The notes under the pieces were generated by a model. The model had not been told where the DNA came from and did no database searches. It was given only the letters and a program-made list of their open reading frames with translations. Shown one piece after another: positions 1 through 14,632 of a DNA stretch of 14,632 nucleotides; within the stretch, counting starts at the first letter, position 1, and each line of letters opens with the position of its first letter. The stretch comes from a virus. The stretch lies in the UHGV virus genome UHGV-0270538. The stretch is one strand, 5' to 3'. The translations under genes were made by a program, and so were the position numbers.

Positions 1-690
1 AGTGGTAAGGCACCGGAAATCAAACCCTCGCCCGGCGGCGACACTCCATCGGGGCCGTCTGATGGTGACACATCCGTTCGTACAGTCTCCCTGCTGCCGA
101 CAGCCGGAGAGGCTGCTGCGCAGGGCTGGACCATCACCGGCGGCAGTGTTGCGCTGGAAGATGGTGTGTTTAAGGTTACCAAGCAGAGCAATAAAACTTG
201 GTCCCTGATGCATCCGGTGGATGACGCAGTCTCCCTGCTGACACGGGGTGGCAGACTGAGCTGTAAGTTTCGACTGTCAGGCGCACTGACCAACAACCAG
301 TTCGGTCTGGGAATTTATCTGTATACCGATGTAGCGTTACCTGACGTCGTGGCGATGACCGGGACTGGTAACCCGTTCCTGATGTCGTTCTTCACCCAGA
401 CCACAGACGGCAAACTGAATCTGATGCATCACAGGAAAGCAGGAAACACAAAGTTGGGCGAGTTCGGGAATTACAGTAACGACTGGCAGACGCTGGAGCT
501 GGTGTTCACCGCCGGCAGTGCCACGGTTACTCCGAAACTGAATGGAGTGGCTGGCCCGGCATTCCAGGTCATAAAAGACAGTCTGACACTGGGGCTGAAT
601 GCGCTGACGTTAACTGATATCACTAAAAATGCCGCGTACGGCGTCGATATCGGCAGCCTGGTGCTGGAAATCAATAATCCCGCAGCATAA
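1..690 (+). CDS. 3' part of an unknown gene (230 codons in window); Pro/Gly/Ser/Asp-rich linker followed by a beta-rich, possibly LamG/lectin-like domain
   Basis: Frame 1 is open from position 1 to TAA at 688-690, so the gene starts upstream of the window; the ORF-track start at 166 is an internal GTG. Ends 23 bp before gene R. Function not recognised; the LamG-like call rests on motif appearance only (W-x-x-L-x-L-V-F ... K-L-N-G-V). Confidence 0.55.
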   Translation, partial: SGKAPEIKPSPGGDTPSGPSDGDTSVRTVSLLPTAGEAAAQGWTITGGSVALEDGVFKVTKQSNKTWSLMHPVDDAVSLLTRGGRLSCKFRLSGALTNNQFGLGIYLYTDVALPDVVAMTGTGNPFLMSFFTQTTDGKLNLMHHRKAGNTKLGEFGNYSNDWQTLELVFTAGSATVTPKLNGVAGPAFQVIKDSLTLGLNALTLTDITKNAAYGVDIGSLVLEINNPAA

Positions 691-713
691 GGAAGAGCAG
701 GAGAGCAAAACAG

Positions 714-1181
714 ATGCTTAAGACAAACAGTCTGCGAGAGTCCATGCTTCATGGGTGTCGGTGGTGCCAGGCTAATCCCGAGAAATTCACCATTTTCGTG
801 GAGAGCGGCAACATTGAAACGACCGGGGAAGCGCCCTCGTTTGTTTACCGCTATCAGATGGTGATGTTTGTCATGGATTACGCCGGAGAGCTGGACGACC
901 TCACGCTGCCGCTGCTGGCGTGGTTATCCGAAAATCAGCCACAGTTGTTGCTCAACCCTGAGCGTAATCAGGACATCAAATTCTCCGCCGTTATCAATGA
1001 CGATGACAGCGCCGATCTCCTGTTTACGCTCCCCCTGCGGGAACGCGTTCGCGTCACGCGCAGCAGTCAGGGCACACCGCAGGCAGAACACCTGCCGGAG
1101 CCAAAACCCCGCCTGCCATCTTCCGAAGGCGACTGGTCGCATATATTCCAGGATGTGACGTGGGGTGAAAGCGATGGATAA
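714..1181 (+). CDS. R: tail completion protein R (P2 gpR-like)
   Basis: 155 aa; N-terminus MLKTNSLRES and internal LPLLAWLSENQP resemble recalled P2 gpR; ATG at 714 preceded by a purine-rich SD-like stretch; lies directly upstream of S. Confidence 0.8.
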   Translation: MLKTNSLRESMLHGCRWCQANPEKFTIFVESGNIETTGEAPSFVYRYQMVMFVMDYAGELDDLTLPLLAWLSENQPQLLLNPERNQDIKFSAVINDDDSADLLFTLPLRERVRVTRSSQGTPQAEHLPEPKPRLPSSEGDWSHIFQDVTWGESDG

Positions 1182-1809
1182 GGCATTCACCCGCGTGGAT
1201 GAAACCTTTGAGACCATCCGCGACAGCCTGAATCAGCAGGCCATCAATAACATCGCCAGAAAGCTGGCACAGGATTTACGTCGCGCCCAGCAGGCACGTA
1301 TCCGGTCACAGAAAGCGCCGGACGGGACCGCATGGACACCACGCAGACGCCGCGTAACCCGGATACAGGAGCGCATTCGCTTTATCTGGAATAACGAAGC
1401 ACGCACGCTGAAAAACTGGCATCACGACACGGGGAAATACGGGCGAACCATTACCGGGTGGGATGAGGATAAAAACAGCATCCGCACGTTTTACCGGGAT
1501 GACATCGACCGTTTTCTGGAAATACGCACCCGGCGCATCAACCAGGACAGCACAAAGCGCGTCCCCATGTTCGTAAAACTGCGCACCGCCCGCTACCTGA
1601 AAGCCCGTGCAGATGCCTCCGGTGTGACGGTGGGTTACAGCGGCGTGGCCGCACGTATTGTACGCGTTCATCAGTTCGGTGAGCGCGATCAGGTTGCGCC
1701 GGGCATTTTCACCGATTACCCGGTACGTGAGCTGCTGGGTATCAGCCAGGCAGATGAGCGCCTGATTTATAACACGGTGCTGGGCCGGATTGCGGAGGCT
1801 GTACGGTGA
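1174..1809 (+). CDS. S: tail completion / virion morphogenesis protein S (P2 gpS-like)
   Basis: ORF 1165..1809; ATG at 1174 is preferred over GTG at 1165 because GGGGTGA lies 5 nt upstream. Start overlaps the end of R and the stop overlaps the GTG start of V (GTGA), indicating translational coupling. Position between R and V matches P2 order. Confidence 0.75.
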   Translation: MDKAFTRVDETFETIRDSLNQQAINNIARKLAQDLRRAQQARIRSQKAPDGTAWTPRRRRVTRIQERIRFIWNNEARTLKNWHHDTGKYGRTITGWDEDKNSIRTFYRDDIDRFLEIRTRRINQDSTKRVPMFVKLRTARYLKARADASGVTVGYSGVAARIVRVHQFGERDQVAPGIFTDYPVRELLGISQADERLIYNTVLGRIAEAVR

Positions 1810-2387
1810 GCGCAGAACTCATGCGACTGCTGAGCAACATCATCCGCACCGGGATCATCTCTGAAGTTGATGAGAAGTCCTGGCGCGTGCGCGTTCGCAG
1901 CGGCGAACTGGAAACAGGCTGGTTGCGCTGGAACACCACGCGCGCGGGAGCCTTCAATGTGTGGCTGCCGCCATCACCAGGCGAACAGGTGGTAATTGTC
2001 TGCATTGGCGGCAACCCGGAAACCGCCATGATAATTGGCAGCCTGTGGAGTGATGCCAGTCCGGCCCCCGGCAAAAGCCTGAAAGAAATCGTGGTCAGCG
2101 CGCCGGATGGCGCGGTGTTCCGCTACGACGCAGACGCTGGCGCACTGAGCGCCAGCGGCATGAAAACAGCCACCCTGCAGGCATCCGTCAGCGTGACACT
2201 GGATACGCCCGTCGTGGAATGCACAAACCTTCTGAGAACAGCGACGCTTGACGTCACAAAAGGGGGAAAGATGAGCGGCAATATCACGCACAGCGGCGGC
2301 AATTTCACCTCAAACGGTATCACAGTGCATACGCATAAACACGGTGGCGTTAAAGGTGGCAGCGATTCGACAGGAGGCCCGCAGTGA
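1806..2387 (+). CDS. V: baseplate spike/hub protein V (P2 gpV-like)
   Basis: 193 aa; motifs IRTGII, GEQVVIVCIGGNPE, VECTNLL, TKGGKMSGNITHSGG, VHTHKH match recalled gpV; GGAGG 8 nt upstream of GTG 1806; GTGA overlap with S stop. Confidence 0.9.
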   Translation: MSAELMRLLSNIIRTGIISEVDEKSWRVRVRSGELETGWLRWNTTRAGAFNVWLPPSPGEQVVIVCIGGNPETAMIIGSLWSDASPAPGKSLKEIVVSAPDGAVFRYDADAGALSASGMKTATLQASVSVTLDTPVVECTNLLRTATLDVTKGGKMSGNITHSGGNFTSNGITVHTHKHGGVKGGSDSTGGPQ

Positions 2388-2734
2388 CAACCCGCTACAC
2401 AGGAATGAATCCGGACGGGACGGGAAACCTGAACGATACGGAGCACCTGAAACAGTCAGTCAGGGACATCCTGACCACCCCGCTGGCCAGCCGGGTTATG
2501 CGACGGGAATATGGCAGCCTTGTACCTGATTTGATTGACGAACCCATGAATAACACCACGCGTCTGCAATGCATGAGTGCTGCCGTGATTGCGCTGACAC
2601 GATGGGAACCCCGCATTGCCCTGGACGCCATCGACGTTGTCTGGAAGGCAGGAGGCCGCGCCGGGGTGACGCTGTCGGGCACTGTCATGCAGACCATGCA
2701 GAATGTTGAGTTAACCATCACGCTGAGGGAGTAA
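2384..2734 (+). CDS. W: baseplate wedge protein W (gp25-like, P2 gpW-like)
   Basis: 116 aa; MTTRYTGMN, RVMRREYGSL and WEPRI resemble gpW; CAGGAGG SD 6 nt upstream; GTGA overlap with V stop. Confidence 0.9.
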   Translation: MTTRYTGMNPDGTGNLNDTEHLKQSVRDILTTPLASRVMRREYGSLVPDLIDEPMNNTTRLQCMSAAVIALTRWEPRIALDAIDVVWKAGGRAGVTLSGTVMQTMQNVELTITLRE

Positions 2735-2737
2735 ATC

Positions 2738-3634
2738 ATGCCTGCTGTTGACCTTTCCCAGTTACCGGAACCCGCCATCATCGCGGAGCCTGATTTTGAG
2801 GCAATTCTGGCTGACACAAAGGCCATGATGATTGCGTCCTATCCTGCCGAACAGCGTGAAGCCGTCTCCGCCGCGCTGGAGCTGGAATCGGAACCCCTGA
2901 ACGTTATCGCTCAAACCATGTCTTTTCGTGAAATGCTGTTACGCCAGCGGGTTAACGAGGGCGCACGCGCCTGCATGTTAAGCCACGGTTCAGGGACAAA
3001 TCTGGACAACCTCGCGGGCAATATGAACACAAAGCGCCTGGTTATCACTCCGGCAACGGATACCACCGACGCGGTGATGGAGAGCGACACCTCGCTGAGA
3101 TTGCGGGCGCAGCGGGCGTATGACGGCCTGAGTGTTGCTGGCCCGTCAGGTGCATACGAGTATTTTGCCCGCAGCGCCAGCGGTCTGGTGCGCGATGCGC
3201 GGGCTATCAGTCCGTCTCCGGCCTGTGTGACGGTTTCCATCCTGTCCACTGAAGGCGACGGCACAGCAACGGAGGCGTTGCTTAATACCGTTCGCGCCGT
3301 TCTGAATGCAGAGGATACCCGCCCGGTGGCCGACCGCCTTACTGTACAGAGCGCCAGAATCGTGACATGGCGGCTGAATGCAAAACTGTACTTTTACCCC
3401 GGCCCGGAATCCGAACCTATTCTGGCCGCGGCGGAATCGTCATTCAGGAAGTGGCTGGCTGAACAGGGGCTTATCGGTCAGGACGTGGCGTTGTCCGCCA
3501 TTGCTGCCGCACTTCATGTGCACGGCGTGCAACGCGTGGAGATAATCGAACCCACACAGAATATGGCCATCAGCGACATACAGGCGGCGCGCTGTGAGTC
3601 ATTTACCATCAGCGAAGGTGGGCGCAATGAGTAA
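2738..3634 (+). CDS. J: baseplate assembly protein J (P2 gpJ-like)
   Basis: 298 aa; LSQLPEP, ESEPL, GLSVAGPSGAYEYF, SPSPACVT, RPVADRLTVQSA, YPGPESEPI and LHVHGVQRVE closely parallel recalled gpJ; GAGGGAG SD before ATG 2738. Confidence 0.9.
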   Translation: MPAVDLSQLPEPAIIAEPDFEAILADTKAMMIASYPAEQREAVSAALELESEPLNVIAQTMSFREMLLRQRVNEGARACMLSHGSGTNLDNLAGNMNTKRLVITPATDTTDAVMESDTSLRLRAQRAYDGLSVAGPSGAYEYFARSASGLVRDARAISPSPACVTVSILSTEGDGTATEALLNTVRAVLNAEDTRPVADRLTVQSARIVTWRLNAKLYFYPGPESEPILAAAESSFRKWLAEQGLIGQDVALSAIAAALHVHGVQRVEIIEPTQNMAISDIQAARCESFTISEGGRNE

Positions 3635-4235
3635 TTCACTGTTACCGCCATCAGCCAGCAGTTTCATGCGTTGTGCCGAAGCCGTCGGAACACGCATTAC
3701 AGACATTCCGGTAGACCTCAATACGCTGTGGTCGCCGGATACCTGCCCGGTGCATCTGCTGCCTTATCTCGCCTGGGCGTTTTCCGTTGACCGCTGGGAT
3801 CGCAACTGGCCGGAAGAGACAAAGCGACAGGTAATTCGTGATGCATGGCTGATACACCGACACAAAGGGACCATCAGCGCACTGCGAAGAGCCGTGGAGC
3901 CTCTCGGCTACCTGATTGAAGTAAAGGAGTGGTGGCAACTCAACGAGGAGCCAGGAACATTTCGCATTGTTGTCGGAGTACTTGATCAGGGCATCACCGA
4001 TGAAATGTATCAGGAACTTGAGCGCCTTGTTGCGGATGCAAAACCAGTAAGTCGCCATCTGACGGGGCTGGCGATCAGCCTGAGTGTGAACGGAAAGATT
4101 TTCGTTGGTACGGGATGCTATCACGGCGATGCCCTGACGGTTTATCCCTACACCCCGGAGTCCATTATTGTCGAAGGGGATTATTTCCCTGCCCCGGCCA
4201 TTCATTTAATTGATAATCTAAGAGTAAACGCATGA
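3627..4235 (+). CDS. I: baseplate protein I (P2 gpI-like)
   Basis: ORF track starts at 3594, but homology to gpI begins at MSNSLLPP (ATG 3627) with GAAGGTGG SD 5 nt upstream; start overlaps J stop. Motifs LWSPDTCP, LAWAFSVDRWD, HKGTI, VEPLGY, ADAKPVSRHL. Confidence 0.88.
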   Translation: MSNSLLPPSASSFMRCAEAVGTRITDIPVDLNTLWSPDTCPVHLLPYLAWAFSVDRWDRNWPEETKRQVIRDAWLIHRHKGTISALRRAVEPLGYLIEVKEWWQLNEEPGTFRIVVGVLDQGITDEMYQELERLVADAKPVSRHLTGLAISLSVNGKIFVGTGCYHGDALTVYPYTPESIIVEGDYFPAPAIHLIDNLRVNA

Positions 4236-5839
4236 CAGTGAAATACTACGCCATTCTGACTAATCAGGGCGCAGCACGACTGGCTAACGCGACGATGCTC
4301 GGCAGTAAGCTGAATCTGACGCAAATGGCCGTTGGTGATGCAAATGGTGTGTTACCAACACCAGACCCTGCACAAACAAAACTGATTAACCAGAAACGCA
4401 TTGCACCGCTGAATCTTCTGAGTGTTGACCCTAACAATCAGAGCCAGATTATTGCGGAGCAAATCATCCCTGAAAACGAGGGAGGATTCTGGATCCGTGA
4501 GATTGGTCTTTATGATGATGAAGGTGTACTCATTGCGGTGGCAAACTGCCCGGAAACGTACAAACCGCAGTTGCAGGAAGGCAGTGGACGCACCCAGACT
4601 ATCCGCATGATTCTGGTTGTCACGAACACCGAAGCCATCACGCTGAAAATCGACCCGTCTGTGGTTCTGGCAACCCGCAAATATGTGGATGATAAAATCT
4701 CAGAGCACGAACAGTCACGACGTCACCCGGACGCCTCGCTGACCGCAAAAGGTTTTACTCAGTTAAGCAGTGCAATTAACAGTGAATCAGAAACACTGGC
4801 CGCAACACCGAAAGCAGTTAAGGCTGCATATGACCTGGCTGACGGGAAATATACCGCCCAGAACGCCACCACAACACAAAAAGGGATTGTTCAGCTCAGT
4901 AGCGCCACGAACAGCACGTCTGAAACGCTGGCAGCGACACCAAAAGCTGTTAAGGCGGTAATGGATGAAACGAGCAAGAAAGCACCATTAAACAGCCCGG
5001 CACTGACCGGAACGCCAACAACACCAACAGCGCCACAGGGGACTAATAGTACCCAGATCGCAAGCACGGCTTTCGTTATGGCCGCGATTGCCGCACTTGT
5101 AGATTCGTCACCTGATGCACTGAACACGCTGAACGAACTGGCTGCGGCGCTGGGCAATGACCCGAATTTTGCGACCACCATGACTAACGCGCTTGCGGGT
5201 AAGCAACCGAAGGATGCCACCCTGACGGCGCTGGCGGAGCTTGCTACATCAGCAGATAAACTCCCATATTTTACAGGAGCAGATCGTGCCGCGTTAACCG
5301 CGTTGACAAGTGTTGGACGTGCCATTCTTGGTAAAACCAGCACTCAGGGAGTTCTTGATTACCTTGGTTTGGGAGAAGGCTCTGTATTACCCGTTGGTGT
5401 GCCTGTTCCGTGGCCTTCAGCCACACTGCCAACAGGCTGGCTGAAATGCAACGGGGCGGCATTTTCTGCTGAAGAATACCCGGAACTGGCAAAGGCTTAC
5501 CCGACAAATATATTGCCTGATTTACGTGGTGAATTTATTCGTGGCTGGGATGACGGGCGCGGAGTGGACAGTAGCCGGACGTTGTTGTCGTGGCAAAAAG
5601 GCTCTTATCTGGTTCAGGAAGCCAATATATCACCCGACAGCGTGGTGCAGTTTTCGGTAAACGACATTGCCCTGCTGGGATGGGATAAAACTGAAACCAA
5701 TTCAGATATTCTCAGAGCGAAAAGTATACCTACAGAATATATCTGGAACCCAGTTCCAGTGGGAGCCTGGGGGATTCAGTATCTGGGTTACGCAAGGCCA
5801 CGTAACATTGCATTTAACTACATCGTAAGGGCTGCATGA
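4232..5839 (+). CDS. H: tail fibre protein H, constant N-terminal part fused to the currently expressed variable C-terminal cassette
   Basis: 535 aa; ATGA overlap with I stop; N-terminal two thirds strongly resemble P2 gpH, including the repeated QLSSA-NS-SETLAATPKAVK motif. After the crossover site (5352-5377) the C-terminus carries a tail-collar-type signature (GWLKCNGAAFS ... LPDLRGEFIRGWD). Confidence 0.9.
   Translation: MTVKYYAILTNQGAARLANATMLGSKLNLTQMAVGDANGVLPTPDPAQTKLINQKRIAPLNLLSVDPNNQSQIIAEQIIPENEGGFWIREIGLYDDEGVLIAVANCPETYKPQLQEGSGRTQTIRMILVVTNTEAITLKIDPSVVLATRKYVDDKISEHEQSRRHPDASLTAKGFTQLSSAINSESETLAATPKAVKAAYDLADGKYTAQNATTTQKGIVQLSSATNSTSETLAATPKAVKAVMDETSKKAPLNSPALTGTPTTPTAPQGTNSTQIASTAFVMAAIAALVDSSPDALNTLNELAAALGNDPNFATTMTNALAGKQPKDATLTALAELATSADKLPYFTGADRAALTALTSVGRAILGKTSTQGVLDYLGLGEGSVLPVGVPVPWPSATLPTGWLKCNGAAFSAEEYPELAKAYPTNILPDLRGEFIRGWDDGRGVDSSRTLLSWQKGSYLVQEANISPDSVVQFSVNDIALLGWDKTETNSDILRAKSIPTEYIWNPVPVGAWGIQYLGYARPRNIAFNYIVRAA
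5352..5377. repeat. invertase crossover site (gix/hix-like), left; inside H at the constant/variable junction
   Basis: ttcttgattaccttggtttgggagaa; resembles recalled hixL/gix (TTCTTGAAAACC-AA-GGTTTTTGATAA). Its distal 14 bp (5364-5377) form a perfect inverted repeat with 7303-7316. Confidence 0.65.
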
Positions 5840-6456
5840 TGAGCAAGAAAATCATGACTACAGCGGTGCTGAATGAATCGCGGCTGGCAACAGTTGCAGG
5901 AGAGGTTGTTGTCCACAGCTACGATAATAAGACGCGGGAATACCTTTGCACGTCAACCGAATATCTGGCTGTGGGCGTTGGCCTTCCTGCACATTCATGC
6001 ACTGATGCCCCCGGGGAAAGGCGGGCTGGTTATGTGATTTGCCGCACTGCTGACCTGACCGCGTGGGAGTATGTGCCGGACCATCGGGGTGAGACAGTCT
6101 ATAACACAGAAACCCGTGAGGCAGCAGAAATTACCACTCCGGGTGATTACCCTGAAAACACAACCACTGTCGCACCGTTAACGCCATACGATAAATGGGA
6201 TGGTGAGGAATGGGTGACCGATACAGATGCGCAACATCGTGCCGCTGTAGAAGCGGCAGAAACACAACGCCAGTCGCTGATTGATACTGCAATGGCTTCC
6301 ATTAGTCTGATTCAGCTGAAATTACAGGCCGGGCGGAAACTGACGCAGGCAGAAACAACCCGGCTTAACGCTGTGCTGGATTACATTGACGCGGTGACGG
6401 CAACAGATACCAGTACCGCGCCGGATATCAATTGGCCTGCTCCCCCGGAGGCGTAG
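5836..6456 (+). CDS. G: tail fibre assembly chaperone G (Tfa, Mu U-like), cognate to the expressed H cassette
   Basis: 206 aa; ATGA overlap with H stop; C-terminal Tfa signature (TSTAPDINWPAPPEA); lies inside the invertible segment. Confidence 0.85.
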   Translation: MMSKKIMTTAVLNESRLATVAGEVVVHSYDNKTREYLCTSTEYLAVGVGLPAHSCTDAPGERRAGYVICRTADLTAWEYVPDHRGETVYNTETREAAEITTPGDYPENTTTVAPLTPYDKWDGEEWVTDTDAQHRAAVEAAETQRQSLIDTAMASISLIQLKLQAGRKLTQAETTRLNAVLDYIDAVTATDTSTAPDINWPAPPEA

Positions 6457-6844
6457 GCCAGACGGGATTTGATGTATCAACGCGCATCAGCAAGACCCGG
6501 TATTTTTTCCATTCAGATAACGCGGCGGTTTCTTCTGCCGTCGCGATTTCCGCATCAAAAGCATCCTGTCTCCAGACTATTTCCTTATCAGCCATAGAAC
6601 GCAATACCGTTCTTTTCTGTTCAGCCTGAATAATCTGTTGTTCAGCGGAGAGTGGCGGGATATCAATCCACGCAGGATTACCATTTTTATCAGCCCCCAG
6701 CGTTTTGCCTTCTGGCGCTACGCCTGTGTAAATTGCCATTGTTTCATCATCAACATCAGCGCCATTTTCAGGCCATGAACCGGCGCTGATATATACCTCT
6801 TTTAGTGCTTTCGGATAGAAAGAGCCTTTATAAAATTTATTCAT
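6428..6844 (-). CDS. alternative tail fibre assembly chaperone G' (Tfa), silent in this orientation
   Basis: Minus-strand ORF 6428..6874; preferred start is ATG at 6844 (MNKFYKG...), 2 nt after the H' stop with a GGGG SD-like stretch upstream. C-terminal Tfa signature (WKKYRVLLMRVDTSNPVWPTPP). Converges on G with a 29-bp 3' overlap. Confidence 0.8.
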   Translation of the reverse strand: MNKFYKGSFYPKALKEVYISAGSWPENGADVDDETMAIYTGVAPEGKTLGADKNGNPAWIDIPPLSAEQQIIQAEQKRTVLRSMADKEIVWRQDAFDAEIATAEETAALSEWKKYRVLLMRVDTSNPVWPTPPGEQAN

Positions 6845-6846
6845 TC

Positions 6847-7316
6847 TTAATACCCCAGCGCGATAAAACAACAATCTTCGGTGCCCTCTCCGGATGGCGA
6901 CCAGTTCTGAATACTGATGTGCGTTCTGCTGGCAATACGCACATTCATCGCGGCATTGTAGCCAGATGTTCCACGGTTTCCGGTCGCAAACAAGCCTGCA
7001 TAGGGAAAAGCAAATGGTAAGGCATATCCAGCATCAGCTCCCTTTTGTGTTGCCACCGTTCCCCACTGCAACATAAGTTTCACCGGGTTTCCTGTCGTCG
7101 CAATGCATGGAATGTAGATGTAGCCATTACCTGACATCATTGACCTGAAGCTGTCTAAATCCAGTAACTTCGAGGCATTATCTGCTCCAACATCTCGTGT
7201 TGCAGCGGTCCCTAACTGGAGCGCATTTCGGAAGGCTGATACATCAGAAATATCAGATCCATTAGCCGATTTCTGCATAGCTCTGGAGGCTCTATTTATC
7301 GTTTCTCCCAAACCAA
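6847..7316 (-). CDS. alternative tail fibre C-terminal cassette H' (promoterless, no own start; expressed only after inversion)
   Basis: Minus-strand open frame running from the crossover site (7303-7328) to TAA at 6847-6849. It encodes ...GLGE at the site, the same junction peptide as H (LGLGE at 5366-5377). The ORF-track Met at 7356 lies upstream of the crossover site and is probably not used. Confidence 0.7.
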
Positions 7317-7328
7317 CGTTTAAGAAAA
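7303..7328. repeat. invertase crossover site (gix/hix-like), right; inverted copy 55 bp upstream of the invertase gene
   Basis: Plus strand ttctcccaaaccaacgtttaagaaaa; reverse complement ttttcttaaacg-tt-ggtttgggagaa shares the core and a 12-bp half-site exactly with the left site. Position just upstream of the invertase gene matches Mu gixR/gin. Confidence 0.65.
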
Positions 7329-7383
7329 TGCAGAGATTACGGCTAACTGGCATCATCCCCGGTTTTTATTCAGGGGATCCATC

Positions 7384-7983
7384 ATGCTTATTGGCTATGT
7401 CCGCGTATCAACAAATGACCAGAATACAGAATTGCAGCGTAACGCGCTGGAGTGCGCAGGATGTGAACTGATTTTTGAAGATAAAATCAGCGGAACGAAA
7501 TCAGCCAGACCGGGATTGAAAAAACTGCTCAGAACGCTATCAGAAGGAGATACGCTGGTTGTCTGGAAGCTGGACAGACTGGGCAGAAGTATGAAACACC
7601 TGATCACGCTTATTGAGGAATTGCGGGAAAAAGGTGTTAATTTCCGTAGTCTGACGGACAGCATTGACACATCAACACCCATGGGGCGTTTCTTTTTTCA
7701 CGTCATGGGAGCTTTAGCCGAAATGGAACGTGAATTAATTGTAGAGCGTACACTGGCCGGGCTGGCAGCAGCACGCGCACAAGGACGCATTGGCGGACGT
7801 CGCCCGAAGTTGACAAAAGAACAACACGAGCAAATAGCGAGGCTGATTAAAAACGGTCATGACAGGAAACAACTGGCGATCATTTACGACATCGGCATAT
7901 CGACGATTTATCGTTATCACCCTGTAGGCGATATACAGGCTGAAGAAACAACCAGGCAGACTCAGGAAAATGAAAACCGCTAA
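7384..7983 (+). CDS. site-specific DNA invertase, serine recombinase of the Gin/Pin/Cin/Hin family
   Basis: 199 aa; N-terminus MLIGYVRVSTNDQNT with the catalytic Ser in VRVST; conserved VVWKLDRLGRSMKHL, SLTDSIDTS, MGRFFFHVMGALAEMERELI and a C-terminal HTH region (ISTIYRY). AGGGGA SD 6 nt before the ATG. Confidence 0.95.
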   Translation: MLIGYVRVSTNDQNTELQRNALECAGCELIFEDKISGTKSARPGLKKLLRTLSEGDTLVVWKLDRLGRSMKHLITLIEELREKGVNFRSLTDSIDTSTPMGRFFFHVMGALAEMERELIVERTLAGLAAARAQGRIGGRRPKLTKEQHEQIARLIKNGHDRKQLAIIYDIGISTIYRYHPVGDIQAEETTRQTQENENR

Positions 7984-8002
7984 TCTGACCATTAGCGGTT
8001 TT
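7973..8002. terminator. putative bidirectional intrinsic terminator between the convergent invertase and U genes
   Basis: Perfect 12-bp inverted repeat aaaaccgctaat / attagcggtttt with a 6-nt loop (ctgacc). The GC core stem is followed by a T-run on both strands. It overlaps the invertase stop codon (7981-7983) and ends 7 bp before the U stop. Confidence 0.5.
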
Positions 8003-8009
8003 GCGTTAA

Positions 8010-8504
8010 TCAAAACAGCCCTTTAACGGAGCTGGCCGCGCTGTTAAGGGATGATGTGACCTTATCTTTGAAGCCGGACAGCATATCACTGAACGATGAG
8101 GATTGCAGGCGCTCCCGCAAATCCTCATCACAGCGTTCAAGAGTCAGTGAAAATTCTATCTTTTTCGCCTTACCGTAGCGATCAAACTCGGAGCGGGTCG
8201 TATTCGTTCCGGTCAGGACATACATGCCGTAAATCTGCCCGACACCATCAATCAGAGGCCAGGGGCGTCCTGTATATGCCTGCGTGGTCAGCAACGAAAG
8301 CGACACTTCGCCACCTGTAATTTCAGGATAAAGCACGCCGGAAAGCACGATGCGATCATCACCTGCGCCGATATACTGCCAGCTTGCTGAACGGTTAACG
8401 CGTTCATTTTTCACATGCCGCCAGCTTTTGTTTTGCTGTAACTGCTGATGCGGCAATGTGCGCAGCTCAAAAACAAACATGCCGTAGATCATCATCATGG
8501 CCAT
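8010..8504 (-). CDS. U: tail protein U (sheath terminator, P2 gpU-like)
   Basis: 164 aa; MFVFELRTLPHQ, YPEITGGEVSL, WPLIDGVG and FSLTLER resemble gpU. GGAG lies only 2 nt before the first ATG, so the true start may be the third Met (8498). Confidence 0.85.
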   Translation of the reverse strand: MAMMMIYGMFVFELRTLPHQQLQQNKSWRHVKNERVNRSASWQYIGAGDDRIVLSGVLYPEITGGEVSLSLLTTQAYTGRPWPLIDGVGQIYGMYVLTGTNTTRSEFDRYGKAKKIEFSLTLERCDEDLRERLQSSSFSDMLSGFKDKVTSSLNSAASSVKGLF

Positions 8505-8510
8505 GACTCC

Positions 8511-11354
8511 TCAATCTTTATCGTAAAAACTGCCACGTCCGGCACGGTCGCGTCGTTCCAATTCTGCCCTGACCATTTCACCGACCAGTTTCGCCAGTTC
8601 GCGGGGATTCTGCGTAACAACGTTATGCAGATGAACATGAATTTCACCGCCAAATCCGGAGACAACAGGCTCCCGGTTACGGGAAGTTGCAGGAACTGAT
8701 GCCACTGGCGATCGTATGGCCTCCGCCACCGGGCGGGAGCTGGCCGCAACAACAGGGACCAGCGCCGGAGGCAGAGGAGTCGGGACCACGGGTGTGATGT
8801 TGATTGCGGAAGCAGGCTTACTGACCTGCGCAATCTTCCGCTCCTGCCACTCCCCACGAACAGCAAGTGCGCGGGGCAGATTCTTAAAGACAATATCGCC
8901 GGGGCCAATGCGTTTTTTCGTCTCATCAACCAGCTTACCTGTGTTATCAGCAATTTTGCTGAGTCTGCGTAGCGTACCGGTATTGCTGTCTGTGAGCGGT
9001 TTGTTGTCTTTGGGTTTATCACCTCCGGTGCCATTGCCATTTTCCACAGGCTTCGGCGGATTGATTTTCGCCAGGTCCCCCTGAAGCAAGGCAACCTTGT
9101 CCTGAAGAATGGCCGCACGCTGTGCGTCTTCGATTTTCTTACGCGCCCTTTCCGCTTCATCCGGAAGGACGCCAAGTTTTTCAAGTATCCACGCCAGCGT
9201 ATCCAGTAGCATTTTTGCAGGCGTCAGAACAAGTTGTAACGCACCGCCAAGAACGTTACCGAATATCTCGCCAGCACTGGTACATTTATCCAGCGTTTCC
9301 TTGCTGGACTCCATCGGTGACAACAGCGATTTAAACCAGTTAAACACCTGGCTGATCCCGCTTCCGATTGCGTCAAAAACAGGACCAAACCGTTCAAAGG
9401 TTTCGCGCAACGGGGTCAGCCTTTCCATAATCCCGCTGAACACCCCGGCAAAAAATGCCTTAATGGGTTCCCAGTATTTCCAGATGAGAACCGCCGCAGC
9501 CACAAACGCAGCAGCAATCAATCCAACCGGACTGAACAGCGCCCCGATAGCGCCTCCCAGCAAAGAAACAGAACCCGTCAGCATTCCCCACAGCGCAGGC
9601 AACACCCGGACGACATTCATTGACCGGGTAAGAATGTCAAAACCAAGACGCAGGGTGGCCAGCTTTCCGTAAAGCACCCCAATAACCAGCGACAACGAGC
9701 CAATCGTTGCAGTCATTGCCAGCAACGCACCGCCTGCTATCAGTAGCTGGCGCGTCAGTACCGGATGGGCCTGCGCCAGCGAGGTGATTTTTTCAAGCAC
9801 CCGCGTGAGCCACTGCGTGACAGAACGCAGCGGACCGTCAACCAGATCACTGATGCGAATACGAAGACCTTCCCATGCGCTGTCGAGATTTTTCAGGTCC
9901 CCATCAAGATTATCGGCCATTACTTTTGCAACGCGATCGGCCTCTCCCCTTGCCCCCTGCAATTCTCTGGTCAGTTTTTGCAGCTCTCCTGAACCAGCCG
10001 CCGCAACAAGCGTCTGTAAACCAACGAACGCCTCTTCTCCGGCGATGTCCTTGAAGAAGGAAATCTGGTCCACCTGTCCGTATTTTTGTGTCGCCTTATA
10101 GAGATCAAGCAGCACATCCTCCATCGGGCGCATTTTGCCTCTGGCGTCAGCAACTGACACCCCCAGCTCTTTCAGTGCATCAGCCGCAGCTTTTGGCGGT
10201 GATGCAAGGCGGGACAGACTTGCGCGCATGGCCGTACCAGCATCGCTTCCGCGAAGACCATTATTGGCAAGCATCCCGGCCATGGCCGCCGCTTCTTCAA
10301 GACTGATACCAAGTTTTGCGGCAACCGGACCGGTATACTTCATGGTTTCGCCCAGCGCGCGTAAATCAGTATTGGTCCGGGTGAATGCTGCTGTCAGCGT
10401 ATCGCCAACCCGGTCCATTTGATCGGCTGTCAGGTTGAACTGTGTGAGGATATTGGAGCCTATATCAGCCGTCTCGCCGAGTTCGACGCCACCTGCCAGC
10501 GCCATATTAAGAACACCGGGCAATGCGGCCTGAATGGCCTGCGGAGTAAAACCAGCCATTGCCAGAAAGCTCTGCCCACTGGCGGCATCACTCGCAGTAA
10601 ACTGTGTTTCAGAACCAAGTTTTAACGCCTGCTCACGCAGCGCCTTAAACTGCGGGCTGTTTTTGTCGATTCGCGTCAGTGCCTGAACGCGGGACATCTC
10701 TTTCCCGAACCCGATCGCAGGCTGCAAAAAACGCCCGGCAGCATAGCCGCCAGCCGCTGCCGCACCAATTGCCAGCGCACCACCTGTTTTCAGTTTTCCC
10801 GCGGTTTCCTGCGCGCGCGAATACCGCTCACGCGCCCGCGTTACACGCGCAAGCGCCTGCCGTTCGCGTTCAAGCTGGTTGTTGTACTGTTCGGTGCGTC
10901 TGATGGCCTGCTGGATGGTGTTATCGCTGCCTGTCAGGGAAATGCCGTGGCGTTTCAGCTCTCCGCCAAGCTCCCGCATTTTCTGAATTTCCCGTGTGCG
11001 CGATTCATTCAGGCGTTCAAGCCGGGTGCTTAACTGCTGCATCAGCTTTTGTTGTTTTTCGCTGAGCACTGTACCCGTGCGTTGTAACTGATTAAGGGCG
11101 TTAAGCTGGCGTCGTGCTTTCACGATACCCGCATCCGCTTTACTGACAGCGTCGCGGGCGCGCTCAAATGATCGCGCCTGACGCTCGAGATTTTTGATCG
11201 CCCCCTGCGTTCGCTGGATGGAGTCACCAAACTGCCCCATCAGGCGGCGGGCGTTTTCGGCAGGCCGGGTCAGCCTGTCAACGGCGCTGAAAGCGACCCG
11301 GATATCAAGAGTCTTCATTGTCTGCATTCCCGCTGCGAAGTGCCGCCCGCTCAC
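8511..11354 (-). CDS. T: tail tape measure protein T (P2 gpT-like)
   Basis: 947 aa, Ala/Gly/Leu-rich with coiled-coil N-terminal region and hydrophobic central segments; sits between E/E' and U. The GTG at 11354 is uncertain; in-frame ATGs at 11327 and 11318 are alternatives. Overlaps the end of E'. Confidence 0.9.
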   Translation of the reverse strand: MSGRHFAAGMQTMKTLDIRVAFSAVDRLTRPAENARRLMGQFGDSIQRTQGAIKNLERQARSFERARDAVSKADAGIVKARRQLNALNQLQRTGTVLSEKQQKLMQQLSTRLERLNESRTREIQKMRELGGELKRHGISLTGSDNTIQQAIRRTEQYNNQLERERQALARVTRARERYSRAQETAGKLKTGGALAIGAAAAGGYAAGRFLQPAIGFGKEMSRVQALTRIDKNSPQFKALREQALKLGSETQFTASDAASGQSFLAMAGFTPQAIQAALPGVLNMALAGGVELGETADIGSNILTQFNLTADQMDRVGDTLTAAFTRTNTDLRALGETMKYTGPVAAKLGISLEEAAAMAGMLANNGLRGSDAGTAMRASLSRLASPPKAAADALKELGVSVADARGKMRPMEDVLLDLYKATQKYGQVDQISFFKDIAGEEAFVGLQTLVAAAGSGELQKLTRELQGARGEADRVAKVMADNLDGDLKNLDSAWEGLRIRISDLVDGPLRSVTQWLTRVLEKITSLAQAHPVLTRQLLIAGGALLAMTATIGSLSLVIGVLYGKLATLRLGFDILTRSMNVVRVLPALWGMLTGSVSLLGGAIGALFSPVGLIAAAFVAAAVLIWKYWEPIKAFFAGVFSGIMERLTPLRETFERFGPVFDAIGSGISQVFNWFKSLLSPMESSKETLDKCTSAGEIFGNVLGGALQLVLTPAKMLLDTLAWILEKLGVLPDEAERARKKIEDAQRAAILQDKVALLQGDLAKINPPKPVENGNGTGGDKPKDNKPLTDSNTGTLRRLSKIADNTGKLVDETKKRIGPGDIVFKNLPRALAVRGEWQERKIAQVSKPASAINITPVVPTPLPPALVPVVAASSRPVAEAIRSPVASVPATSRNREPVVSGFGGEIHVHLHNVVTQNPRELAKLVGEMVRAELERRDRAGRGSFYDKD

Positions 11355-11834
11355 GCCAGCTAACCACTTCGCCGGGCGTCATCATGAAGATTTCGGCGGG
11401 CGACCAGTTAAAAATGGCGGCAATATCCGCCACAAAGTCTTCTATGTGCTCAAAGCACACAACCGTGATCAGGCTTCCGTCGCCTGTTCGCTCTTCCCGC
11501 CAGAGTCCGCACCGCTCAAAAAATTTACGGCAACCACACATAACTGAATAAAATCACGGGATGCCATTTTTTTGATCGTCACTTCATCCAGTCGTGGCGA
11601 GGTCACGCGTGACAGCAGCGTAAACATGGATTCCGCTTTCAGATTCAGCACATCAGACAGCGACAAATCTCGCAGAGATCCAGCCTGCTCAATAGCCCCG
11701 GTGATCTCCACATACGTGATTTTTTCGCCGCCTCGCTCAATTGGTTGGGTAAGTTTTACGCCACGCTCACTGGTTTCTTTCACAGTGTCAGTAACTACCG
11801 TGTTTTCGGTATCGATGTTTTTCGTCTCTTTCAT
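11305..11834 (-). CDS. E': tail assembly chaperone E+E' fusion made by programmed -1 ribosomal frameshift (about 176 aa)
   Basis: The -1 frame is open from 11553 down to TGA at 11305-11307. Slippery heptamer U-UUU-UUG at 11523..11517 on the coding strand, in frame as AAU-UUU-UUG (N-F-L). Same heptamer and gene position as P2 E/E'. Confidence 0.7.
11469..11834 (-). CDS. E: tail assembly chaperone E (P2 gpE-like; lambda G analogue)
   Basis: 121 aa, acidic; AAGGAG SD 8 nt upstream of ATG 11834; lies between FII and T and contains the T-TTT-TTG slippery site. Confidence 0.8.
   Translation of the reverse strand: MKETKNIDTENTVVTDTVKETSERGVKLTQPIERGGEKITYVEITGAIEQAGSLRDLSLSDVLNLKAESMFTLLSRVTSPRLDEVTIKKMASRDFIQLCVVAVNFLSGADSGGKSEQATEA
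11517..11523 (-). other. programmed -1 frameshift slippery heptamer TTTTTTG (E to E')
   Basis: Plus strand caaaaaa at 11517-11523; on the minus strand it reads T-TTT-TTG in the E frame, with an open -1 frame downstream. Confidence 0.75.
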
Positions 11835-11888
11835 CAGGAAACTCCTTTCAGTCAGAGGCGACGCACTGCGCCGCCTGCATATTACTTA

Positions 11889-12401
11889 TCAGCCAAGCCC
11901 GAGCGCGGAACGGATGCGATCGGGCACAATGTCCTTGCCGTCCTTCCGGTAGATGTGGTTCAACAGGTCGATTTCCCACAGCGGGCGATCGTTAACGCTC
12001 AGCTTGTAGTAGGTGTTTTTGACAGCGTAAGTGTGTGATGTGGCTTCGCCCTGTTTGGCCTCCCCCATATCAATTTCCGTCACACGCCCGCGCATCTCGA
12101 TTTCATACAGATCGCTTTCTGCATCGGTGTAGTATTCACCCGCAAAACGCAGCAGCGTGCTGTCAATCGTGCCGCCATATTTAAGGAACAGCGCACGAAC
12201 AGCTCCCCCCATGACAAAGCTCGCATCAAGCGCGGAGTCGTCCAGACCGAGATCAATACTTACCGCACCCATCATGCCACCACCCCGGTAGCTGTCGGTT
12301 TTGCGCGTCAGCTTAGGCAGAGTGACGGACGTCACCTTACCCACTTCGTTTTCACCATCCACAAACAGCGTAAAAAAGCGAAGATGTTTTGGTACAGCCA
12401 T
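11889..12401 (-). CDS. FII: tail tube protein FII (P2 gpFII-like)
   Basis: 170 aa; VTLPKLTRK, YRGGGM, IDLGLDD, RFAG and EIDMGEAKQGE resemble gpFII; GGGAGG SD; start overlaps FI stop by 1 nt (TGATG). Confidence 0.9.
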   Translation of the reverse strand: MAVPKHLRFFTLFVDGENEVGKVTSVTLPKLTRKTDSYRGGGMMGAVSIDLGLDDSALDASFVMGGAVRALFLKYGGTIDSTLLRFAGEYYTDAESDLYEIEMRGRVTEIDMGEAKQGEATSHTYAVKNTYYKLSVNDRPLWEIDLLNHIYRKDGKDIVPDRIRSALGLG

Positions 12402-13585
12402 CAGGCACCTCCCAGCACCGCAAATGCGGGACCAAAGAATTCATCAGTAAACGTCTGGTAAAGCTCCATGTCTTCCAGTGGCGGAACGGGCGTATATTTG
12501 TAGCGAATACGCACACGTCCCTGACGTAAATCCGTGGTGCCGTTATCCACCACGTCATACCAGCACTCCGCGCCAATCAGTTTCCCGGCAGTAACCAGCG
12601 AATCCAGTTTTGCCCTGATGGCACTGATAACATCCTTCACGTTCGCAGGCGTCAGTGGACTGTCGATGGTTTCAAACTGCGCTTCCGCAATTGAATCAGC
12701 CAGCACCTGTGCGGTTCGGGTATACACCTCAAAGATGTAGGCGTTCGTTTCCGGTGTGCGGTTGCCCCAGAAGCGGAACCCGTTACGACGAATAATGGTC
12801 GTGATTTCTTTGTTGTTGAGGCTGTTGGCATCACTGTCTTCGGCCTGTAACGACCAGAACACATGCCTCGACATCCCCAGCACATTTTTAACCGGAACGT
12901 TGGACAGCGATTTGTGCCAGCCCTGCTCATGGTCAATGTACGCACGAAGGCCGCACGCATAAGCAGGCGCGGGGAACGTTTCGTTTTTGCCACTTTTCGG
13001 GTTGTAGGCGATGAAGTCCGGCCATAAGAGCATCACCTCACGTTCGTTGAATTTCTGGCGGTAGGTAATTGCCTCAGCCATCGTGTTACAGTCATGACAT
13101 GAGGCATACACAAACGCGCGCAGTTTACCCGCAATCACGCACAGGGATTTTGTCACCGCCTCCGTGTCCAGCTCCGGCGCGGCCAGAATACGCGGACGGT
13201 ATCCGATGCTTTCATCCTGCTCTGCAACAAGCAGCGCATACATCCCCGTATAGCTGCCGTCAGATTCAGAACCACCGATAACCAGTTGATCCTGCGTCTT
13301 ACCGCCTTCTTCTTTGTGTTCAGCCACGCGAACGACGATCACTTTTGTGCTCACCTGGTCTGCAATAGCCTTAAGCGCACGATAAAGCGTCCCCGTAGTC
13401 CCGCATTTTCCCAGCACGTCATTGACGCGGGTCAGCAGTGTGGGCTTGTTCAGCGGGAACAGCTCCGCGTCCGCATCATCCGCCGTTGCCACGATACCGA
13501 TAACACTGGAATCAACATCATTAATCGCTGTTACCAGGTCGGTACTTTCCGTAACACGGGCACCATGAAAACGAGTTTCACTCAT
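12401..13585 (-). CDS. FI: contractile tail sheath protein FI (P2 gpFI-like)
   Basis: 394 aa; FPLNKP, KLRAFVY, YRQ-F, WPDF, DHEQGWHKSLSNV, IRRNGFRFWGNRT, YTRTAQV and YKYTPVPPLE match recalled gpFI; AAGGGG SD 8 nt before the ATG. Confidence 0.95.
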   Translation of the reverse strand: MSETRFHGARVTESTDLVTAINDVDSSVIGIVATADDADAELFPLNKPTLLTRVNDVLGKCGTTGTLYRALKAIADQVSTKVIVVRVAEHKEEGGKTQDQLVIGGSESDGSYTGMYALLVAEQDESIGYRPRILAAPELDTEAVTKSLCVIAGKLRAFVYASCHDCNTMAEAITYRQKFNEREVMLLWPDFIAYNPKSGKNETFPAPAYACGLRAYIDHEQGWHKSLSNVPVKNVLGMSRHVFWSLQAEDSDANSLNNKEITTIIRRNGFRFWGNRTPETNAYIFEVYTRTAQVLADSIAEAQFETIDSPLTPANVKDVISAIRAKLDSLVTAGKLIGAECWYDVVDNGTTDLRQGRVRIRYKYTPVPPLEDMELYQTFTDEFFGPAFAVLGGA

Positions 13586-13742
13586 AGCTTCAGCCCCTTG
13601 TATCCGTTAAATGATTCGGCAACAATCATCACCCACCACGCGCGTAATCTCACCCCTGCGCCGTTCTCCCGCCACGGCGACAACAAAAAGCAGTAACCCC
13701 CTATGCACGCACATGCGACCATGCCGCACAGGGAGGGAACAG

Positions 13743-14632
13743 ATGACCGATACCACCATGCAATTGCTCAGTCAGAGCACAGACCCCGTGAAAATGCCGG
13801 ATTTTGATATTCTCGCGGAGGGGGAAACACTGTCCGGCGTGGCAGAGCGCCTGATGAGCCTGTCACTGACCGACAACCGGGGATTTGACGCGGACCTGCT
13901 CACCATCACGCTGGATGATGCGGATGGTCAGTTGCAGCTACCGCCACGGGGCGCGCGCCTGACGGTTCTCATTGGCTGGAAAGGAGAACCGCTGACAGAA
14001 AAAGGCACTTACATTGTTGATGAAATCGCTCACGAAGGACCGCCGGACAGGCTGACTGTTTCAGCCAGAAGCGCAGATTTTCGGGATGAATTTAACGTTA
14101 AACGTGAGGTGTCCTGGCATGATGTGACCATTGAGCGTGTGGTATCCGCCATCGCTCACCGGTACGGTCTGAAACCGCAAATCAGCGAAATGCTGATGGA
14201 TATTGAAATCGACCACGCCGACCAGACCGAAGAAAGCGACATGTCCTTCCTTACGCGCATGGCGGAAATGCTGGGCGCAATCACTACGGTAAAAAGCAGT
14301 AATCTGTTATTCATCATGCCAGGCGGTGGCGTGAACGCACAGGGTCAGCCGTTGCCATCGTTCGCCATCACACGCAGCAGCGGCGATCGCCATCAGTTTC
14401 GCATTGCTGACCGCGAAGCGTATACGGGGGTACGCGCTTACTGGCTTGATCTTAATTACGGGAAAAAGAAAAAAGTCAGCGTGAAACGCCGCAAACCGCC
14501 AAAACCCAAAAAGGAGAAAAGCAGCAGCCGTGAAGGTGATTATATGGAAGGCGCGGAAGGCAATGTGTTTGTGTTACGCAAGACTTATCAGAACGAGCAG
14601 GCAGCAAGACGCGCAGCGGCGGCAAAGTGGCA
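13743..14632 (+). CDS. D: tail protein D (P2 gpD-like), 5' part; continues beyond the window
   Basis: Open frame from ATG 13743 (GGGAGGG SD 6 nt upstream) to the window end, 296 codons. Motifs SLSLTDNRGF, DDADGQ, RSADFR, SWHD, QTEESD, FLTRMAE, AYTGV, lysine-rich KKKKVSVKRRKPPKPKKEK and EGDYMEGAEGNVF match gpD. Absent from the ORF track only because no stop falls in the window. Confidence 0.9.
   Translation, partial: MTDTTMQLLSQSTDPVKMPDFDILAEGETLSGVAERLMSLSLTDNRGFDADLLTITLDDADGQLQLPPRGARLTVLIGWKGEPLTEKGTYIVDEIAHEGPPDRLTVSARSADFRDEFNVKREVSWHDVTIERVVSAIAHRYGLKPQISEMLMDIEIDHADQTEESDMSFLTRMAEMLGAITTVKSSNLLFIMPGGGVNAQGQPLPSFAITRSSGDRHQFRIADREAYTGVRAYWLDLNYGKKKKVSVKRRKPPKPKKEKSSSREGDYMEGAEGNVFVLRKTYQNEQAARRAAAAKW

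Follow-up and report, generated by a model that had tools for sequence, protein, structure and literature searches.

What is the gene that lies directly upstream of R, at the place where the lysis genes of P2 would be expected? This question is raised by positions 1-690 of a stretch of 14,632 nucleotides from the virus genome UHGV-0270538, which we refer to as the window. A first reading made from the letters alone (the sequence-only reading) had described there an unrecognised gene coding for at least 230 aa, with a Pro/Gly/Ser/Asp-rich linker and a beta-rich, LamG/lectin-like C-terminal domain, perhaps a lineage-specific structural or accessory (moron) protein. On the plus strand, frame 1 has no stop before the TAA at 688-690 and holds 229 sense codons counted from base 1, the 5' end of the gene being beyond the window edge. 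The length given earlier was right as a lower bound, as near-identical full copies encode 626 aa.

The stop codon is followed by a 23-nt spacer (691-713, plus strand) with AGGAG at 699-703, 10 nt 5' of the ATG of R. A scan of the equivalent region in the sequence carrying the TOE17 prophage (L001) revealed no terminator-like site in this spacer. The downstream neighbour at 714-1181 (plus strand) encodes the tail completion protein gpR (PF06891 at 7e-39), and R is followed in the window by S, V, W, J, I, H, G and an invertible fibre segment with a serine invertase.

The open frame at 1-690 is a real gene and not a chance ORF. The dN/dS of the C-terminal domain that it encodes is 0.20-0.30 when compared to three lambdoid alleles, and the domain is under purifying selection. 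Two other ORFs in this region were rejected as genes: the minus-strand ORF at 471-752 is without a family match, and the frame-2 ORF at 2-208 matches phrog_19075 marginally (E 0.0024) while frame 1 matches the same family far better.

The encoded protein belongs to a known family. It matches Pfam DUF6645 (E 7.4e-20), PHROG families 3591 (2.9e-89) and 143 (9.4e-81) and, over residues 34-226 of the window protein, the C-terminal domain of 'NanS-p' in PDB 6YP6 (E 5.9e-31). With the NanS-p family described and the structure of this very domain solved, the gene can no longer be called unrecognised. A DNA comparison places bases 1-690 at 87-92 % identity to a gene found in Stx2 phage 86, phage 434, H-19B and many Stx1a phages, where the counterparts are annotated as SASA family carbohydrate esterase or 9-O-acetyl-N-acetylneuraminic acid deacetylase. 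For the window domain, identity to Stx2 phage 86 reaches 91 % in protein and 92 % in DNA, compared to about 87 % in DNA for phages 434 and YYZ-2008. Homology to the lambdoid nanS-p alleles stops at the TAA codon (688-690, plus strand). NCBIfam scans of the fragment and of the full protein yielded nothing meaningful and the RefSeq label for the full gene is 'DUF6645 domain-containing protein' only. We consider it highly probable that window 1-690 encodes the linker and lectin-like domain of a NanS-p-family sialate (Neu5,9Ac2) O-acetylesterase, and that this gene is a moron in the late morphogenesis/lysis transcription unit of a P88-like P2-type prophage, placed between lysC and R.

For the catalytic and N-terminal domains, which the window does not reach, we rely on 99%-identical relatives. 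A 1,881-bp gene of 626 codons is present in E. coli chromosomes with 99.4-99.6 % identity to window 1-3000, and its frame is unbroken in the inspected prophages. The 626-aa protein consists, in order, of DUF1737 (residues 4-53; PF08410 at 3.3e-07, 30.5 bits for a cut-off of 24), SASA (PF03629 at 5e-13), the Pro/Gly/Ser linker and DUF6645. Residues 69-388 match E. coli NanS/YjhS (PDB 3PT5) at 3e-123. The esterase motifs are intact in the full copies, with GQSN at 80-83 and RPTH at 365-368, the latter being the block IV variant recorded for NanS-p of Stx2 phage 86 (PMC10462455). The solved chain of chromosomal NanS has 337 residues and matches residues 69-388 only, corresponding to SASA, with no counterpart of DUF1737 or DUF6645; the part encoded in the window is therefore without counterpart in NanS.

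DUF6645 is a small family, with 58 cluster representatives among 1.84 billion. We scanned ten distant representatives and found SASA and/or DUF1737 as the only other Pfam domains, while five have DUF6645 alone. One protein of 294 aa from outside the window (P0057) lacks a SASA domain and has just a Gly/Ser-rich linker between DUF1737 and DUF6645. It thus consists of the reported capsid-anchor domain and the lectin-like domain only.

The interdomain linker occupies window 1-75 (plus strand), as read from the translation and from a pLDDT below 50 for residues 1-24 in the structural model. It corresponds to residues ~398-422 of the 626-aa protein and aligns with the linker between SASA and the C-terminal domain in NanS-p from 933W, Stx2-86, 434 and YYZ-2008. 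Positions S398, E403, P406, S407, P413, S414 and G415 are invariant in this alignment. The stretch quoted in the sequence-only reading, PEIKPSPGGDTPSGPSDGDTS, is residues 5-25 of the window protein, and both the linker and the beta-rich C-terminal part were correctly recognised there. We also observed that the linker at window 1-75 aligns with the region of phi24B gp84 in which autoproteolytic loss of the C-terminal domain has been reported. The preprint describing this loss points to motifs containing SSP; the window linker reads KPSPGG...TPSGPS and that of 933W reads RPSSPSG.

The remainder of the gene (76-687, plus strand) encodes the DUF6645 domain, the lectin-like jelly-roll of NanS-p C-termini that is presumed to be a carbohydrate-binding module. 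An AlphaFold2 model of the window protein is all-beta after the linker, with 14 strands (pLDDT 67.7, pTM 0.67). Confidence in the model is moderate: most entries recovered by the word-indexed homologue search were fragments or frameshifted, which left the underlying alignment shallow at 9 rows. Structurally, the domain comes nearest to L-type lectins, sialidase lectin domains, GH16 and PL7 enzymes and calreticulin, and the matches include lectin domains of Bacteroides and Akkermansia sialidases, Emp46/47, ERGIC-53, VIP36 and legume lectins. These are concanavalin-A-like folds, and 'lectin-like' is therefore correct at the level of the fold. The LamG half of the earlier description found no such backing, with no Laminin_G profile match in a Pfam scan up to E=1, which returned DUF6645 only, and no LamG domain among the top structural matches listed. 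Sequence identity between the window domain and the sialidase lectin domains (V. cholerae 2W68/1W0O, BT_1020, Am1547) or L-type lectins is 8-15 %, and the domain has no Pfam match to either of these families.

To what extent is the putative sugar site conserved? Four aromatic residues have been proposed for the sugar site of vb_24B_21, namely Y510, Y515, Y540 and F611 (PMC10462455). Three of the four are kept aromatic in the window protein (F101, Y106 and F131), and the position of F611 is taken by a leucine (L197). Together with an identity of 36 % between the window domain and the crystallised phi24B/933W type, this substitution indicates that the ligand specificity may differ. Carbohydrate binding by the DUF6645 domain is itself a proposal from the literature (PMC8065619).

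We then asked where the full gene sits. The gene order in full copies is capsid scaffold, major capsid protein, terminase small subunit, L, X, holin, M15 endolysin, LysB (DUF2570), LysC, esterase, R, S and V, and the Peduoviridae record vB_EcoM-705R2 has a matching order up to the end of the record. The host prophage is a P2-type prophage of the P88-like lineage (Xuanwuvirus, Peduoviridae). As holin, M15 endolysin, LysB and LysC lie directly upstream in the 99%-identical prophages, the lysis cassette is present and the esterase is an extra gene between lysC and R. The earlier statement that the gene lies where P2 carries its lysis genes is thus incorrect. The accompanying observation that the product does not resemble P2 lysB or lysC is accurate, the window ORF being without a match to DUF2570 or to an Rz1-like lipoprotein in Pfam and PHROG.

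Over R to J, the window shares 97 % identity with P88 and other Xuanwuvirus phages, whose site is empty, with lysC leading directly into R. At the left junction, P88 and the prophages occupied by the esterase gene are collinear up to the lysC codons ending in DKRAI and diverge from there. The occupied lysC ends in a new 18-codon tail whose TGA overlaps the ATG of the esterase gene (ATGA). The last ~18-22 lysC codons are wholly different in the two forms, DKRAI being followed by AELDKRIAELTHQTGVTQ and a stop in the occupied form (L001 18740-18813) and by ELLEQRRLQRLNNEDNNHAEN and a stop in the empty form (L006 3905-3975). The 3' end of lysC overlaps the start of R in P88 and the start of the esterase gene in the occupied form.

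At the right junction, the first ~14 codons of R represent a diverged allele and the 97 % nucleotide identity to P88-like phages holds from window ~756 on. A megablast of window 700-3000 to Xuanwuvirus phages begins at query position 57. Correspondingly, gpR is 95 % identical to P88 R and the differences cluster in residues 5-14. Because the lysC and R ends that flank the insert are divergent, this arrangement suggests that the cassette may now move among P2-type phages by homologous recombination in the flanks. The moron interpretation has held up, given the empty site in P88, and it survives because the product has no homology to a P2-family lysis or capsid gene.

The gene shows no sign of being transcribed independently. 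We found 2 sigma-70 promoter-like sites around the gene compared to 4.8 expected from shuffled sequences, and 10 intrinsic terminator-like sites compared to 10.0 expected. With no excess of either signal, there is no evidence for a transcription unit of its own. Nor does the gene form a compositional island, as the GC content is 0.52-0.59 across the gene and 0.51-0.62 in the flanks. The P2 late-promoter dyad TGT-N12-ACA has 6 matches compared to 10.7 expected, and none of these precedes the capsid scaffold gene in this lineage. Because a canonical dyad is missing from that position, the assignment of the esterase gene to the late operon depends on how the genes are ordered and on the absence of internal signals.

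Comparison with the lambdoid alleles along the gene reveals a mosaic. Nucleotide identity is about 50 % (unrelated) in DUF1737, 67-97 % in SASA and 82-99 % in the C-terminal part. The same trend is found at the protein level: DUF1737 shares 22 % identity with its counterparts in 933W and Stx2-86 and has a 4-residue loop insertion, while identity is 70-80 % for SASA and up to 91 % for the C-terminal domain. Among phage records, the P2-type variant of DUF1737 is found in only three entries, all P88-like, and a word-indexed protein search returned it from Escherichia and one Enterobacter only. An AlphaFold2 model of this domain was uninformative (pLDDT 50.5) and was left out of the fold search.

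To estimate how common the arrangement is, we searched complete E. coli genomes with window 490-890 as the query for the occupied junction. The occupied junction is present in 375 of the 5,426 genomes (~7 %), with 286 of the 375 at 99 % identity or higher, and the P88-type empty junction in 689 of the 5,426. Of all P88-type lysC-R junctions found in complete E. coli genomes, roughly two in three are consequently without the esterase gene. The genomes listed with an occupied junction are mostly from human isolates, and one phage record is from an O25b:H4-ST131 strain. The TOE17 prophage (L001 7789-10434, 24232-24967 and 34052-34852) is visibly degraded and carries an intact esterase gene. Its integrase is frameshifted, an IS1 lies beside a truncated cox, H is annotated as partial with the C-terminus missing, and the gpD CDS is ~300 nt shorter than that of P88.

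What would such an enzyme do for the prophage or its host? NanS-p enzymes are active prophage-borne de-O-acetylases of Neu5,9Ac2 and mucin, as demonstrated for lambdoid alleles. Their induction is strong and coincides with that of the late genes, and they enable lysogens to grow on Neu5,9Ac2 (PMC8065619). We infer the timing, release, substrate and binding of the P2-type enzyme from this family literature and from the anatomy of the gene and protein, and think that it is most likely a late-expressed esterase freed by lysis and equipped with a carbohydrate-binding module. It would be made only late after induction, alongside the lysis and virion proteins, because the gene is without its own promoter and terminator and its ATG is coupled to the stop codon of lysC (ATGA). 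It would probably leave the cell only upon phage lysis, since DUF1737 occupies the N-terminus, the place of a signal peptide. Once outside, the SASA domain may strip O-acetyl groups from mucin sialic acids, with the lectin-like domain encoded in the window tethering the enzyme to sialoglycans. The sialic acid would thereby become accessible to surviving lysogenic kin. The presence of nanS-p has been noted in 'non-Stx prophages' (PMC10462455). The searchable literature yielded no assay of a P2-type prophage enzyme and no paper joining 'P2-like' with 'O-acetylesterase', and none of the Xuanwuvirus papers is about this gene as far as their titles and the openings of their abstracts tell.

Alternatively, the protein may be chiefly a virion component whose DUF1737 plugs capsid hexons while the esterase and lectin-like domain are displayed and bind or remodel mucus sialoglycans. 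This possibility overlaps with the released enzyme and does not exclude it; we regard it as unlikely, though as the main rival. According to a 2026 preprint, gp84 of phi24B (NanS-p) is abundant in virions, with DUF1737 forming a hexamer in the hexon pores and the other domains later shed by proteolysis. In the P2-type copy a DUF1737 variant of its own accompanies closely related SASA and C-terminal domains, as one would predict for an anchor that has to fit a different capsid. The confinement of this variant, among phages, to P88-like Peduoviridae records, with proteins only from Escherichia and Enterobacter, points in the same direction, as does the location of the gene inside a structural/lysis operon, and the fusion of DUF1737 to DUF6645 without an esterase (P0057) fits an anchor-plus-cargo design. 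On the other hand, the gene is dispensable, as seen from the predominance of empty lysC-R junctions. An occupied prophage and the empty-site P88 share 94 % identity in the capsid protein with no obvious co-adaptation, which is not a decisive signal either way. The Tyr42 'tooth' is missing at the aligned position and W45 and Y46 are nearby, in an alignment that is unreliable at 22 % identity, and the model of the P2-type DUF1737 is too poor for a comparison at its pLDDT of 50.5. P2-family capsids are T=7 and do not have a flat facet-centre hexon as in phi24B. The phi24B protein binds, according to the 2026 preprint, only the flat facet-centre hexons of the T=9 capsid. That the P2-type NanS-p is displayed on the capsid with its lineage-specific DUF1737 as an anchor re-fitted to the P2-family capsid is, in our estimation, rather improbable. 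If true, P88-like virions would carry a sialate esterase and a lectin module on their heads, and DUF1737 would be a capsid adaptor that lambdoid and P2-type phages exchange, with a SASA and lectin cargo that recombines freely. To our knowledge, no decoration protein of a P2-like phage has been described.

Other explanations fare less well than the lysis-released esterase. The enzyme might aid adsorption by removing O-acetyl groups from the O-antigen or from an O-acetylated sialic-acid capsule, opening access to the receptor. Such a role has been raised as an open possibility for NanS-p enzymes (PMC8065619), and, with its elaborate switchable tail fibres, the phage is one to which host-surface interactions matter. 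We nevertheless find it very unlikely, as the catalytic domain is very near NanS (3e-123) in a family active on Neu5,9Ac2 and mucin glycans (PMC8065619), a tail-fibre or baseplate attachment domain is missing with only DUF1737, SASA and DUF6645 found, and empty-site relatives including the isolated phage P88 adsorb without the gene. It is also conceivable that the gene is a non-functional, decaying remnant of a lambdoid nanS-p captured by illegitimate recombination, considering that some host prophages are degraded (TOE17 with its IS1, frameshifted integrase and partial H) and that many database entries of the family are fragmentary or frameshifted. This is highly improbable: against it stand the intact 626-codon frame and motifs in the inspected prophages, a dN/dS of 0.2-0.3, and a 5' part of the gene that is essentially invariant in nucleotides between two complete P2-type copies and over the extent of the partial phage record. 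The junctions are moreover precise, with start/stop coupling and the ribosome-binding site for R both kept, and the occupied junction recurs at 99 % identity or higher in most of the genomes that carry it. Finally, the sequence-only reading had raised the idea of a novel lineage-specific structural protein in place of the P2 lysis genes. The position directly 5' of R and the lack of anything resembling lysB or lysC in the window spoke for this suggestion. It has become scarcely credible and we take it as refuted, both by the intact lysis cassette upstream in the 99%-identical prophages and by membership in a described family with a solved structure.

How does the P2-type esterase gene compare with known systems? 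The lambdoid NanS-p proteins (933W L0105/z1466, phi24B vb_24B_21, which is gp84, Stx2 phage 86 gp03 and 434 gp71) share the architecture of DUF1737, SASA, linker and DUF6645, and in both groups the gene lies in the late region beside the lysis genes. In contrast to the lambdoid hosts of described NanS-p, the P2-type copy resides in a myovirus (Peduoviridae, Xuanwuvirus). It lies 3' of the lysis cassette, after lysC and before R, whereas lambdoid nanS-p is found between Q/stx and the holin gene, and its DUF1737 is a distinct variant. The Peduoviridae host, the position after the lysis cassette and the divergent N-terminal domain set it apart from described NanS-p.

A second comparison concerns the accessory (moron) genes of P2, which include old, tin, fun(Z) and orf30. 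Like these, the esterase gene is dispensable, is patchy within its lineage and has conserved essential genes on both sides. The classical P2 morons are found elsewhere and are mostly expressed from the prophage. The esterase gene, unlike them, belongs to the late operon, in which it occupies the lysC-R junction without signals of its own.

NanS-p esterases have been discussed almost only as cargo of Stx and lambdoid prophages and as a mucus fitness factor of EHEC. Here a NanS-p with a swapped N-terminal domain is found at a fixed site of a P2-type prophage in ~7 % of complete E. coli genomes. Carriage by P2-type prophages gives a mucin-foraging function a larger reservoir and more ways to spread, and the P2-type gene constitutes a natural domain-swap experiment for the proposed role of DUF1737 as a capsid anchor. 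The current annotation as 'DUF6645 domain-containing protein' masks a probable sialate O-acetylesterase.

The tail region of the window provides additional observations. An invertible tail-fibre segment has a 17-nt inverted repeat, ACCTTGGTTTGGGAGAA, whose arms at window 5361-5377 and 7303-7319 are 94 % complementary. The first arm is inside the fibre gene H and the second close to where a minus-strand alternative fibre tip begins. The genes involved are at 4232-5839 (plus strand), 5836-6456 (plus), 6428-6874 (minus), 6847-7356 (minus) and 7384-7983 (plus). The minus-strand alternative tip (Gp53-like_C) has its own chaperone (Caudo_TAP), and a serine invertase (Resolvase and HTH_7) adjoins the segment, which we take to resemble the Mu G and P1 C host-range switches.

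The FI-FII-E-T-U operon, encoding sheath, tube, E/E', tape measure and U, lies 3' of the invertible segment at 8010-13585 on the minus strand, opposite to R-G. It is followed by gpD at ~13740-14632 (plus strand), which starts divergently and extends beyond the window end. The layout of P88 matches, and the opposite orientation of this operon is therefore a feature of the Xuanwuvirus lineage and not a rearrangement of this copy.

What the first reader, a model, noticed from the sequence alone, without database searches (positions are those of the whole stretch)
5352..7328. Gin/Hin-type invertible tail-fibre switch with two alternative fibre C-termini and cognate chaperones
Two 26-bp gix/hix-like sites in inverted orientation bracket a 1977-bp segment. 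They share a perfect 14-bp inverted repeat (5364-5377 and 7303-7316) and both encode G-L-G-E in the fibre reading frame. The segment holds Hv-G on the plus strand and G'-H'v on the minus strand, with the invertase gene 55 bp beyond the right site. In the present orientation the tail-collar-type C-terminus and G are expressed; inversion would fuse the constant part of H (up to 5363) to the unrelated H' cassette. This is a host-range phase-variation switch.
Basis: partly seen in the sequence, partly recalled or inferred. Interest (0 to 1): 0.55.

Follow-up and report, generated by a model that had tools for sequence, protein, structure and literature searches.

The report
Pin-type invertible tail-fibre switch, P2-like prophage
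This is an ordinary, already well-described phage DNA switch: an invertase flips a 2-kb segment so that an E. coli P2-like prophage makes one of two alternative tail-fibre tips, and public genomes hold the same prophage in both orientations.

Summary
Two 26-bp sites (5352-5377, 7303-7328) are the only matches in the window to the Gin/Cin/Pin site consensus (0.01 expected by chance). They lie in inverted orientation and share a perfect 14-bp repeat. Both encode G-L-G-E in the fibre frame.

Between the sites lie Hv (Collar domain) plus chaperone G on the plus strand, and chaperone G' plus H'v (gp53-like C-terminus) on the minus strand. An intact serine invertase starts 55 bp beyond the right site. 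It is 82.5% identical to PinE, 75% to Cin and 73% to Gin.

In-silico inversion gives an in-frame 533-aa fibre. That flipped state exists in nature. E. coli TOE17 carries a 98-99% identical prophage with 5364-7319 precisely inverted. A contig from the same prophage lineage (GCA_041201195.1) carries the flipped junction.

The invertase is 97.5% identical to that of a P2-like prophage of EPEC E2348/69. Inversion in that strain's P2-like prophages was shown by sequencing and PCR in 2014.

Refinements: the sites are closest to pix of e14, and the Fis enhancer probably lies at 7402-7473 inside the invertase gene. Host-range change is inferred by analogy. Already known; low interest.

The parts
4232..5363 (+). 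Constant part of tail-fibre gene H (codons 1-377), kept in both orientations
   Evidence: ORF 4232-5839. Pfam Phage_tail_fib N-terminal domain 1-150 and two fibre repeats. 98-99% identical to the constant part in TOE17 and ES4, where it is joined to the other cassette.
5352..5377 (+). Left recombination site (pix-like), TTCTTGATTACC|TT|GGTTTGGGAGAA; crossover at central TT 5364-5365
   Evidence: 22/26 identical to the e14 site in stfP/ycfK. The alignment breakpoints of the flipped alleles fall here.
5364..5839 (+). Hv: variable C-terminus of H now expressed (tail-collar type)
   Evidence: Pfam Collar domain at residues 389-436 of the 535-aa H. 87.6% nt identity to HK97 stf/tfa starting exactly at the site. 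92.6% identical to e14 stfE over the first 200 nt.
5836..6456 (+). G: tail-fibre assembly chaperone cognate to Hv (start 5836 or 5854)
   Evidence: Pfam Caudo_TAP, E 4.9e-33. Called as 200 aa in related contigs.
6428..6844 (-). G': tail-fibre assembly chaperone cognate to H'v, silent in this orientation
   Evidence: Pfam Caudo_TAP, E 2.2e-31. Apart from the C-terminal WPxPP motif it has no similarity to G.
6847..7316 (-). H'v: alternative fibre C-terminus (gp53-like), silent in this orientation
   Evidence: Pfam Gp53-like_C, E 1.4e-8. Unrelated to Hv. Fused in frame to the constant part of H in TOE17, ES4 and phage vB_EcoM-640R3.
7303..7328 (+). Right recombination site (pix-like), TTCTCCCAAACC|AA|CGTTTAAGAAAA; crossover at central AA 7315-7316
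   Evidence: 25/26 identical to the e14 site in stfE.
7384..7983 (+). DNA invertase (small serine recombinase, Pin/Cin/Gin family), outside the invertible segment
   Evidence: Pfam Resolvase + HTH_7. E 1e-91 to the Gin structures 4m6f/3uj3. 82.5% identical to PinE, 75.3% to Cin, 73.3% to Gin and 97.5% to the invertase of an E2348/69 P2-like prophage.
7402..7473 (.). Predicted Fis-dependent recombinational enhancer inside the invertase gene (inferred)
   Evidence: It is positionally equivalent to the annotated Cin enhancer, nt 19-90 of cin in the P1 record. It is 79-85% nt identical to P1, Mu and e14, against 64-68% for the rest of the gene. Identical codons at conserved residues: 17/25 here against 30/102 elsewhere, Fisher p = 0.0009.
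7973..8002 (.). 12-bp perfect hairpin between the converging invertase and gpU genes; likely terminator
   Evidence: (I12).

Best explanation
The region is a Pin/Cin/Gin-type site-specific DNA inversion switch in the tail-fibre operon of a P2-like (Peduoviridae) prophage of Escherichia coli.

The invertase (7384-7983) binds as dimers to the two 26-bp sites. With host Fis bound to an enhancer in the 5' part of its own gene, it cuts both sites at the central TT/AA dinucleotide and rotates one half of the complex by 180 degrees. It then religates, which inverts about 1.95 kb.

The left site lies inside gene H, and both cassettes carry the same G-L-G-E codons at the site. Either orientation therefore gives an in-frame fibre:
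- H(1-378) + Collar-type tip + chaperone G. This is the present state, 535 aa.
- H(1-378) + gp53-like tip + chaperone G'. This is the flipped state, 533 aa.

A lysogen population would thus release particles with two receptor specificities.

Shown here: the sites, the genes, the in-frame fusion, and both orientations in near-identical natural prophages. Inferred: Fis/enhancer dependence, the inversion rate, and a difference in host range between the two fibres.
For: - Only two consensus sites occur in the window, at the reported coordinates (0.01 expected by chance). The same pattern finds the annotated gix, cix and pix sites.
- The invertase is intact. The catalytic Ser9 and the R7, D64, R65 and R68 context are identical to Gin.
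- In-silico inversion yields a 533-aa ORF.
- In TOE17 the flanks are 99.3% and 97.7% identical and colinear, while 5364-7319 is reversed at 98.9% identity. Its fused H reads through for 533 aa.
- Contigs carrying the identical 935-aa tape-measure protein occur in both states. L012 and L013 match the window. L014 has the right flank joined to 5361-5474 in the forward direction. L016 ends exactly at 7303.
- The present junction is found at >=80% coverage in 98 E. coli records and the flipped junction in 16.
- The enhancer-equivalent stretch shows excess synonymous conservation.
- P2-like prophage inversion was shown experimentally in E2348/69 (PMC4272514).
Against: - No read-level data for this genome were available, so ongoing inversion in this very strain is not shown.
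- The left site's outer half (TTCTTGATTACC) deviates at 3 consensus positions.
- No sigma-70-like promoter for the invertase was found by the simple scan.
- The Fis sites were not identified with confidence.
- No experiment links these two fibre tips to particular receptors.
Confidence: 0.93

Rival explanations
1. Frozen relic. The architecture is that of a switch, but in this genome it no longer inverts, for example because the invertase is not expressed or the divergent left outer half-site binds poorly. The orientation would then be fixed.
For: The left site has 3 mismatches to the consensus. No promoter-like site lies upstream of the invertase. The closely related TOE17 prophage is decaying, with an IS1 insertion and a frameshifted integrase.
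Against: The left site is identical in TOE17 and ES4, which are in the opposite state. Both states occur among contigs with an identical tape-measure protein. The invertase ORF is intact and all family-invariant residues are kept.
Confidence: 0.04
2. The orientation differences between strains arose by general (RecA-dependent) recombination between the short inverted repeats, or by cassette replacement through horizontal exchange. They would not be due to invertase-catalysed site-specific inversion.
For: Tail-fibre cassettes are mosaic. ES4 and 2017.15.02CC share only one of the two cassettes with the window. Cassette homologies to HK97, e14 and P1-like plasmids start at the site.
Against: The repeat is only 14-17 bp, which from general knowledge is too short for efficient RecA recombination. 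In TOE17 the whole 1956-bp segment is the same DNA (98.9%) simply reversed, with breakpoints inside the site. A cognate invertase is adjacent. Homologous systems invert in clonal cultures (PMC4272514).
Confidence: 0.02
3. The mechanism is the same, but the beneficiary is the host. The prophage is defective, and the switch varies the target range of tailocin-like killing particles or has another host-level role, not the host range of a viable phage.
For: The TOE17 relative lacks replication genes and has a frameshifted integrase. Some relatives have a shortened gpD call. P2-type tailocins with invertible fibres are known, such as carotovoricin Er and xenorhabdicin, both cited in PMC4272514.
Against: TOE17 still has a full head gene set. 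vB_EcoM-640R3 and phage 500465-2 are deposited as phages with the same architecture. The window shows only intact tail genes, and nothing here indicates loss of phage function in the source genome.
Confidence: 0.08

Closest known systems
P-region / Pin invertase of the e14 cryptic prophage of E. coli K-12 (stfP-tfaP / tfaE-stfE, pinE)
   Same: The layout is the same: fibre-tfa, then tfa'-fibre' on the opposite strand, then the invertase outside the segment. The sites are nearly identical (right 25/26, left 22/26, same TT/AA core). The invertase is 82.5% identical. The Collar-type cassette is homologous to stfE-tfaE (92.6% and 78% nt).
   Different: e14 is a lambdoid remnant with a truncated fibre gene. 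Here the switch sits in the H gene of a P2-type contractile-tail module, and the constant part is a full-length P2 H N-terminus. The gp53-like cassette is not the e14 stfP cassette at the nucleotide level (no hit).
Invertible tail-fibre loci of the P2-like prophages of EPEC E2348/69 (Goldberg et al. 2014, PMC4272514)
   Same: The prophage type and gene order are the same (I, H, tfa, inverted cassettes, invertase, then U-T-E-FII-FI on the opposite strand). The invertase is 97.5% identical. The flanks are 92-97% identical. Both orientations were shown by sequencing and PCR to coexist in clonal cultures.
   Different: The E2348/69 locus fetched here has three sites (at 6103, 7654 and 8093 of L007) and so three possible C-termini, shufflon-like. 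The window has only two sites and two cassettes, each with its own chaperone.
G segment / Gin of phage Mu and C segment / Cin of phage P1
   Same: The logic is the same: a constant fibre N-terminus, two alternative C-termini with cognate chaperones (S/U and S'/U'), 26-bp sites, and an invertase outside the segment with an enhancer in its 5' coding region. The invertase is 73-75% identical. The constant part of H next to the site is 68-70% nt identical to P1 Sc, ending at cixR.
   Different: The segments differ in size (3 kb in Mu, 4.2 kb in P1, 1.95 kb here). The gix core is TC/GA, whereas here it is TT/AA as in cix and pix. In P1 cin lies next to the Sv' (silent-cassette) side of the segment and is transcribed towards it. 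Here the invertase also lies on the silent-cassette side but is transcribed away from the segment. The cassettes are unrelated to Mu S/S'.
Hin/hix flagellar phase variation of Salmonella; Fin of the Fels-2 P2-like prophage; carotovoricin Er fibre inversion
   Same: They belong to the same Fis/enhancer-dependent serine invertase family. Fels-2 and carotovoricin are P2-type tails with invertible fibre genes. This rests on my own knowledge and on references 43 and 46 of PMC4272514; those papers are not held in the library.
   Different: Hin flips a promoter, not coding cassettes. None of these sequences was compared here.

Membership tests
Fis/enhancer-dependent DNA invertases (Hin/Gin/Cin/Pin) | Small serine recombinase of about 190 aa, with an N-terminal catalytic domain carrying the nucleophilic Ser near position 9-10 and a C-terminal HTH DNA-binding domain | tested here: met
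   Pfam Resolvase (E 6e-52) + HTH_7 (E 1.4e-12). E 1e-91 to Gin 4m6f over residues 1-185. S9, R7, D64, R65 and R68 are invariant in the alignment with PinE, Gin and Cin.
Fis/enhancer-dependent DNA invertases (Hin/Gin/Cin/Pin) | Two 26-bp sites in inverted orientation, each made of two imperfect 12-bp inverted half-sites around a 2-bp asymmetric core that is identical in both sites | tested here: met
   The half-sites are TTCTTGATTACC / TTCTCCCAAACC and TTCTCCCAAACC / TTTTCTTAAACG, with core TT in both when read in the same sense. These are the only two consensus matches in the window. The same pattern recovers the annotated gix, cix and pix sites.
Fis/enhancer-dependent DNA invertases (Hin/Gin/Cin/Pin) | Recombinational enhancer with two Fis sites in cis, natively inside the 5' end of the invertase gene | tested here: inconclusive
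   The region equivalent to the annotated P1 enhancer is 79-85% nt identical to P1, Mu and e14, against 64-68% for the rest of the gene. It also shows excess identical codons (p = 0.0009). Two G-N13-C 15-mers (7405-7419 and 7454-7468) are candidate Fis sites by my reading only. Fis binding cannot be tested with these tools.
Fis/enhancer-dependent DNA invertases (Hin/Gin/Cin/Pin) | Residues that contact Fis/enhancer and are unique to invertases (Hin Gln151, Arg154, Leu155; basic helix-B residues; PMC3798978) | tested here: met
   Q150, R153 and L154 are invariant across the window, PinE, Gin and Cin. The helix-B segment RPGLKKLLR keeps the basic residues. The criterion is quoted from PMC3798978.
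Fis/enhancer-dependent DNA invertases (Hin/Gin/Cin/Pin) | The segment actually inverts, with exchange inside the sites | tested here: met
   The evidence is comparative, not experimental. TOE17 has 5364-7319 reversed with colinear flanks. L014 of the same lineage carries the flipped junction. The flipped junction occurs in 16 E. coli records. Read-level evidence for the source strain was not available.
Phage tail-fibre host-range switches (Mu G, P1 C, e14 P type) | The left site lies inside the fibre gene, so a constant N-terminus is fused in frame to either of two C-termini, each followed by its own assembly chaperone | tested here: met
   The ORFs are 535 aa (present state) and 533 aa (in-silico flipped). 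The tips are Collar-type and Gp53-like_C. There are two Caudo_TAP genes. The tips are unrelated to each other.
Phage tail-fibre host-range switches (Mu G, P1 C, e14 P type) | The two orientations give particles with different receptor or host specificity | not testable with these tools
   This is inferred from the unrelated tip domains and by analogy with Mu, P1 and carotovoricin Er. There are no adsorption data.
P2-like phages (Peduoviridae) | P2-type tail and baseplate gene set (R, S, V, W, J, I, H, G; FI, FII, E, T, U, D) | tested here: met
   Pfam hits for Baseplate_J, Tail_P2_I and Phage_P2_GpU. Gene calls in identical-lineage contigs list GpR, tail_S, base_V, GPW, sheath, tube, GpE and GPD. 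95-97% nt identity to phage 500465-2, a Gemsvirus. FI-U lie on the opposite strand compared with P2 itself.

The most novel reading that the evidence does not exclude
In this serS-linked lineage the prophage may be decaying, as in TOE17, where IS1 has replaced the early region and the integrase is frameshifted. The fibre switch would then be kept for the host's benefit, as a phase-variable tailocin-like weapon. Alternatively, its Pin-type invertase could drive inversions in other prophages of the same genome in trans.
Probability: 0.06. Interest if true: 0.4.

Novelty: already known. Interest (0 to 1): 0.12.

Why it matters
It matters little beyond correct annotation.

- The locus explains why gene callers report a free-standing 169-aa 'gp53-like' protein, and why they mark the H gene as a pseudogene in flipped relatives.
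- It also explains why draft assemblies break at this point.
- Both fibre tips should be considered when predicting the host range of this prophage family.
- Biologically it is one more instance of bet-hedging on receptor specificity by a temperate phage. The phenomenon has been described since the 1980s for Mu, P1 and e14. It was demonstrated in P2-like E. coli prophages in 2014.

Tried and rejected
- I looked for further or relic sites that would make this a multi-site shufflon, or that would explain why the FI-U tail module is inverted relative to P2. With up to 7 mismatches to the 26-bp consensus, or up to 1 to the half-site, nothing credible appears besides the two sites. No site lies at the borders of the tail module.
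- I looked for an invertase promoter with the simple sigma-70 scan. None was found, which is uninformative.
- I looked for similarity between Hv and H'v and between G and G'. There is none beyond a C-terminal WPxPP motif.
- An exact look-up of the 947-aa tape-measure ORF found nothing, because the GTG start is too far upstream. The 935-aa version worked.
- I tried to read Kutsukake 2006 and Nguyen 2001 for Fels-2 and carotovoricin. Neither is held in the library.
- No complete E. coli genome covers >=80% of 4232-8010 in one colinear place. This is explained by flipped orientation and cassette mosaicism, not by novelty.
Full report
**1. Observation**

The sequence at 5352-5377 reads TTCTTGATTACC TT GGTTTGGGAGAA. 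The sequence at 7303-7328 reads TTCTCCCAAACC AA CGTTTAAGAAAA.

The inner halves are exact reverse complements. This gives a perfect 14-bp inverted repeat (5364-5377 / 7303-7316), which extends to 17 nt with one mismatch (pair I3).

I wrote a consensus for the Gin/Cin/Pin/Hin site, TTNTCNNAAACCNNGGTTTNNGANAA, and allowed three mismatches. It matches exactly these two places in the 14.6-kb window. The chance expectation is 0.01, and none of 200 shuffles reaches two hits.

The same pattern, run on public records, finds only the annotated crossover sites:
- The G-segment boundaries of Mu.
- cixL and cixR of P1, centred on the annotated crossover points.
- Two sites inside stfP and stfE of e14.

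Relaxing the pattern to 7 mismatches, or scanning for half-sites, gives no third site.

Both sites encode G-L-G-E in the fibre frame. The invertase ATG (7384) is 55 bp beyond 7328. The only refinement is that the DNA that flips spans the two central dinucleotides, 1951 bp centre to centre. The 1977-bp figure includes both sites.

**2. Anatomy**

| Part | Coordinates | Evidence |
|---|---|---|
| H | 4232-5839, 535 aa | P2-type fibre N-terminal domain, two fibre repeats, Collar domain at residues 389-436, downstream of the site |
| G | 5836-6456 | Caudo_TAP chaperone |
| G' | 6844->6428, minus strand | Caudo_TAP chaperone |
| H'v | 7316->6847, minus strand | Gp53-like_C domain |

Hv and H'v have no detectable similarity (E = 27). 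G and G' share only a C-terminal WPxPP motif.

The 199-aa protein at 7384-7983 has Resolvase and HTH_7 domains. It matches the Gin crystal structures at E 1e-91. It is 82.5% identical to PinE of e14, 75.3% to Cin and 73.3% to Gin. The catalytic serine context and the invertase-specific Fis-contact residues (Q150, R153, L154 here) are conserved. The criterion for those residues comes from PMC3798978.

The surrounding genes are P2-type R, S, V, W, J and I upstream. Downstream, U, T, E, FII and FI lie on the minus strand, followed by D on the plus strand. Phage 500465-2 (Gemsvirus) and many E. coli prophages share this layout.

**3. Does it invert?**

Reversing 5365-7315 in silico gives an uninterrupted 533-aa H ending in the gp53-like tip. 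That state exists in nature.

- **E. coli TOE17 (NZ_CP069093.1).** Window 264-5377 aligns colinearly at 99.3% and 7303-10463 colinearly at 97.7%. In contrast, 5364-7319 aligns reversed at 98.9%. The three alignments overlap only within the inverted repeat. The TOE17 fused gene translates without interruption to 533 aa, although RefSeq splits it into a pseudogene plus a 'gp53-like' gene.
- **Other relatives.** ES4 and phage vB_EcoM-640R3 also have the gp53-like cassette fused to H.
- **The same lineage.** I looked at contigs that encode the identical 935-aa tape-measure protein. Two have the window's orientation at 99.7% identity. One (GCA_041201195.1) has the invertase-side flank joined to 5361-5474 in the forward sense, which is the flipped junction. 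Another contig ends exactly at 7303.
- **Complete E. coli genomes.** The present junction is found at >=80% coverage in 98 records and the flipped junction in 16.

This evidence is comparative. Read-level proof for the source strain was not available.

**4. Mechanism**

By homology, the mechanism is that of the Fis/enhancer-dependent serine invertases:
- Dimers bind the two sites and synapse at a Fis-bound enhancer.
- All four strands are cleaved with a 2-nt stagger at the core.

The cores are TT on the same sense in both sites, which is compatible with inversion.

The P1 record annotates the Cin enhancer at nt 19-90 of cin. The equivalent stretch here is 7402-7473. It is 79-85% identical at the DNA level to P1, Mu and e14, against 64-68% for the rest of the gene. 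Among residues conserved with Gin, 17 of 25 codons in this stretch are identical, against 30 of 102 elsewhere (Fisher p = 0.0009). This supports a DNA-level constraint consistent with an enhancer. Fis binding itself is inferred.

A perfect 12-bp hairpin (7973-8002) separates the converging invertase and U genes.

The functional outcome, two receptor specificities, is inferred from the unrelated tip domains and by analogy with Mu, P1 and carotovoricin.

**5. Comparison with what is known**

- **e14.** The sites are closest to those of e14 (25/26 and 22/26). The Collar cassette is homologous to stfE-tfaE of e14 and to stf-tfa of HK97, and that homology begins exactly at the site.
- **P1-like plasmids.** The gp53-like junction recurs at 89.5% in P1-like plasmids.
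- **P1 S.** The constant part of H next to the site is 68-70% identical to P1 Sc up to cixR. This is the familiar mosaic pattern of tail-fibre evolution.
- **E2348/69.** The invertase is 97.5% identical to that of a P2-like prophage of EPEC E2348/69, which carries three such sites. Goldberg et al. 2014 showed by whole-genome sequencing and PCR that the invertible loci of both P2-like prophages of that strain flip in clonal cultures. One of them is a three-repeat shufflon (PMC4272514).
- **Survey data.** A 2024 preprint also notes DNA invertases with inverted neighbouring genes in the P2-like receptor-binding-protein hotspot.

**6. Verdict**

The finding is real and correctly interpreted. It is an already known kind of element, and near-identical copies in both orientations are in public databases. 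I rate its interest low.

Two points remain uncertain. The first is whether the switch is still active in the source strain, which is very likely. The second is what the two fibres recognise.

Noticed in passing
window 1-690 (+): An open frame runs from the window start to the stop at 690. It is the C-terminus of a 626-aa protein with DUF1737, SASA (sialate O-acetylesterase-type) and DUF6645 domains. The gene is inserted between lysC and gpR in this lineage and in TOE17, but it is absent from phage 500465-2, ES4 and 2017.15.02CC. It looks like a cargo gene in the late operon, and from memory it resembles the NanS-p esterases of Stx phages.
   Followed up: partly
window 8010-13585 (-) and 13611-14632 (+): The tail module FI-FII-E-T-U lies on the strand opposite to V-W-J-I-H-G, and D lies on the plus strand after it. 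In P2 itself all of these genes are co-directional. The same layout is seen in phage 500465-2, E2348/69, TOE17 and others, so it is a lineage trait. No relic invertase sites flank the module. FI and D diverge across a short spacer.
   Followed up: partly
L006 3969-5573 (TOE17) and L005 (ES4): RefSeq annotates the flipped H gene as a pseudogene fragment plus a separate 'gp53-like domain-containing protein'. In TOE17 the sequence translates as one intact 533-aa ORF. The ES4 gene was not translated here. For TOE17 this looks like an annotation artefact of the invertible fibre.
   Followed up: yes
window 7317-7356 (-): In the silent orientation the H'v frame stays open across the right site to an ATG at 7356, outside the segment. 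Gene callers therefore report a free-standing 169-aa protein. The Mu record shows the same effect for S'. It is probably not a real start.
   Followed up: partly
L016 end (= window 7303), L015, L009 end (= window 6516), L014 end (= window 5474): Several draft and metagenome contigs of the same prophage stop at or inside the invertible segment. This is as expected if the reads contain both orientations, or if the cassettes are repeated in other prophages of the same genome.
   Followed up: partly
window 6428-6456: The converging chaperone genes G and G' overlap by 29 bp at their 3' ends. Both proteins end with a W-P-x-P-P motif.
   Followed up: no
L007 6103, 7654, 8093 (E. coli E2348/69): The homologous prophage of EPEC E2348/69 has three copies of the site core, one in H and two inverted. 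This fits the three-repeat 'shufflon' reported for one of its P2-like prophages, but the spacings here (about 1.55 and 1.99 kb) do not exactly equal the published 1.8 and 2.2 kb.
   Followed up: partly
L012/L014 3467-4267 versus L013/L015 3467-4576; L008 34834-35687: gpD is called as 266 aa in some members of the lineage and 369 aa in others, and a small pseudogene is annotated upstream in TOE17 and 2017.15.02CC. In the window the D frame is open from 13611 to the window end. D may be degraded in some relatives.
   Followed up: no

What the first reader, a model, noticed from the sequence alone, without database searches (positions are those of the whole stretch)
7973..8002. Bidirectional terminator hairpin overlapping the invertase stop, between convergent invertase and U
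A perfect 12-bp inverted repeat with a 6-nt loop, bordered by T-tracts on both strands, sits across the invertase stop codon and 7 bp from the U stop. It would terminate both convergent transcripts. A tailored terminator at the junction argues that the convergent arrangement is a real, functional state rather than a scaffold error, although it could equally be the ordinary invertase terminator predating the inversion.
Basis: seen in the sequence. Interest (0 to 1): 0.35.

Follow-up and report, generated by a model that had tools for sequence, protein, structure and literature searches.

The report
Terminator hairpin ending phage tail operon
The small stem-loop between the DNA-invertase gene and tail gene U is most likely an ordinary transcription terminator that belongs to the tail operon, in a common prophage family (P88-like) whose convergent gene layout is normal and not an assembly error or a recent inversion.

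Summary
A perfect 12-bp inverted repeat with a 6-nt loop lies at 7973-8002. The invertase stop codon sits in its left arm and the U stop codon lies 7 bp beyond its right arm. Only 3 of 2000 simulated windows contain such a repeat. The window is the tail module of a P88-type (Xuanwuvirus/Gemsvirus) prophage. In this lineage the FI-FII-E-T-U operon natively runs leftward, converging on the baseplate/tail-fibre/invertase genes. About 600 complete E. coli genomes and plaque-forming phages (P88, PhiSM) share this layout. The hairpin travels with U, not with the invertase. It persists where the invertase is deleted, replaced by unrelated genes, or absent with G converging directly. It is missing downstream of the invertase in P2-type phages. 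Phages with 99-100% identical U carry at least five unrelated hairpins in the same slot, and distant genera have their own. Within the family the stem is nearly invariant and the loop varies. All five independent stem substitutions keep a G.U wobble on the U-sense RNA only. My verdict: it is the intrinsic terminator of the tail operon and is probably bidirectional. It is ordinary and of low novelty. No transcript data were available.

The parts
7973..8002 (.). Stem-loop with 12-bp perfect arms (7973-7984 / 7991-8002) and loop 7985-7990. The evolutionarily conserved helix is the inner 10 bp (7975-7984 / 7991-8000), and the GC-containing core is 7977-7984 / 7991-7998.
   Evidence: presence, energy, chance; conservation of the stem against a variable loop
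7963..7976 (-). U-tract of the U-sense (minus-strand) transcript. After the core stem it reads TTTTCATTTTCCTG. On the + strand the same bases encode the A-rich last codons of the invertase (…E N E N R).
   Evidence: The tail stays T-rich in the type-A haplotypes although its sequence varies.
7999..8009 (+). U-tract of the invertase-sense (plus-strand) transcript. After the core stem it reads TTTTGCGTTAA, followed directly by the U stop codon.
7384..7983 (+). Serine DNA invertase (199 aa; Resolvase + HTH_7 domains). Its last ~19 codons (7925-7980) are a lineage-specific tail that runs into the hairpin.
   Evidence: Homology to the P1-like phage invertases stops at ~7927, and the PhiR44_2 remnant starts at ~7925.
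8010..8504 (-). gpU (P2 GpU family), the last gene of the leftward tail operon
   Evidence: (P88 annotation)
8511..13585 (-). Rest of the leftward tail operon: T (8511-11354), E/E' (11469-11834 plus extension), FII (11889-12401) and FI (12401-13585). The genes are tightly packed, so U is the operon's 3' end.
13586..13742 (.). Divergent intergenic region between FI (leftward) and D (rightward, starting at 13743). It is the presumed site of the promoter that drives the FI-U transcript ending at the hairpin.
   Evidence: The promoter itself was not identified.
5352..5377 (.). Left crossover site of the invertible tail-fibre segment, a Hin/Gin-type 26-bp site (reverse complement TTCTCCCAAACC-AA-GGTAATCAAGAA). 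It is listed to show that the invertase's real sites lie elsewhere.
7303..7328 (.). Right crossover site (TTCTCCCAAACC-AA-CGTTTAAGAAAA), inside the 5' part of the alternative H' segment and 645 bp upstream of the hairpin

Best explanation
The palindrome at 7973-8002 is the Rho-independent terminator that ends the leftward late tail operon FI-FII-E/E'-T-U of a P88-type prophage. RNA polymerase coming from the FI side transcribes the U stop codon (8012-8010). About 11 nt later it transcribes the GC-based stem CCGCUAAU-N6-AUUAGCGG, followed by UUUUCAUUUU, and is released there. This keeps strong late transcription from running antisense into the invertase gene and on into the invertible tail-fibre segment. 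The element has an A-tract on one side and a T-tract on the other, so the same DNA also encodes hairpin plus UUUUGCGUU for rightward transcripts. These are the invertase mRNA and any read-through from the R-S-V-W-J-I-H-G operon. It therefore probably works as a bidirectional terminator separating two convergent late transcription units. Shown here: the structure, its position, its linkage to U, its conservation pattern and its positional equivalents in relatives. Inferred: actual termination, its efficiency in each direction, and the insulating role.
For: (1) Anatomy. The stem has 8-12 bp with 4 G-C pairs at its base and a 6-nt loop. The core hairpin alone folds at -9 to -11 kcal/mol and the full stem at -13.6 to -15. 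The ten bases after the core stem hold 8 T on the U-sense strand and 6 T on the other. The site is listed by the terminator scan. (2) Position. It lies right after the last gene of a tightly packed five-gene operon. (3) Linkage to U. The same hairpin sits next to the U stop whether the convergent neighbour is an invertase with any of three C-termini, an invertase remnant, G, or unrelated genes. It was found only next to U, apart from one unrelated look-alike. (4) Positional conservation with sequence turnover. Phages with 99-100% identical U carry at least five unrelated stem-loops 7-13 nt after the U stop. Types B and C have a T-rich tail on the U-sense strand only. Enterobacter, Trabulsiella, Pantoea, Morganella, Providencia and Xenorhabdus relatives each have their own GC hairpin plus T run at that spot, several of them again facing a convergent invertase. 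Where D follows U co-directionally (Halomonas, Acinetobacter, Idiomarina, Chitinimonas) no such hairpin was seen in the 100 nt after the stop. (5) Constraint pattern within the family. In 36 haplotypes only 2 of 16 core stem positions vary, against 5 of 6 loop positions and all 3 positions just upstream. (6) Strand-specific signal. There are five independent stem substitutions at four pairs, taken from the U-anchored samples plus a census that was exhaustive for five pairs in IMG/VR. All five are C>T or A>G on the U-sense strand, so they give G.U there and A.C on the other strand. This gives 208/208 against 203/208 core cells paired. The consensus fold is -13.9 kcal/mol on the U-sense strand against -7.5 on the other. 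The one-sided binomial p is 0.03. (7) Bidirectional terminators between convergent genes are a documented, prevalent class in E. coli.
Against: No transcript 3'-end data exist for this element, so function is inferred. No compensatory (double) substitutions were seen, so there is no true covariation, and the column-shuffle control is uninformative. The wobble asymmetry rests on five events. The upper half of the stem is A-U only, and the + strand U-tract is interrupted after four U. On the + strand the invertase stop codon lies inside the 5' arm, so a terminating ribosome would cover part of the hairpin. From my own knowledge, translation that ends very close to a terminator hairpin can lower termination efficiency. 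One of the alternative hairpins at the same slot (type D) has no T-rich tail on either strand, so not every occupant of the slot looks like a canonical terminator.
Confidence: 0.75

Rival explanations
1. The element is a unidirectional terminator. It ends the U operon only. Rightward (invertase-sense) transcripts are not efficiently stopped by it and end by other means, such as Rho, collision with leftward polymerases or decay. The palindromic A/T flanks are then a by-product.
For: All five stem substitutions preserve pairing only on the U-sense RNA. The U-sense T-tract is richer, 8 against 6 of 10. Alternative hairpin types B and C at the same slot have T tails on the U-sense strand only. The invertase stop codon wanders across the hairpin (left arm, before the stem, in the loop), which suggests no tuning for invertase-sense termination.
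Against: A4 upstream and TT downstream of the core are invariant in all 36 type-A haplotypes. The invertase-sense tail holds 6-8 T of 10 in the four type-A representatives scored. In L139 and L145 the late gene G converges within ~21 nt of this hairpin with no other terminator-like structure seen in between. Many relatives have clearly symmetric A-tract/T-tract hairpins here (Trabulsiella, Pantoea).
Confidence: 0.2
2. The element is a collision-type bidirectional terminator. The hairpin mainly pauses polymerases from both sides so that head-on collisions at a fixed point terminate both transcripts, as proposed for E. coli convergent gene pairs, and it does not act as a classical intrinsic terminator.
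For: The gene pair is convergent with a single shared hairpin. This mechanism has been described for E. coli.
Against: The described class is said not to resemble intrinsic terminators. This element has the classical GC-base stem plus U-tract, and it is kept in Chuche, where the downstream genes are co-directional with U and not convergent.
Confidence: 0.08
3. It is the invertase gene's own terminator, inherited from a P2-like ancestor and placed next to U by an inversion of the FI-U block.
For: The invertase stop codon overlaps the stem in this window.
Against: The hairpin is retained with U when the invertase is deleted or absent, and when G is the neighbour. It is absent after the related invertases of pro483 and Fels-2. 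Homology with other invertase genes ends ~55 nt before the stop. The layout is lineage-wide, with no sign of a recent inversion.
Confidence: 0.03
4. It is a DNA-level site: a binding palindrome for a dimeric protein, a pseudo-crossover site for the invertase, or a recombination anchor for module exchange.
For: The palindrome is perfect and contains AAACC/GGTTT, which is reminiscent of Hin/Gin half-sites. Homology breakpoints between phages fall within ~10 nt of it (Chuche), and one deletion ends inside it (L337).
Against: In real crossover sites AAACC and GGTTT face each other across a 2-bp core. Here they are 18 bp apart at the outer ends, and the true sites are at 5352-5377 and 7303-7328. 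The spacer (loop) sequence is free to vary, and the substitutions follow RNA wobble rules on one strand, which a DNA-binding site would not produce. Unrelated hairpins substitute for it in the same slot.
Confidence: 0.04

Closest known systems
Rho-independent (intrinsic) terminators, in particular bidirectional ones shared by convergent genes in E. coli
   Same: A stem with G-C pairs at its base, a short loop, a U-tract after the stem and a mirrored A-tract before it. It is placed between two convergent stop codons and serves as the end of an operon.
   Different: The stem is half A-U. One of the two stop codons lies inside the stem. Activity was not measured. The comparative signal favours one direction (U-sense).
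Late transcription units of phage P2 (the V-W-J-I-H-G and FI-FII-E-T-U-D operons; own knowledge of P2 biology)
   Same: The same gene families occur in the same internal order.
   Different: In P88-type phages the FI-U block is transcribed towards the tail-fibre operon, and D is split off and diverges from FI. U is therefore an operon end and needs a terminator, which it does not where D follows U. No TGT-N12-ACA dyad, the P2 Ogr-type late-promoter motif as I recall it, occurs in the FI/D region.
Hin/Gin/Cin/Pin crossover sites (hix, gix, cix, pix)
   Same: It contains AAACC and GGTTT and lies next to an invertase gene.
   Different: The geometry is wrong: the motifs are at the outer ends, 18 bp apart, and not flanking a 2-bp core. 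The genuine sites of this invertase are found elsewhere in the window.
Terminators that bound cargo ('moron') insertion sites in temperate phages (own knowledge, e.g. lambdoid morons)
   Same: In relatives the slot beyond the hairpin holds varying cargo: acyltransferases, glycosyltransferases and an IS200.
   Different: In this window the neighbour is the invertase/tail-fibre cassette and not a moron. A role as a hotspot boundary is inferred only.

Membership tests
Intrinsic (Rho-independent) terminator | Stable stem-loop with G-C pairs at the base and a short loop (3-8 nt) | tested here: met
   12-bp stem (4 G-C pairs at the base of the 8-bp core) and 6-nt loop. Energies are -15.6 and -16.9 kcal/mol in context and -10.6 and -9.2 for the core alone.
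Intrinsic (Rho-independent) terminator | U-rich tract immediately 3' of the stem | tested here: met
   After the core stem: TTTTCATTTT on the U-sense strand (8/10) and TTTTGCGTTA on the invertase-sense strand (6/10). The generic scan, which counts the full 12-bp stem, lists the - strand only.
Intrinsic (Rho-independent) terminator | Located just downstream of the last stop codon of a transcription unit | tested here: met
   7 bp after the U stop. U is the last gene of the packed FI-U operon.
Intrinsic (Rho-independent) terminator | RNA-level constraint on pairing across relatives | tested here: inconclusive
   The stem is nearly invariant, the loop is variable, and 5 of 5 substitutions are wobble-compatible on the U-sense strand. 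There are no compensatory double changes, and p is only ~0.03.
Intrinsic (Rho-independent) terminator | Transcript 3' ends and polymerase release at the U-tract | not testable with these tools
Bidirectional terminator of a convergent gene pair | One hairpin between two convergent stop codons, with an A-tract on one side and a T-tract on the other | tested here: met
   The invertase stop is inside the left arm and the U stop is 7 bp from the right arm. A4 and the first TT are invariant in 36 haplotypes.
Bidirectional terminator of a convergent gene pair | Termination demonstrated on both strands | not testable with these tools
   The comparative signal supports the U-sense strand more strongly than the invertase-sense strand.
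Hin/Gin-type crossover site | 26-bp site made of two 12-bp half-sites ending in AAACC, facing each other across a 2-bp core and present as an inverted pair flanking the invertible segment | tested here: not met
   Here AAACC and GGTTT are 18 bp apart at the outer ends. The true pair is at 5352-5377 and 7303-7328.
Dispersed palindromic repeat (REP-like) | Many copies per genome in unrelated contexts | tested here: not met
   In all fetched loci the element occurs only next to the 3' end of U, except for one unrelated look-alike (L219). There is a median of one place per E. coli genome that has it.
Known RNA family (Rfam) | Match to a curated covariance model | tested here: not met
   No Rfam family reaches its gathering score anywhere in the window.

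The most novel reading that the evidence does not exclude
The U-side hairpin is more than a terminator. It may be the fixed boundary of a cargo-exchange hotspot in P88-type phages. Tail-fibre inversion cassettes, LPS-modifying acyl- and glycosyltransferases and IS elements are swapped in and out right beside it. Incoming genes such as the invertase then acquire their C-terminal codons and stop codon from the terminator flank. In the window-type lineage these codons are lineage-specific, and in all three lineages the ORF ends at the hairpin. The one-strand (U-sense) selection would then also mean that invertase mRNA ends and invertase levels are set by leakage or collision with late tail transcription. 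That would couple tail-fibre switching to the lytic programme.
Probability: 0.15. Interest if true: 0.35.

Novelty: new member of a known kind. Interest (0 to 1): 0.12.

Why it matters
It matters little beyond annotation. It settles that the convergent invertase/U junction in this window is native architecture, so downstream analyses should not treat it as a misassembly or as an invertase-mediated mega-inversion. It gives a well-supported operon boundary for a prophage family present in about 12% of complete E. coli genomes. It also offers a compact natural terminator that could be tested as a bidirectional part. The strand-specific wobble pattern is a small worked example of inferring which strand of a palindromic terminator is under selection.

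Tried and rejected
(1) Rfam scan of the whole window found nothing. (2) Covariation statistics were uninformative. There are no double substitutions, and the column-shuffle control cannot discriminate because only one side of a pair ever varies. (3) I tested a pseudo-gix/hix reading of the palindrome and rejected it on geometry and because the real sites were found elsewhere. (4) I searched for P2 Ogr-type TGT-N12-ACA dyads to locate the late promoter of the FI-U operon. None lies in the FI/D region, and there are only 2 in the window against 4 expected. The sigma-70 scan was at background, 9 found against 9.3 expected. The promoter that feeds the terminator is therefore not identified. (5) The first pattern scan (one arm plus TT) returned mostly chance hits: 95 of 120 loci are unrelated. 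The metagenome scan anchored on the U 3' end gave 31 relevant loci of 120. Pairs 6-8 are known only from the 36 sampled haplotypes, where they are invariant. (7) The literature search found no description of this terminator, and the P88 paper mentions no terminator or invertase.

Full report
OBSERVATION. The arms are 7973-7984 (AAAACCGCTAAT) and 7991-8002 (ATTAGCGGTTTT), with 12 of 12 bases complementary and the 6-nt loop CTGACC. The 199-aa ORF at 7384-7983 is a serine DNA invertase (Resolvase + HTH_7 domains), and its TAA at 7981-7983 lies in the left arm. The minus-strand ORF at 8010-8504 is a P2 GpU-family protein whose stop is at 8010-8012, 7 bp from the right arm. As RNA the region folds at -16.9 kcal/mol on the + strand (z = -4.6) and -15.6 on the - strand (z = -4.2), and none of 200 shuffles folds as well. 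A perfect 12-bp inverted repeat with a 3-8 nt loop arose in 3 of 2000 Markov-simulated windows. The only inexact point concerns the 'T-tracts'. They are the outer four pairs of the stem itself. Outside the 12-bp stem the + strand reads GCGTTAAT, so the generic scan lists the site on the minus strand only. Counting from the GC-containing core stem, the next ten bases hold 8 T (U-sense) and 6 T (invertase-sense).

CONTEXT. Pfam assigns the whole window to a P2-like tail module. On the + strand lie R (714-1181), S, V, W, J, I, H (4232-5839) and G (5836-6456). G' and the alternative H' segment follow on the minus strand, then the invertase on the + strand. U, T, E, FII and FI lie on the minus strand (8010-13585), and D starts on the + strand at 13743. 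The crossover sites of the invertible tail-fibre segment are Hin/Gin-type 26-mers at 5352-5377 and 7303-7328. They are unrelated to the hairpin.

THE LAYOUT IS NATIVE. The invertase/U/T junction is matched over at least 80% of a 1.3-kb query in 619 of 5426 complete E. coli genomes. The 86-bp hairpin region is matched over at least 80% of its length in 599 genomes, and at all in 628, including UTI89 and O55:H7 CB9615. The same order and orientation are annotated in phages P88 and P884B11 (Xuanwuvirus), 500465-2 (Gemsvirus) and Shae_phiSM. In P88, D also diverges from FI. P88 is inducible and forms plaques (PMC5285337). PhiSM is described as spontaneously active (PMC6456863). This is simply how this branch of the Peduoviridae is organised.

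WHOSE HAIRPIN IS IT? The core CCGCTAAT-N6-ATTAGCGG is present in all those phages. It stays beside the U stop codon in each of these cases:
- PhiR44_2, where the invertase and the G'/H' genes are gone and only ~60 nt of the invertase 3' end remain.
- Chuche, which has no invertase at all. Homology with the window starts ~9 nt before the hairpin, and the genes beyond it are a hypothetical protein and a glycosyltransferase co-directional with U.
- L067 and L086, which carry invertase remnants.
- L139, L145 and L115, where the tail-fibre assembly gene G converges directly.
Conversely, pro483 and Fels-2 have related invertases followed co-directionally by FI, and they have no such hairpin. Homology of the window's invertase gene to those of P1-like phages stops at ~7927, about 55 nt before the stop. 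The invertase ORF ends at the hairpin in three different ways: TAA in the left arm (this window), TAA just before the core stem (P88, 500465-2), and TGA in the loop in another reading frame (L214, L244). The hairpin is therefore the constant feature and belongs with U. The overlap with the invertase stop is incidental.

POSITIONAL CONSERVATION. Among IMG/VR contigs whose U protein is 99-100% identical to the window's, at least five unrelated stem-loops (types A, B, C, D and F) begin 7-13 nt after the U stop. All fold stably, between about -16 and -30 kcal/mol over the 62-nt junction. Types B and C have a T-rich tail on the U-sense strand only (6-7 of 10, against 3 of 10 on the other strand). 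Type D has none on either strand. U relatives at 55-75% identity in Enterobacter, Trabulsiella, Pantoea, Morganella, Providencia and Xenorhabdus each carry their own GC hairpin plus T run right after the stop. Several of them again face a convergent invertase. In Halomonas, Acinetobacter, Idiomarina and Chitinimonas, D follows U directly, and no such hairpin was seen in the 100 nt after the stop. A structure that is kept in position while its sequence is replaced, and that is present where U ends a transcription unit, is what a terminator should look like.

CONSTRAINT WITHIN THE FAMILY. I collected 36 distinct junction haplotypes of the window type, anchored on the U 3' end so that the hairpin itself did not bias the sample. 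In these, 2 of 16 core stem positions vary, against 5 of 6 loop positions and all 3 positions just upstream. The four A's and the first two T's are invariant. The rest of the tail varies but stays T-rich on the U-sense strand. The second-outermost A-U pair is often broken, so the conserved helix is 10 bp. There are no compensatory double substitutions, so there is no formal covariation.

STRAND ASYMMETRY. Every stem substitution is a C>T or A>G change on the U-sense strand. I ran a census that forced a non-consensus base at each of core pairs 1-5, searching both strands, and it was exhaustive for IMG/VR. It found only such changes next to U. Together with L006 this gives five independent events at four pairs. 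All five give G.U on the U-sense RNA and A.C on the invertase-sense RNA. The counts are 208/208 against 203/208 core cells paired, and the consensus fold is -13.9 against -7.5 kcal/mol. Under a 50:50 null this gives p = 0.03 one-sided. That is suggestive and not conclusive. It indicates that the RNA of the tail operon is the selected structure.

MECHANISM. The best-supported reading is an intrinsic terminator for the FI-U late operon. Its symmetric A/T flanks probably also stop rightward transcripts, namely the invertase mRNA and read-through from the R-to-G operon. It would thus insulate two convergent late units from each other, a known and prevalent arrangement in E. coli. The main rival is that it works in the U direction only. 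The invertase stop inside the stem, the drifting ORF end, the weaker + strand U-tract and the wobble asymmetry all point that way. The invariant A-tract, and the cases where G converges on this hairpin with no other terminator-like structure seen in between, argue for real two-way use. A DNA-site reading (pseudo-crossover site or protein operator) is disfavoured by the geometry, the free loop sequence, the RNA-type substitutions and the replacement by unrelated hairpins. The element is not a dispersed repeat and matches no Rfam family.

LIMITS. No expression data were available, so termination on either strand is inferred. The promoter of the FI-U operon was not identified. The sampled loci overlap between searches, so counts of loci are not counts of independent phages; I used distinct haplotypes and lineage context to count events.

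VERDICT. The element is a terminator-type hairpin at a genuine convergent junction. It is the tail operon's terminator, not one tailored to the invertase or inherited with it, and no inversion needs explaining. It is an ordinary feature and a new, unannotated member of a well-known kind.

Noticed in passing
window 5352-5377 and 7303-7328 (segment ~5378-7302): A ~1.95-kb invertible tail-fibre segment is bounded by Hin/Gin-type 26-bp sites (TTCTCCCAAACC-AA-...). It would swap the C-terminal ~155 residues of H together with the assembly gene G for the alternative H'/G' set.
   Followed up: partly
window 6428-6456: The convergent tail-fibre assembly genes G (+) and G' (-) overlap by 29 bp at their 3' ends. 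The same 29-bp overlap is annotated in 500465-2 and pro483.
   Followed up: no
window 7925-7983; L001, L002, L214, L244: The invertase has lineage-specific C-terminal tails (…ENENR, …SQKTK, …KKPLI) encoded by A-rich codons, which on the other strand form the U-tract of the U terminator. In the window-type lineage the conserved invertase core ends at ~7924.
   Followed up: partly
L105, L071/L076, L065/L087, L061 (Chuche), L142: the 0.7-1.5 kb beyond the U-side hairpin: In relatives the junction holds variable cargo: hexapeptide-repeat acyltransferases, a family-9 glycosyltransferase, the annotated Chuche glycosyltransferase (no Pfam hit here) and an IS200-type transposase inserted right after the hairpin. 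This looks like a lysogenic-conversion or moron hotspot.
   Followed up: partly
L337 (IMG/VR contig): The window-type hairpin is truncated inside its right arm and fused to a second strong hairpin (AAGGCCCGATAGCGGGCCTT, the terminator after G in PhiR44_2). This is a deletion endpoint inside the terminator.
   Followed up: no
window 13586-13742: The 157-bp divergent region between FI and D must hold the late promoters. It contains no P2 Ogr-type TGT-N12-ACA dyad and no sigma-70-like match, so late activation in P88-type phages may use a different signal.
   Followed up: partly
window 11414-11433 (minus strand): A terminator-like hairpin (GTGGCGGATATTGCCGCCAT + TTTTTAA) lies between the E stop and the T start, inside the stretch annotated in P88 as the small E'-type ORF. 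It could relate to the E/E' frameshift region or to internal attenuation of the operon.
   Followed up: no
L006 (NZ_JBQPOM010000071.1, 'Vagococcus sp. WN89Y'): A contig labelled as a Firmicute carries a U gene 97% identical to this enterobacterial prophage, together with the same hairpin and a 95%-identical H N-terminus. This is probably contamination or mislabelling of the assembly.
   Followed up: no
L032 (Morganella morganii), just after the U terminator: An 8-nt tandem repeat (CCCTTCTG, at least 6 copies) lies directly after the hairpin and T run.
   Followed up: no
PMC6456863 (C. rodentium prophage CRPr20): The paper reports that the large deletion in the PhiSM-like remnant CRPr20 lies at the juncture of the invertase gene and a recombinase gene. 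This is consistent with the invertase/U junction being a rearrangement breakpoint.
   Followed up: no

What the first reader, a model, noticed from the sequence alone, without database searches (positions are those of the whole stretch)
7984..13742. Sheath-tube-chaperone-tape measure-U module is inverted relative to the baseplate operon and gene D
In P2 and its relatives the order is V-W-J-I-H-G then FI-FII-E-E'-T-U-D, all on one strand. Here V to G and D are on the plus strand, whereas FI, FII, E/E', T and U are intact on the minus strand. U converges on the invertase gene across a 26-bp gap, and FI diverges from D across 157 bp. Re-inverting roughly 8003..13742 restores canonical synteny. 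The rearrangement sits next to a serine invertase gene, so invertase action on a secondary site is one possibility; another recombination event, or a misassembly, are others. All genes look intact, so the module may still work, but D is cut off from the FI promoter.
Basis: partly seen in the sequence, partly recalled or inferred. Interest (0 to 1): 0.75.

Follow-up and report, generated by a model that had tools for sequence, protein, structure and literature searches.

The report
Fixed tail-gene inversion in P88-like prophages
The "inverted" sheath-to-U tail module is real, but it is the normal, inherited gene order of a large branch of P2-like phages (P88, phiSM, SEN4 and about a quarter of complete E. 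coli genomes), so it is an ordinary lineage trait and not a recent inversion, invertase accident or misassembly.

Summary
R-S-V-W-J-I-H-G, a serine invertase and D lie on the plus strand. U, T, E/E', FII and FI lie intact on the minus strand, with gaps of 26 bp (invertase|U) and 157 bp (FI|D).

- The same colinear layout occurs in plaque-forming phage P88 and other Xuanwuvirus records, and in Senquatrovirus SEN4.
- It occurs in all 24 genomic loci from 13 named genera (12 Enterobacterales plus one probable mislabel) whose sheath is at least 69% identical.
- 1358 of 1379 complete E. coli genomes carrying this DNA keep the FI|D junction. None of 1413 has a P2-type U-to-D junction.
- Most relatives lack the invertase.
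- The only hix-like sites in the window flank the usual invertible tail-fibre segment (5361-7319).

D is probably not orphaned. The FI|D spacer holds a conserved P2 Ogr-type dyad, GTTcT-N12-ACAAC. A -10-like hexamer lies 34 nt from it on each side. This matches P2's annotated divergent pP/pO promoters, which share one activator site. I infer a bidirectional late promoter; this is not shown experimentally. The arrangement is already known and of low interest.

The parts
5361..7319 (.). Invertible tail-fibre segment, the real substrate of the invertase. It is bounded by hix/gix-like inverted sites at 5361-5377 and 7303-7319. It carries the H C-terminus plus tfa (plus strand) and an alternative tfa' 6428-6874 plus H' C-terminal cassette 6847-7356 (minus strand).
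   Evidence: Inverted repeat I12, 17 nt, 94% complementary. The motif TTCTCCCAAACCAAGG with up to 3 mismatches is found only at these two places. Pfam gives Caudo_TAP and Gp53-like_C.
7384..7983 (+). Serine DNA invertase (Hin/Gin/Cin/Pin type).
   Evidence: Pfam Resolvase 6e-52 plus HTH_7.
7969..8002 (.). Hairpin AAAACCGCTAAT-N6-ATTAGCGGTTTT between the convergent invertase and U genes. It is a candidate bidirectional intrinsic terminator.
   Evidence: It folds at -16.9 kcal/mol (plus) and -15.6 kcal/mol (minus), z = -3.4 and -2.4, with U-runs on both strands. The terminator scan listed it on the minus strand.
8010..8504 (-). gpU tail protein.
   Evidence: Pfam Phage_P2_GpU 1.5e-38. 100% aa identity to P88.
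8511..11318 (-). gpT tape measure. The likely ATG is at 11318; the mechanical ORF start is a GTG at 11354.
   Evidence: Pfam PhageMin_Tail 9e-57. Sequence read. The length equals P88 gp45.
11305..11834 (-). gpE (11469-11834) and the -1 frameshift product E+E' (ending at 11305). The slippery heptamer T_TTT_TTG is at 11523-11517.
   Evidence: Pfam Phage_P2_GpE in the -1 frame. P2 annotates the same -1 frameshift.
11889..12401 (-). gpFII tail tube.
   Evidence: Pfam Phage_tube 9e-46.
12401..13585 (-). gpFI tail sheath.
   Evidence: Pfam Phage_sheath_1, Gp18_domIII_N and Phage_sheath_1C.
13586..13742 (.). Divergent FI|D control region. The inferred bidirectional Ogr-type late promoter has the dyad GTTCT-N12-ACAAC at 13663-13684 (centre 13673.5). 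The FI-side -10-like GATGAT is at 13630->13625 on the minus strand, giving a predicted TSS near 13618. The D-side -10-like GACCAT is at 13717-13722 on the plus strand, giving a predicted TSS near 13729. The D ribosome-binding site GGAGGG is at 13732-13737.
   Evidence: Conserved islands in an alignment of 22 relatives. The dyad and A2/T6 hexamers lie 34-35 nt away on both sides in 22 of 23 relatives. The same exact motif sits in P88's terminase|scaffold intergenic region. Perfect TTGT-N12-ACAA dyads occur in SEN4's three late intergenic regions. The geometry equals P2's annotated pP/pO and pF promoters.
13743..14632 (+). gpD (tail/baseplate hub, 'late control D'), N-terminal 296 codons. It runs off the window.
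   Evidence: Pfam Phage_GPD 4.5e-9. 97% aa identity to P88 gp51. In P88 and E. coli NU14 it is followed by an ogr/Delta zinc-finger gene.

Best explanation
The window is the late region of a P88-like (Xuanwuvirus-type, Peduoviridae) prophage. In this whole sublineage of P2-like phages the FI-FII-E/E'-T-U block, together with its own late promoter, lies in the opposite orientation to V-G and to D. The arrangement is ancestral and fixed, and most simply reflects one old inversion. It is not an ongoing or recent event and has nothing to do with the neighbouring invertase, which flips only the tail-fibre segment 5361-7319.

The layout works as follows. (i) FI-U is transcribed leftward from a P2-type, Ogr-activated promoter and ends at a bidirectional hairpin terminator shared with the convergent invertase/fibre operon. 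(ii) D, followed outside the window by ogr, is transcribed rightward from a second core promoter. That promoter uses the same activator-binding dyad, centred about 55 bp from both predicted starts. P2's divergent pP and pO promoters share one site in exactly this way.

Shown: the gene order, its fixation and phylogenetic spread, the absence of invertase sites at the junctions, and the conservation and geometry of the motifs. Inferred: that an inversion (rather than another assembly route) produced the layout, and that the motifs are a functional bidirectional Ogr-dependent promoter.
For: Layout and intactness.

Lineage trait:
- One colinear BLAST piece (invertase -> U..FI -> D) at 91-95% identity in P88, 500465-2, P884B11, Shae_phiSM, PhiR44_2 and Chuche, and in 1038 of 5426 complete E. 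coli genomes.
- The P88 whole-genome map is identical. SEN4, whose FI is 56% identical, has the same layout with a 157-bp FI|D gap and no invertase.
- Among 57 GTDB loci, all 24 with FI at least 69% identical have the inverted layout and all 33 with FI at most 48% identical have P2 order.
- The FI|D junction is intact in 1358 of 1379 E. coli genomes; a synthetic U->D junction is found in 0 of 1413.

Functionality: P88 forms plaques, has a burst size of about 65 and shows contractile tails by EM (PMC5285337). phiSM is described as an active phage (PMC6456863).

Not the invertase.

Promoter:
- The P2 record annotates one activator site (3057-3087) for divergent pP (TSS 3016) and pO (TSS 3127). 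The TGT-N12-ACA consensus and a shared PP'/PO' site are described in PMC3931495.
- The window dyad GTTCT-N12-ACAAC has 3 exact copies in the 35.8-kb P88 genome. My own calculation expects about 0.07. Two of the three lie in the two divergent late intergenic regions.
- SEN4 has perfect TTGT-N12-ACAA dyads in its three late intergenic regions (P|O, S|V, FI|D).
- In 22 of 23 clade members an A2/T6 hexamer lies 34 nt (35 nt in two cases) from the dyad on both sides. There are six different D-side hexamers (GACCAT, AATCAT, GATCCT, GATCGT, AATTAT, GACGAT).
- The same 34-35 nt rule recovers the annotated TSSs of P2 pP, pO and pF.
- The distance from dyad to FI ATG is 73 nt in P2 and 72-79 nt in the clade, so pF travelled with FI.
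- An Ogr_Delta gene follows D in P88 and NU14.
- No consensus sigma-70 promoter lies in the spacer, as expected for activator-dependent promoters.
Against: - There are no transcript data: the TSSs, Ogr dependence and terminator function are all inferred from sequence.
- The left half-site is TCT rather than TGT in most members. P2's own sites are also imperfect (TGT-N12-CCA).
- The clade members are related, so motif conservation is not fully independent evidence.
- A third exact copy of the motif lies inside gene T (9233-9254). This shows the 10-base motif alone is not fully specific.
- 'Inversion' as the historical mechanism cannot be proven. Per-gene identities are star-like for R, S, W, FI-U and D, so a recombinational assembly of the layout cannot be excluded.
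Confidence: 0.85

Rival explanations
1. This is a recent inversion in this strain, caused by the adjacent serine invertase acting on secondary (pseudo-hix) sites at about 8003 and about 13742.
For: An invertase gene lies 26 bp from U. Invertases of this family can occasionally use pseudo-sites (general knowledge).
Against: No hix-like site lies at either junction with up to 3 mismatches, and no inverted repeat bounds the block. The layout is present in relatives with no invertase: 21 of 24 GTDB loci and SEN4. A canonical-order relative, L028, has an invertase next to an un-inverted FI. No E. coli genome out of 1413 has the opposite orientation.
Confidence: 0.01
2. This is an assembly artefact: a contig mis-join or flipped scaffold segment.
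For: None beyond the departure from P2 order.
Against: The same junctions occur in over 1000 independently finished E. coli chromosomes and in 13 phage records. The junction regions carry conserved functional-looking elements.
Confidence: 0.005
3. The layout did not arise by in-situ inversion. Instead it arose by modular recombination: an ancestor acquired a FI-U cassette, with its promoter, from another myovirus lineage in the opposite orientation.
For: Clade FI is slightly less similar to canonical enterobacterial P2-likes (49%) than those are to non-enterobacterial P2-likes (55%). V, J and I are much closer to the enterobacterial ones (46-57% against 31-43%). The genome is therefore mosaic.
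Against: R, S, W and D, which lie outside the inverted block, show the same star-like pattern as FI-U. The odd ones out are the baseplate/fibre genes V-J-I-H, not the inverted block. The dyad-to-FI spacing is identical to P2 at 73 nt, and the internal order FI-FII-E-E'-T-U is unchanged.
Confidence: 0.12
4. D is expressed independently of the shared dyad, for example from a constitutive or differently regulated promoter. On this view the conserved D-side elements are only the RBS/leader.
For: The D-side hexamers are weak -10s (GACCAT, GATCCT). The predicted leader is only about 13 nt. There are no transcript data.
Against: The hexamer position is invariant (34-35 nt from the dyad) while its sequence changes but keeps A2/T6 in six variants. 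It mirrors the FI side and P2's pP/pO exactly. The scan found no sigma-70-like promoter in the spacer.
Confidence: 0.2

Closest known systems
Escherichia phage P88 and other Xuanwuvirus (500465-2, P884B11, Citrobacter phage Shae_phiSM, PhiR44_2, Chuche)
   Same: The gene order and orientation are identical from R to D, including invertase -> <- U T E' E FII FI <- -> D. Identity is 91-95% nucleotide over 81-89% of window 6400-14632, and tail proteins are 94-100% identical at the amino-acid level.
   Different: The tail-fibre C-terminus and tfa cassettes differ: the H N-terminus is 58% identical and the first ~900 nt of the query (6400-7300) are not matched. The lysis-region ORF is DUF6645 here and DUF2570 in P88.
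Salmonella phage SEN4 (Senquatrovirus)
   Same: It has the same inverted FI-U block, the same 157-bp FI|D spacer, and a central TGT-N12-ACA dyad with 34-nt hexamer spacing.
   Different: FI is only 56% identical. There is no invertase or invertible fibre segment. The dyad is perfect (TTGT-N12-ACAA).
Bacteriophage P2 (Peduovirus) F operon: pF-FI-FII-E-E'-T-U-D-ogr
   Same: The gene set and internal order are the same. The -1 frameshift uses the same TTTTTTG heptamer. The activator dyad lies 73 nt upstream of the FI ATG, and ogr follows D.
   Different: In P2 the block is co-directional with V-G and with D, and D is the last structural gene of the F operon. Here the block is inverted and D stands alone with ogr. 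Proteins are about 45-50% identical.
P2 divergent late promoters pP/pO with one shared activator-binding site
   Same: There is one dyad, with two starts about 111 bp apart, each about 55 bp from the dyad centre. -10-like hexamers lie 34 nt outside the dyad, and the -35 elements are poor. P88 carries the same motif at its own P|O region.
   Different: Here the architecture is found at FI|D, a position where P2 has a unidirectional promoter. Function here is inferred, not measured.
Gin/Cin/Pin/Hin invertible tail-fibre (G/C/P) segments
   Same: The 5361-7319 segment has hix-like inverted sites inside H, alternative H C-terminus/tfa cassettes and an adjacent serine invertase.
   Different: This system concerns the fibre segment only. 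The 5.7-kb FI-U block has none of its hallmarks.

Membership tests
P2-like (Peduoviridae) contractile-tail module | Sheath FI, tube FII, chaperones E and E+E' made by a -1 frameshift at a slippery heptamer, tape measure T, U and D. | tested here: met
   Pfam hits for all of them. The heptamer T_TTT_TTG is in frame at 11523-11517, and the -1 frame carries the GpE domain.
P2-like (Peduoviridae) contractile-tail module | Canonical P2 synteny: V-W-J-I-H-G then FI-FII-E-E'-T-U-D, all on one strand. | tested here: not met
   FI-U is on the opposite strand (P2 map). Gene order is not a defining criterion of the family. Other order variants exist, such as Smp131 (PMC3931495) and alphaproteobacterial loci with V-W next to FI.
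Xuanwuvirus (P88-like phages) | High nucleotide identity and colinearity with P88 over the genome. | tested here: inconclusive
   Identity is 92.8% over 88% of window 6400-14632, with identical gene order. Only 14.6 kb is available, so the genome-wide genus criterion cannot be applied.
Serine-invertase invertible segment (Gin/Hin type), applied to the FI-U block | A pair of inverted ~26-bp hix/gix-like crossover sites at the segment boundaries. | tested here: not met
   The only sites are at 5362-5377 and 7303-7318. No site with up to 3 mismatches lies near 8003 or 13742, and no inverted repeat bounds the block.
Serine-invertase invertible segment (Gin/Hin type), applied to the FI-U block | Both orientations are found in populations or among close relatives. 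| tested here: not met
   No E. coli genome out of 1413 shows the alternative (U->D) junction, and 1358 of 1379 show the FI|D junction.
Serine-invertase invertible segment (Gin/Hin type), applied to 5361-7319 | Inverted crossover sites within the fibre gene, alternative C-terminus/tfa cassettes, and an adjacent invertase. | tested here: met
P2 Ogr/Delta-dependent late promoter | A TGT-N12-ACA-like dyad centred about 55 bp upstream of the start, a weak -35, and a -10-like hexamer. | tested here: met
   The dyad TCT-N12-ACA (GTTcT-N12-ACAAC) lies at 13663-13684, with A2/T6 hexamers 34 nt away on both sides. The geometry equals the annotated P2 promoters. The consensus is cited in PMC3931495.
P2 Ogr/Delta-dependent late promoter | Transcription depends on an Ogr/Delta zinc-finger activator. 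| not testable with these tools
   An Ogr_Delta gene is present after D in P88 and NU14, but it lies outside this window. Activity needs an experiment.

The most novel reading that the evidence does not exclude
The ancestral inversion carried pF's activator dyad next to D and created a second bidirectional Ogr-dependent late promoter (pF/pD). This mirrors pP/pO. D-ogr would then form a short, separately tunable and self-activating late operon, instead of being the tail end of a 6-kb F operon. This promoter architecture is not described in the papers I could search.
Probability: 0.6. Interest if true: 0.3.

Novelty: already known. Interest (0 to 1): 0.15.

Why it matters
The main value is as a correction. 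Departure from P2 synteny here should not be flagged as a rearrangement, an assembly error or invertase activity. It is the standard layout of a very common group of enterobacterial prophages (Xuanwuvirus/Senquatrovirus-like), present in about 25% of complete E. coli genomes.

There is also a modest biological point. The layout appears to reuse one palindromic activator site for two divergent late operons. This shows how a P2-type regulatory circuit tolerates an operon inversion without orphaning a gene. Annotators and prophage-calling tools that assume P2 order, and anyone engineering P88-like phages or tailocins, should treat FI-U and D-ogr as separate transcription units.

Tried and rejected
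- An exact TGT-N12-ACA search in the window gave only 2 hits, both intragenic and below chance. The functional-looking site has TCT in one half, so this search missed it. It was found only through the alignment of relatives.
- The generic sigma-70 scan found nothing in the FI|D spacer. This is uninformative for activator-dependent promoters.
- The third exact copy of GTTCT-N12-ACAAC, inside gene T (9233-9254, minus strand), sits next to the TTG start of an out-of-frame 229-aa ORF (8495-9184). Distant relatives do not conserve it, so I treat it as chance.
- Literature: the P88, phiSM, SEN4, Serratia PP4/KSP20 and 'global P2-like diversity' papers do not mention the inversion. A keyword search for a description of it found nothing relevant.
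- Foreign origin of the FI-U block was considered and found unsupported, though not excluded.
- I did not use the protein-database, structure-prediction or Rfam tools, because the gene identities were unambiguous from Pfam.
Full report
**1. What is in the window**

The ORF map and Pfam scans show the late region of a P2-like myovirus.

- Plus strand: R (714-1181), S (1165-1809), V (1806-2387), W (2384-2734), J (2738-3634), I (3594-4235), tail fibre H (4232-5839) and a fibre assembly gene (5836-6456).
- Minus strand: a second tfa (6428-6874) and an alternative fibre C-terminal cassette (6847-7356).
- Plus strand: a serine invertase (7384-7983; Resolvase + HTH_7).
- Minus strand: U (8010-8504), T (8511-11318), E/E' (11305-11834), FII (11889-12401) and FI (12401-13585).
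- Plus strand: D from 13743, running off the window.

The minus-strand genes are intact, with the same lengths as in phage P88. The E/E' -1 frameshift signal T_TTT_TTG is in the correct frame at 11523-11517, and the -1 frame encodes the GpE domain.

**2. Is it a rearrangement of this genome?**

No. A megablast of 6400-14632 against phage records gives a single colinear piece spanning invertase -> U...FI -> D, at 91-95% identity. The records are P88, 500465-2, P884B11, Citrobacter phage Shae_phiSM, PhiR44_2 and Chuche, of the genus Xuanwuvirus. Among 5426 complete E. coli genomes, 1038 have one place covering at least 80% of the query. The annotated P88 genome has exactly this map.

I built a synthetic P2-type junction from the last 300 nt of U joined to the first 300 nt of D. 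It occurs as one place in 0 of 1413 genomes that carry these sequences. The real FI|D junction (13300-14050) is intact in 1358 of 1379.

P88 is a working phage: it makes plaques, has a burst size of about 65 and shows a contractile tail by EM (PMC5285337). phiSM is described as active (PMC6456863).

**3. How deep does the layout go?**

A scan of one genome per GTDB species with the sheath protein returned 57 loci. I mapped twelve window proteins onto them by tblastn.

- All 24 loci with FI at least 69% identical have the layout D<- ->FI FII E T U-> <-H I J W V S R. They come from Salmonella, Citrobacter, Edwardsiella, Enterobacter, Kosakonia, Symbiopectobacterium, Erwinia, Mixta, Pantoea, Izhakiella, Trabulsiella, Kluyvera and Serratia, plus a contig labelled Vagococcus that is probably mislabelled.
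- All 33 loci with FI at most 48% identical have P2 order.
- Salmonella phage SEN4 (Senquatrovirus, FI 56% identical) also has the inverted layout, with a 157-bp FI|D gap.

The trait therefore defines a deep sublineage of Peduoviridae that spans at least two ICTV genera.

**4. Is the invertase responsible?**

No.

- hix/gix-like sites occur only at 5362-5377 and 7303-7318, bounding the classical invertible fibre segment. Nothing with up to 3 mismatches lies at the block's junctions, and no inverted repeat bounds 8003-13742.
- Only 3 of the 24 inverted-layout loci have an invertase between U and H. Even the closest ones (L002 and L003, FI 98% identical) lack it, and so does SEN4.
- Conversely, canonical-order locus L028 has an invertase directly upstream of an un-inverted FI.
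- The invertase cassette looks like a later insertion at the convergent G|U junction.

**5. How does the layout work?**

*Left junction.* The sequence AAAACCGCTAAT-N6-ATTAGCGGTTTT (7969-8002) overlaps the invertase stop codon. It folds stably on both strands (-16.9 and -15.6 kcal/mol) and is followed by U-runs on both (listed). I infer a bidirectional terminator for the convergent units.

*Right junction.* The 157-bp spacer aligns across 22 relatives with discrete conserved islands.

- The central island is GTTcT-N12-ACAAC(AAAA) at 13663-13684. It reads GTTGT-N12-ACAAC in Kluyvera L019 and TTGT-N12-ACAA in SEN4. This is the P2 late-promoter element TGT-N12-ACA (consensus as cited in PMC3931495).
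- The P2 GenBank record annotates a single activator-binding site (3057-3087) for the divergent pP (TSS 3016) and pO (TSS 3127) promoters. Both starts lie about 55 bp from its centre.
- From P2's annotated starts I derived a simple rule: a hexamer with A at position 2 and T at position 6 lies 34-35 nt outside the dyad triplets, and the start is about 7 nt beyond it. The rule holds for pP (TAGCCT), pO (GAAACT) and pF (GAAAAT).
- Applied to the window, the rule gives GATGAT (13630->13625, minus strand), hence an FI start near 13618. It also gives GACCAT (13717-13722, plus strand), hence a D start near 13729, just upstream of the D ribosome-binding site.
- In 22 of 23 clade members such hexamers lie 34 nt (35 in two cases) from the dyad on both sides. 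The D-side hexamer occurs in six sequence variants that all keep A2/T6.
- The exact 10-base motif occurs three times in P88. By my own calculation about 0.07 copies are expected. Two copies lie in the two divergent late intergenic regions, terminase|scaffold and FI|D.
- SEN4 has perfect TTGT-N12-ACAA dyads in its three late intergenic regions: P|O, S|V and FI|D.
- The dyad lies 73 nt from the FI ATG in P2 and 72-79 nt in the clade. pF therefore moved together with FI.
- An Ogr/Delta zinc-finger gene follows D in P88 and in E. coli NU14.

I conclude that D is not orphaned. It most likely has its own late promoter sharing pF's activator site. This is inferred from sequence only.

**6. Origin**

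Mean pairwise identities show that the clade is roughly equidistant from enterobacterial and non-enterobacterial canonical P2-likes for R, S, W, FI, FII, E, T, U and D. For FI the figures are 49% clade versus enterobacterial, 45% clade versus other, and 55% between the two canonical groups. V, J and I are clearly closer to enterobacterial P2-likes.

The anomalous genes are thus the baseplate/fibre genes, not the inverted block. This favours an old in-situ inversion in a deeply branching lineage, followed by later exchange of host-range genes. Assembly by modular recombination cannot be excluded (about 0.12).

**7. Comparison with what is known, and novelty**

The arrangement is that of published, deposited phages (P88, phiSM, SEN4, KSP20/PP4-like) and of a quarter of finished E. 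coli genomes, so it is already known as a sequence fact. The papers I could search do not comment on it.

The only element not found in the literature is the inferred bidirectional pF/pD promoter. It is a straightforward variant of P2's pP/pO.

**8. Verdict**

It is an ordinary lineage trait.

- Interest: 0.15.
- Most novel reading not excluded: a second shared-activator divergent late promoter creating a short D-ogr operon (probability about 0.6, interest about 0.3 if true).

Noticed in passing
window 5361-7319: This is a classical invertible tail-fibre segment. hix/gix-like sites (TTCTCCCAAACCAAGG / ...AACG) lie inside H and upstream of the invertase. Two alternative H C-terminus plus tfa cassettes are present, and the H-G cassette is currently in the expressed orientation.
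   Followed up: partly
window 9233-9254 (minus strand), inside gene T: A third exact copy of the late-promoter dyad GTTCT-N12-ACAAC lies here. It would place a start near 9188, next to the TTG (9184) of an out-of-frame 229-aa ORF (8495-9184). It is conserved only in the closest relatives (one mismatch in L002/L003) and is absent in distant ones, so it is probably chance.
   Followed up: partly
L002 (NZ_JBQPOM010000071.1, 'Vagococcus sp. WN89Y'): A contig labelled as a Firmicute carries this enterobacterial prophage with 92-98% amino-acid identity across its tail genes (FI and D 98%). This probably reflects contamination or a mislabelled assembly.
   Followed up: no
phage records NC_049344 (520873) and NC_049341 (503458): IS100 (IS21-family) insertions interrupt the tail module of these P88-like prophage records; the matches are split into 2 pieces.
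   Followed up: no
window 1806-5839 compared with the rest: The genome is mosaic. V, J, I and the H N-terminus are much closer to canonical enterobacterial P2-likes (46-83% identity) than R, S, W, FI-U and D are. This suggests exchange of baseplate/host-range genes between the two lineages.
   Followed up: partly
L032, L035, L037, L039-L041, L043-L051, L054-L056 (alphaproteobacterial P2-like loci): These loci show another tail-gene order variant: J-I ... V-W immediately upstream of FI. P2 order is therefore not universal in the family. A rearrangement is also reported for Smp131 in PMC3931495.
   Followed up: no
L061 (E. coli NU14, NZ_CP019777) 9698-10551: In this ST95 UPEC prophage, D is annotated only from an internal start (801 nt), with a pseudo fragment upstream. 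This may be a damaged D. The prophage sits next to serS, with ogr and hok/gef after D.
   Followed up: no
window 166-690: The lysis-region ORF here is a DUF6645 protein, whereas P88 has a DUF2570 protein at the equivalent place. P88 also has a dyad-like GTGGT-N12-AGAAC inside that gene (18642-18663). No obvious separate V-operon promoter was found in the window; S overlaps V by 4 nt.
   Followed up: no

What the first reader, a model, noticed from the sequence alone, without database searches (positions are those of the whole stretch)
11505..11535. P2-type programmed -1 frameshift in the tail chaperone gene
The heptamer T-TTT-TTG lies in the E frame (AAU-UUU-UUG encoding N-F-L), and the -1 frame stays open for another 70 codons to a stop at 11305 overlapping the T start region. 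This mirrors P2 E/E' and lambda G/GT. The A7 run at 11567-11573 is not the site, because the -1 frame has a stop at 11554-11556.
Basis: partly seen in the sequence, partly recalled or inferred. Interest (0 to 1): 0.35.

Follow-up and report, generated by a model that had tools for sequence, protein, structure and literature searches.

The report
P2-type tail chaperone −1 frameshift site
This is the well-known programmed −1 ribosomal frameshift that P2-like phages use to make two tail-assembly chaperones (E and E+E') from one start codon, found here in a common E. coli prophage: a real but ordinary feature, except that two slippery heptamers overlap at the site.

Summary
On the minus strand, a 121-aa gene (11834-11469) lies between the tail tube and tape-measure genes and reads AAT TTT TTG at 11525-11517. 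This puts T_TTT_TTG (11523-11517) in the slippery phase. The −1 frame then runs 70 codons to TGA 11307-11305, overlapping the tape-measure ATG (11318) by 14 nt. The fusion is 176 aa.

- **Family:** the −1 extension matches Pfam Phage_P2_GpE (E 1.9e-12). The upstream ORF aligns with P2 gpE (32% identity), placing VNFLS on P2's VGFLS.
- **Conservation:** of 58 distinct related overlaps in IMG/VR, 56 carry an in-phase heptamer, against about 14% expected by chance. T_TTT_TTG is the most common (39).
- **Selection:** substitutions fall mainly on third positions of the −1 frame.
- **No stimulator:** no downstream RNA structure was found, as reported for P2.

One refinement: a second heptamer, A_AAT_TTT (11526-11520), overlaps the first. 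A sister clade (526 exact matches in complete E. coli genome records, including the active phage ΦSM) has lost T6G but keeps A_AAT_TTT and an intact E' frame. Either heptamer, or both, may therefore operate here.

Public records annotate E' as a separate GTG-started ORF. Verdict: known mechanism, orthologous instance, low interest.

The parts
11469..11834 (-). E-like tail assembly chaperone gene, zero-frame product of 121 aa. ATG 11834 has a good Shine-Dalgarno sequence (AAGGAG).
   Evidence: ORF. BLASTP against P2 gpE gives 32% identity over 85 aa, E 4e-12. PHROG 103 'tail protein', E 2.9e-35. Pfam PF10109 Phage_TAC_7 scores only 17.2 bits, below its cut-off of 25. Anti-SD duplex -8.2 kcal/mol.
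11517..11523 (-).
   Evidence: The same heptamer occupies the homologous position in P2, Wphi, 186, PSP3, SEN5, KSP20, Kp4872-3, Shewanella M16-3, Yersinia 201.16, RSA1, Alfacinha1, phiE12-2, Milagro and an Edwardsiella prophage. It occurs in 39 of 58 distinct IMG/VR overlaps. The exact 60-nt context with T6 is found in 729 E. coli records, with T7 in 1 and with T5 in 0.
11520..11526 (-).
   Evidence: It is the only heptamer left in the sister clade at about 86% identity (P88_4B11, 520873, 503458, Citrobacter phage ΦSM), where T6G reads TTTTATG and the 71-codon -1 frame is intact. In the E. coli reporter assays of Sharma et al. 2014, A_AAU_UUU gave 11.4% with a strong stimulator against 0.77% for U_UUU_UUG; both were about 0.1% without a stimulator.
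11305..11517 (-). E' extension: 70 codons in the -1 frame plus stop TGA 11307-11305. With E residues 1-106 it gives a 176-aa E+E' fusion.
   Evidence: Pfam PF06528 Phage_P2_GpE, E 1.9e-12, 46.9 bits, cut-off 23. PHROG 1756, E 2.1e-38, covers residues 1-68, i.e. from the slip site onward. Substitutions against four relatives fall mainly on third positions of this frame and there are no indels.
11305..11460 (-). The 51-aa ORF that PGAP and the P88 GenBank record annotate as a free-standing protein ('GpE family phage tail protein' / 'tail fiber protein'), starting at GTG 11460. It is most likely not an independent gene.
   Evidence: The anti-SD pairing upstream is weak (-3.5 kcal/mol, 14 nt upstream), against -6.8 to -11.5 for the sheath, tube, E and U starts. 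Conservation in the -1 frame continues upstream of this GTG.
11567..11573 (-). A7 run inside E (Lys-Lys-Met codons). It is not a shift site.
   Evidence: Its phase is AAA_AAA_A. The -1 frame stops at TGA 11556-11554, five codons later.
8511..11318 (-). Tail tape-measure gene (P2 T equivalent). Its ATG 11318 overlaps the E' stop by 14 nt.
   Evidence: PF10145, E 8.7e-57, and TIGR01760, E 5.8e-86. Start as annotated by PGAP.
11889..12401 (-). Tail tube gene (P2 FII equivalent), immediately upstream of E.
   Evidence: PF04985, E 8.9e-46, and TIGR01611.
12401..13585 (-). Tail sheath gene (P2 FI equivalent).
   Evidence: PF04984, PF22671 and PF17482.
8010..8504 (-). gpU-like tail gene downstream of the tape-measure gene.
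   Evidence: PF06995 Phage_P2_GpU, E 1.5e-38.

Best explanation
The window carries the tail operon of a P88-like (genus Xuanwuvirus, family Peduoviridae) E. coli prophage.

**Proposed mechanism**
- Ribosomes start at ATG 11834 and mostly terminate at TGA 11469, giving the 121-aa chaperone E.
- A small fraction slips one base backwards on the compound slippery sequence A_AAU_UUU_UUG (11526-11517).
- These ribosomes continue in the -1 frame for 70 codons to TGA 11305, giving a 176-aa E+E' fusion that carries the P2 GpE' domain.

**Two possible slip events**
- P2-type: P-site tRNA-Phe moves from UUU to UUU and A-site tRNA-Leu from UUG to UUU. The junction then reads ...VNF-L-ERCG.
- Three bases earlier: tRNA-Asn moves from AAU to AAA and tRNA-Phe from UUU to UUU. 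The junction then reads ...VNF-F-ERCG.
- Both products are 176 aa and differ only at residue 106.

**Efficiency and role**
- No RNA stimulator is evident, so the shift is expected to be inefficient and to fix a low ratio of E+E' to E.
- By analogy with lambda G/GT and P2 E/E+E', both proteins would act as chaperones for tape-measure and tail-tube assembly and would be absent from the virion.

**Shown versus inferred**
- Shown: the sequence geometry, the homology of both parts, the conservation of the site and purifying selection on the -1 frame.
- Inferred: that the fusion is actually made, which heptamer is used, the efficiency and the chaperone role.
For: - **Geometry:**
- **Synteny:** tube, E, E', tape measure, U.
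- **Homology:** E' matches PF06528, E 1.9e-12. E aligns with P2 gpE, E 4e-12, with the slip codons aligned. PHROG 103 and 1756 also match.
- **Heptamer conservation in named phages:** an in-phase heptamer sits at the homologous position in all 21 phage or prophage loci examined.
- **Heptamer conservation in IMG/VR:** 56 of 58 distinct overlaps have one in phase, against 4 and 2 in the other two phases and about 14% expected by chance.
- **Frameshift products in public records:** Wphi, PSP3 and Milagro carry joined CDS features, and the 186 record notes that orf52 is probably produced by a frameshift from orf51.
- **Literature:** P2 shifts at TTTTTTG to make E and E+E', and has no downstream structure (PMC3091744).
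- **Selection on the -1 frame:** differences at codon positions 1/2/3 are 2/0/6, 11/9/28, 9/6/27 and 7/4/15 against four relatives, and the extension is 70 codons in all five lineages.
- **Stability of the T run:** T6 occurs in 729 records, T7 in one record that PGAP flags as frameshifted, and T5 in none.
- **No independent start:** the annotated GTG start of E' has a weak Shine-Dalgarno sequence.
Against: - **No protein-level data:** nothing exists for this phage group. The P88 paper does not mention the gene or a frameshift.
- **Weak motif:** U_UUU_UUG is among the weakest motifs in E. coli reporter assays, at 0.118% unstimulated and 0.77% with a strong pseudoknot.
- **No stimulator found:** fold z-scores range from -1.05 to +1.35, RNAalifold predicts 0 pairs, and I saw no obvious Shine-Dalgarno-like sequence upstream. 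The efficiency is therefore unexplained.
- **T6G dispensable:** the sister clade lacks it, so that heptamer is not required in this lineage.
- **A possible start codon exists:** a GTG lies in the E' frame at 11460, so independent initiation cannot be formally excluded from sequence.
Confidence: 0.9

Rival explanations
1. The frameshift is real, but in this lineage the operative heptamer is A_AAU_UUU (11526-11520), or both heptamers are used. T_TTT_TTG alone would then not be the site. The junction would read VNF-F-ER instead of VNF-L-ER.
For: - The sister Xuanwuvirus clade has TTTTATG in place of TTTTTTG, yet keeps GTA AAT TTT and an intact 71-codon -1 frame: 45 of 56 IMG/VR hits and 526 exact 60-nt matches in complete E. 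coli genome records.
- That clade includes ΦSM, described as an active temperate phage (PMC6456863).
- Sharma et al. 2014 place H_HH.U_UU.Y motifs among the most efficient in E. coli. They measured A_AAU_UUU at 11.4% against 0.77% for U_UUU_UUG with the IS3 pseudoknot.
- Other relatives use C_CCT_TTC at the same codons, so the site moves easily by one codon.
Against: - Without a stimulator, A_AAU_UUU (0.070%) scored no better than U_UUU_UUG (0.118%) in the same assay, and no stimulator was found here.
- T_TTT_TTG looks ancestral. It is present in the 83%, 75% and 59% relatives that lack A_AAT (L036, L039, Edwardsiella).
- T_TTT_TTG is the site reported for P2.
- The T6 run is essentially invariant in 729 E. 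coli records.
Confidence: 0.35
2. E' is an independent small gene, translated from GTG 11460 as PGAP and the P88 GenBank record annotate it. No recoding takes place.
For: - Public annotation gives a separate 51-aa CDS.
- A GTG is present in the window, the 4B11 clade and Edwardsiella (alignment).
Against: - Anti-SD pairing is weak and badly spaced: -3.5 kcal/mol, 14 nt upstream.
- Conservation in the -1 frame (LW..ER.GDG..ITV) and the PHROG 1756 profile extend upstream of the GTG, right to the slip site.
- Kp4847-1 has GTT GCG at that position, with no start codon.
- 56 of 58 lineages keep an in-phase heptamer in the overlap, which independent initiation would not require.
- P2 is reported to make a fusion.
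Confidence: 0.04
3. The -1 product arises from transcriptional slippage: RNA polymerase inserts an extra U in the T6 run, and the ribosome does not slip.
For: - Inserting one T fuses E and E' in frame. This is seen in the T7 sequence variants IMG/VR L037 and E. coli A36.
- The site is a homopolymer.
Against: - The six T's are short of the eight or nine usually needed for appreciable slippage (general knowledge).
- Relatives use A_AAT_TTT (a T4 run), C_CCT_TTC or G_GGA_AAG at the same position. These fit tandem tRNA slippage and not polymerase stuttering.
- The heptamer is in the ribosomal X_XXY_YYZ phase in 56 of 58 lineages. Transcriptional slippage would not require any particular phase.
Confidence: 0.04
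4. The heptamer and the open -1 frame are coincidental or a decaying relic, and only E is made.
For: - The TTTTTTG string is not enriched in the window.
- Another in-phase T_TTT_TTG occurs by chance inside the tape-measure gene.
Against: - The Pfam domain hit in the -1 frame has E 1.9e-12.
- Substitutions show a third-position bias, and the extension length is constant at 70 codons across lineages of 59-91% identity.
- The arrangement is conserved across Peduoviridae.
Confidence: 0.01

Closest known systems
Bacteriophage P2 genes E and E+E' (programmed -1 frameshift in the FETUD tail operon; Christie et al. 2002, cited in PMC3091744)
   Same: - Same position between the tube (FII) and tape-measure (T) genes.
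- Homologous E (32% identity) and E' (PF06528) parts.
- Identical heptamer T_TTT_TTG on the aligned Phe-Leu codons.
- The E' stop overlaps the T start.
- No downstream RNA structure.
   Different: - E is longer here (121 aa against 91), as is the fusion (176 against 142).
- The linker between the slip site and the conserved E' domain is about 13 residues longer.
- A second heptamer, A_AAT_TTT, overlaps the first here; P2 has GGT before the T run, so it has only one.
- The FI-FII-E-T-U block is inverted relative to gene D and the baseplate genes.
- There is no experimental evidence for this instance.
Lambda G / GT and the conserved tail-chaperone frameshift of dsDNA phages (Levin 1993; Xu, Hendrix and Duda 2004, 2013, 2014, as summarised in PMC5009743)
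   Same: - Two overlapping ORFs lie between the major tail protein gene and the tape-measure gene.
[quoted passage not shown]
- The presumed role is to set a fixed chaperone ratio.
   Different: - No sequence similarity was detected.
- Lambda uses G_GGA_AAG. Among the relatives examined here, only the Mannheimia phage has that motif.
- This is a contractile-tail (myovirus) system, whereas lambda is a siphovirus.
Sister Xuanwuvirus clade (P88_4B11, 520873, 503458, Citrobacter phage ΦSM)
   Same: - E/E' DNA is about 86% identical, and the 70-residue E' extension is 91% identical in protein.
- The geometry is the same and the -1 extension has the same length.
- A_AAT_TTT sits at the same codons.
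   Different: T6G is interrupted (TTTTATG), so only A_AAT_TTT remains as a canonical heptamer. The window has both.
E. coli dnaX and IS3/IS911-type -1 frameshift signals
   Same: Tandem-slippage heptamer in the X_XXY_YYZ phase.
   Different: Those signals combine a highly shift-prone A_AAA_AAG-type motif with an upstream Shine-Dalgarno-like sequence and/or a downstream hairpin or pseudoknot. No downstream structure was detected here, and I saw no obvious Shine-Dalgarno-like sequence upstream.

Membership tests
P2 gpE / gpE+E' tail assembly chaperone pair with programmed -1 frameshift | The gene lies between the tail tube (FII) gene and the tape-measure (T) gene of a contractile-tail operon. 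| tested here: met
   Tube 11889-12401 (PF04985, TIGR01611), E 11469-11834, tape measure 8511-11318 (PF10145, TIGR01760), sheath upstream and gpU downstream.
P2 gpE / gpE+E' tail assembly chaperone pair with programmed -1 frameshift | The zero-frame product is homologous to gpE (Pfam PF10109 Phage_TAC_7). | tested here: met
   BLASTP against P2 gpE gives 32% identity over 85 aa, E 4e-12. PHROG 103, E 2.9e-35. The Pfam PF10109 hit is below its gathering score (17.2 against 25 bits), so membership rests on the pairwise and PHROG results.
P2 gpE / gpE+E' tail assembly chaperone pair with programmed -1 frameshift | The -1 frame ORF overlapping the 3' end of E encodes the GpE' domain (Pfam PF06528 Phage_P2_GpE). 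| tested here: met
   46.9 bits, E 1.9e-12, cut-off 23, profile positions 1-36 of 37. It aligns with the E' of 16 other phages; D31, E50, W54, A58 and R61 are invariant.
P2 gpE / gpE+E' tail assembly chaperone pair with programmed -1 frameshift | An in-phase slippery heptamer (T_TTT_TTG in P2) lies within the stretch where both frames are open, at the homologous codons. | tested here: met
   T_TTT_TTG at 11523-11517. VNFLS aligns with P2 VGFLS. The site is conserved in 56 of 58 IMG/VR lineages.
P2 gpE / gpE+E' tail assembly chaperone pair with programmed -1 frameshift | E' has no translation start of its own. | tested here: inconclusive
   A GTG exists at 11460 and is used by PGAP. Against it, its Shine-Dalgarno sequence is weak (-3.5 kcal/mol), -1-frame conservation continues upstream of it, and at least one relative has no start codon there.
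P2 gpE / gpE+E' tail assembly chaperone pair with programmed -1 frameshift | Two proteins sharing an N-terminus are actually produced, and both are needed for tail assembly. | not testable with these tools
   This needs protein expression, mass spectrometry and genetics. The only support is the precedent reported for P2.
Stimulated bacterial -1 frameshift signals (dnaX, IS3, IS911 type) | A downstream hairpin or pseudoknot, or an upstream Shine-Dalgarno-like stimulator. | tested here: not met
   Downstream structure was tested and not found: the 131-nt fold has z -1.05, 70-nt folds of 8 homologues have z between -0.98 and +1.35, and RNAalifold on 8 homologues predicts 0 pairs. For the upstream element, I saw no AGGAGG-like sequence in the 6-17 nt before the site by reading the sequence; no scan was run.
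Transcriptional slippage sites | A long homopolymer (typically at least 8-9 A or T) whose reading phase is irrelevant. | tested here: not met
   The run is T6 here and T4 in the sister clade. Relatives use non-homopolymer heptamers. The site is phase-locked in 56 of 58 lineages.

The most novel reading that the evidence does not exclude
In the P88-like (Xuanwuvirus) lineage the slip site is a compound A_AAU_UUU_UUG in which both overlapping heptamers work. This would yield two E+E' isoforms (Phe or Leu at residue 106). It would also act as an evolutionary bridge: the sister clade could lose the ancestral P2-type T6G and rely only on the upstream heptamer, a case of a programmed frameshift site moving by one codon without ever losing function.
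Probability: 0.35. Interest if true: 0.3.

Novelty: already known. Interest (0 to 1): 0.12.

Why it matters
Mainly for annotation.
- This prophage family is present in about a quarter of complete E. coli genomes (1374 of 5426).
- PGAP and the P88 GenBank record annotate E' as a free-standing 51-aa protein ('GpE family phage tail protein', or even 'tail fiber protein') rather than as the C-terminus of a 176-aa recoded product.
- The correct CDS should be join(11834..11517, 11517..11305) on the minus strand, flagged as ribosomal slippage.

Biologically it adds nothing new to the P2 and lambda model. It does offer a natural pair of variants, with and without T6G, each present in hundreds of E. 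coli genomes. That pair could be used to ask how a motif as weak as U_UUU_UUG sustains an essential frameshift and how slip sites drift.

Tried and rejected
- **Downstream RNA stimulator:** single-sequence folds of 131 nt and 70 nt, and RNAalifold on eight homologues, gave nothing above shuffled controls and no conserved pairs.
- **Upstream Shine-Dalgarno-like stimulator:** I saw none when reading the sequence.
- **A7 run as an alternative site:** rejected, because the phase is wrong and the -1 frame stops after five codons.
- **Enrichment of the bare motif:** not significant, 4 found against 3.35 expected. The argument therefore rests on phase, position and homology.
- **NCBIfam:** no model matches E, E' or the fusion.
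- **PDB sequence search with the fusion:** no meaningful hit; the best was E 0.68.
- **Structure prediction:** not run, because the fusion sequences from other loci cannot be submitted and a single-sequence model would be poor.
- **Genome-contig scan with the full fusion:** only 3 loci, because the peptide patterns were too specific. The IMG/VR scan with an E' alignment was far more productive.
- **Christie et al. 2002 (PMC135442):** not held in the library. The P2 facts are cited second-hand from PMC3091744.
- **T-run length polymorphism (phase variation or slippage):** only 1 T7 among about 730 E. coli records, in an assembly where PGAP also flags the tape-measure gene as frameshifted, so it is probably an assembly error. 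The T7 and T8 variants in IMG/VR (L037, L040) are probably errors too.
- **P88 and ΦSM papers:** neither discusses this gene or a frameshift.
Full report
**What is in the sequence**

The minus strand of the window carries a contractile-tail operon:

| Gene | Coordinates | Evidence |
|---|---|---|
| Sheath | 12401-13585 | PF04984 and related domains |
| Tube | 11889-12401 | PF04985, TIGR01611 |
| E-like ORF, 121 aa | 11469-11834 | see Homology below |
| Tape measure | 8511-11318 | PF10145, TIGR01760 |
| gpU homologue | 8010-8504 | PF06995 |

- Translating the 121-aa ORF codon by codon gives AAT (11525-23), TTT (11522-20) and TTG (11519-17), i.e. N-F-L. T_TTT_TTG therefore occupies 11523-11517 in the X_XXY_YYZ phase.
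- The -1 frame is closed upstream by TGA 11556-11554. It then runs open through the heptamer for 70 further sense codons to TGA 11307-11305.
- That stop overlaps the tape-measure ATG at 11318 by 14 nt. The start is taken from the PGAP annotation of an identical E. coli prophage.
- The fusion is 106 + 70 = 176 aa.
- The A7 run is at 11567-11573 in phase AAA_AAA_A. A -1 shift there would stop five codons later.

Every coordinate and number in the finding is therefore correct.

**Is it more than chance?**

The bare string is not enriched: TTTTTTG occurs four times in the window against 3.35 expected from shuffles. One of the other copies is also in phase, inside the tape-measure gene. The four in-phase heptamers in the other tail genes (one in sheath, one in tube, two in the tape-measure gene) are followed by only 7-49 open -1 codons that end within their own gene.

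The E site is special for three reasons:
- It lies in the 85-nt stretch where both frames are open.
- The -1 frame extends 54 codons beyond the E stop.
- That extension is a recognisable protein domain.

**Homology**

- The 70-residue extension matches Pfam PF06528 Phage_P2_GpE (46.9 bits, E 1.9e-12, cut-off 23). It also matches PHROG 1756 over residues 1-68, i.e. from the slip site onward.
- The zero-frame protein matches PHROG 103 (E 2.9e-35). It aligns directly with P2 gpE (32% identity over 85 residues, E 4e-12), placing VNFLS on P2's VGFLS, so the Phe-Leu slip codons are aligned.
- Its Pfam PF10109 hit is sub-threshold (17.2 against 25 bits), and NCBIfam has no model for either part.

**Source of the window**

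- The region is 98-100% identical to Escherichia phage P88 and 500465-2 (genus Xuanwuvirus, Peduoviridae) and to prophages in E. coli chromosomes.
- The E/E' segment is found in 1374 of 5426 complete E. coli genomes.
- PGAP and the P88 GenBank record annotate E' as a separate 51-aa CDS starting at GTG 11460, named 'GpE family phage tail protein' or 'tail fiber protein'. No slippage is annotated.
- By contrast, the Wphi, PSP3 and Milagro records carry joined E+E' CDS features described as -1 frameshift products. The 186 record notes that orf52 is probably produced by a frameshift from orf51.

**Comparative test of the slip site**

I fetched the homologous region from 20 annotated genome records (mostly phages) and 3 genome loci and located the overlap of the two frames in each.

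| Heptamer at the homologous position | Found in |
|---|---|
| T_TTT_TTG | P2, Wphi, 186, PSP3, SEN5, KSP20, Kp4872-3, Shewanella M16-3, Yersinia 201.16, RSA1, Alfacinha1, phiE12-2, Milagro, an Edwardsiella prophage |
| T_TTT_TTT | Zymomonas pZM41 |
| G_GGA_AAG | Mannheimia 1127AP1 |
| C_CCT_TTC | Klebsiella Kp4847-1 |

A scan of IMG/VR with an alignment of 17 E' sequences returned 80 loci with 58 distinct overlaps.
- 56 of the 58 have an in-phase heptamer in the overlap: T_TTT_TTG in 39, C_CCT_TTC in 10, T_TTT_TTA in 4, A_AAT_TTT alone in 2 and T_TTT_TTC in 1.
- In the other two phases, only 4 and 2 overlaps contain such a string. The chance expectation for a mean overlap of 39 codons is about 14%.
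- The two exceptions have T7 and T8 runs and other frame breaks, most likely sequence errors.

**Selection on the -1 frame**

Against four relatives with 59-91% E' protein identity, the extension is always exactly 70 codons. In the E'-only part, differences at codon positions 1/2/3 are 2/0/6, 11/9/28, 9/6/27 and 7/4/15. This is the signature of purifying selection on the -1 frame.

- In the window the sequence is GTA AAT TTT TTG. A second canonical heptamer, A_AAT_TTT (11526-11520), therefore overlaps T_TTT_TTG.
- The sister Xuanwuvirus clade (about 86% identical DNA: P88_4B11, 520873, 503458, Citrobacter phage ΦSM) reads GTA AAT TTT ATG. T6G is destroyed, A_AAT_TTT remains, and the -1 frame is intact at the same length.
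- An exact-pattern scan of IMG/VR found 49 T-variant and 45 A-variant loci with the full 71-codon -1 frame.
- In complete E. coli genome records the exact 60-nt context occurs 729 times for the T6 form and 526 times for the A form.
- ΦSM is described as an active temperate phage (PMC6456863). T6G is therefore dispensable in this lineage, and A_AAT_TTT is presumably what that clade uses.
- More distant relatives carry T6G without A_AAT: L036 GTT AAT TTT TTG, L039 CCC TTT TTT G, Edwardsiella CCT TTT TTG. T6G therefore looks ancestral, and the window's compound site looks like the intermediate state.

Reporter data from Sharma et al. 2014 (PMC4066793, Table S3), as percent -1 frameshifting in E. 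coli:

| Motif | No stimulator | IS911 stimulators | IS3 pseudoknot |
|---|---|---|---|
| U_UUU_UUG | 0.118 | 0.247 | 0.765 |
| A_AAU_UUU | 0.070 | 0.355 | 11.4 |

Neither motif is strong on its own, and the upstream one responds far better to stimulation. I therefore treat 11517-11526 as the site and leave open which heptamer dominates. The two routes give products of the same length that differ only at residue 106 (Leu or Phe).

**Stimulators**

- Folding 131 nt from the site gives z = -1.05 against shuffles.
- 70-nt folds of eight homologues give z between -0.98 and +1.35.
- RNAalifold on eight homologues predicts no pairs.
- I saw no Shine-Dalgarno-like sequence in the 6-17 nt upstream when reading the sequence.
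- This agrees with the literature statement that P2 and its Burkholderia relatives lack a downstream structure (PMC3091744, citing Xu et al. 2004).
- The expected outcome is a low-efficiency shift. How a motif as weak as U_UUU_UUG suffices is not explained by anything I found.

**Rivals**

- *Independent initiation at GTG 11460.*
  - The anti-SD pairing there is -3.5 kcal/mol and is 14 nt upstream, against -6.8 to -11.5 for the sheath, tube, E and U starts.
  - Conservation in the -1 frame and the PHROG profile continue upstream to the slip site.
  - Kp4847-1 has no start codon at that position.
  - A conserved in-phase heptamer would be unnecessary under this model.
- *Transcriptional slippage.*
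  - The run is only T6, and T4 in the sister clade.
  - Relatives use non-homopolymer heptamers, and the site is phase-locked.
  - In E. coli genomes the run length is T6 in 729 records, T7 in one and T5 in none.
  - The single T7 record has both E and the tape-measure gene flagged 'frameshifted' by PGAP, pointing to assembly error.
- *A decaying relic.* This is excluded by the selection data.

**Comparison with known systems and verdict**

- This is the orthologue of the P2 E/E+E' recoding signal. P2 is reported to shift at TTTTTTG to give 91-aa and 142-aa products (PMC3091744).
- That signal is itself the myovirus counterpart of lambda G/GT and of the tail-chaperone frameshift conserved across dsDNA phages (PMC5009743).
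- All sequence-testable defining features are met. Production of the fusion and its requirement for assembly cannot be tested here.
- Differences from P2 are minor: a longer E and linker, the compound heptamer, and an inverted FI-FII-E-T-U block relative to gene D.

The feature is already known in kind, so interest is low. Its practical value is in correcting a widespread annotation, and in the natural T6G-plus and T6G-minus pair as material for studying slip-site drift.

Noticed in passing
window 5361-5377 and 7303-7319 (inverted repeat); 7384-7983 (+); 6847-7356 (-); 6428-6874 (-); 4232-5839 and 5836-6456 (+): This looks like an invertible tail-fibre segment of the Mu G / P1 C / e14 type. 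A serine recombinase of the resolvase/invertase family (PF00239 + HTH_7) sits beside a 17-nt inverted repeat (ACCTTGGTTTGGGAGAA / TTCTCCCAAACCAACGT). One arm lies inside the tail-fibre gene and the other inside an oppositely oriented alternative fibre C-terminus (PF21882), which has its own tail-fibre assembly gene (PF02413). E. coli strain 266917_2 carries more alternative fibre cassettes at this place.
   Followed up: partly
window 8010-13585 (-) versus 166-6456 (+) and about 14052-14632 (+): The FI-FII-E-E'-T-U block lies on the opposite strand to the baseplate and fibre genes (R, S, V, W, J, I, H, G). It is also opposite to gene D, which starts near 14052 on the + strand and runs off the window end. 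In P2 the order is FI-FII-E-T-U-D on one strand. The 466-bp gap between the sheath start and D would hold divergent late promoters.
   Followed up: partly
window 10725-10731 and 10794-10800 (-), inside the tape-measure gene: Two more in-phase slippery heptamers (T_TTT_TTG and G_GGA_AAA) occur in the tape-measure gene. They are followed by 26 and 49 open -1 codons that end inside the gene. They are probably chance occurrences, and their conservation was not examined.
   Followed up: no
window about 11474-11486 (-); homologous columns 40-48 of alignment A2: A block GG(A/C)GACGG about 36-45 nt downstream of the slip site is nearly invariant at the nucleotide level across the eight lineages aligned (two Xuanwuvirus clades, an Edwardsiella prophage, two IMG/VR relatives, Kp4847-1, KSP20 and Kp4872-3). 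It lies where both frames are coding: zero frame ..ETE.., -1 frame ..GDG... It forms no predicted structure. Whether the constraint comes from dual coding or from something else is unknown.
   Followed up: partly
L037 and L040 (IMG/VR UViGs); L225 = E. coli A36 NZ_CP028739.1 1598477-1598537: These are variants with T7 or T8 in place of T6. T7 fuses E and E' into a single ORF. In A36, PGAP also flags the tape-measure gene as frameshifted, so these are most likely homopolymer sequencing errors and not natural fused alleles.
   Followed up: yes
L022 = NZ_JBQPOM010000071.1 (Vagococcus sp. WN89Y, 226-kb contig): An assembly labelled as a Gram-positive Vagococcus carries a 93%-identical copy of this enterobacterial prophage E/E' region. 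This suggests contamination or mislabelling of that assembly.
   Followed up: no
window 11305-11318 (-): The tape-measure ATG has a weak Shine-Dalgarno sequence (-4.3 kcal/mol) and overlaps the E' stop by 14 nt. Tape-measure translation may therefore depend partly on upstream translation, i.e. on coupling.
   Followed up: no

What the first reader, a model, noticed from the sequence alone, without database searches (positions are those of the whole stretch)
13586..13742. Divergent FI-D intergenic region: D is separated from its operon
In P2, D is the last gene of the F operon with no promoter of its own. Here D starts 157 bp from the divergent FI start and has a strong SD (GGGAGGG). This region must hold the FI promoter on the minus strand and any promoter that now drives D. 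I could not find a canonical TGT-N12-ACA Ogr/Delta-type element; only a TGT-N20-ACA dyad at 13599-13624. D expression is therefore unexplained unless a promoter lies here.
Basis: inference. Interest (0 to 1): 0.45.

Follow-up and report, generated by a model that had tools for sequence, protein, structure and literature searches.

The report
Two-way late promoter between FI and D
The 157-bp gap between the tail-sheath gene FI and the tail gene D of this P88-type (P2-like) E. coli prophage most likely holds one Ogr-type activator site flanked by two back-to-back late promoters, which explains how D is expressed after being cut off from its old operon; it is an ordinary, widespread arrangement whose promoters have simply never been annotated.

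Summary
FI (12401-13585, minus) and D (ATG 13743, plus) diverge across 157 bp, and D has the Shine-Dalgarno GGGAGGG. The junction is not a defect. It is 96-97% identical in the plaque-forming phages P88 and PhiSM, occurs in about 1,100 of 5,426 complete E. coli genomes, and is shared by at least four Peduoviridae genera.

There is no exact TGT-N12-ACA, but a one-mismatch version, TCT-N12-ACA, lies at 13665-13682 (extended form GTTCT-N12-ACAACAAAAA). It is conserved in all 23 diverged relatives and is canonical TGT-N12-ACA in Kluyvera, Klebsiella phage 3LV2017 and Salmonella phage SEN5. The same motif recurs in the P|O divergent region of each complete phage genome examined.

Conserved -10-like hexamers lie 43.5 bp from the dyad centre on both sides: GATGAT for FI and TG-n-GACCAT for D. 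This is the spacing at P2's mapped pP/pO pair. An Ogr/Delta zinc-finger gene follows D in every relative.

Best reading: one activator site drives pF leftward and a new pD (D-ogr) rightward. The predicted transcription starts are about 13618 (minus) and 13729 (plus). No transcript data were available, so the promoters are inferred. Interest is low to moderate.

The parts
13586..13742 (.). FI|D divergent intergenic region (157 bp), proposed to be a bidirectional late control region
   Evidence: 96-99% identical in 13 phage records. None of these records carries a regulatory feature here.
13665..13682 (.). Proposed Ogr-type activator site TCT-N12-ACA, centre 13673.5. The extended conserved motif is GTTCT-N12-ACAACAAAAA, 13663-13689.
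   Evidence: Conserved in 23 of 23 diverged relatives as (T/C)(C/G)T-N12-ACAA. Canonical TGT-N12-ACA in Kluyvera, 3LV2017 and SEN5. The same motif is in the P|O region of P88, T5282H and 3LV2017. The half-sites are invariant and the spacer is polymorphic in 73 close relatives.
13625..13630 (-). Predicted -10 hexamer of pF (GATGAT on the minus strand), starting 43.5 bp from the dyad centre
   Evidence: nATnAT is invariant in alignment A1. The distance is the same in 22 of 23 relatives and is 44.5 in 3LV2017. It equals the P2 pP/pO geometry.
13648..13653 (-). -35-like hexamer of pF (GTGAGA on the minus strand), 17-bp spacer to GATGAT
   Evidence: The conserved block CTCAC on the plus strand (T68 C69 A70 invariant; C at -23 invariant). 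Assigning it as a -35 element is inference.
13618..13618 (-). Predicted pF transcription start (about 7 nt past the -10), giving a leader of about 33 nt before the FI ATG
   Evidence: Inference from the P2 spacing, where mapped starts lie 7 nt past the hexamers. Not measured.
13714..13722 (+). Predicted extended -10 of a D promoter (pD): TG-C-GACCAT. The hexamer 13717-13722 starts 43.5 bp from the dyad centre.
   Evidence: T132, G133, A136 and T140 are invariant in alignment A1. A at +45 is invariant in 23 sequences. No polymorphism in 73 close relatives.
13729..13729 (+). Predicted pD transcription start, giving a leader of about 14 nt that carries the Shine-Dalgarno sequence
   Evidence: Inference from the P2 spacing. 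Not measured.
13731..13737 (+). Shine-Dalgarno GGGAGGG of D
   Evidence: A purine-rich block is present at the same place in all relatives.
13743..14632 (+). D (tail/baseplate hub gene), 5' part, running off the window. In relatives it is followed by an ogr-like gene.
   Evidence: 97% identical to P88 D, which matches Pfam Phage_GPD. The ogr-like ORF at L001 34476-34736 matches Pfam Ogr_Delta, E = 5e-14.
12401..13585 (-). FI tail sheath gene, first gene of the inverted F operon
8010..12401 (-). Rest of the inverted F operon: FII 11889-12401, E 11469-11834 (plus the E' frameshift product), T 8511-11354, U 8010-8504
   Evidence: Pfam Phage_tube and Phage_P2_GpU. P88 annotation.
7973..8002 (-). 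Hairpin terminator just past the U stop codon, the likely end of the F operon. It lies between U and the convergent invertase gene.
   Evidence: 12-bp stem followed by a T-rich tail.

Best explanation
The FI|D gap is a bidirectional, Ogr-dependent late promoter region built like P2's pP/pO region.

Proposed mechanism:
- One partially dyad-symmetric activator site (TCT-N12-ACA, centre 13673.5) lies near the middle of the gap.
- A weak sigma-70 promoter for FI-FII-E-T-U reads leftward: -35-like GTGAGA, 17-bp spacer, -10 GATGAT, start about 13618.
- A weak extended -10 promoter for D reads rightward: TG-n-GACCAT, start about 13729. Just beyond the window it probably also reads into the ogr-like gene.
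- Both -10 elements start 43.5 bp from the dyad centre, which puts the site at about -55.5 of each start.
- The phage's Ogr/Delta-family zinc-finger activator binds the dyad and recruits RNA polymerase in both directions. D therefore stays under late control although an ancient inversion of the FI-U block cut it off from pF.

Shown here: the arrangement, the motif, its conservation, its recurrence at P|O, the geometry, and the presence of an Ogr homologue next to D in relatives.

Inferred: the transcription starts, binding by Ogr, and activation in both directions.
For: 1. The junction is functional and common. It is 96-97% identical in the plaque-forming phages P88 and PhiSM (PMC5285337, PMC6456863). 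It covers at least 80% of the query in 1,116 of 5,426 complete E. coli genomes.

2. The arrangement is old and broad. All 23 genome loci with FI at least 69% identical have D divergent from FI and followed by an ogr-like gene. Complete genomes of four genera show it: Xuanwuvirus, Novemvirus, Reginaelenavirus and Senquatrovirus. ENT90 keeps the P2 order.

3. Conservation across genera (14 sequences, 70% mean column identity). The invariant columns fall on the dyad half-site T, on ACAA..AAAA, on nATnAT of the FI-side -10, on TCA of the -35-like block, and on TG, A2 and T6 of the D-side extended -10.

4. Canonical TGT-N12-ACA occupies the orthologous position in Kluyvera, 3LV2017 (GTTGTG-N10-CACAAC) and SEN5.

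5. The same motif type occurs at P|O and FI|D within each complete phage genome examined: P88 and T5282H have TCT-N12-ACAACAAAA at both, and 3LV2017 has TGT at both. In T5282H these are the only two genome-wide matches to [TC][CG]T-N12-ACAAC.

6. Geometry equals P2's, where starts are mapped. P2's pP/pO centre is 3071.5, its hexamers start at +/-43.5, and the annotated starts 3016 and 3127 lie 55.5 from the centre. The record annotates one 'activator binding site; pO, pP promoters'. P2 pF is at 44.5 and pV at 43.5.

7. Within-species polymorphism. In 73 close relatives 30 of 157 positions vary, but only 1 of the 32 proposed functional positions does (hypergeometric P = 0.005). By contrast 7 of the 12 spacer positions vary (P = 0.002).

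8. An Ogr/Delta zinc-finger gene lies 42 bp after D in P88 (Pfam PF04606, E = 5e-14; 42% identical to P2 Ogr).

9. Published precedent. TGT-N12-ACA is the P2 late-promoter consensus, and the same site was assigned to the divergent PP'/PO' pair in phage Smp131 (PMC3931495).
Against: - No transcript, footprint or reporter data exist for this region in anything I could search. The starts and the Ogr dependence are predictions.
- The site is not an exact consensus match. One-mismatch matches to a 6-base pattern are common by chance, so the case rests on position and conservation.
- The generic sigma-70 scan found nothing in 13400-13900. This is expected for activator-dependent promoters, but it also means the -10 calls are weak in information (A2 and T6 only).
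- The predicted D leader is short, about 14 nt, with the Shine-Dalgarno sequence starting 2-3 nt from the 5' end.
- The conserved TG-n extended -10 on the D side could support activator-independent transcription.
- The activator gene itself lies outside the window.
Confidence: 0.75

Rival explanations
1. The dyad serves only pF. D, and the ogr gene behind it, is transcribed from an activator-independent extended -10 promoter in the same gap. D would then be expressed at a low constitutive or early level rather than as a true late gene.
For: The TG-n motif upstream of the D-side hexamer is invariant, and extended -10 promoters can work without a -35 element or an activator (established knowledge). 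An Ogr-independent pD would also give a way to start ogr expression.
Against: The D-side hexamer keeps a fixed 43.5-44.5 bp distance from the dyad centre in all 23 sequences, while the leaders beyond it carry indels. This mirrors the FI side and P2 pO. The hexamers themselves are poor (GACCAT, GATCCT). In P88 a separate TAGAAT -10-like element lies in the 42-bp D-ogr gap, as read from the sequence; the generic promoter scan did not report it. If it works, ogr need not depend on pD, as in P2 where ogr has its own promoter.
Confidence: 0.13
2. A different regulator, not the Ogr homologue, binds the conserved GTTCT-N12-ACAACAAAAA element. Alternatively, each promoter uses its own separate site.
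For: Binding was not tested. The left half-site is TCT or CCT in most relatives rather than TGT. P88 also encodes other small DNA-binding or zinc-finger proteins.
Against: The element matches the Ogr/Delta consensus in length and spacing and is exact in three relatives. It occurs just where P2 places its site, at P|O and upstream of FI. Every relative has an Ogr homologue. Only one conserved dyad is visible in the gap.
Confidence: 0.07
3. There is no D promoter here. The prophage is defective, or D is read from a distant plus-strand transcript.
For: None beyond the lack of a textbook promoter match.
Against: The same junction is present in the plaque-forming phages P88 and PhiSM (PMC5285337, PMC6456863). 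D is an essential tail gene in P2. The nearest upstream plus-strand gene is the invertase 5.7 kb away, with a hairpin terminator after it and the whole F operon antisense in between. The D-side promoter features are conserved.
Confidence: 0.03

Closest known systems
Phage P2 pP/pO divergent late promoter region
   Same: Two back-to-back late promoters share one partially dyad-symmetric site. The -10 hexamers start 43.5 bp from the dyad centre on both sides, so the site is at about -55.5 of each start. Both depend on an Ogr-family activator encoded next to D.
   Different: Here the pair drives FI-U and D(-ogr) instead of P-Q and O-S. The half-sites read TCT/ACA rather than TGT/CCA. An A-tract (ACAACAAAAA) follows the right half-site. 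The starts are predicted, not mapped.
Phage P2 pF promoter (F operon FI-FII-E-E'-T-U-D)
   Same: It lies upstream of the orthologous FI gene, with an 18-bp TGT-N12-CCA site and a -10 hexamer 44.5 bp from the centre.
   Different: In P2, pF is unidirectional and D is the last gene of its operon. Here the FI-U block is inverted, D is excluded, and the other face of the site is used for D.
Predicted Ogr-type late promoters of other P2-like phages (Smp131, phiRSY1/phiRSA1)
   Same: They were recognised by TGT-N12-ACA-like or TGTTGT-N13-ACAACA motifs upstream of late operons. Smp131 assigns one site to a divergent PP'/PO' pair.
   Different: Those phages have rearranged tail modules, but no FI|D divergent junction is reported for them. 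Their promoters are also predictions.
Hin/Gin/Cin-type invertible segments
   Same: The window has a real one: an invertase at 7384-7983 with 17-bp crossover sites at 5361-5377 and 7303-7319 around the tail-fibre cassettes.
   Different: The FI-U block is not such a switch. No crossover site lies at its borders. The orientation is fixed in all relatives, including phages that have no invertase gene next to U (T5282H, 3LV2017, SEN5).

Membership tests
P2-type Ogr/Delta-dependent late promoter | Partial dyad TGT-N12-ACA upstream of the promoter | tested here: met
   TCT-N12-ACA at 13665-13682, 5 of 6 bases. P2's own sites are also 5 of 6. The orthologous site is an exact match in three relatives.
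P2-type Ogr/Delta-dependent late promoter | Site centred at about -55 from the transcription start | tested here: inconclusive
   No start data exist. The conserved -10-like hexamers start 43.5 bp from the centre on both sides, as at P2 pP, pO and pV where starts are mapped. This predicts -55.5.
P2-type Ogr/Delta-dependent late promoter | Weak sigma-70 promoter: recognisable -10, poor -35 | tested here: met
   GATGAT and GACCAT have conserved A2 and T6. The generic consensus scan finds no strong promoter.
P2-type Ogr/Delta-dependent late promoter | Cognate Ogr/Delta zinc-finger activator encoded by the same element | tested here: met
   The gene is outside the window. In P88, whose junction is 96.7% identical, an ORF 42 bp after D matches Pfam Ogr_Delta at E = 5e-14. 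A homologue is present in all 23 relatives.
P2-type Ogr/Delta-dependent late promoter | Transcription requires the activator and the RNA polymerase alpha subunit (rpoA109-sensitive) | not testable with these tools
   Needs genetics or in vitro transcription.
P2-type Ogr/Delta-dependent late promoter | Lies upstream of morphogenetic (late) operons, and the same motif recurs at the phage's other late promoters | tested here: met
   The flanking genes are the tail sheath operon and D. The same extended motif is in the P|O gaps of P88, T5282H and 3LV2017.
Shared-site bidirectional late control region (P2 pP/pO type) | A single activator site equidistant from two divergent promoters | tested here: met
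   Only one conserved dyad is found. The hexamers are symmetric at +/-43.5 bp. That both promoters are actually used is inferred.
Hin-type invertible DNA switch (considered for the FI-U block) | Inverted crossover sites at both borders, and both orientations found in populations | tested here: not met
   Only two crossover sites exist, and both flank the tail-fibre segment. The orientation is the same in all relatives.

The most novel reading that the evidence does not exclude
One ancient inversion had breakpoints just upstream of the pF activator site and at the U/D junction. It turned a one-way late promoter into a two-way one. Because the Ogr site is dyad-symmetric, D, and the ogr gene behind it, landed about 70 bp from the far face of the site. 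D then needed only a -10 element to stay under late control. The result is a D-ogr unit under direct positive feedback and a phage whose late genes may be run from only two shared activator sites, P|O and FI|D. The conserved A-tract next to the right half-site would act as an alpha-subunit (UP-like) contact that favours the rightward promoters.
Probability: 0.4. Interest if true: 0.4.

Novelty: new member of a known kind. Interest (0 to 1): 0.3.

Why it matters
P88-type prophages are in about one in five complete E. coli genomes, and related elements occur across Enterobacterales. No phage record I retrieved annotates a promoter here, and some place a spurious 'hypothetical protein' in the gap.

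Knowing that one Ogr-type site probably drives both the tail sheath operon and D-ogr gives three things. It gives a testable map of the late regulon. It explains how an essential tail gene survived being cut out of its operon. It identifies a compact two-way, activator-dependent control element that could be used when engineering P2-like phages or tailocins. It does not change the picture of how P2-type late transcription works.

Tried and rejected
- Exact TGT-N12-ACA search: no match in the gap. The strict pattern is too narrow, because P2's own sites fail it.
- Generic sigma-70 and terminator scan of 13400-13900: nothing found.
- The FI|D gap as a duplicate of the P|O gap: rejected. Outside the motif, ungapped identity is 47 of 150 against 37.5 +/- 5.4 for random P88 segments, and MAFFT does not put the two dyads in register.
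- Inversion by the neighbouring Hin-type invertase: rejected.
- A third exact GTTCT-N12-ACAAC match inside gene T (9233-9254): it lacks the A-tract and is absent from other genera, so it is chance.
- A small protein gene in the gap (P88 gp50; window ORFs 13286-13696 plus strand and 13607-13759 minus strand): rejected, because the inter-genus alignment has 1-, 2- and 5-nt indels and no coding pattern.
- Known RNA families: none in the window. The predicted leaders are unstructured.
- Co-variation between Ogr sequence and TCT/TGT/CCT half-site: no clear pattern.
- Literature: the P88, PhiSM and SEN4/5 papers never mention promoters, Ogr or the inversion. Julien and Calendar 1995 could not be retrieved.

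Full report
WHAT IS THERE

The window is the late/tail region of a P88-type (Xuanwuvirus, Peduoviridae) prophage. Genes R, S, V, W, J, I, H and G run on the plus strand up to 6456. An invertible tail-fibre segment follows, then a Hin-family invertase gene (7384-7983, plus). The block U-T-E-FII-FI lies on the minus strand (8010-13585), and D starts on the plus strand at 13743. The gap is 13586-13742 (157 bp), GGGAGGG sits 5 nt before the D ATG, and there is no exact TGT-N12-ACA. In P2, D is the last gene of the F operon, which is read from pF. Here D really is separated from that operon.

IS IT A DEFECT?

No. The 1.7-kb junction is 94-97% identical in 13 phage records. These include P88 and Citrobacter phage PhiSM, both described as plaque-forming temperate phages (PMC5285337; PMC6456863). 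The junction covers at least 80% of the query in 1,116 of 5,426 complete E. coli genomes.

A scan of one genome per species with the FI protein gave 23 loci with FI at least 69% identical. The genera are Salmonella, Citrobacter, Edwardsiella, Enterobacter, Kosakonia, Symbiopectobacterium, Erwinia, Mixta, Pantoea, Izhakiella, Trabulsiella, Kluyvera and Serratia. All 23 have D divergent from FI and followed by an ogr-like gene. The loci with FI 32-48% identical show no D within 3 kb upstream.

Complete genomes from four genera show the same inverted FI-U block: P88, phiT5282H (Novemvirus), 3LV2017 (Reginaelenavirus) and SEN5 (Senquatrovirus). Their gaps are 153-157 bp. Three of them have no invertase gene next to U. 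ENT90 keeps the P2 order. The arrangement is therefore old, fixed and standard for a large clade.

THE ACTIVATOR

P88's record annotates no ogr. However, tblastn with P2 Ogr finds an 86-codon ORF 42 bp after D (L001 34476-34736). It carries the CxxC...CxxxxC motif, matches Pfam Ogr_Delta (E = 5e-14, above the cut-off) and is 42% identical to P2 Ogr. D and ogr thus stayed together, on the same strand, as in P2.

THE SITE

P2's annotated activator sites read TGT-N12-CCA at pP/pO and pF and TGT-N12-CAA at pV. The published consensus TGT-N12-ACA (PMC3931495) is therefore not met exactly even in P2.

In the window, TCT-N12-ACA lies at 13665-13682 (centre 13673.5). The longer motif GTTCT-N12-ACAACAAAAA recurs exactly in the P|O divergent gap of P88 (L001 14214-14239). 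ACAACAAAA occurs four times in P88 against 0.5 expected, and two of the four are these sites.

All 23 diverged relatives carry (T/C)(C/G)T-N12-ACAA at the same place. Kluyvera, 3LV2017 (GTTGTG-N10-CACAAC) and SEN5 have the canonical TGT-N12-ACA. Within each complete phage examined, P|O and FI|D carry the same version: TCT in P88 and T5282H, TGT in 3LV2017. In T5282H these are the only two genome-wide matches to the degenerate pattern.

THE PROMOTERS

An alignment of 14 diverged gaps has 70% mean column identity, and the invariant columns cluster. They fall on:
- nATnAT on the FI side (window GATGAT, 13630 to 13625 on the minus strand);
- TCA of a CTCAC block, which reads GTGAG on the minus strand, 17 bp upstream of GATGAT, a -35-like element;
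- the dyad T and ACAA..AAAA;
- on the D side, TG, then one base, then a hexamer with invariant A2 and T6 (window TG-C-GACCAT, 13714-13722).

Anchoring all 23 sequences on the dyad without gaps shows each hexamer starts 43.5 bp from the centre. The exceptions are the FI-side hexamer of 3LV2017 and the D-side hexamers of the Citrobacter and Edwardsiella loci, at 44.5 bp. The leaders beyond the hexamers carry indels.

P2's record gives one 'activator binding site; pO, pP promoters' and mapped starts at 3016 and 3127. The site centre is 3071.5, the hexamers TAGCCT and GAAACT start at +/-43.5, and the starts lie 7 nt past them. P2 pV fits 43.5 and pF fits 44.5. Applying the same rule predicts starts at about 13618 (minus, 33-nt FI leader) and about 13729 (plus, 14-nt D leader that includes the Shine-Dalgarno sequence).

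POPULATION CHECK

In 73 close relatives aligned without gaps (32 haplotypes), 30 of the 157 positions vary. Only one singleton falls in the 32 positions proposed as functional from the inter-genus alignment (hypergeometric P = 0.005). In contrast, 7 of the 12 spacer positions inside the dyad vary (P = 0.002). Fixed half-sites with a free spacer are what a dimer-type binding site should show.

MECHANISM (INFERRED)

The Ogr homologue binds the central dyad and activates pF leftward and a new pD rightward. P2 Ogr is annotated as doing the same for pP and pO. Transcription from pD probably continues into ogr, as pF transcription does in P2. A TAGAAT element in the 42-bp D-ogr gap, read from the sequence and not reported by the promoter scan, could be ogr's own promoter, as in P2.

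A single inversion would produce this layout directly. Its breakpoints would lie upstream of the pF site and at the U/D junction. The F operon now ends at a hairpin terminator (7973-8002) between U and the convergent invertase gene.

WHAT IT IS NOT

- Not a Hin-type switch. The only crossover sites (5361-5377, 7303-7319) flank the tail-fibre cassettes.
- Not a duplication of the P|O gap.
- Not a small gene. The inter-genus alignment has 1-, 2- and 5-nt indels and no coding pattern.
- Not a known RNA.

LIMITS

No transcript, binding or reporter data were available. The hexamer calls carry little information on their own. The activator gene is outside the window. An activator-independent extended -10 promoter for D cannot be excluded.

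The papers on P88, PhiSM and SEN4/5 in the library do not discuss promoters, Ogr or the inversion. None of the 13 phage records annotates a regulatory feature in the gap. As far as I could search, this promoter pair is undescribed, but it is a predictable extension of the P2 model.

VERDICT

This is a new member of a known kind, of low to moderate interest.

Noticed in passing
window 5361-7983: Invertible tail-fibre segment. Two 17-bp crossover sites (TTCTCCCAAACCAAGGT at 5361-5377 on the minus strand; a one-mismatch copy at 7303-7319 on the plus strand) enclose the H C-terminus and G, plus an inverted alternative pair (6428-6874 and 6847-7356, minus strand). A Hin/Gin-family invertase gene follows at 7384-7983.
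   Followed up: partly
window 7973-8002: A 12-bp-stem hairpin with a T-rich tail lies between the stop codons of the convergent invertase and U genes. It probably terminates the inverted F operon. Its stem is flanked by A and T runs on both sides, so it might also terminate the invertase transcript; the scan called it on the minus strand only.
   Followed up: partly
L001 (P88, NC_026014) 34476-34736: The ogr-like late activator gene (Pfam Ogr_Delta, E = 5e-14) is not annotated in the P88 record. A spurious 'hypothetical protein' gp50 (33155-33286) is annotated across the FI|D promoter gap instead.
   Followed up: yes
L002 (Citrobacter phage Shae_phiSM, OR565851): Product names look shifted. 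The tail sheath gene is labelled 'late control gene D protein', and the D gene is labelled 'ogr/Delta-like zinc finger family protein'.
   Followed up: no
window 9233-9254 (minus strand), inside gene T: A third exact match to GTTCT-N12-ACAAC, also present in P88. It lacks the A-tract and is absent from T5282H and 3LV2017, so it is probably chance.
   Followed up: yes
L084 (NZ_JBQPOM010000071, 'Vagococcus sp. WN89Y'): A contig of a Gram-positive genome assembly carries FI, D and ogr that are 98-100% identical in protein sequence to this E. coli-type prophage. This looks like contamination or a mislabelled assembly.
   Followed up: no
L091, L103, L104 (Symbiopectobacterium loci): The ogr-like genes have lost zinc-finger cysteines or carry gaps, and D or FI matches are fragmented in L103, L104 and L135. 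These prophages appear to be decaying, yet they still keep the dyad and the -10 elements.
   Followed up: no
P88 L001 14152-14305 and 33176-33332; also L141 and L142: In P88, T5282H and 3LV2017 only the two divergent gaps, P|O and FI|D, carry the extended activator motif. No pV-like site was seen upstream of V. The whole 11-kb stretch from O to G may therefore be one operon, or it may use a more degenerate site that I did not detect.
   Followed up: partly
L001 10195-10527: P88 gp19, at the end of the early region, has a ClpX-type C4 zinc finger (Pfam zf-C4_ClpX, E = 8e-18). Its function in the phage is unknown.
   Followed up: no
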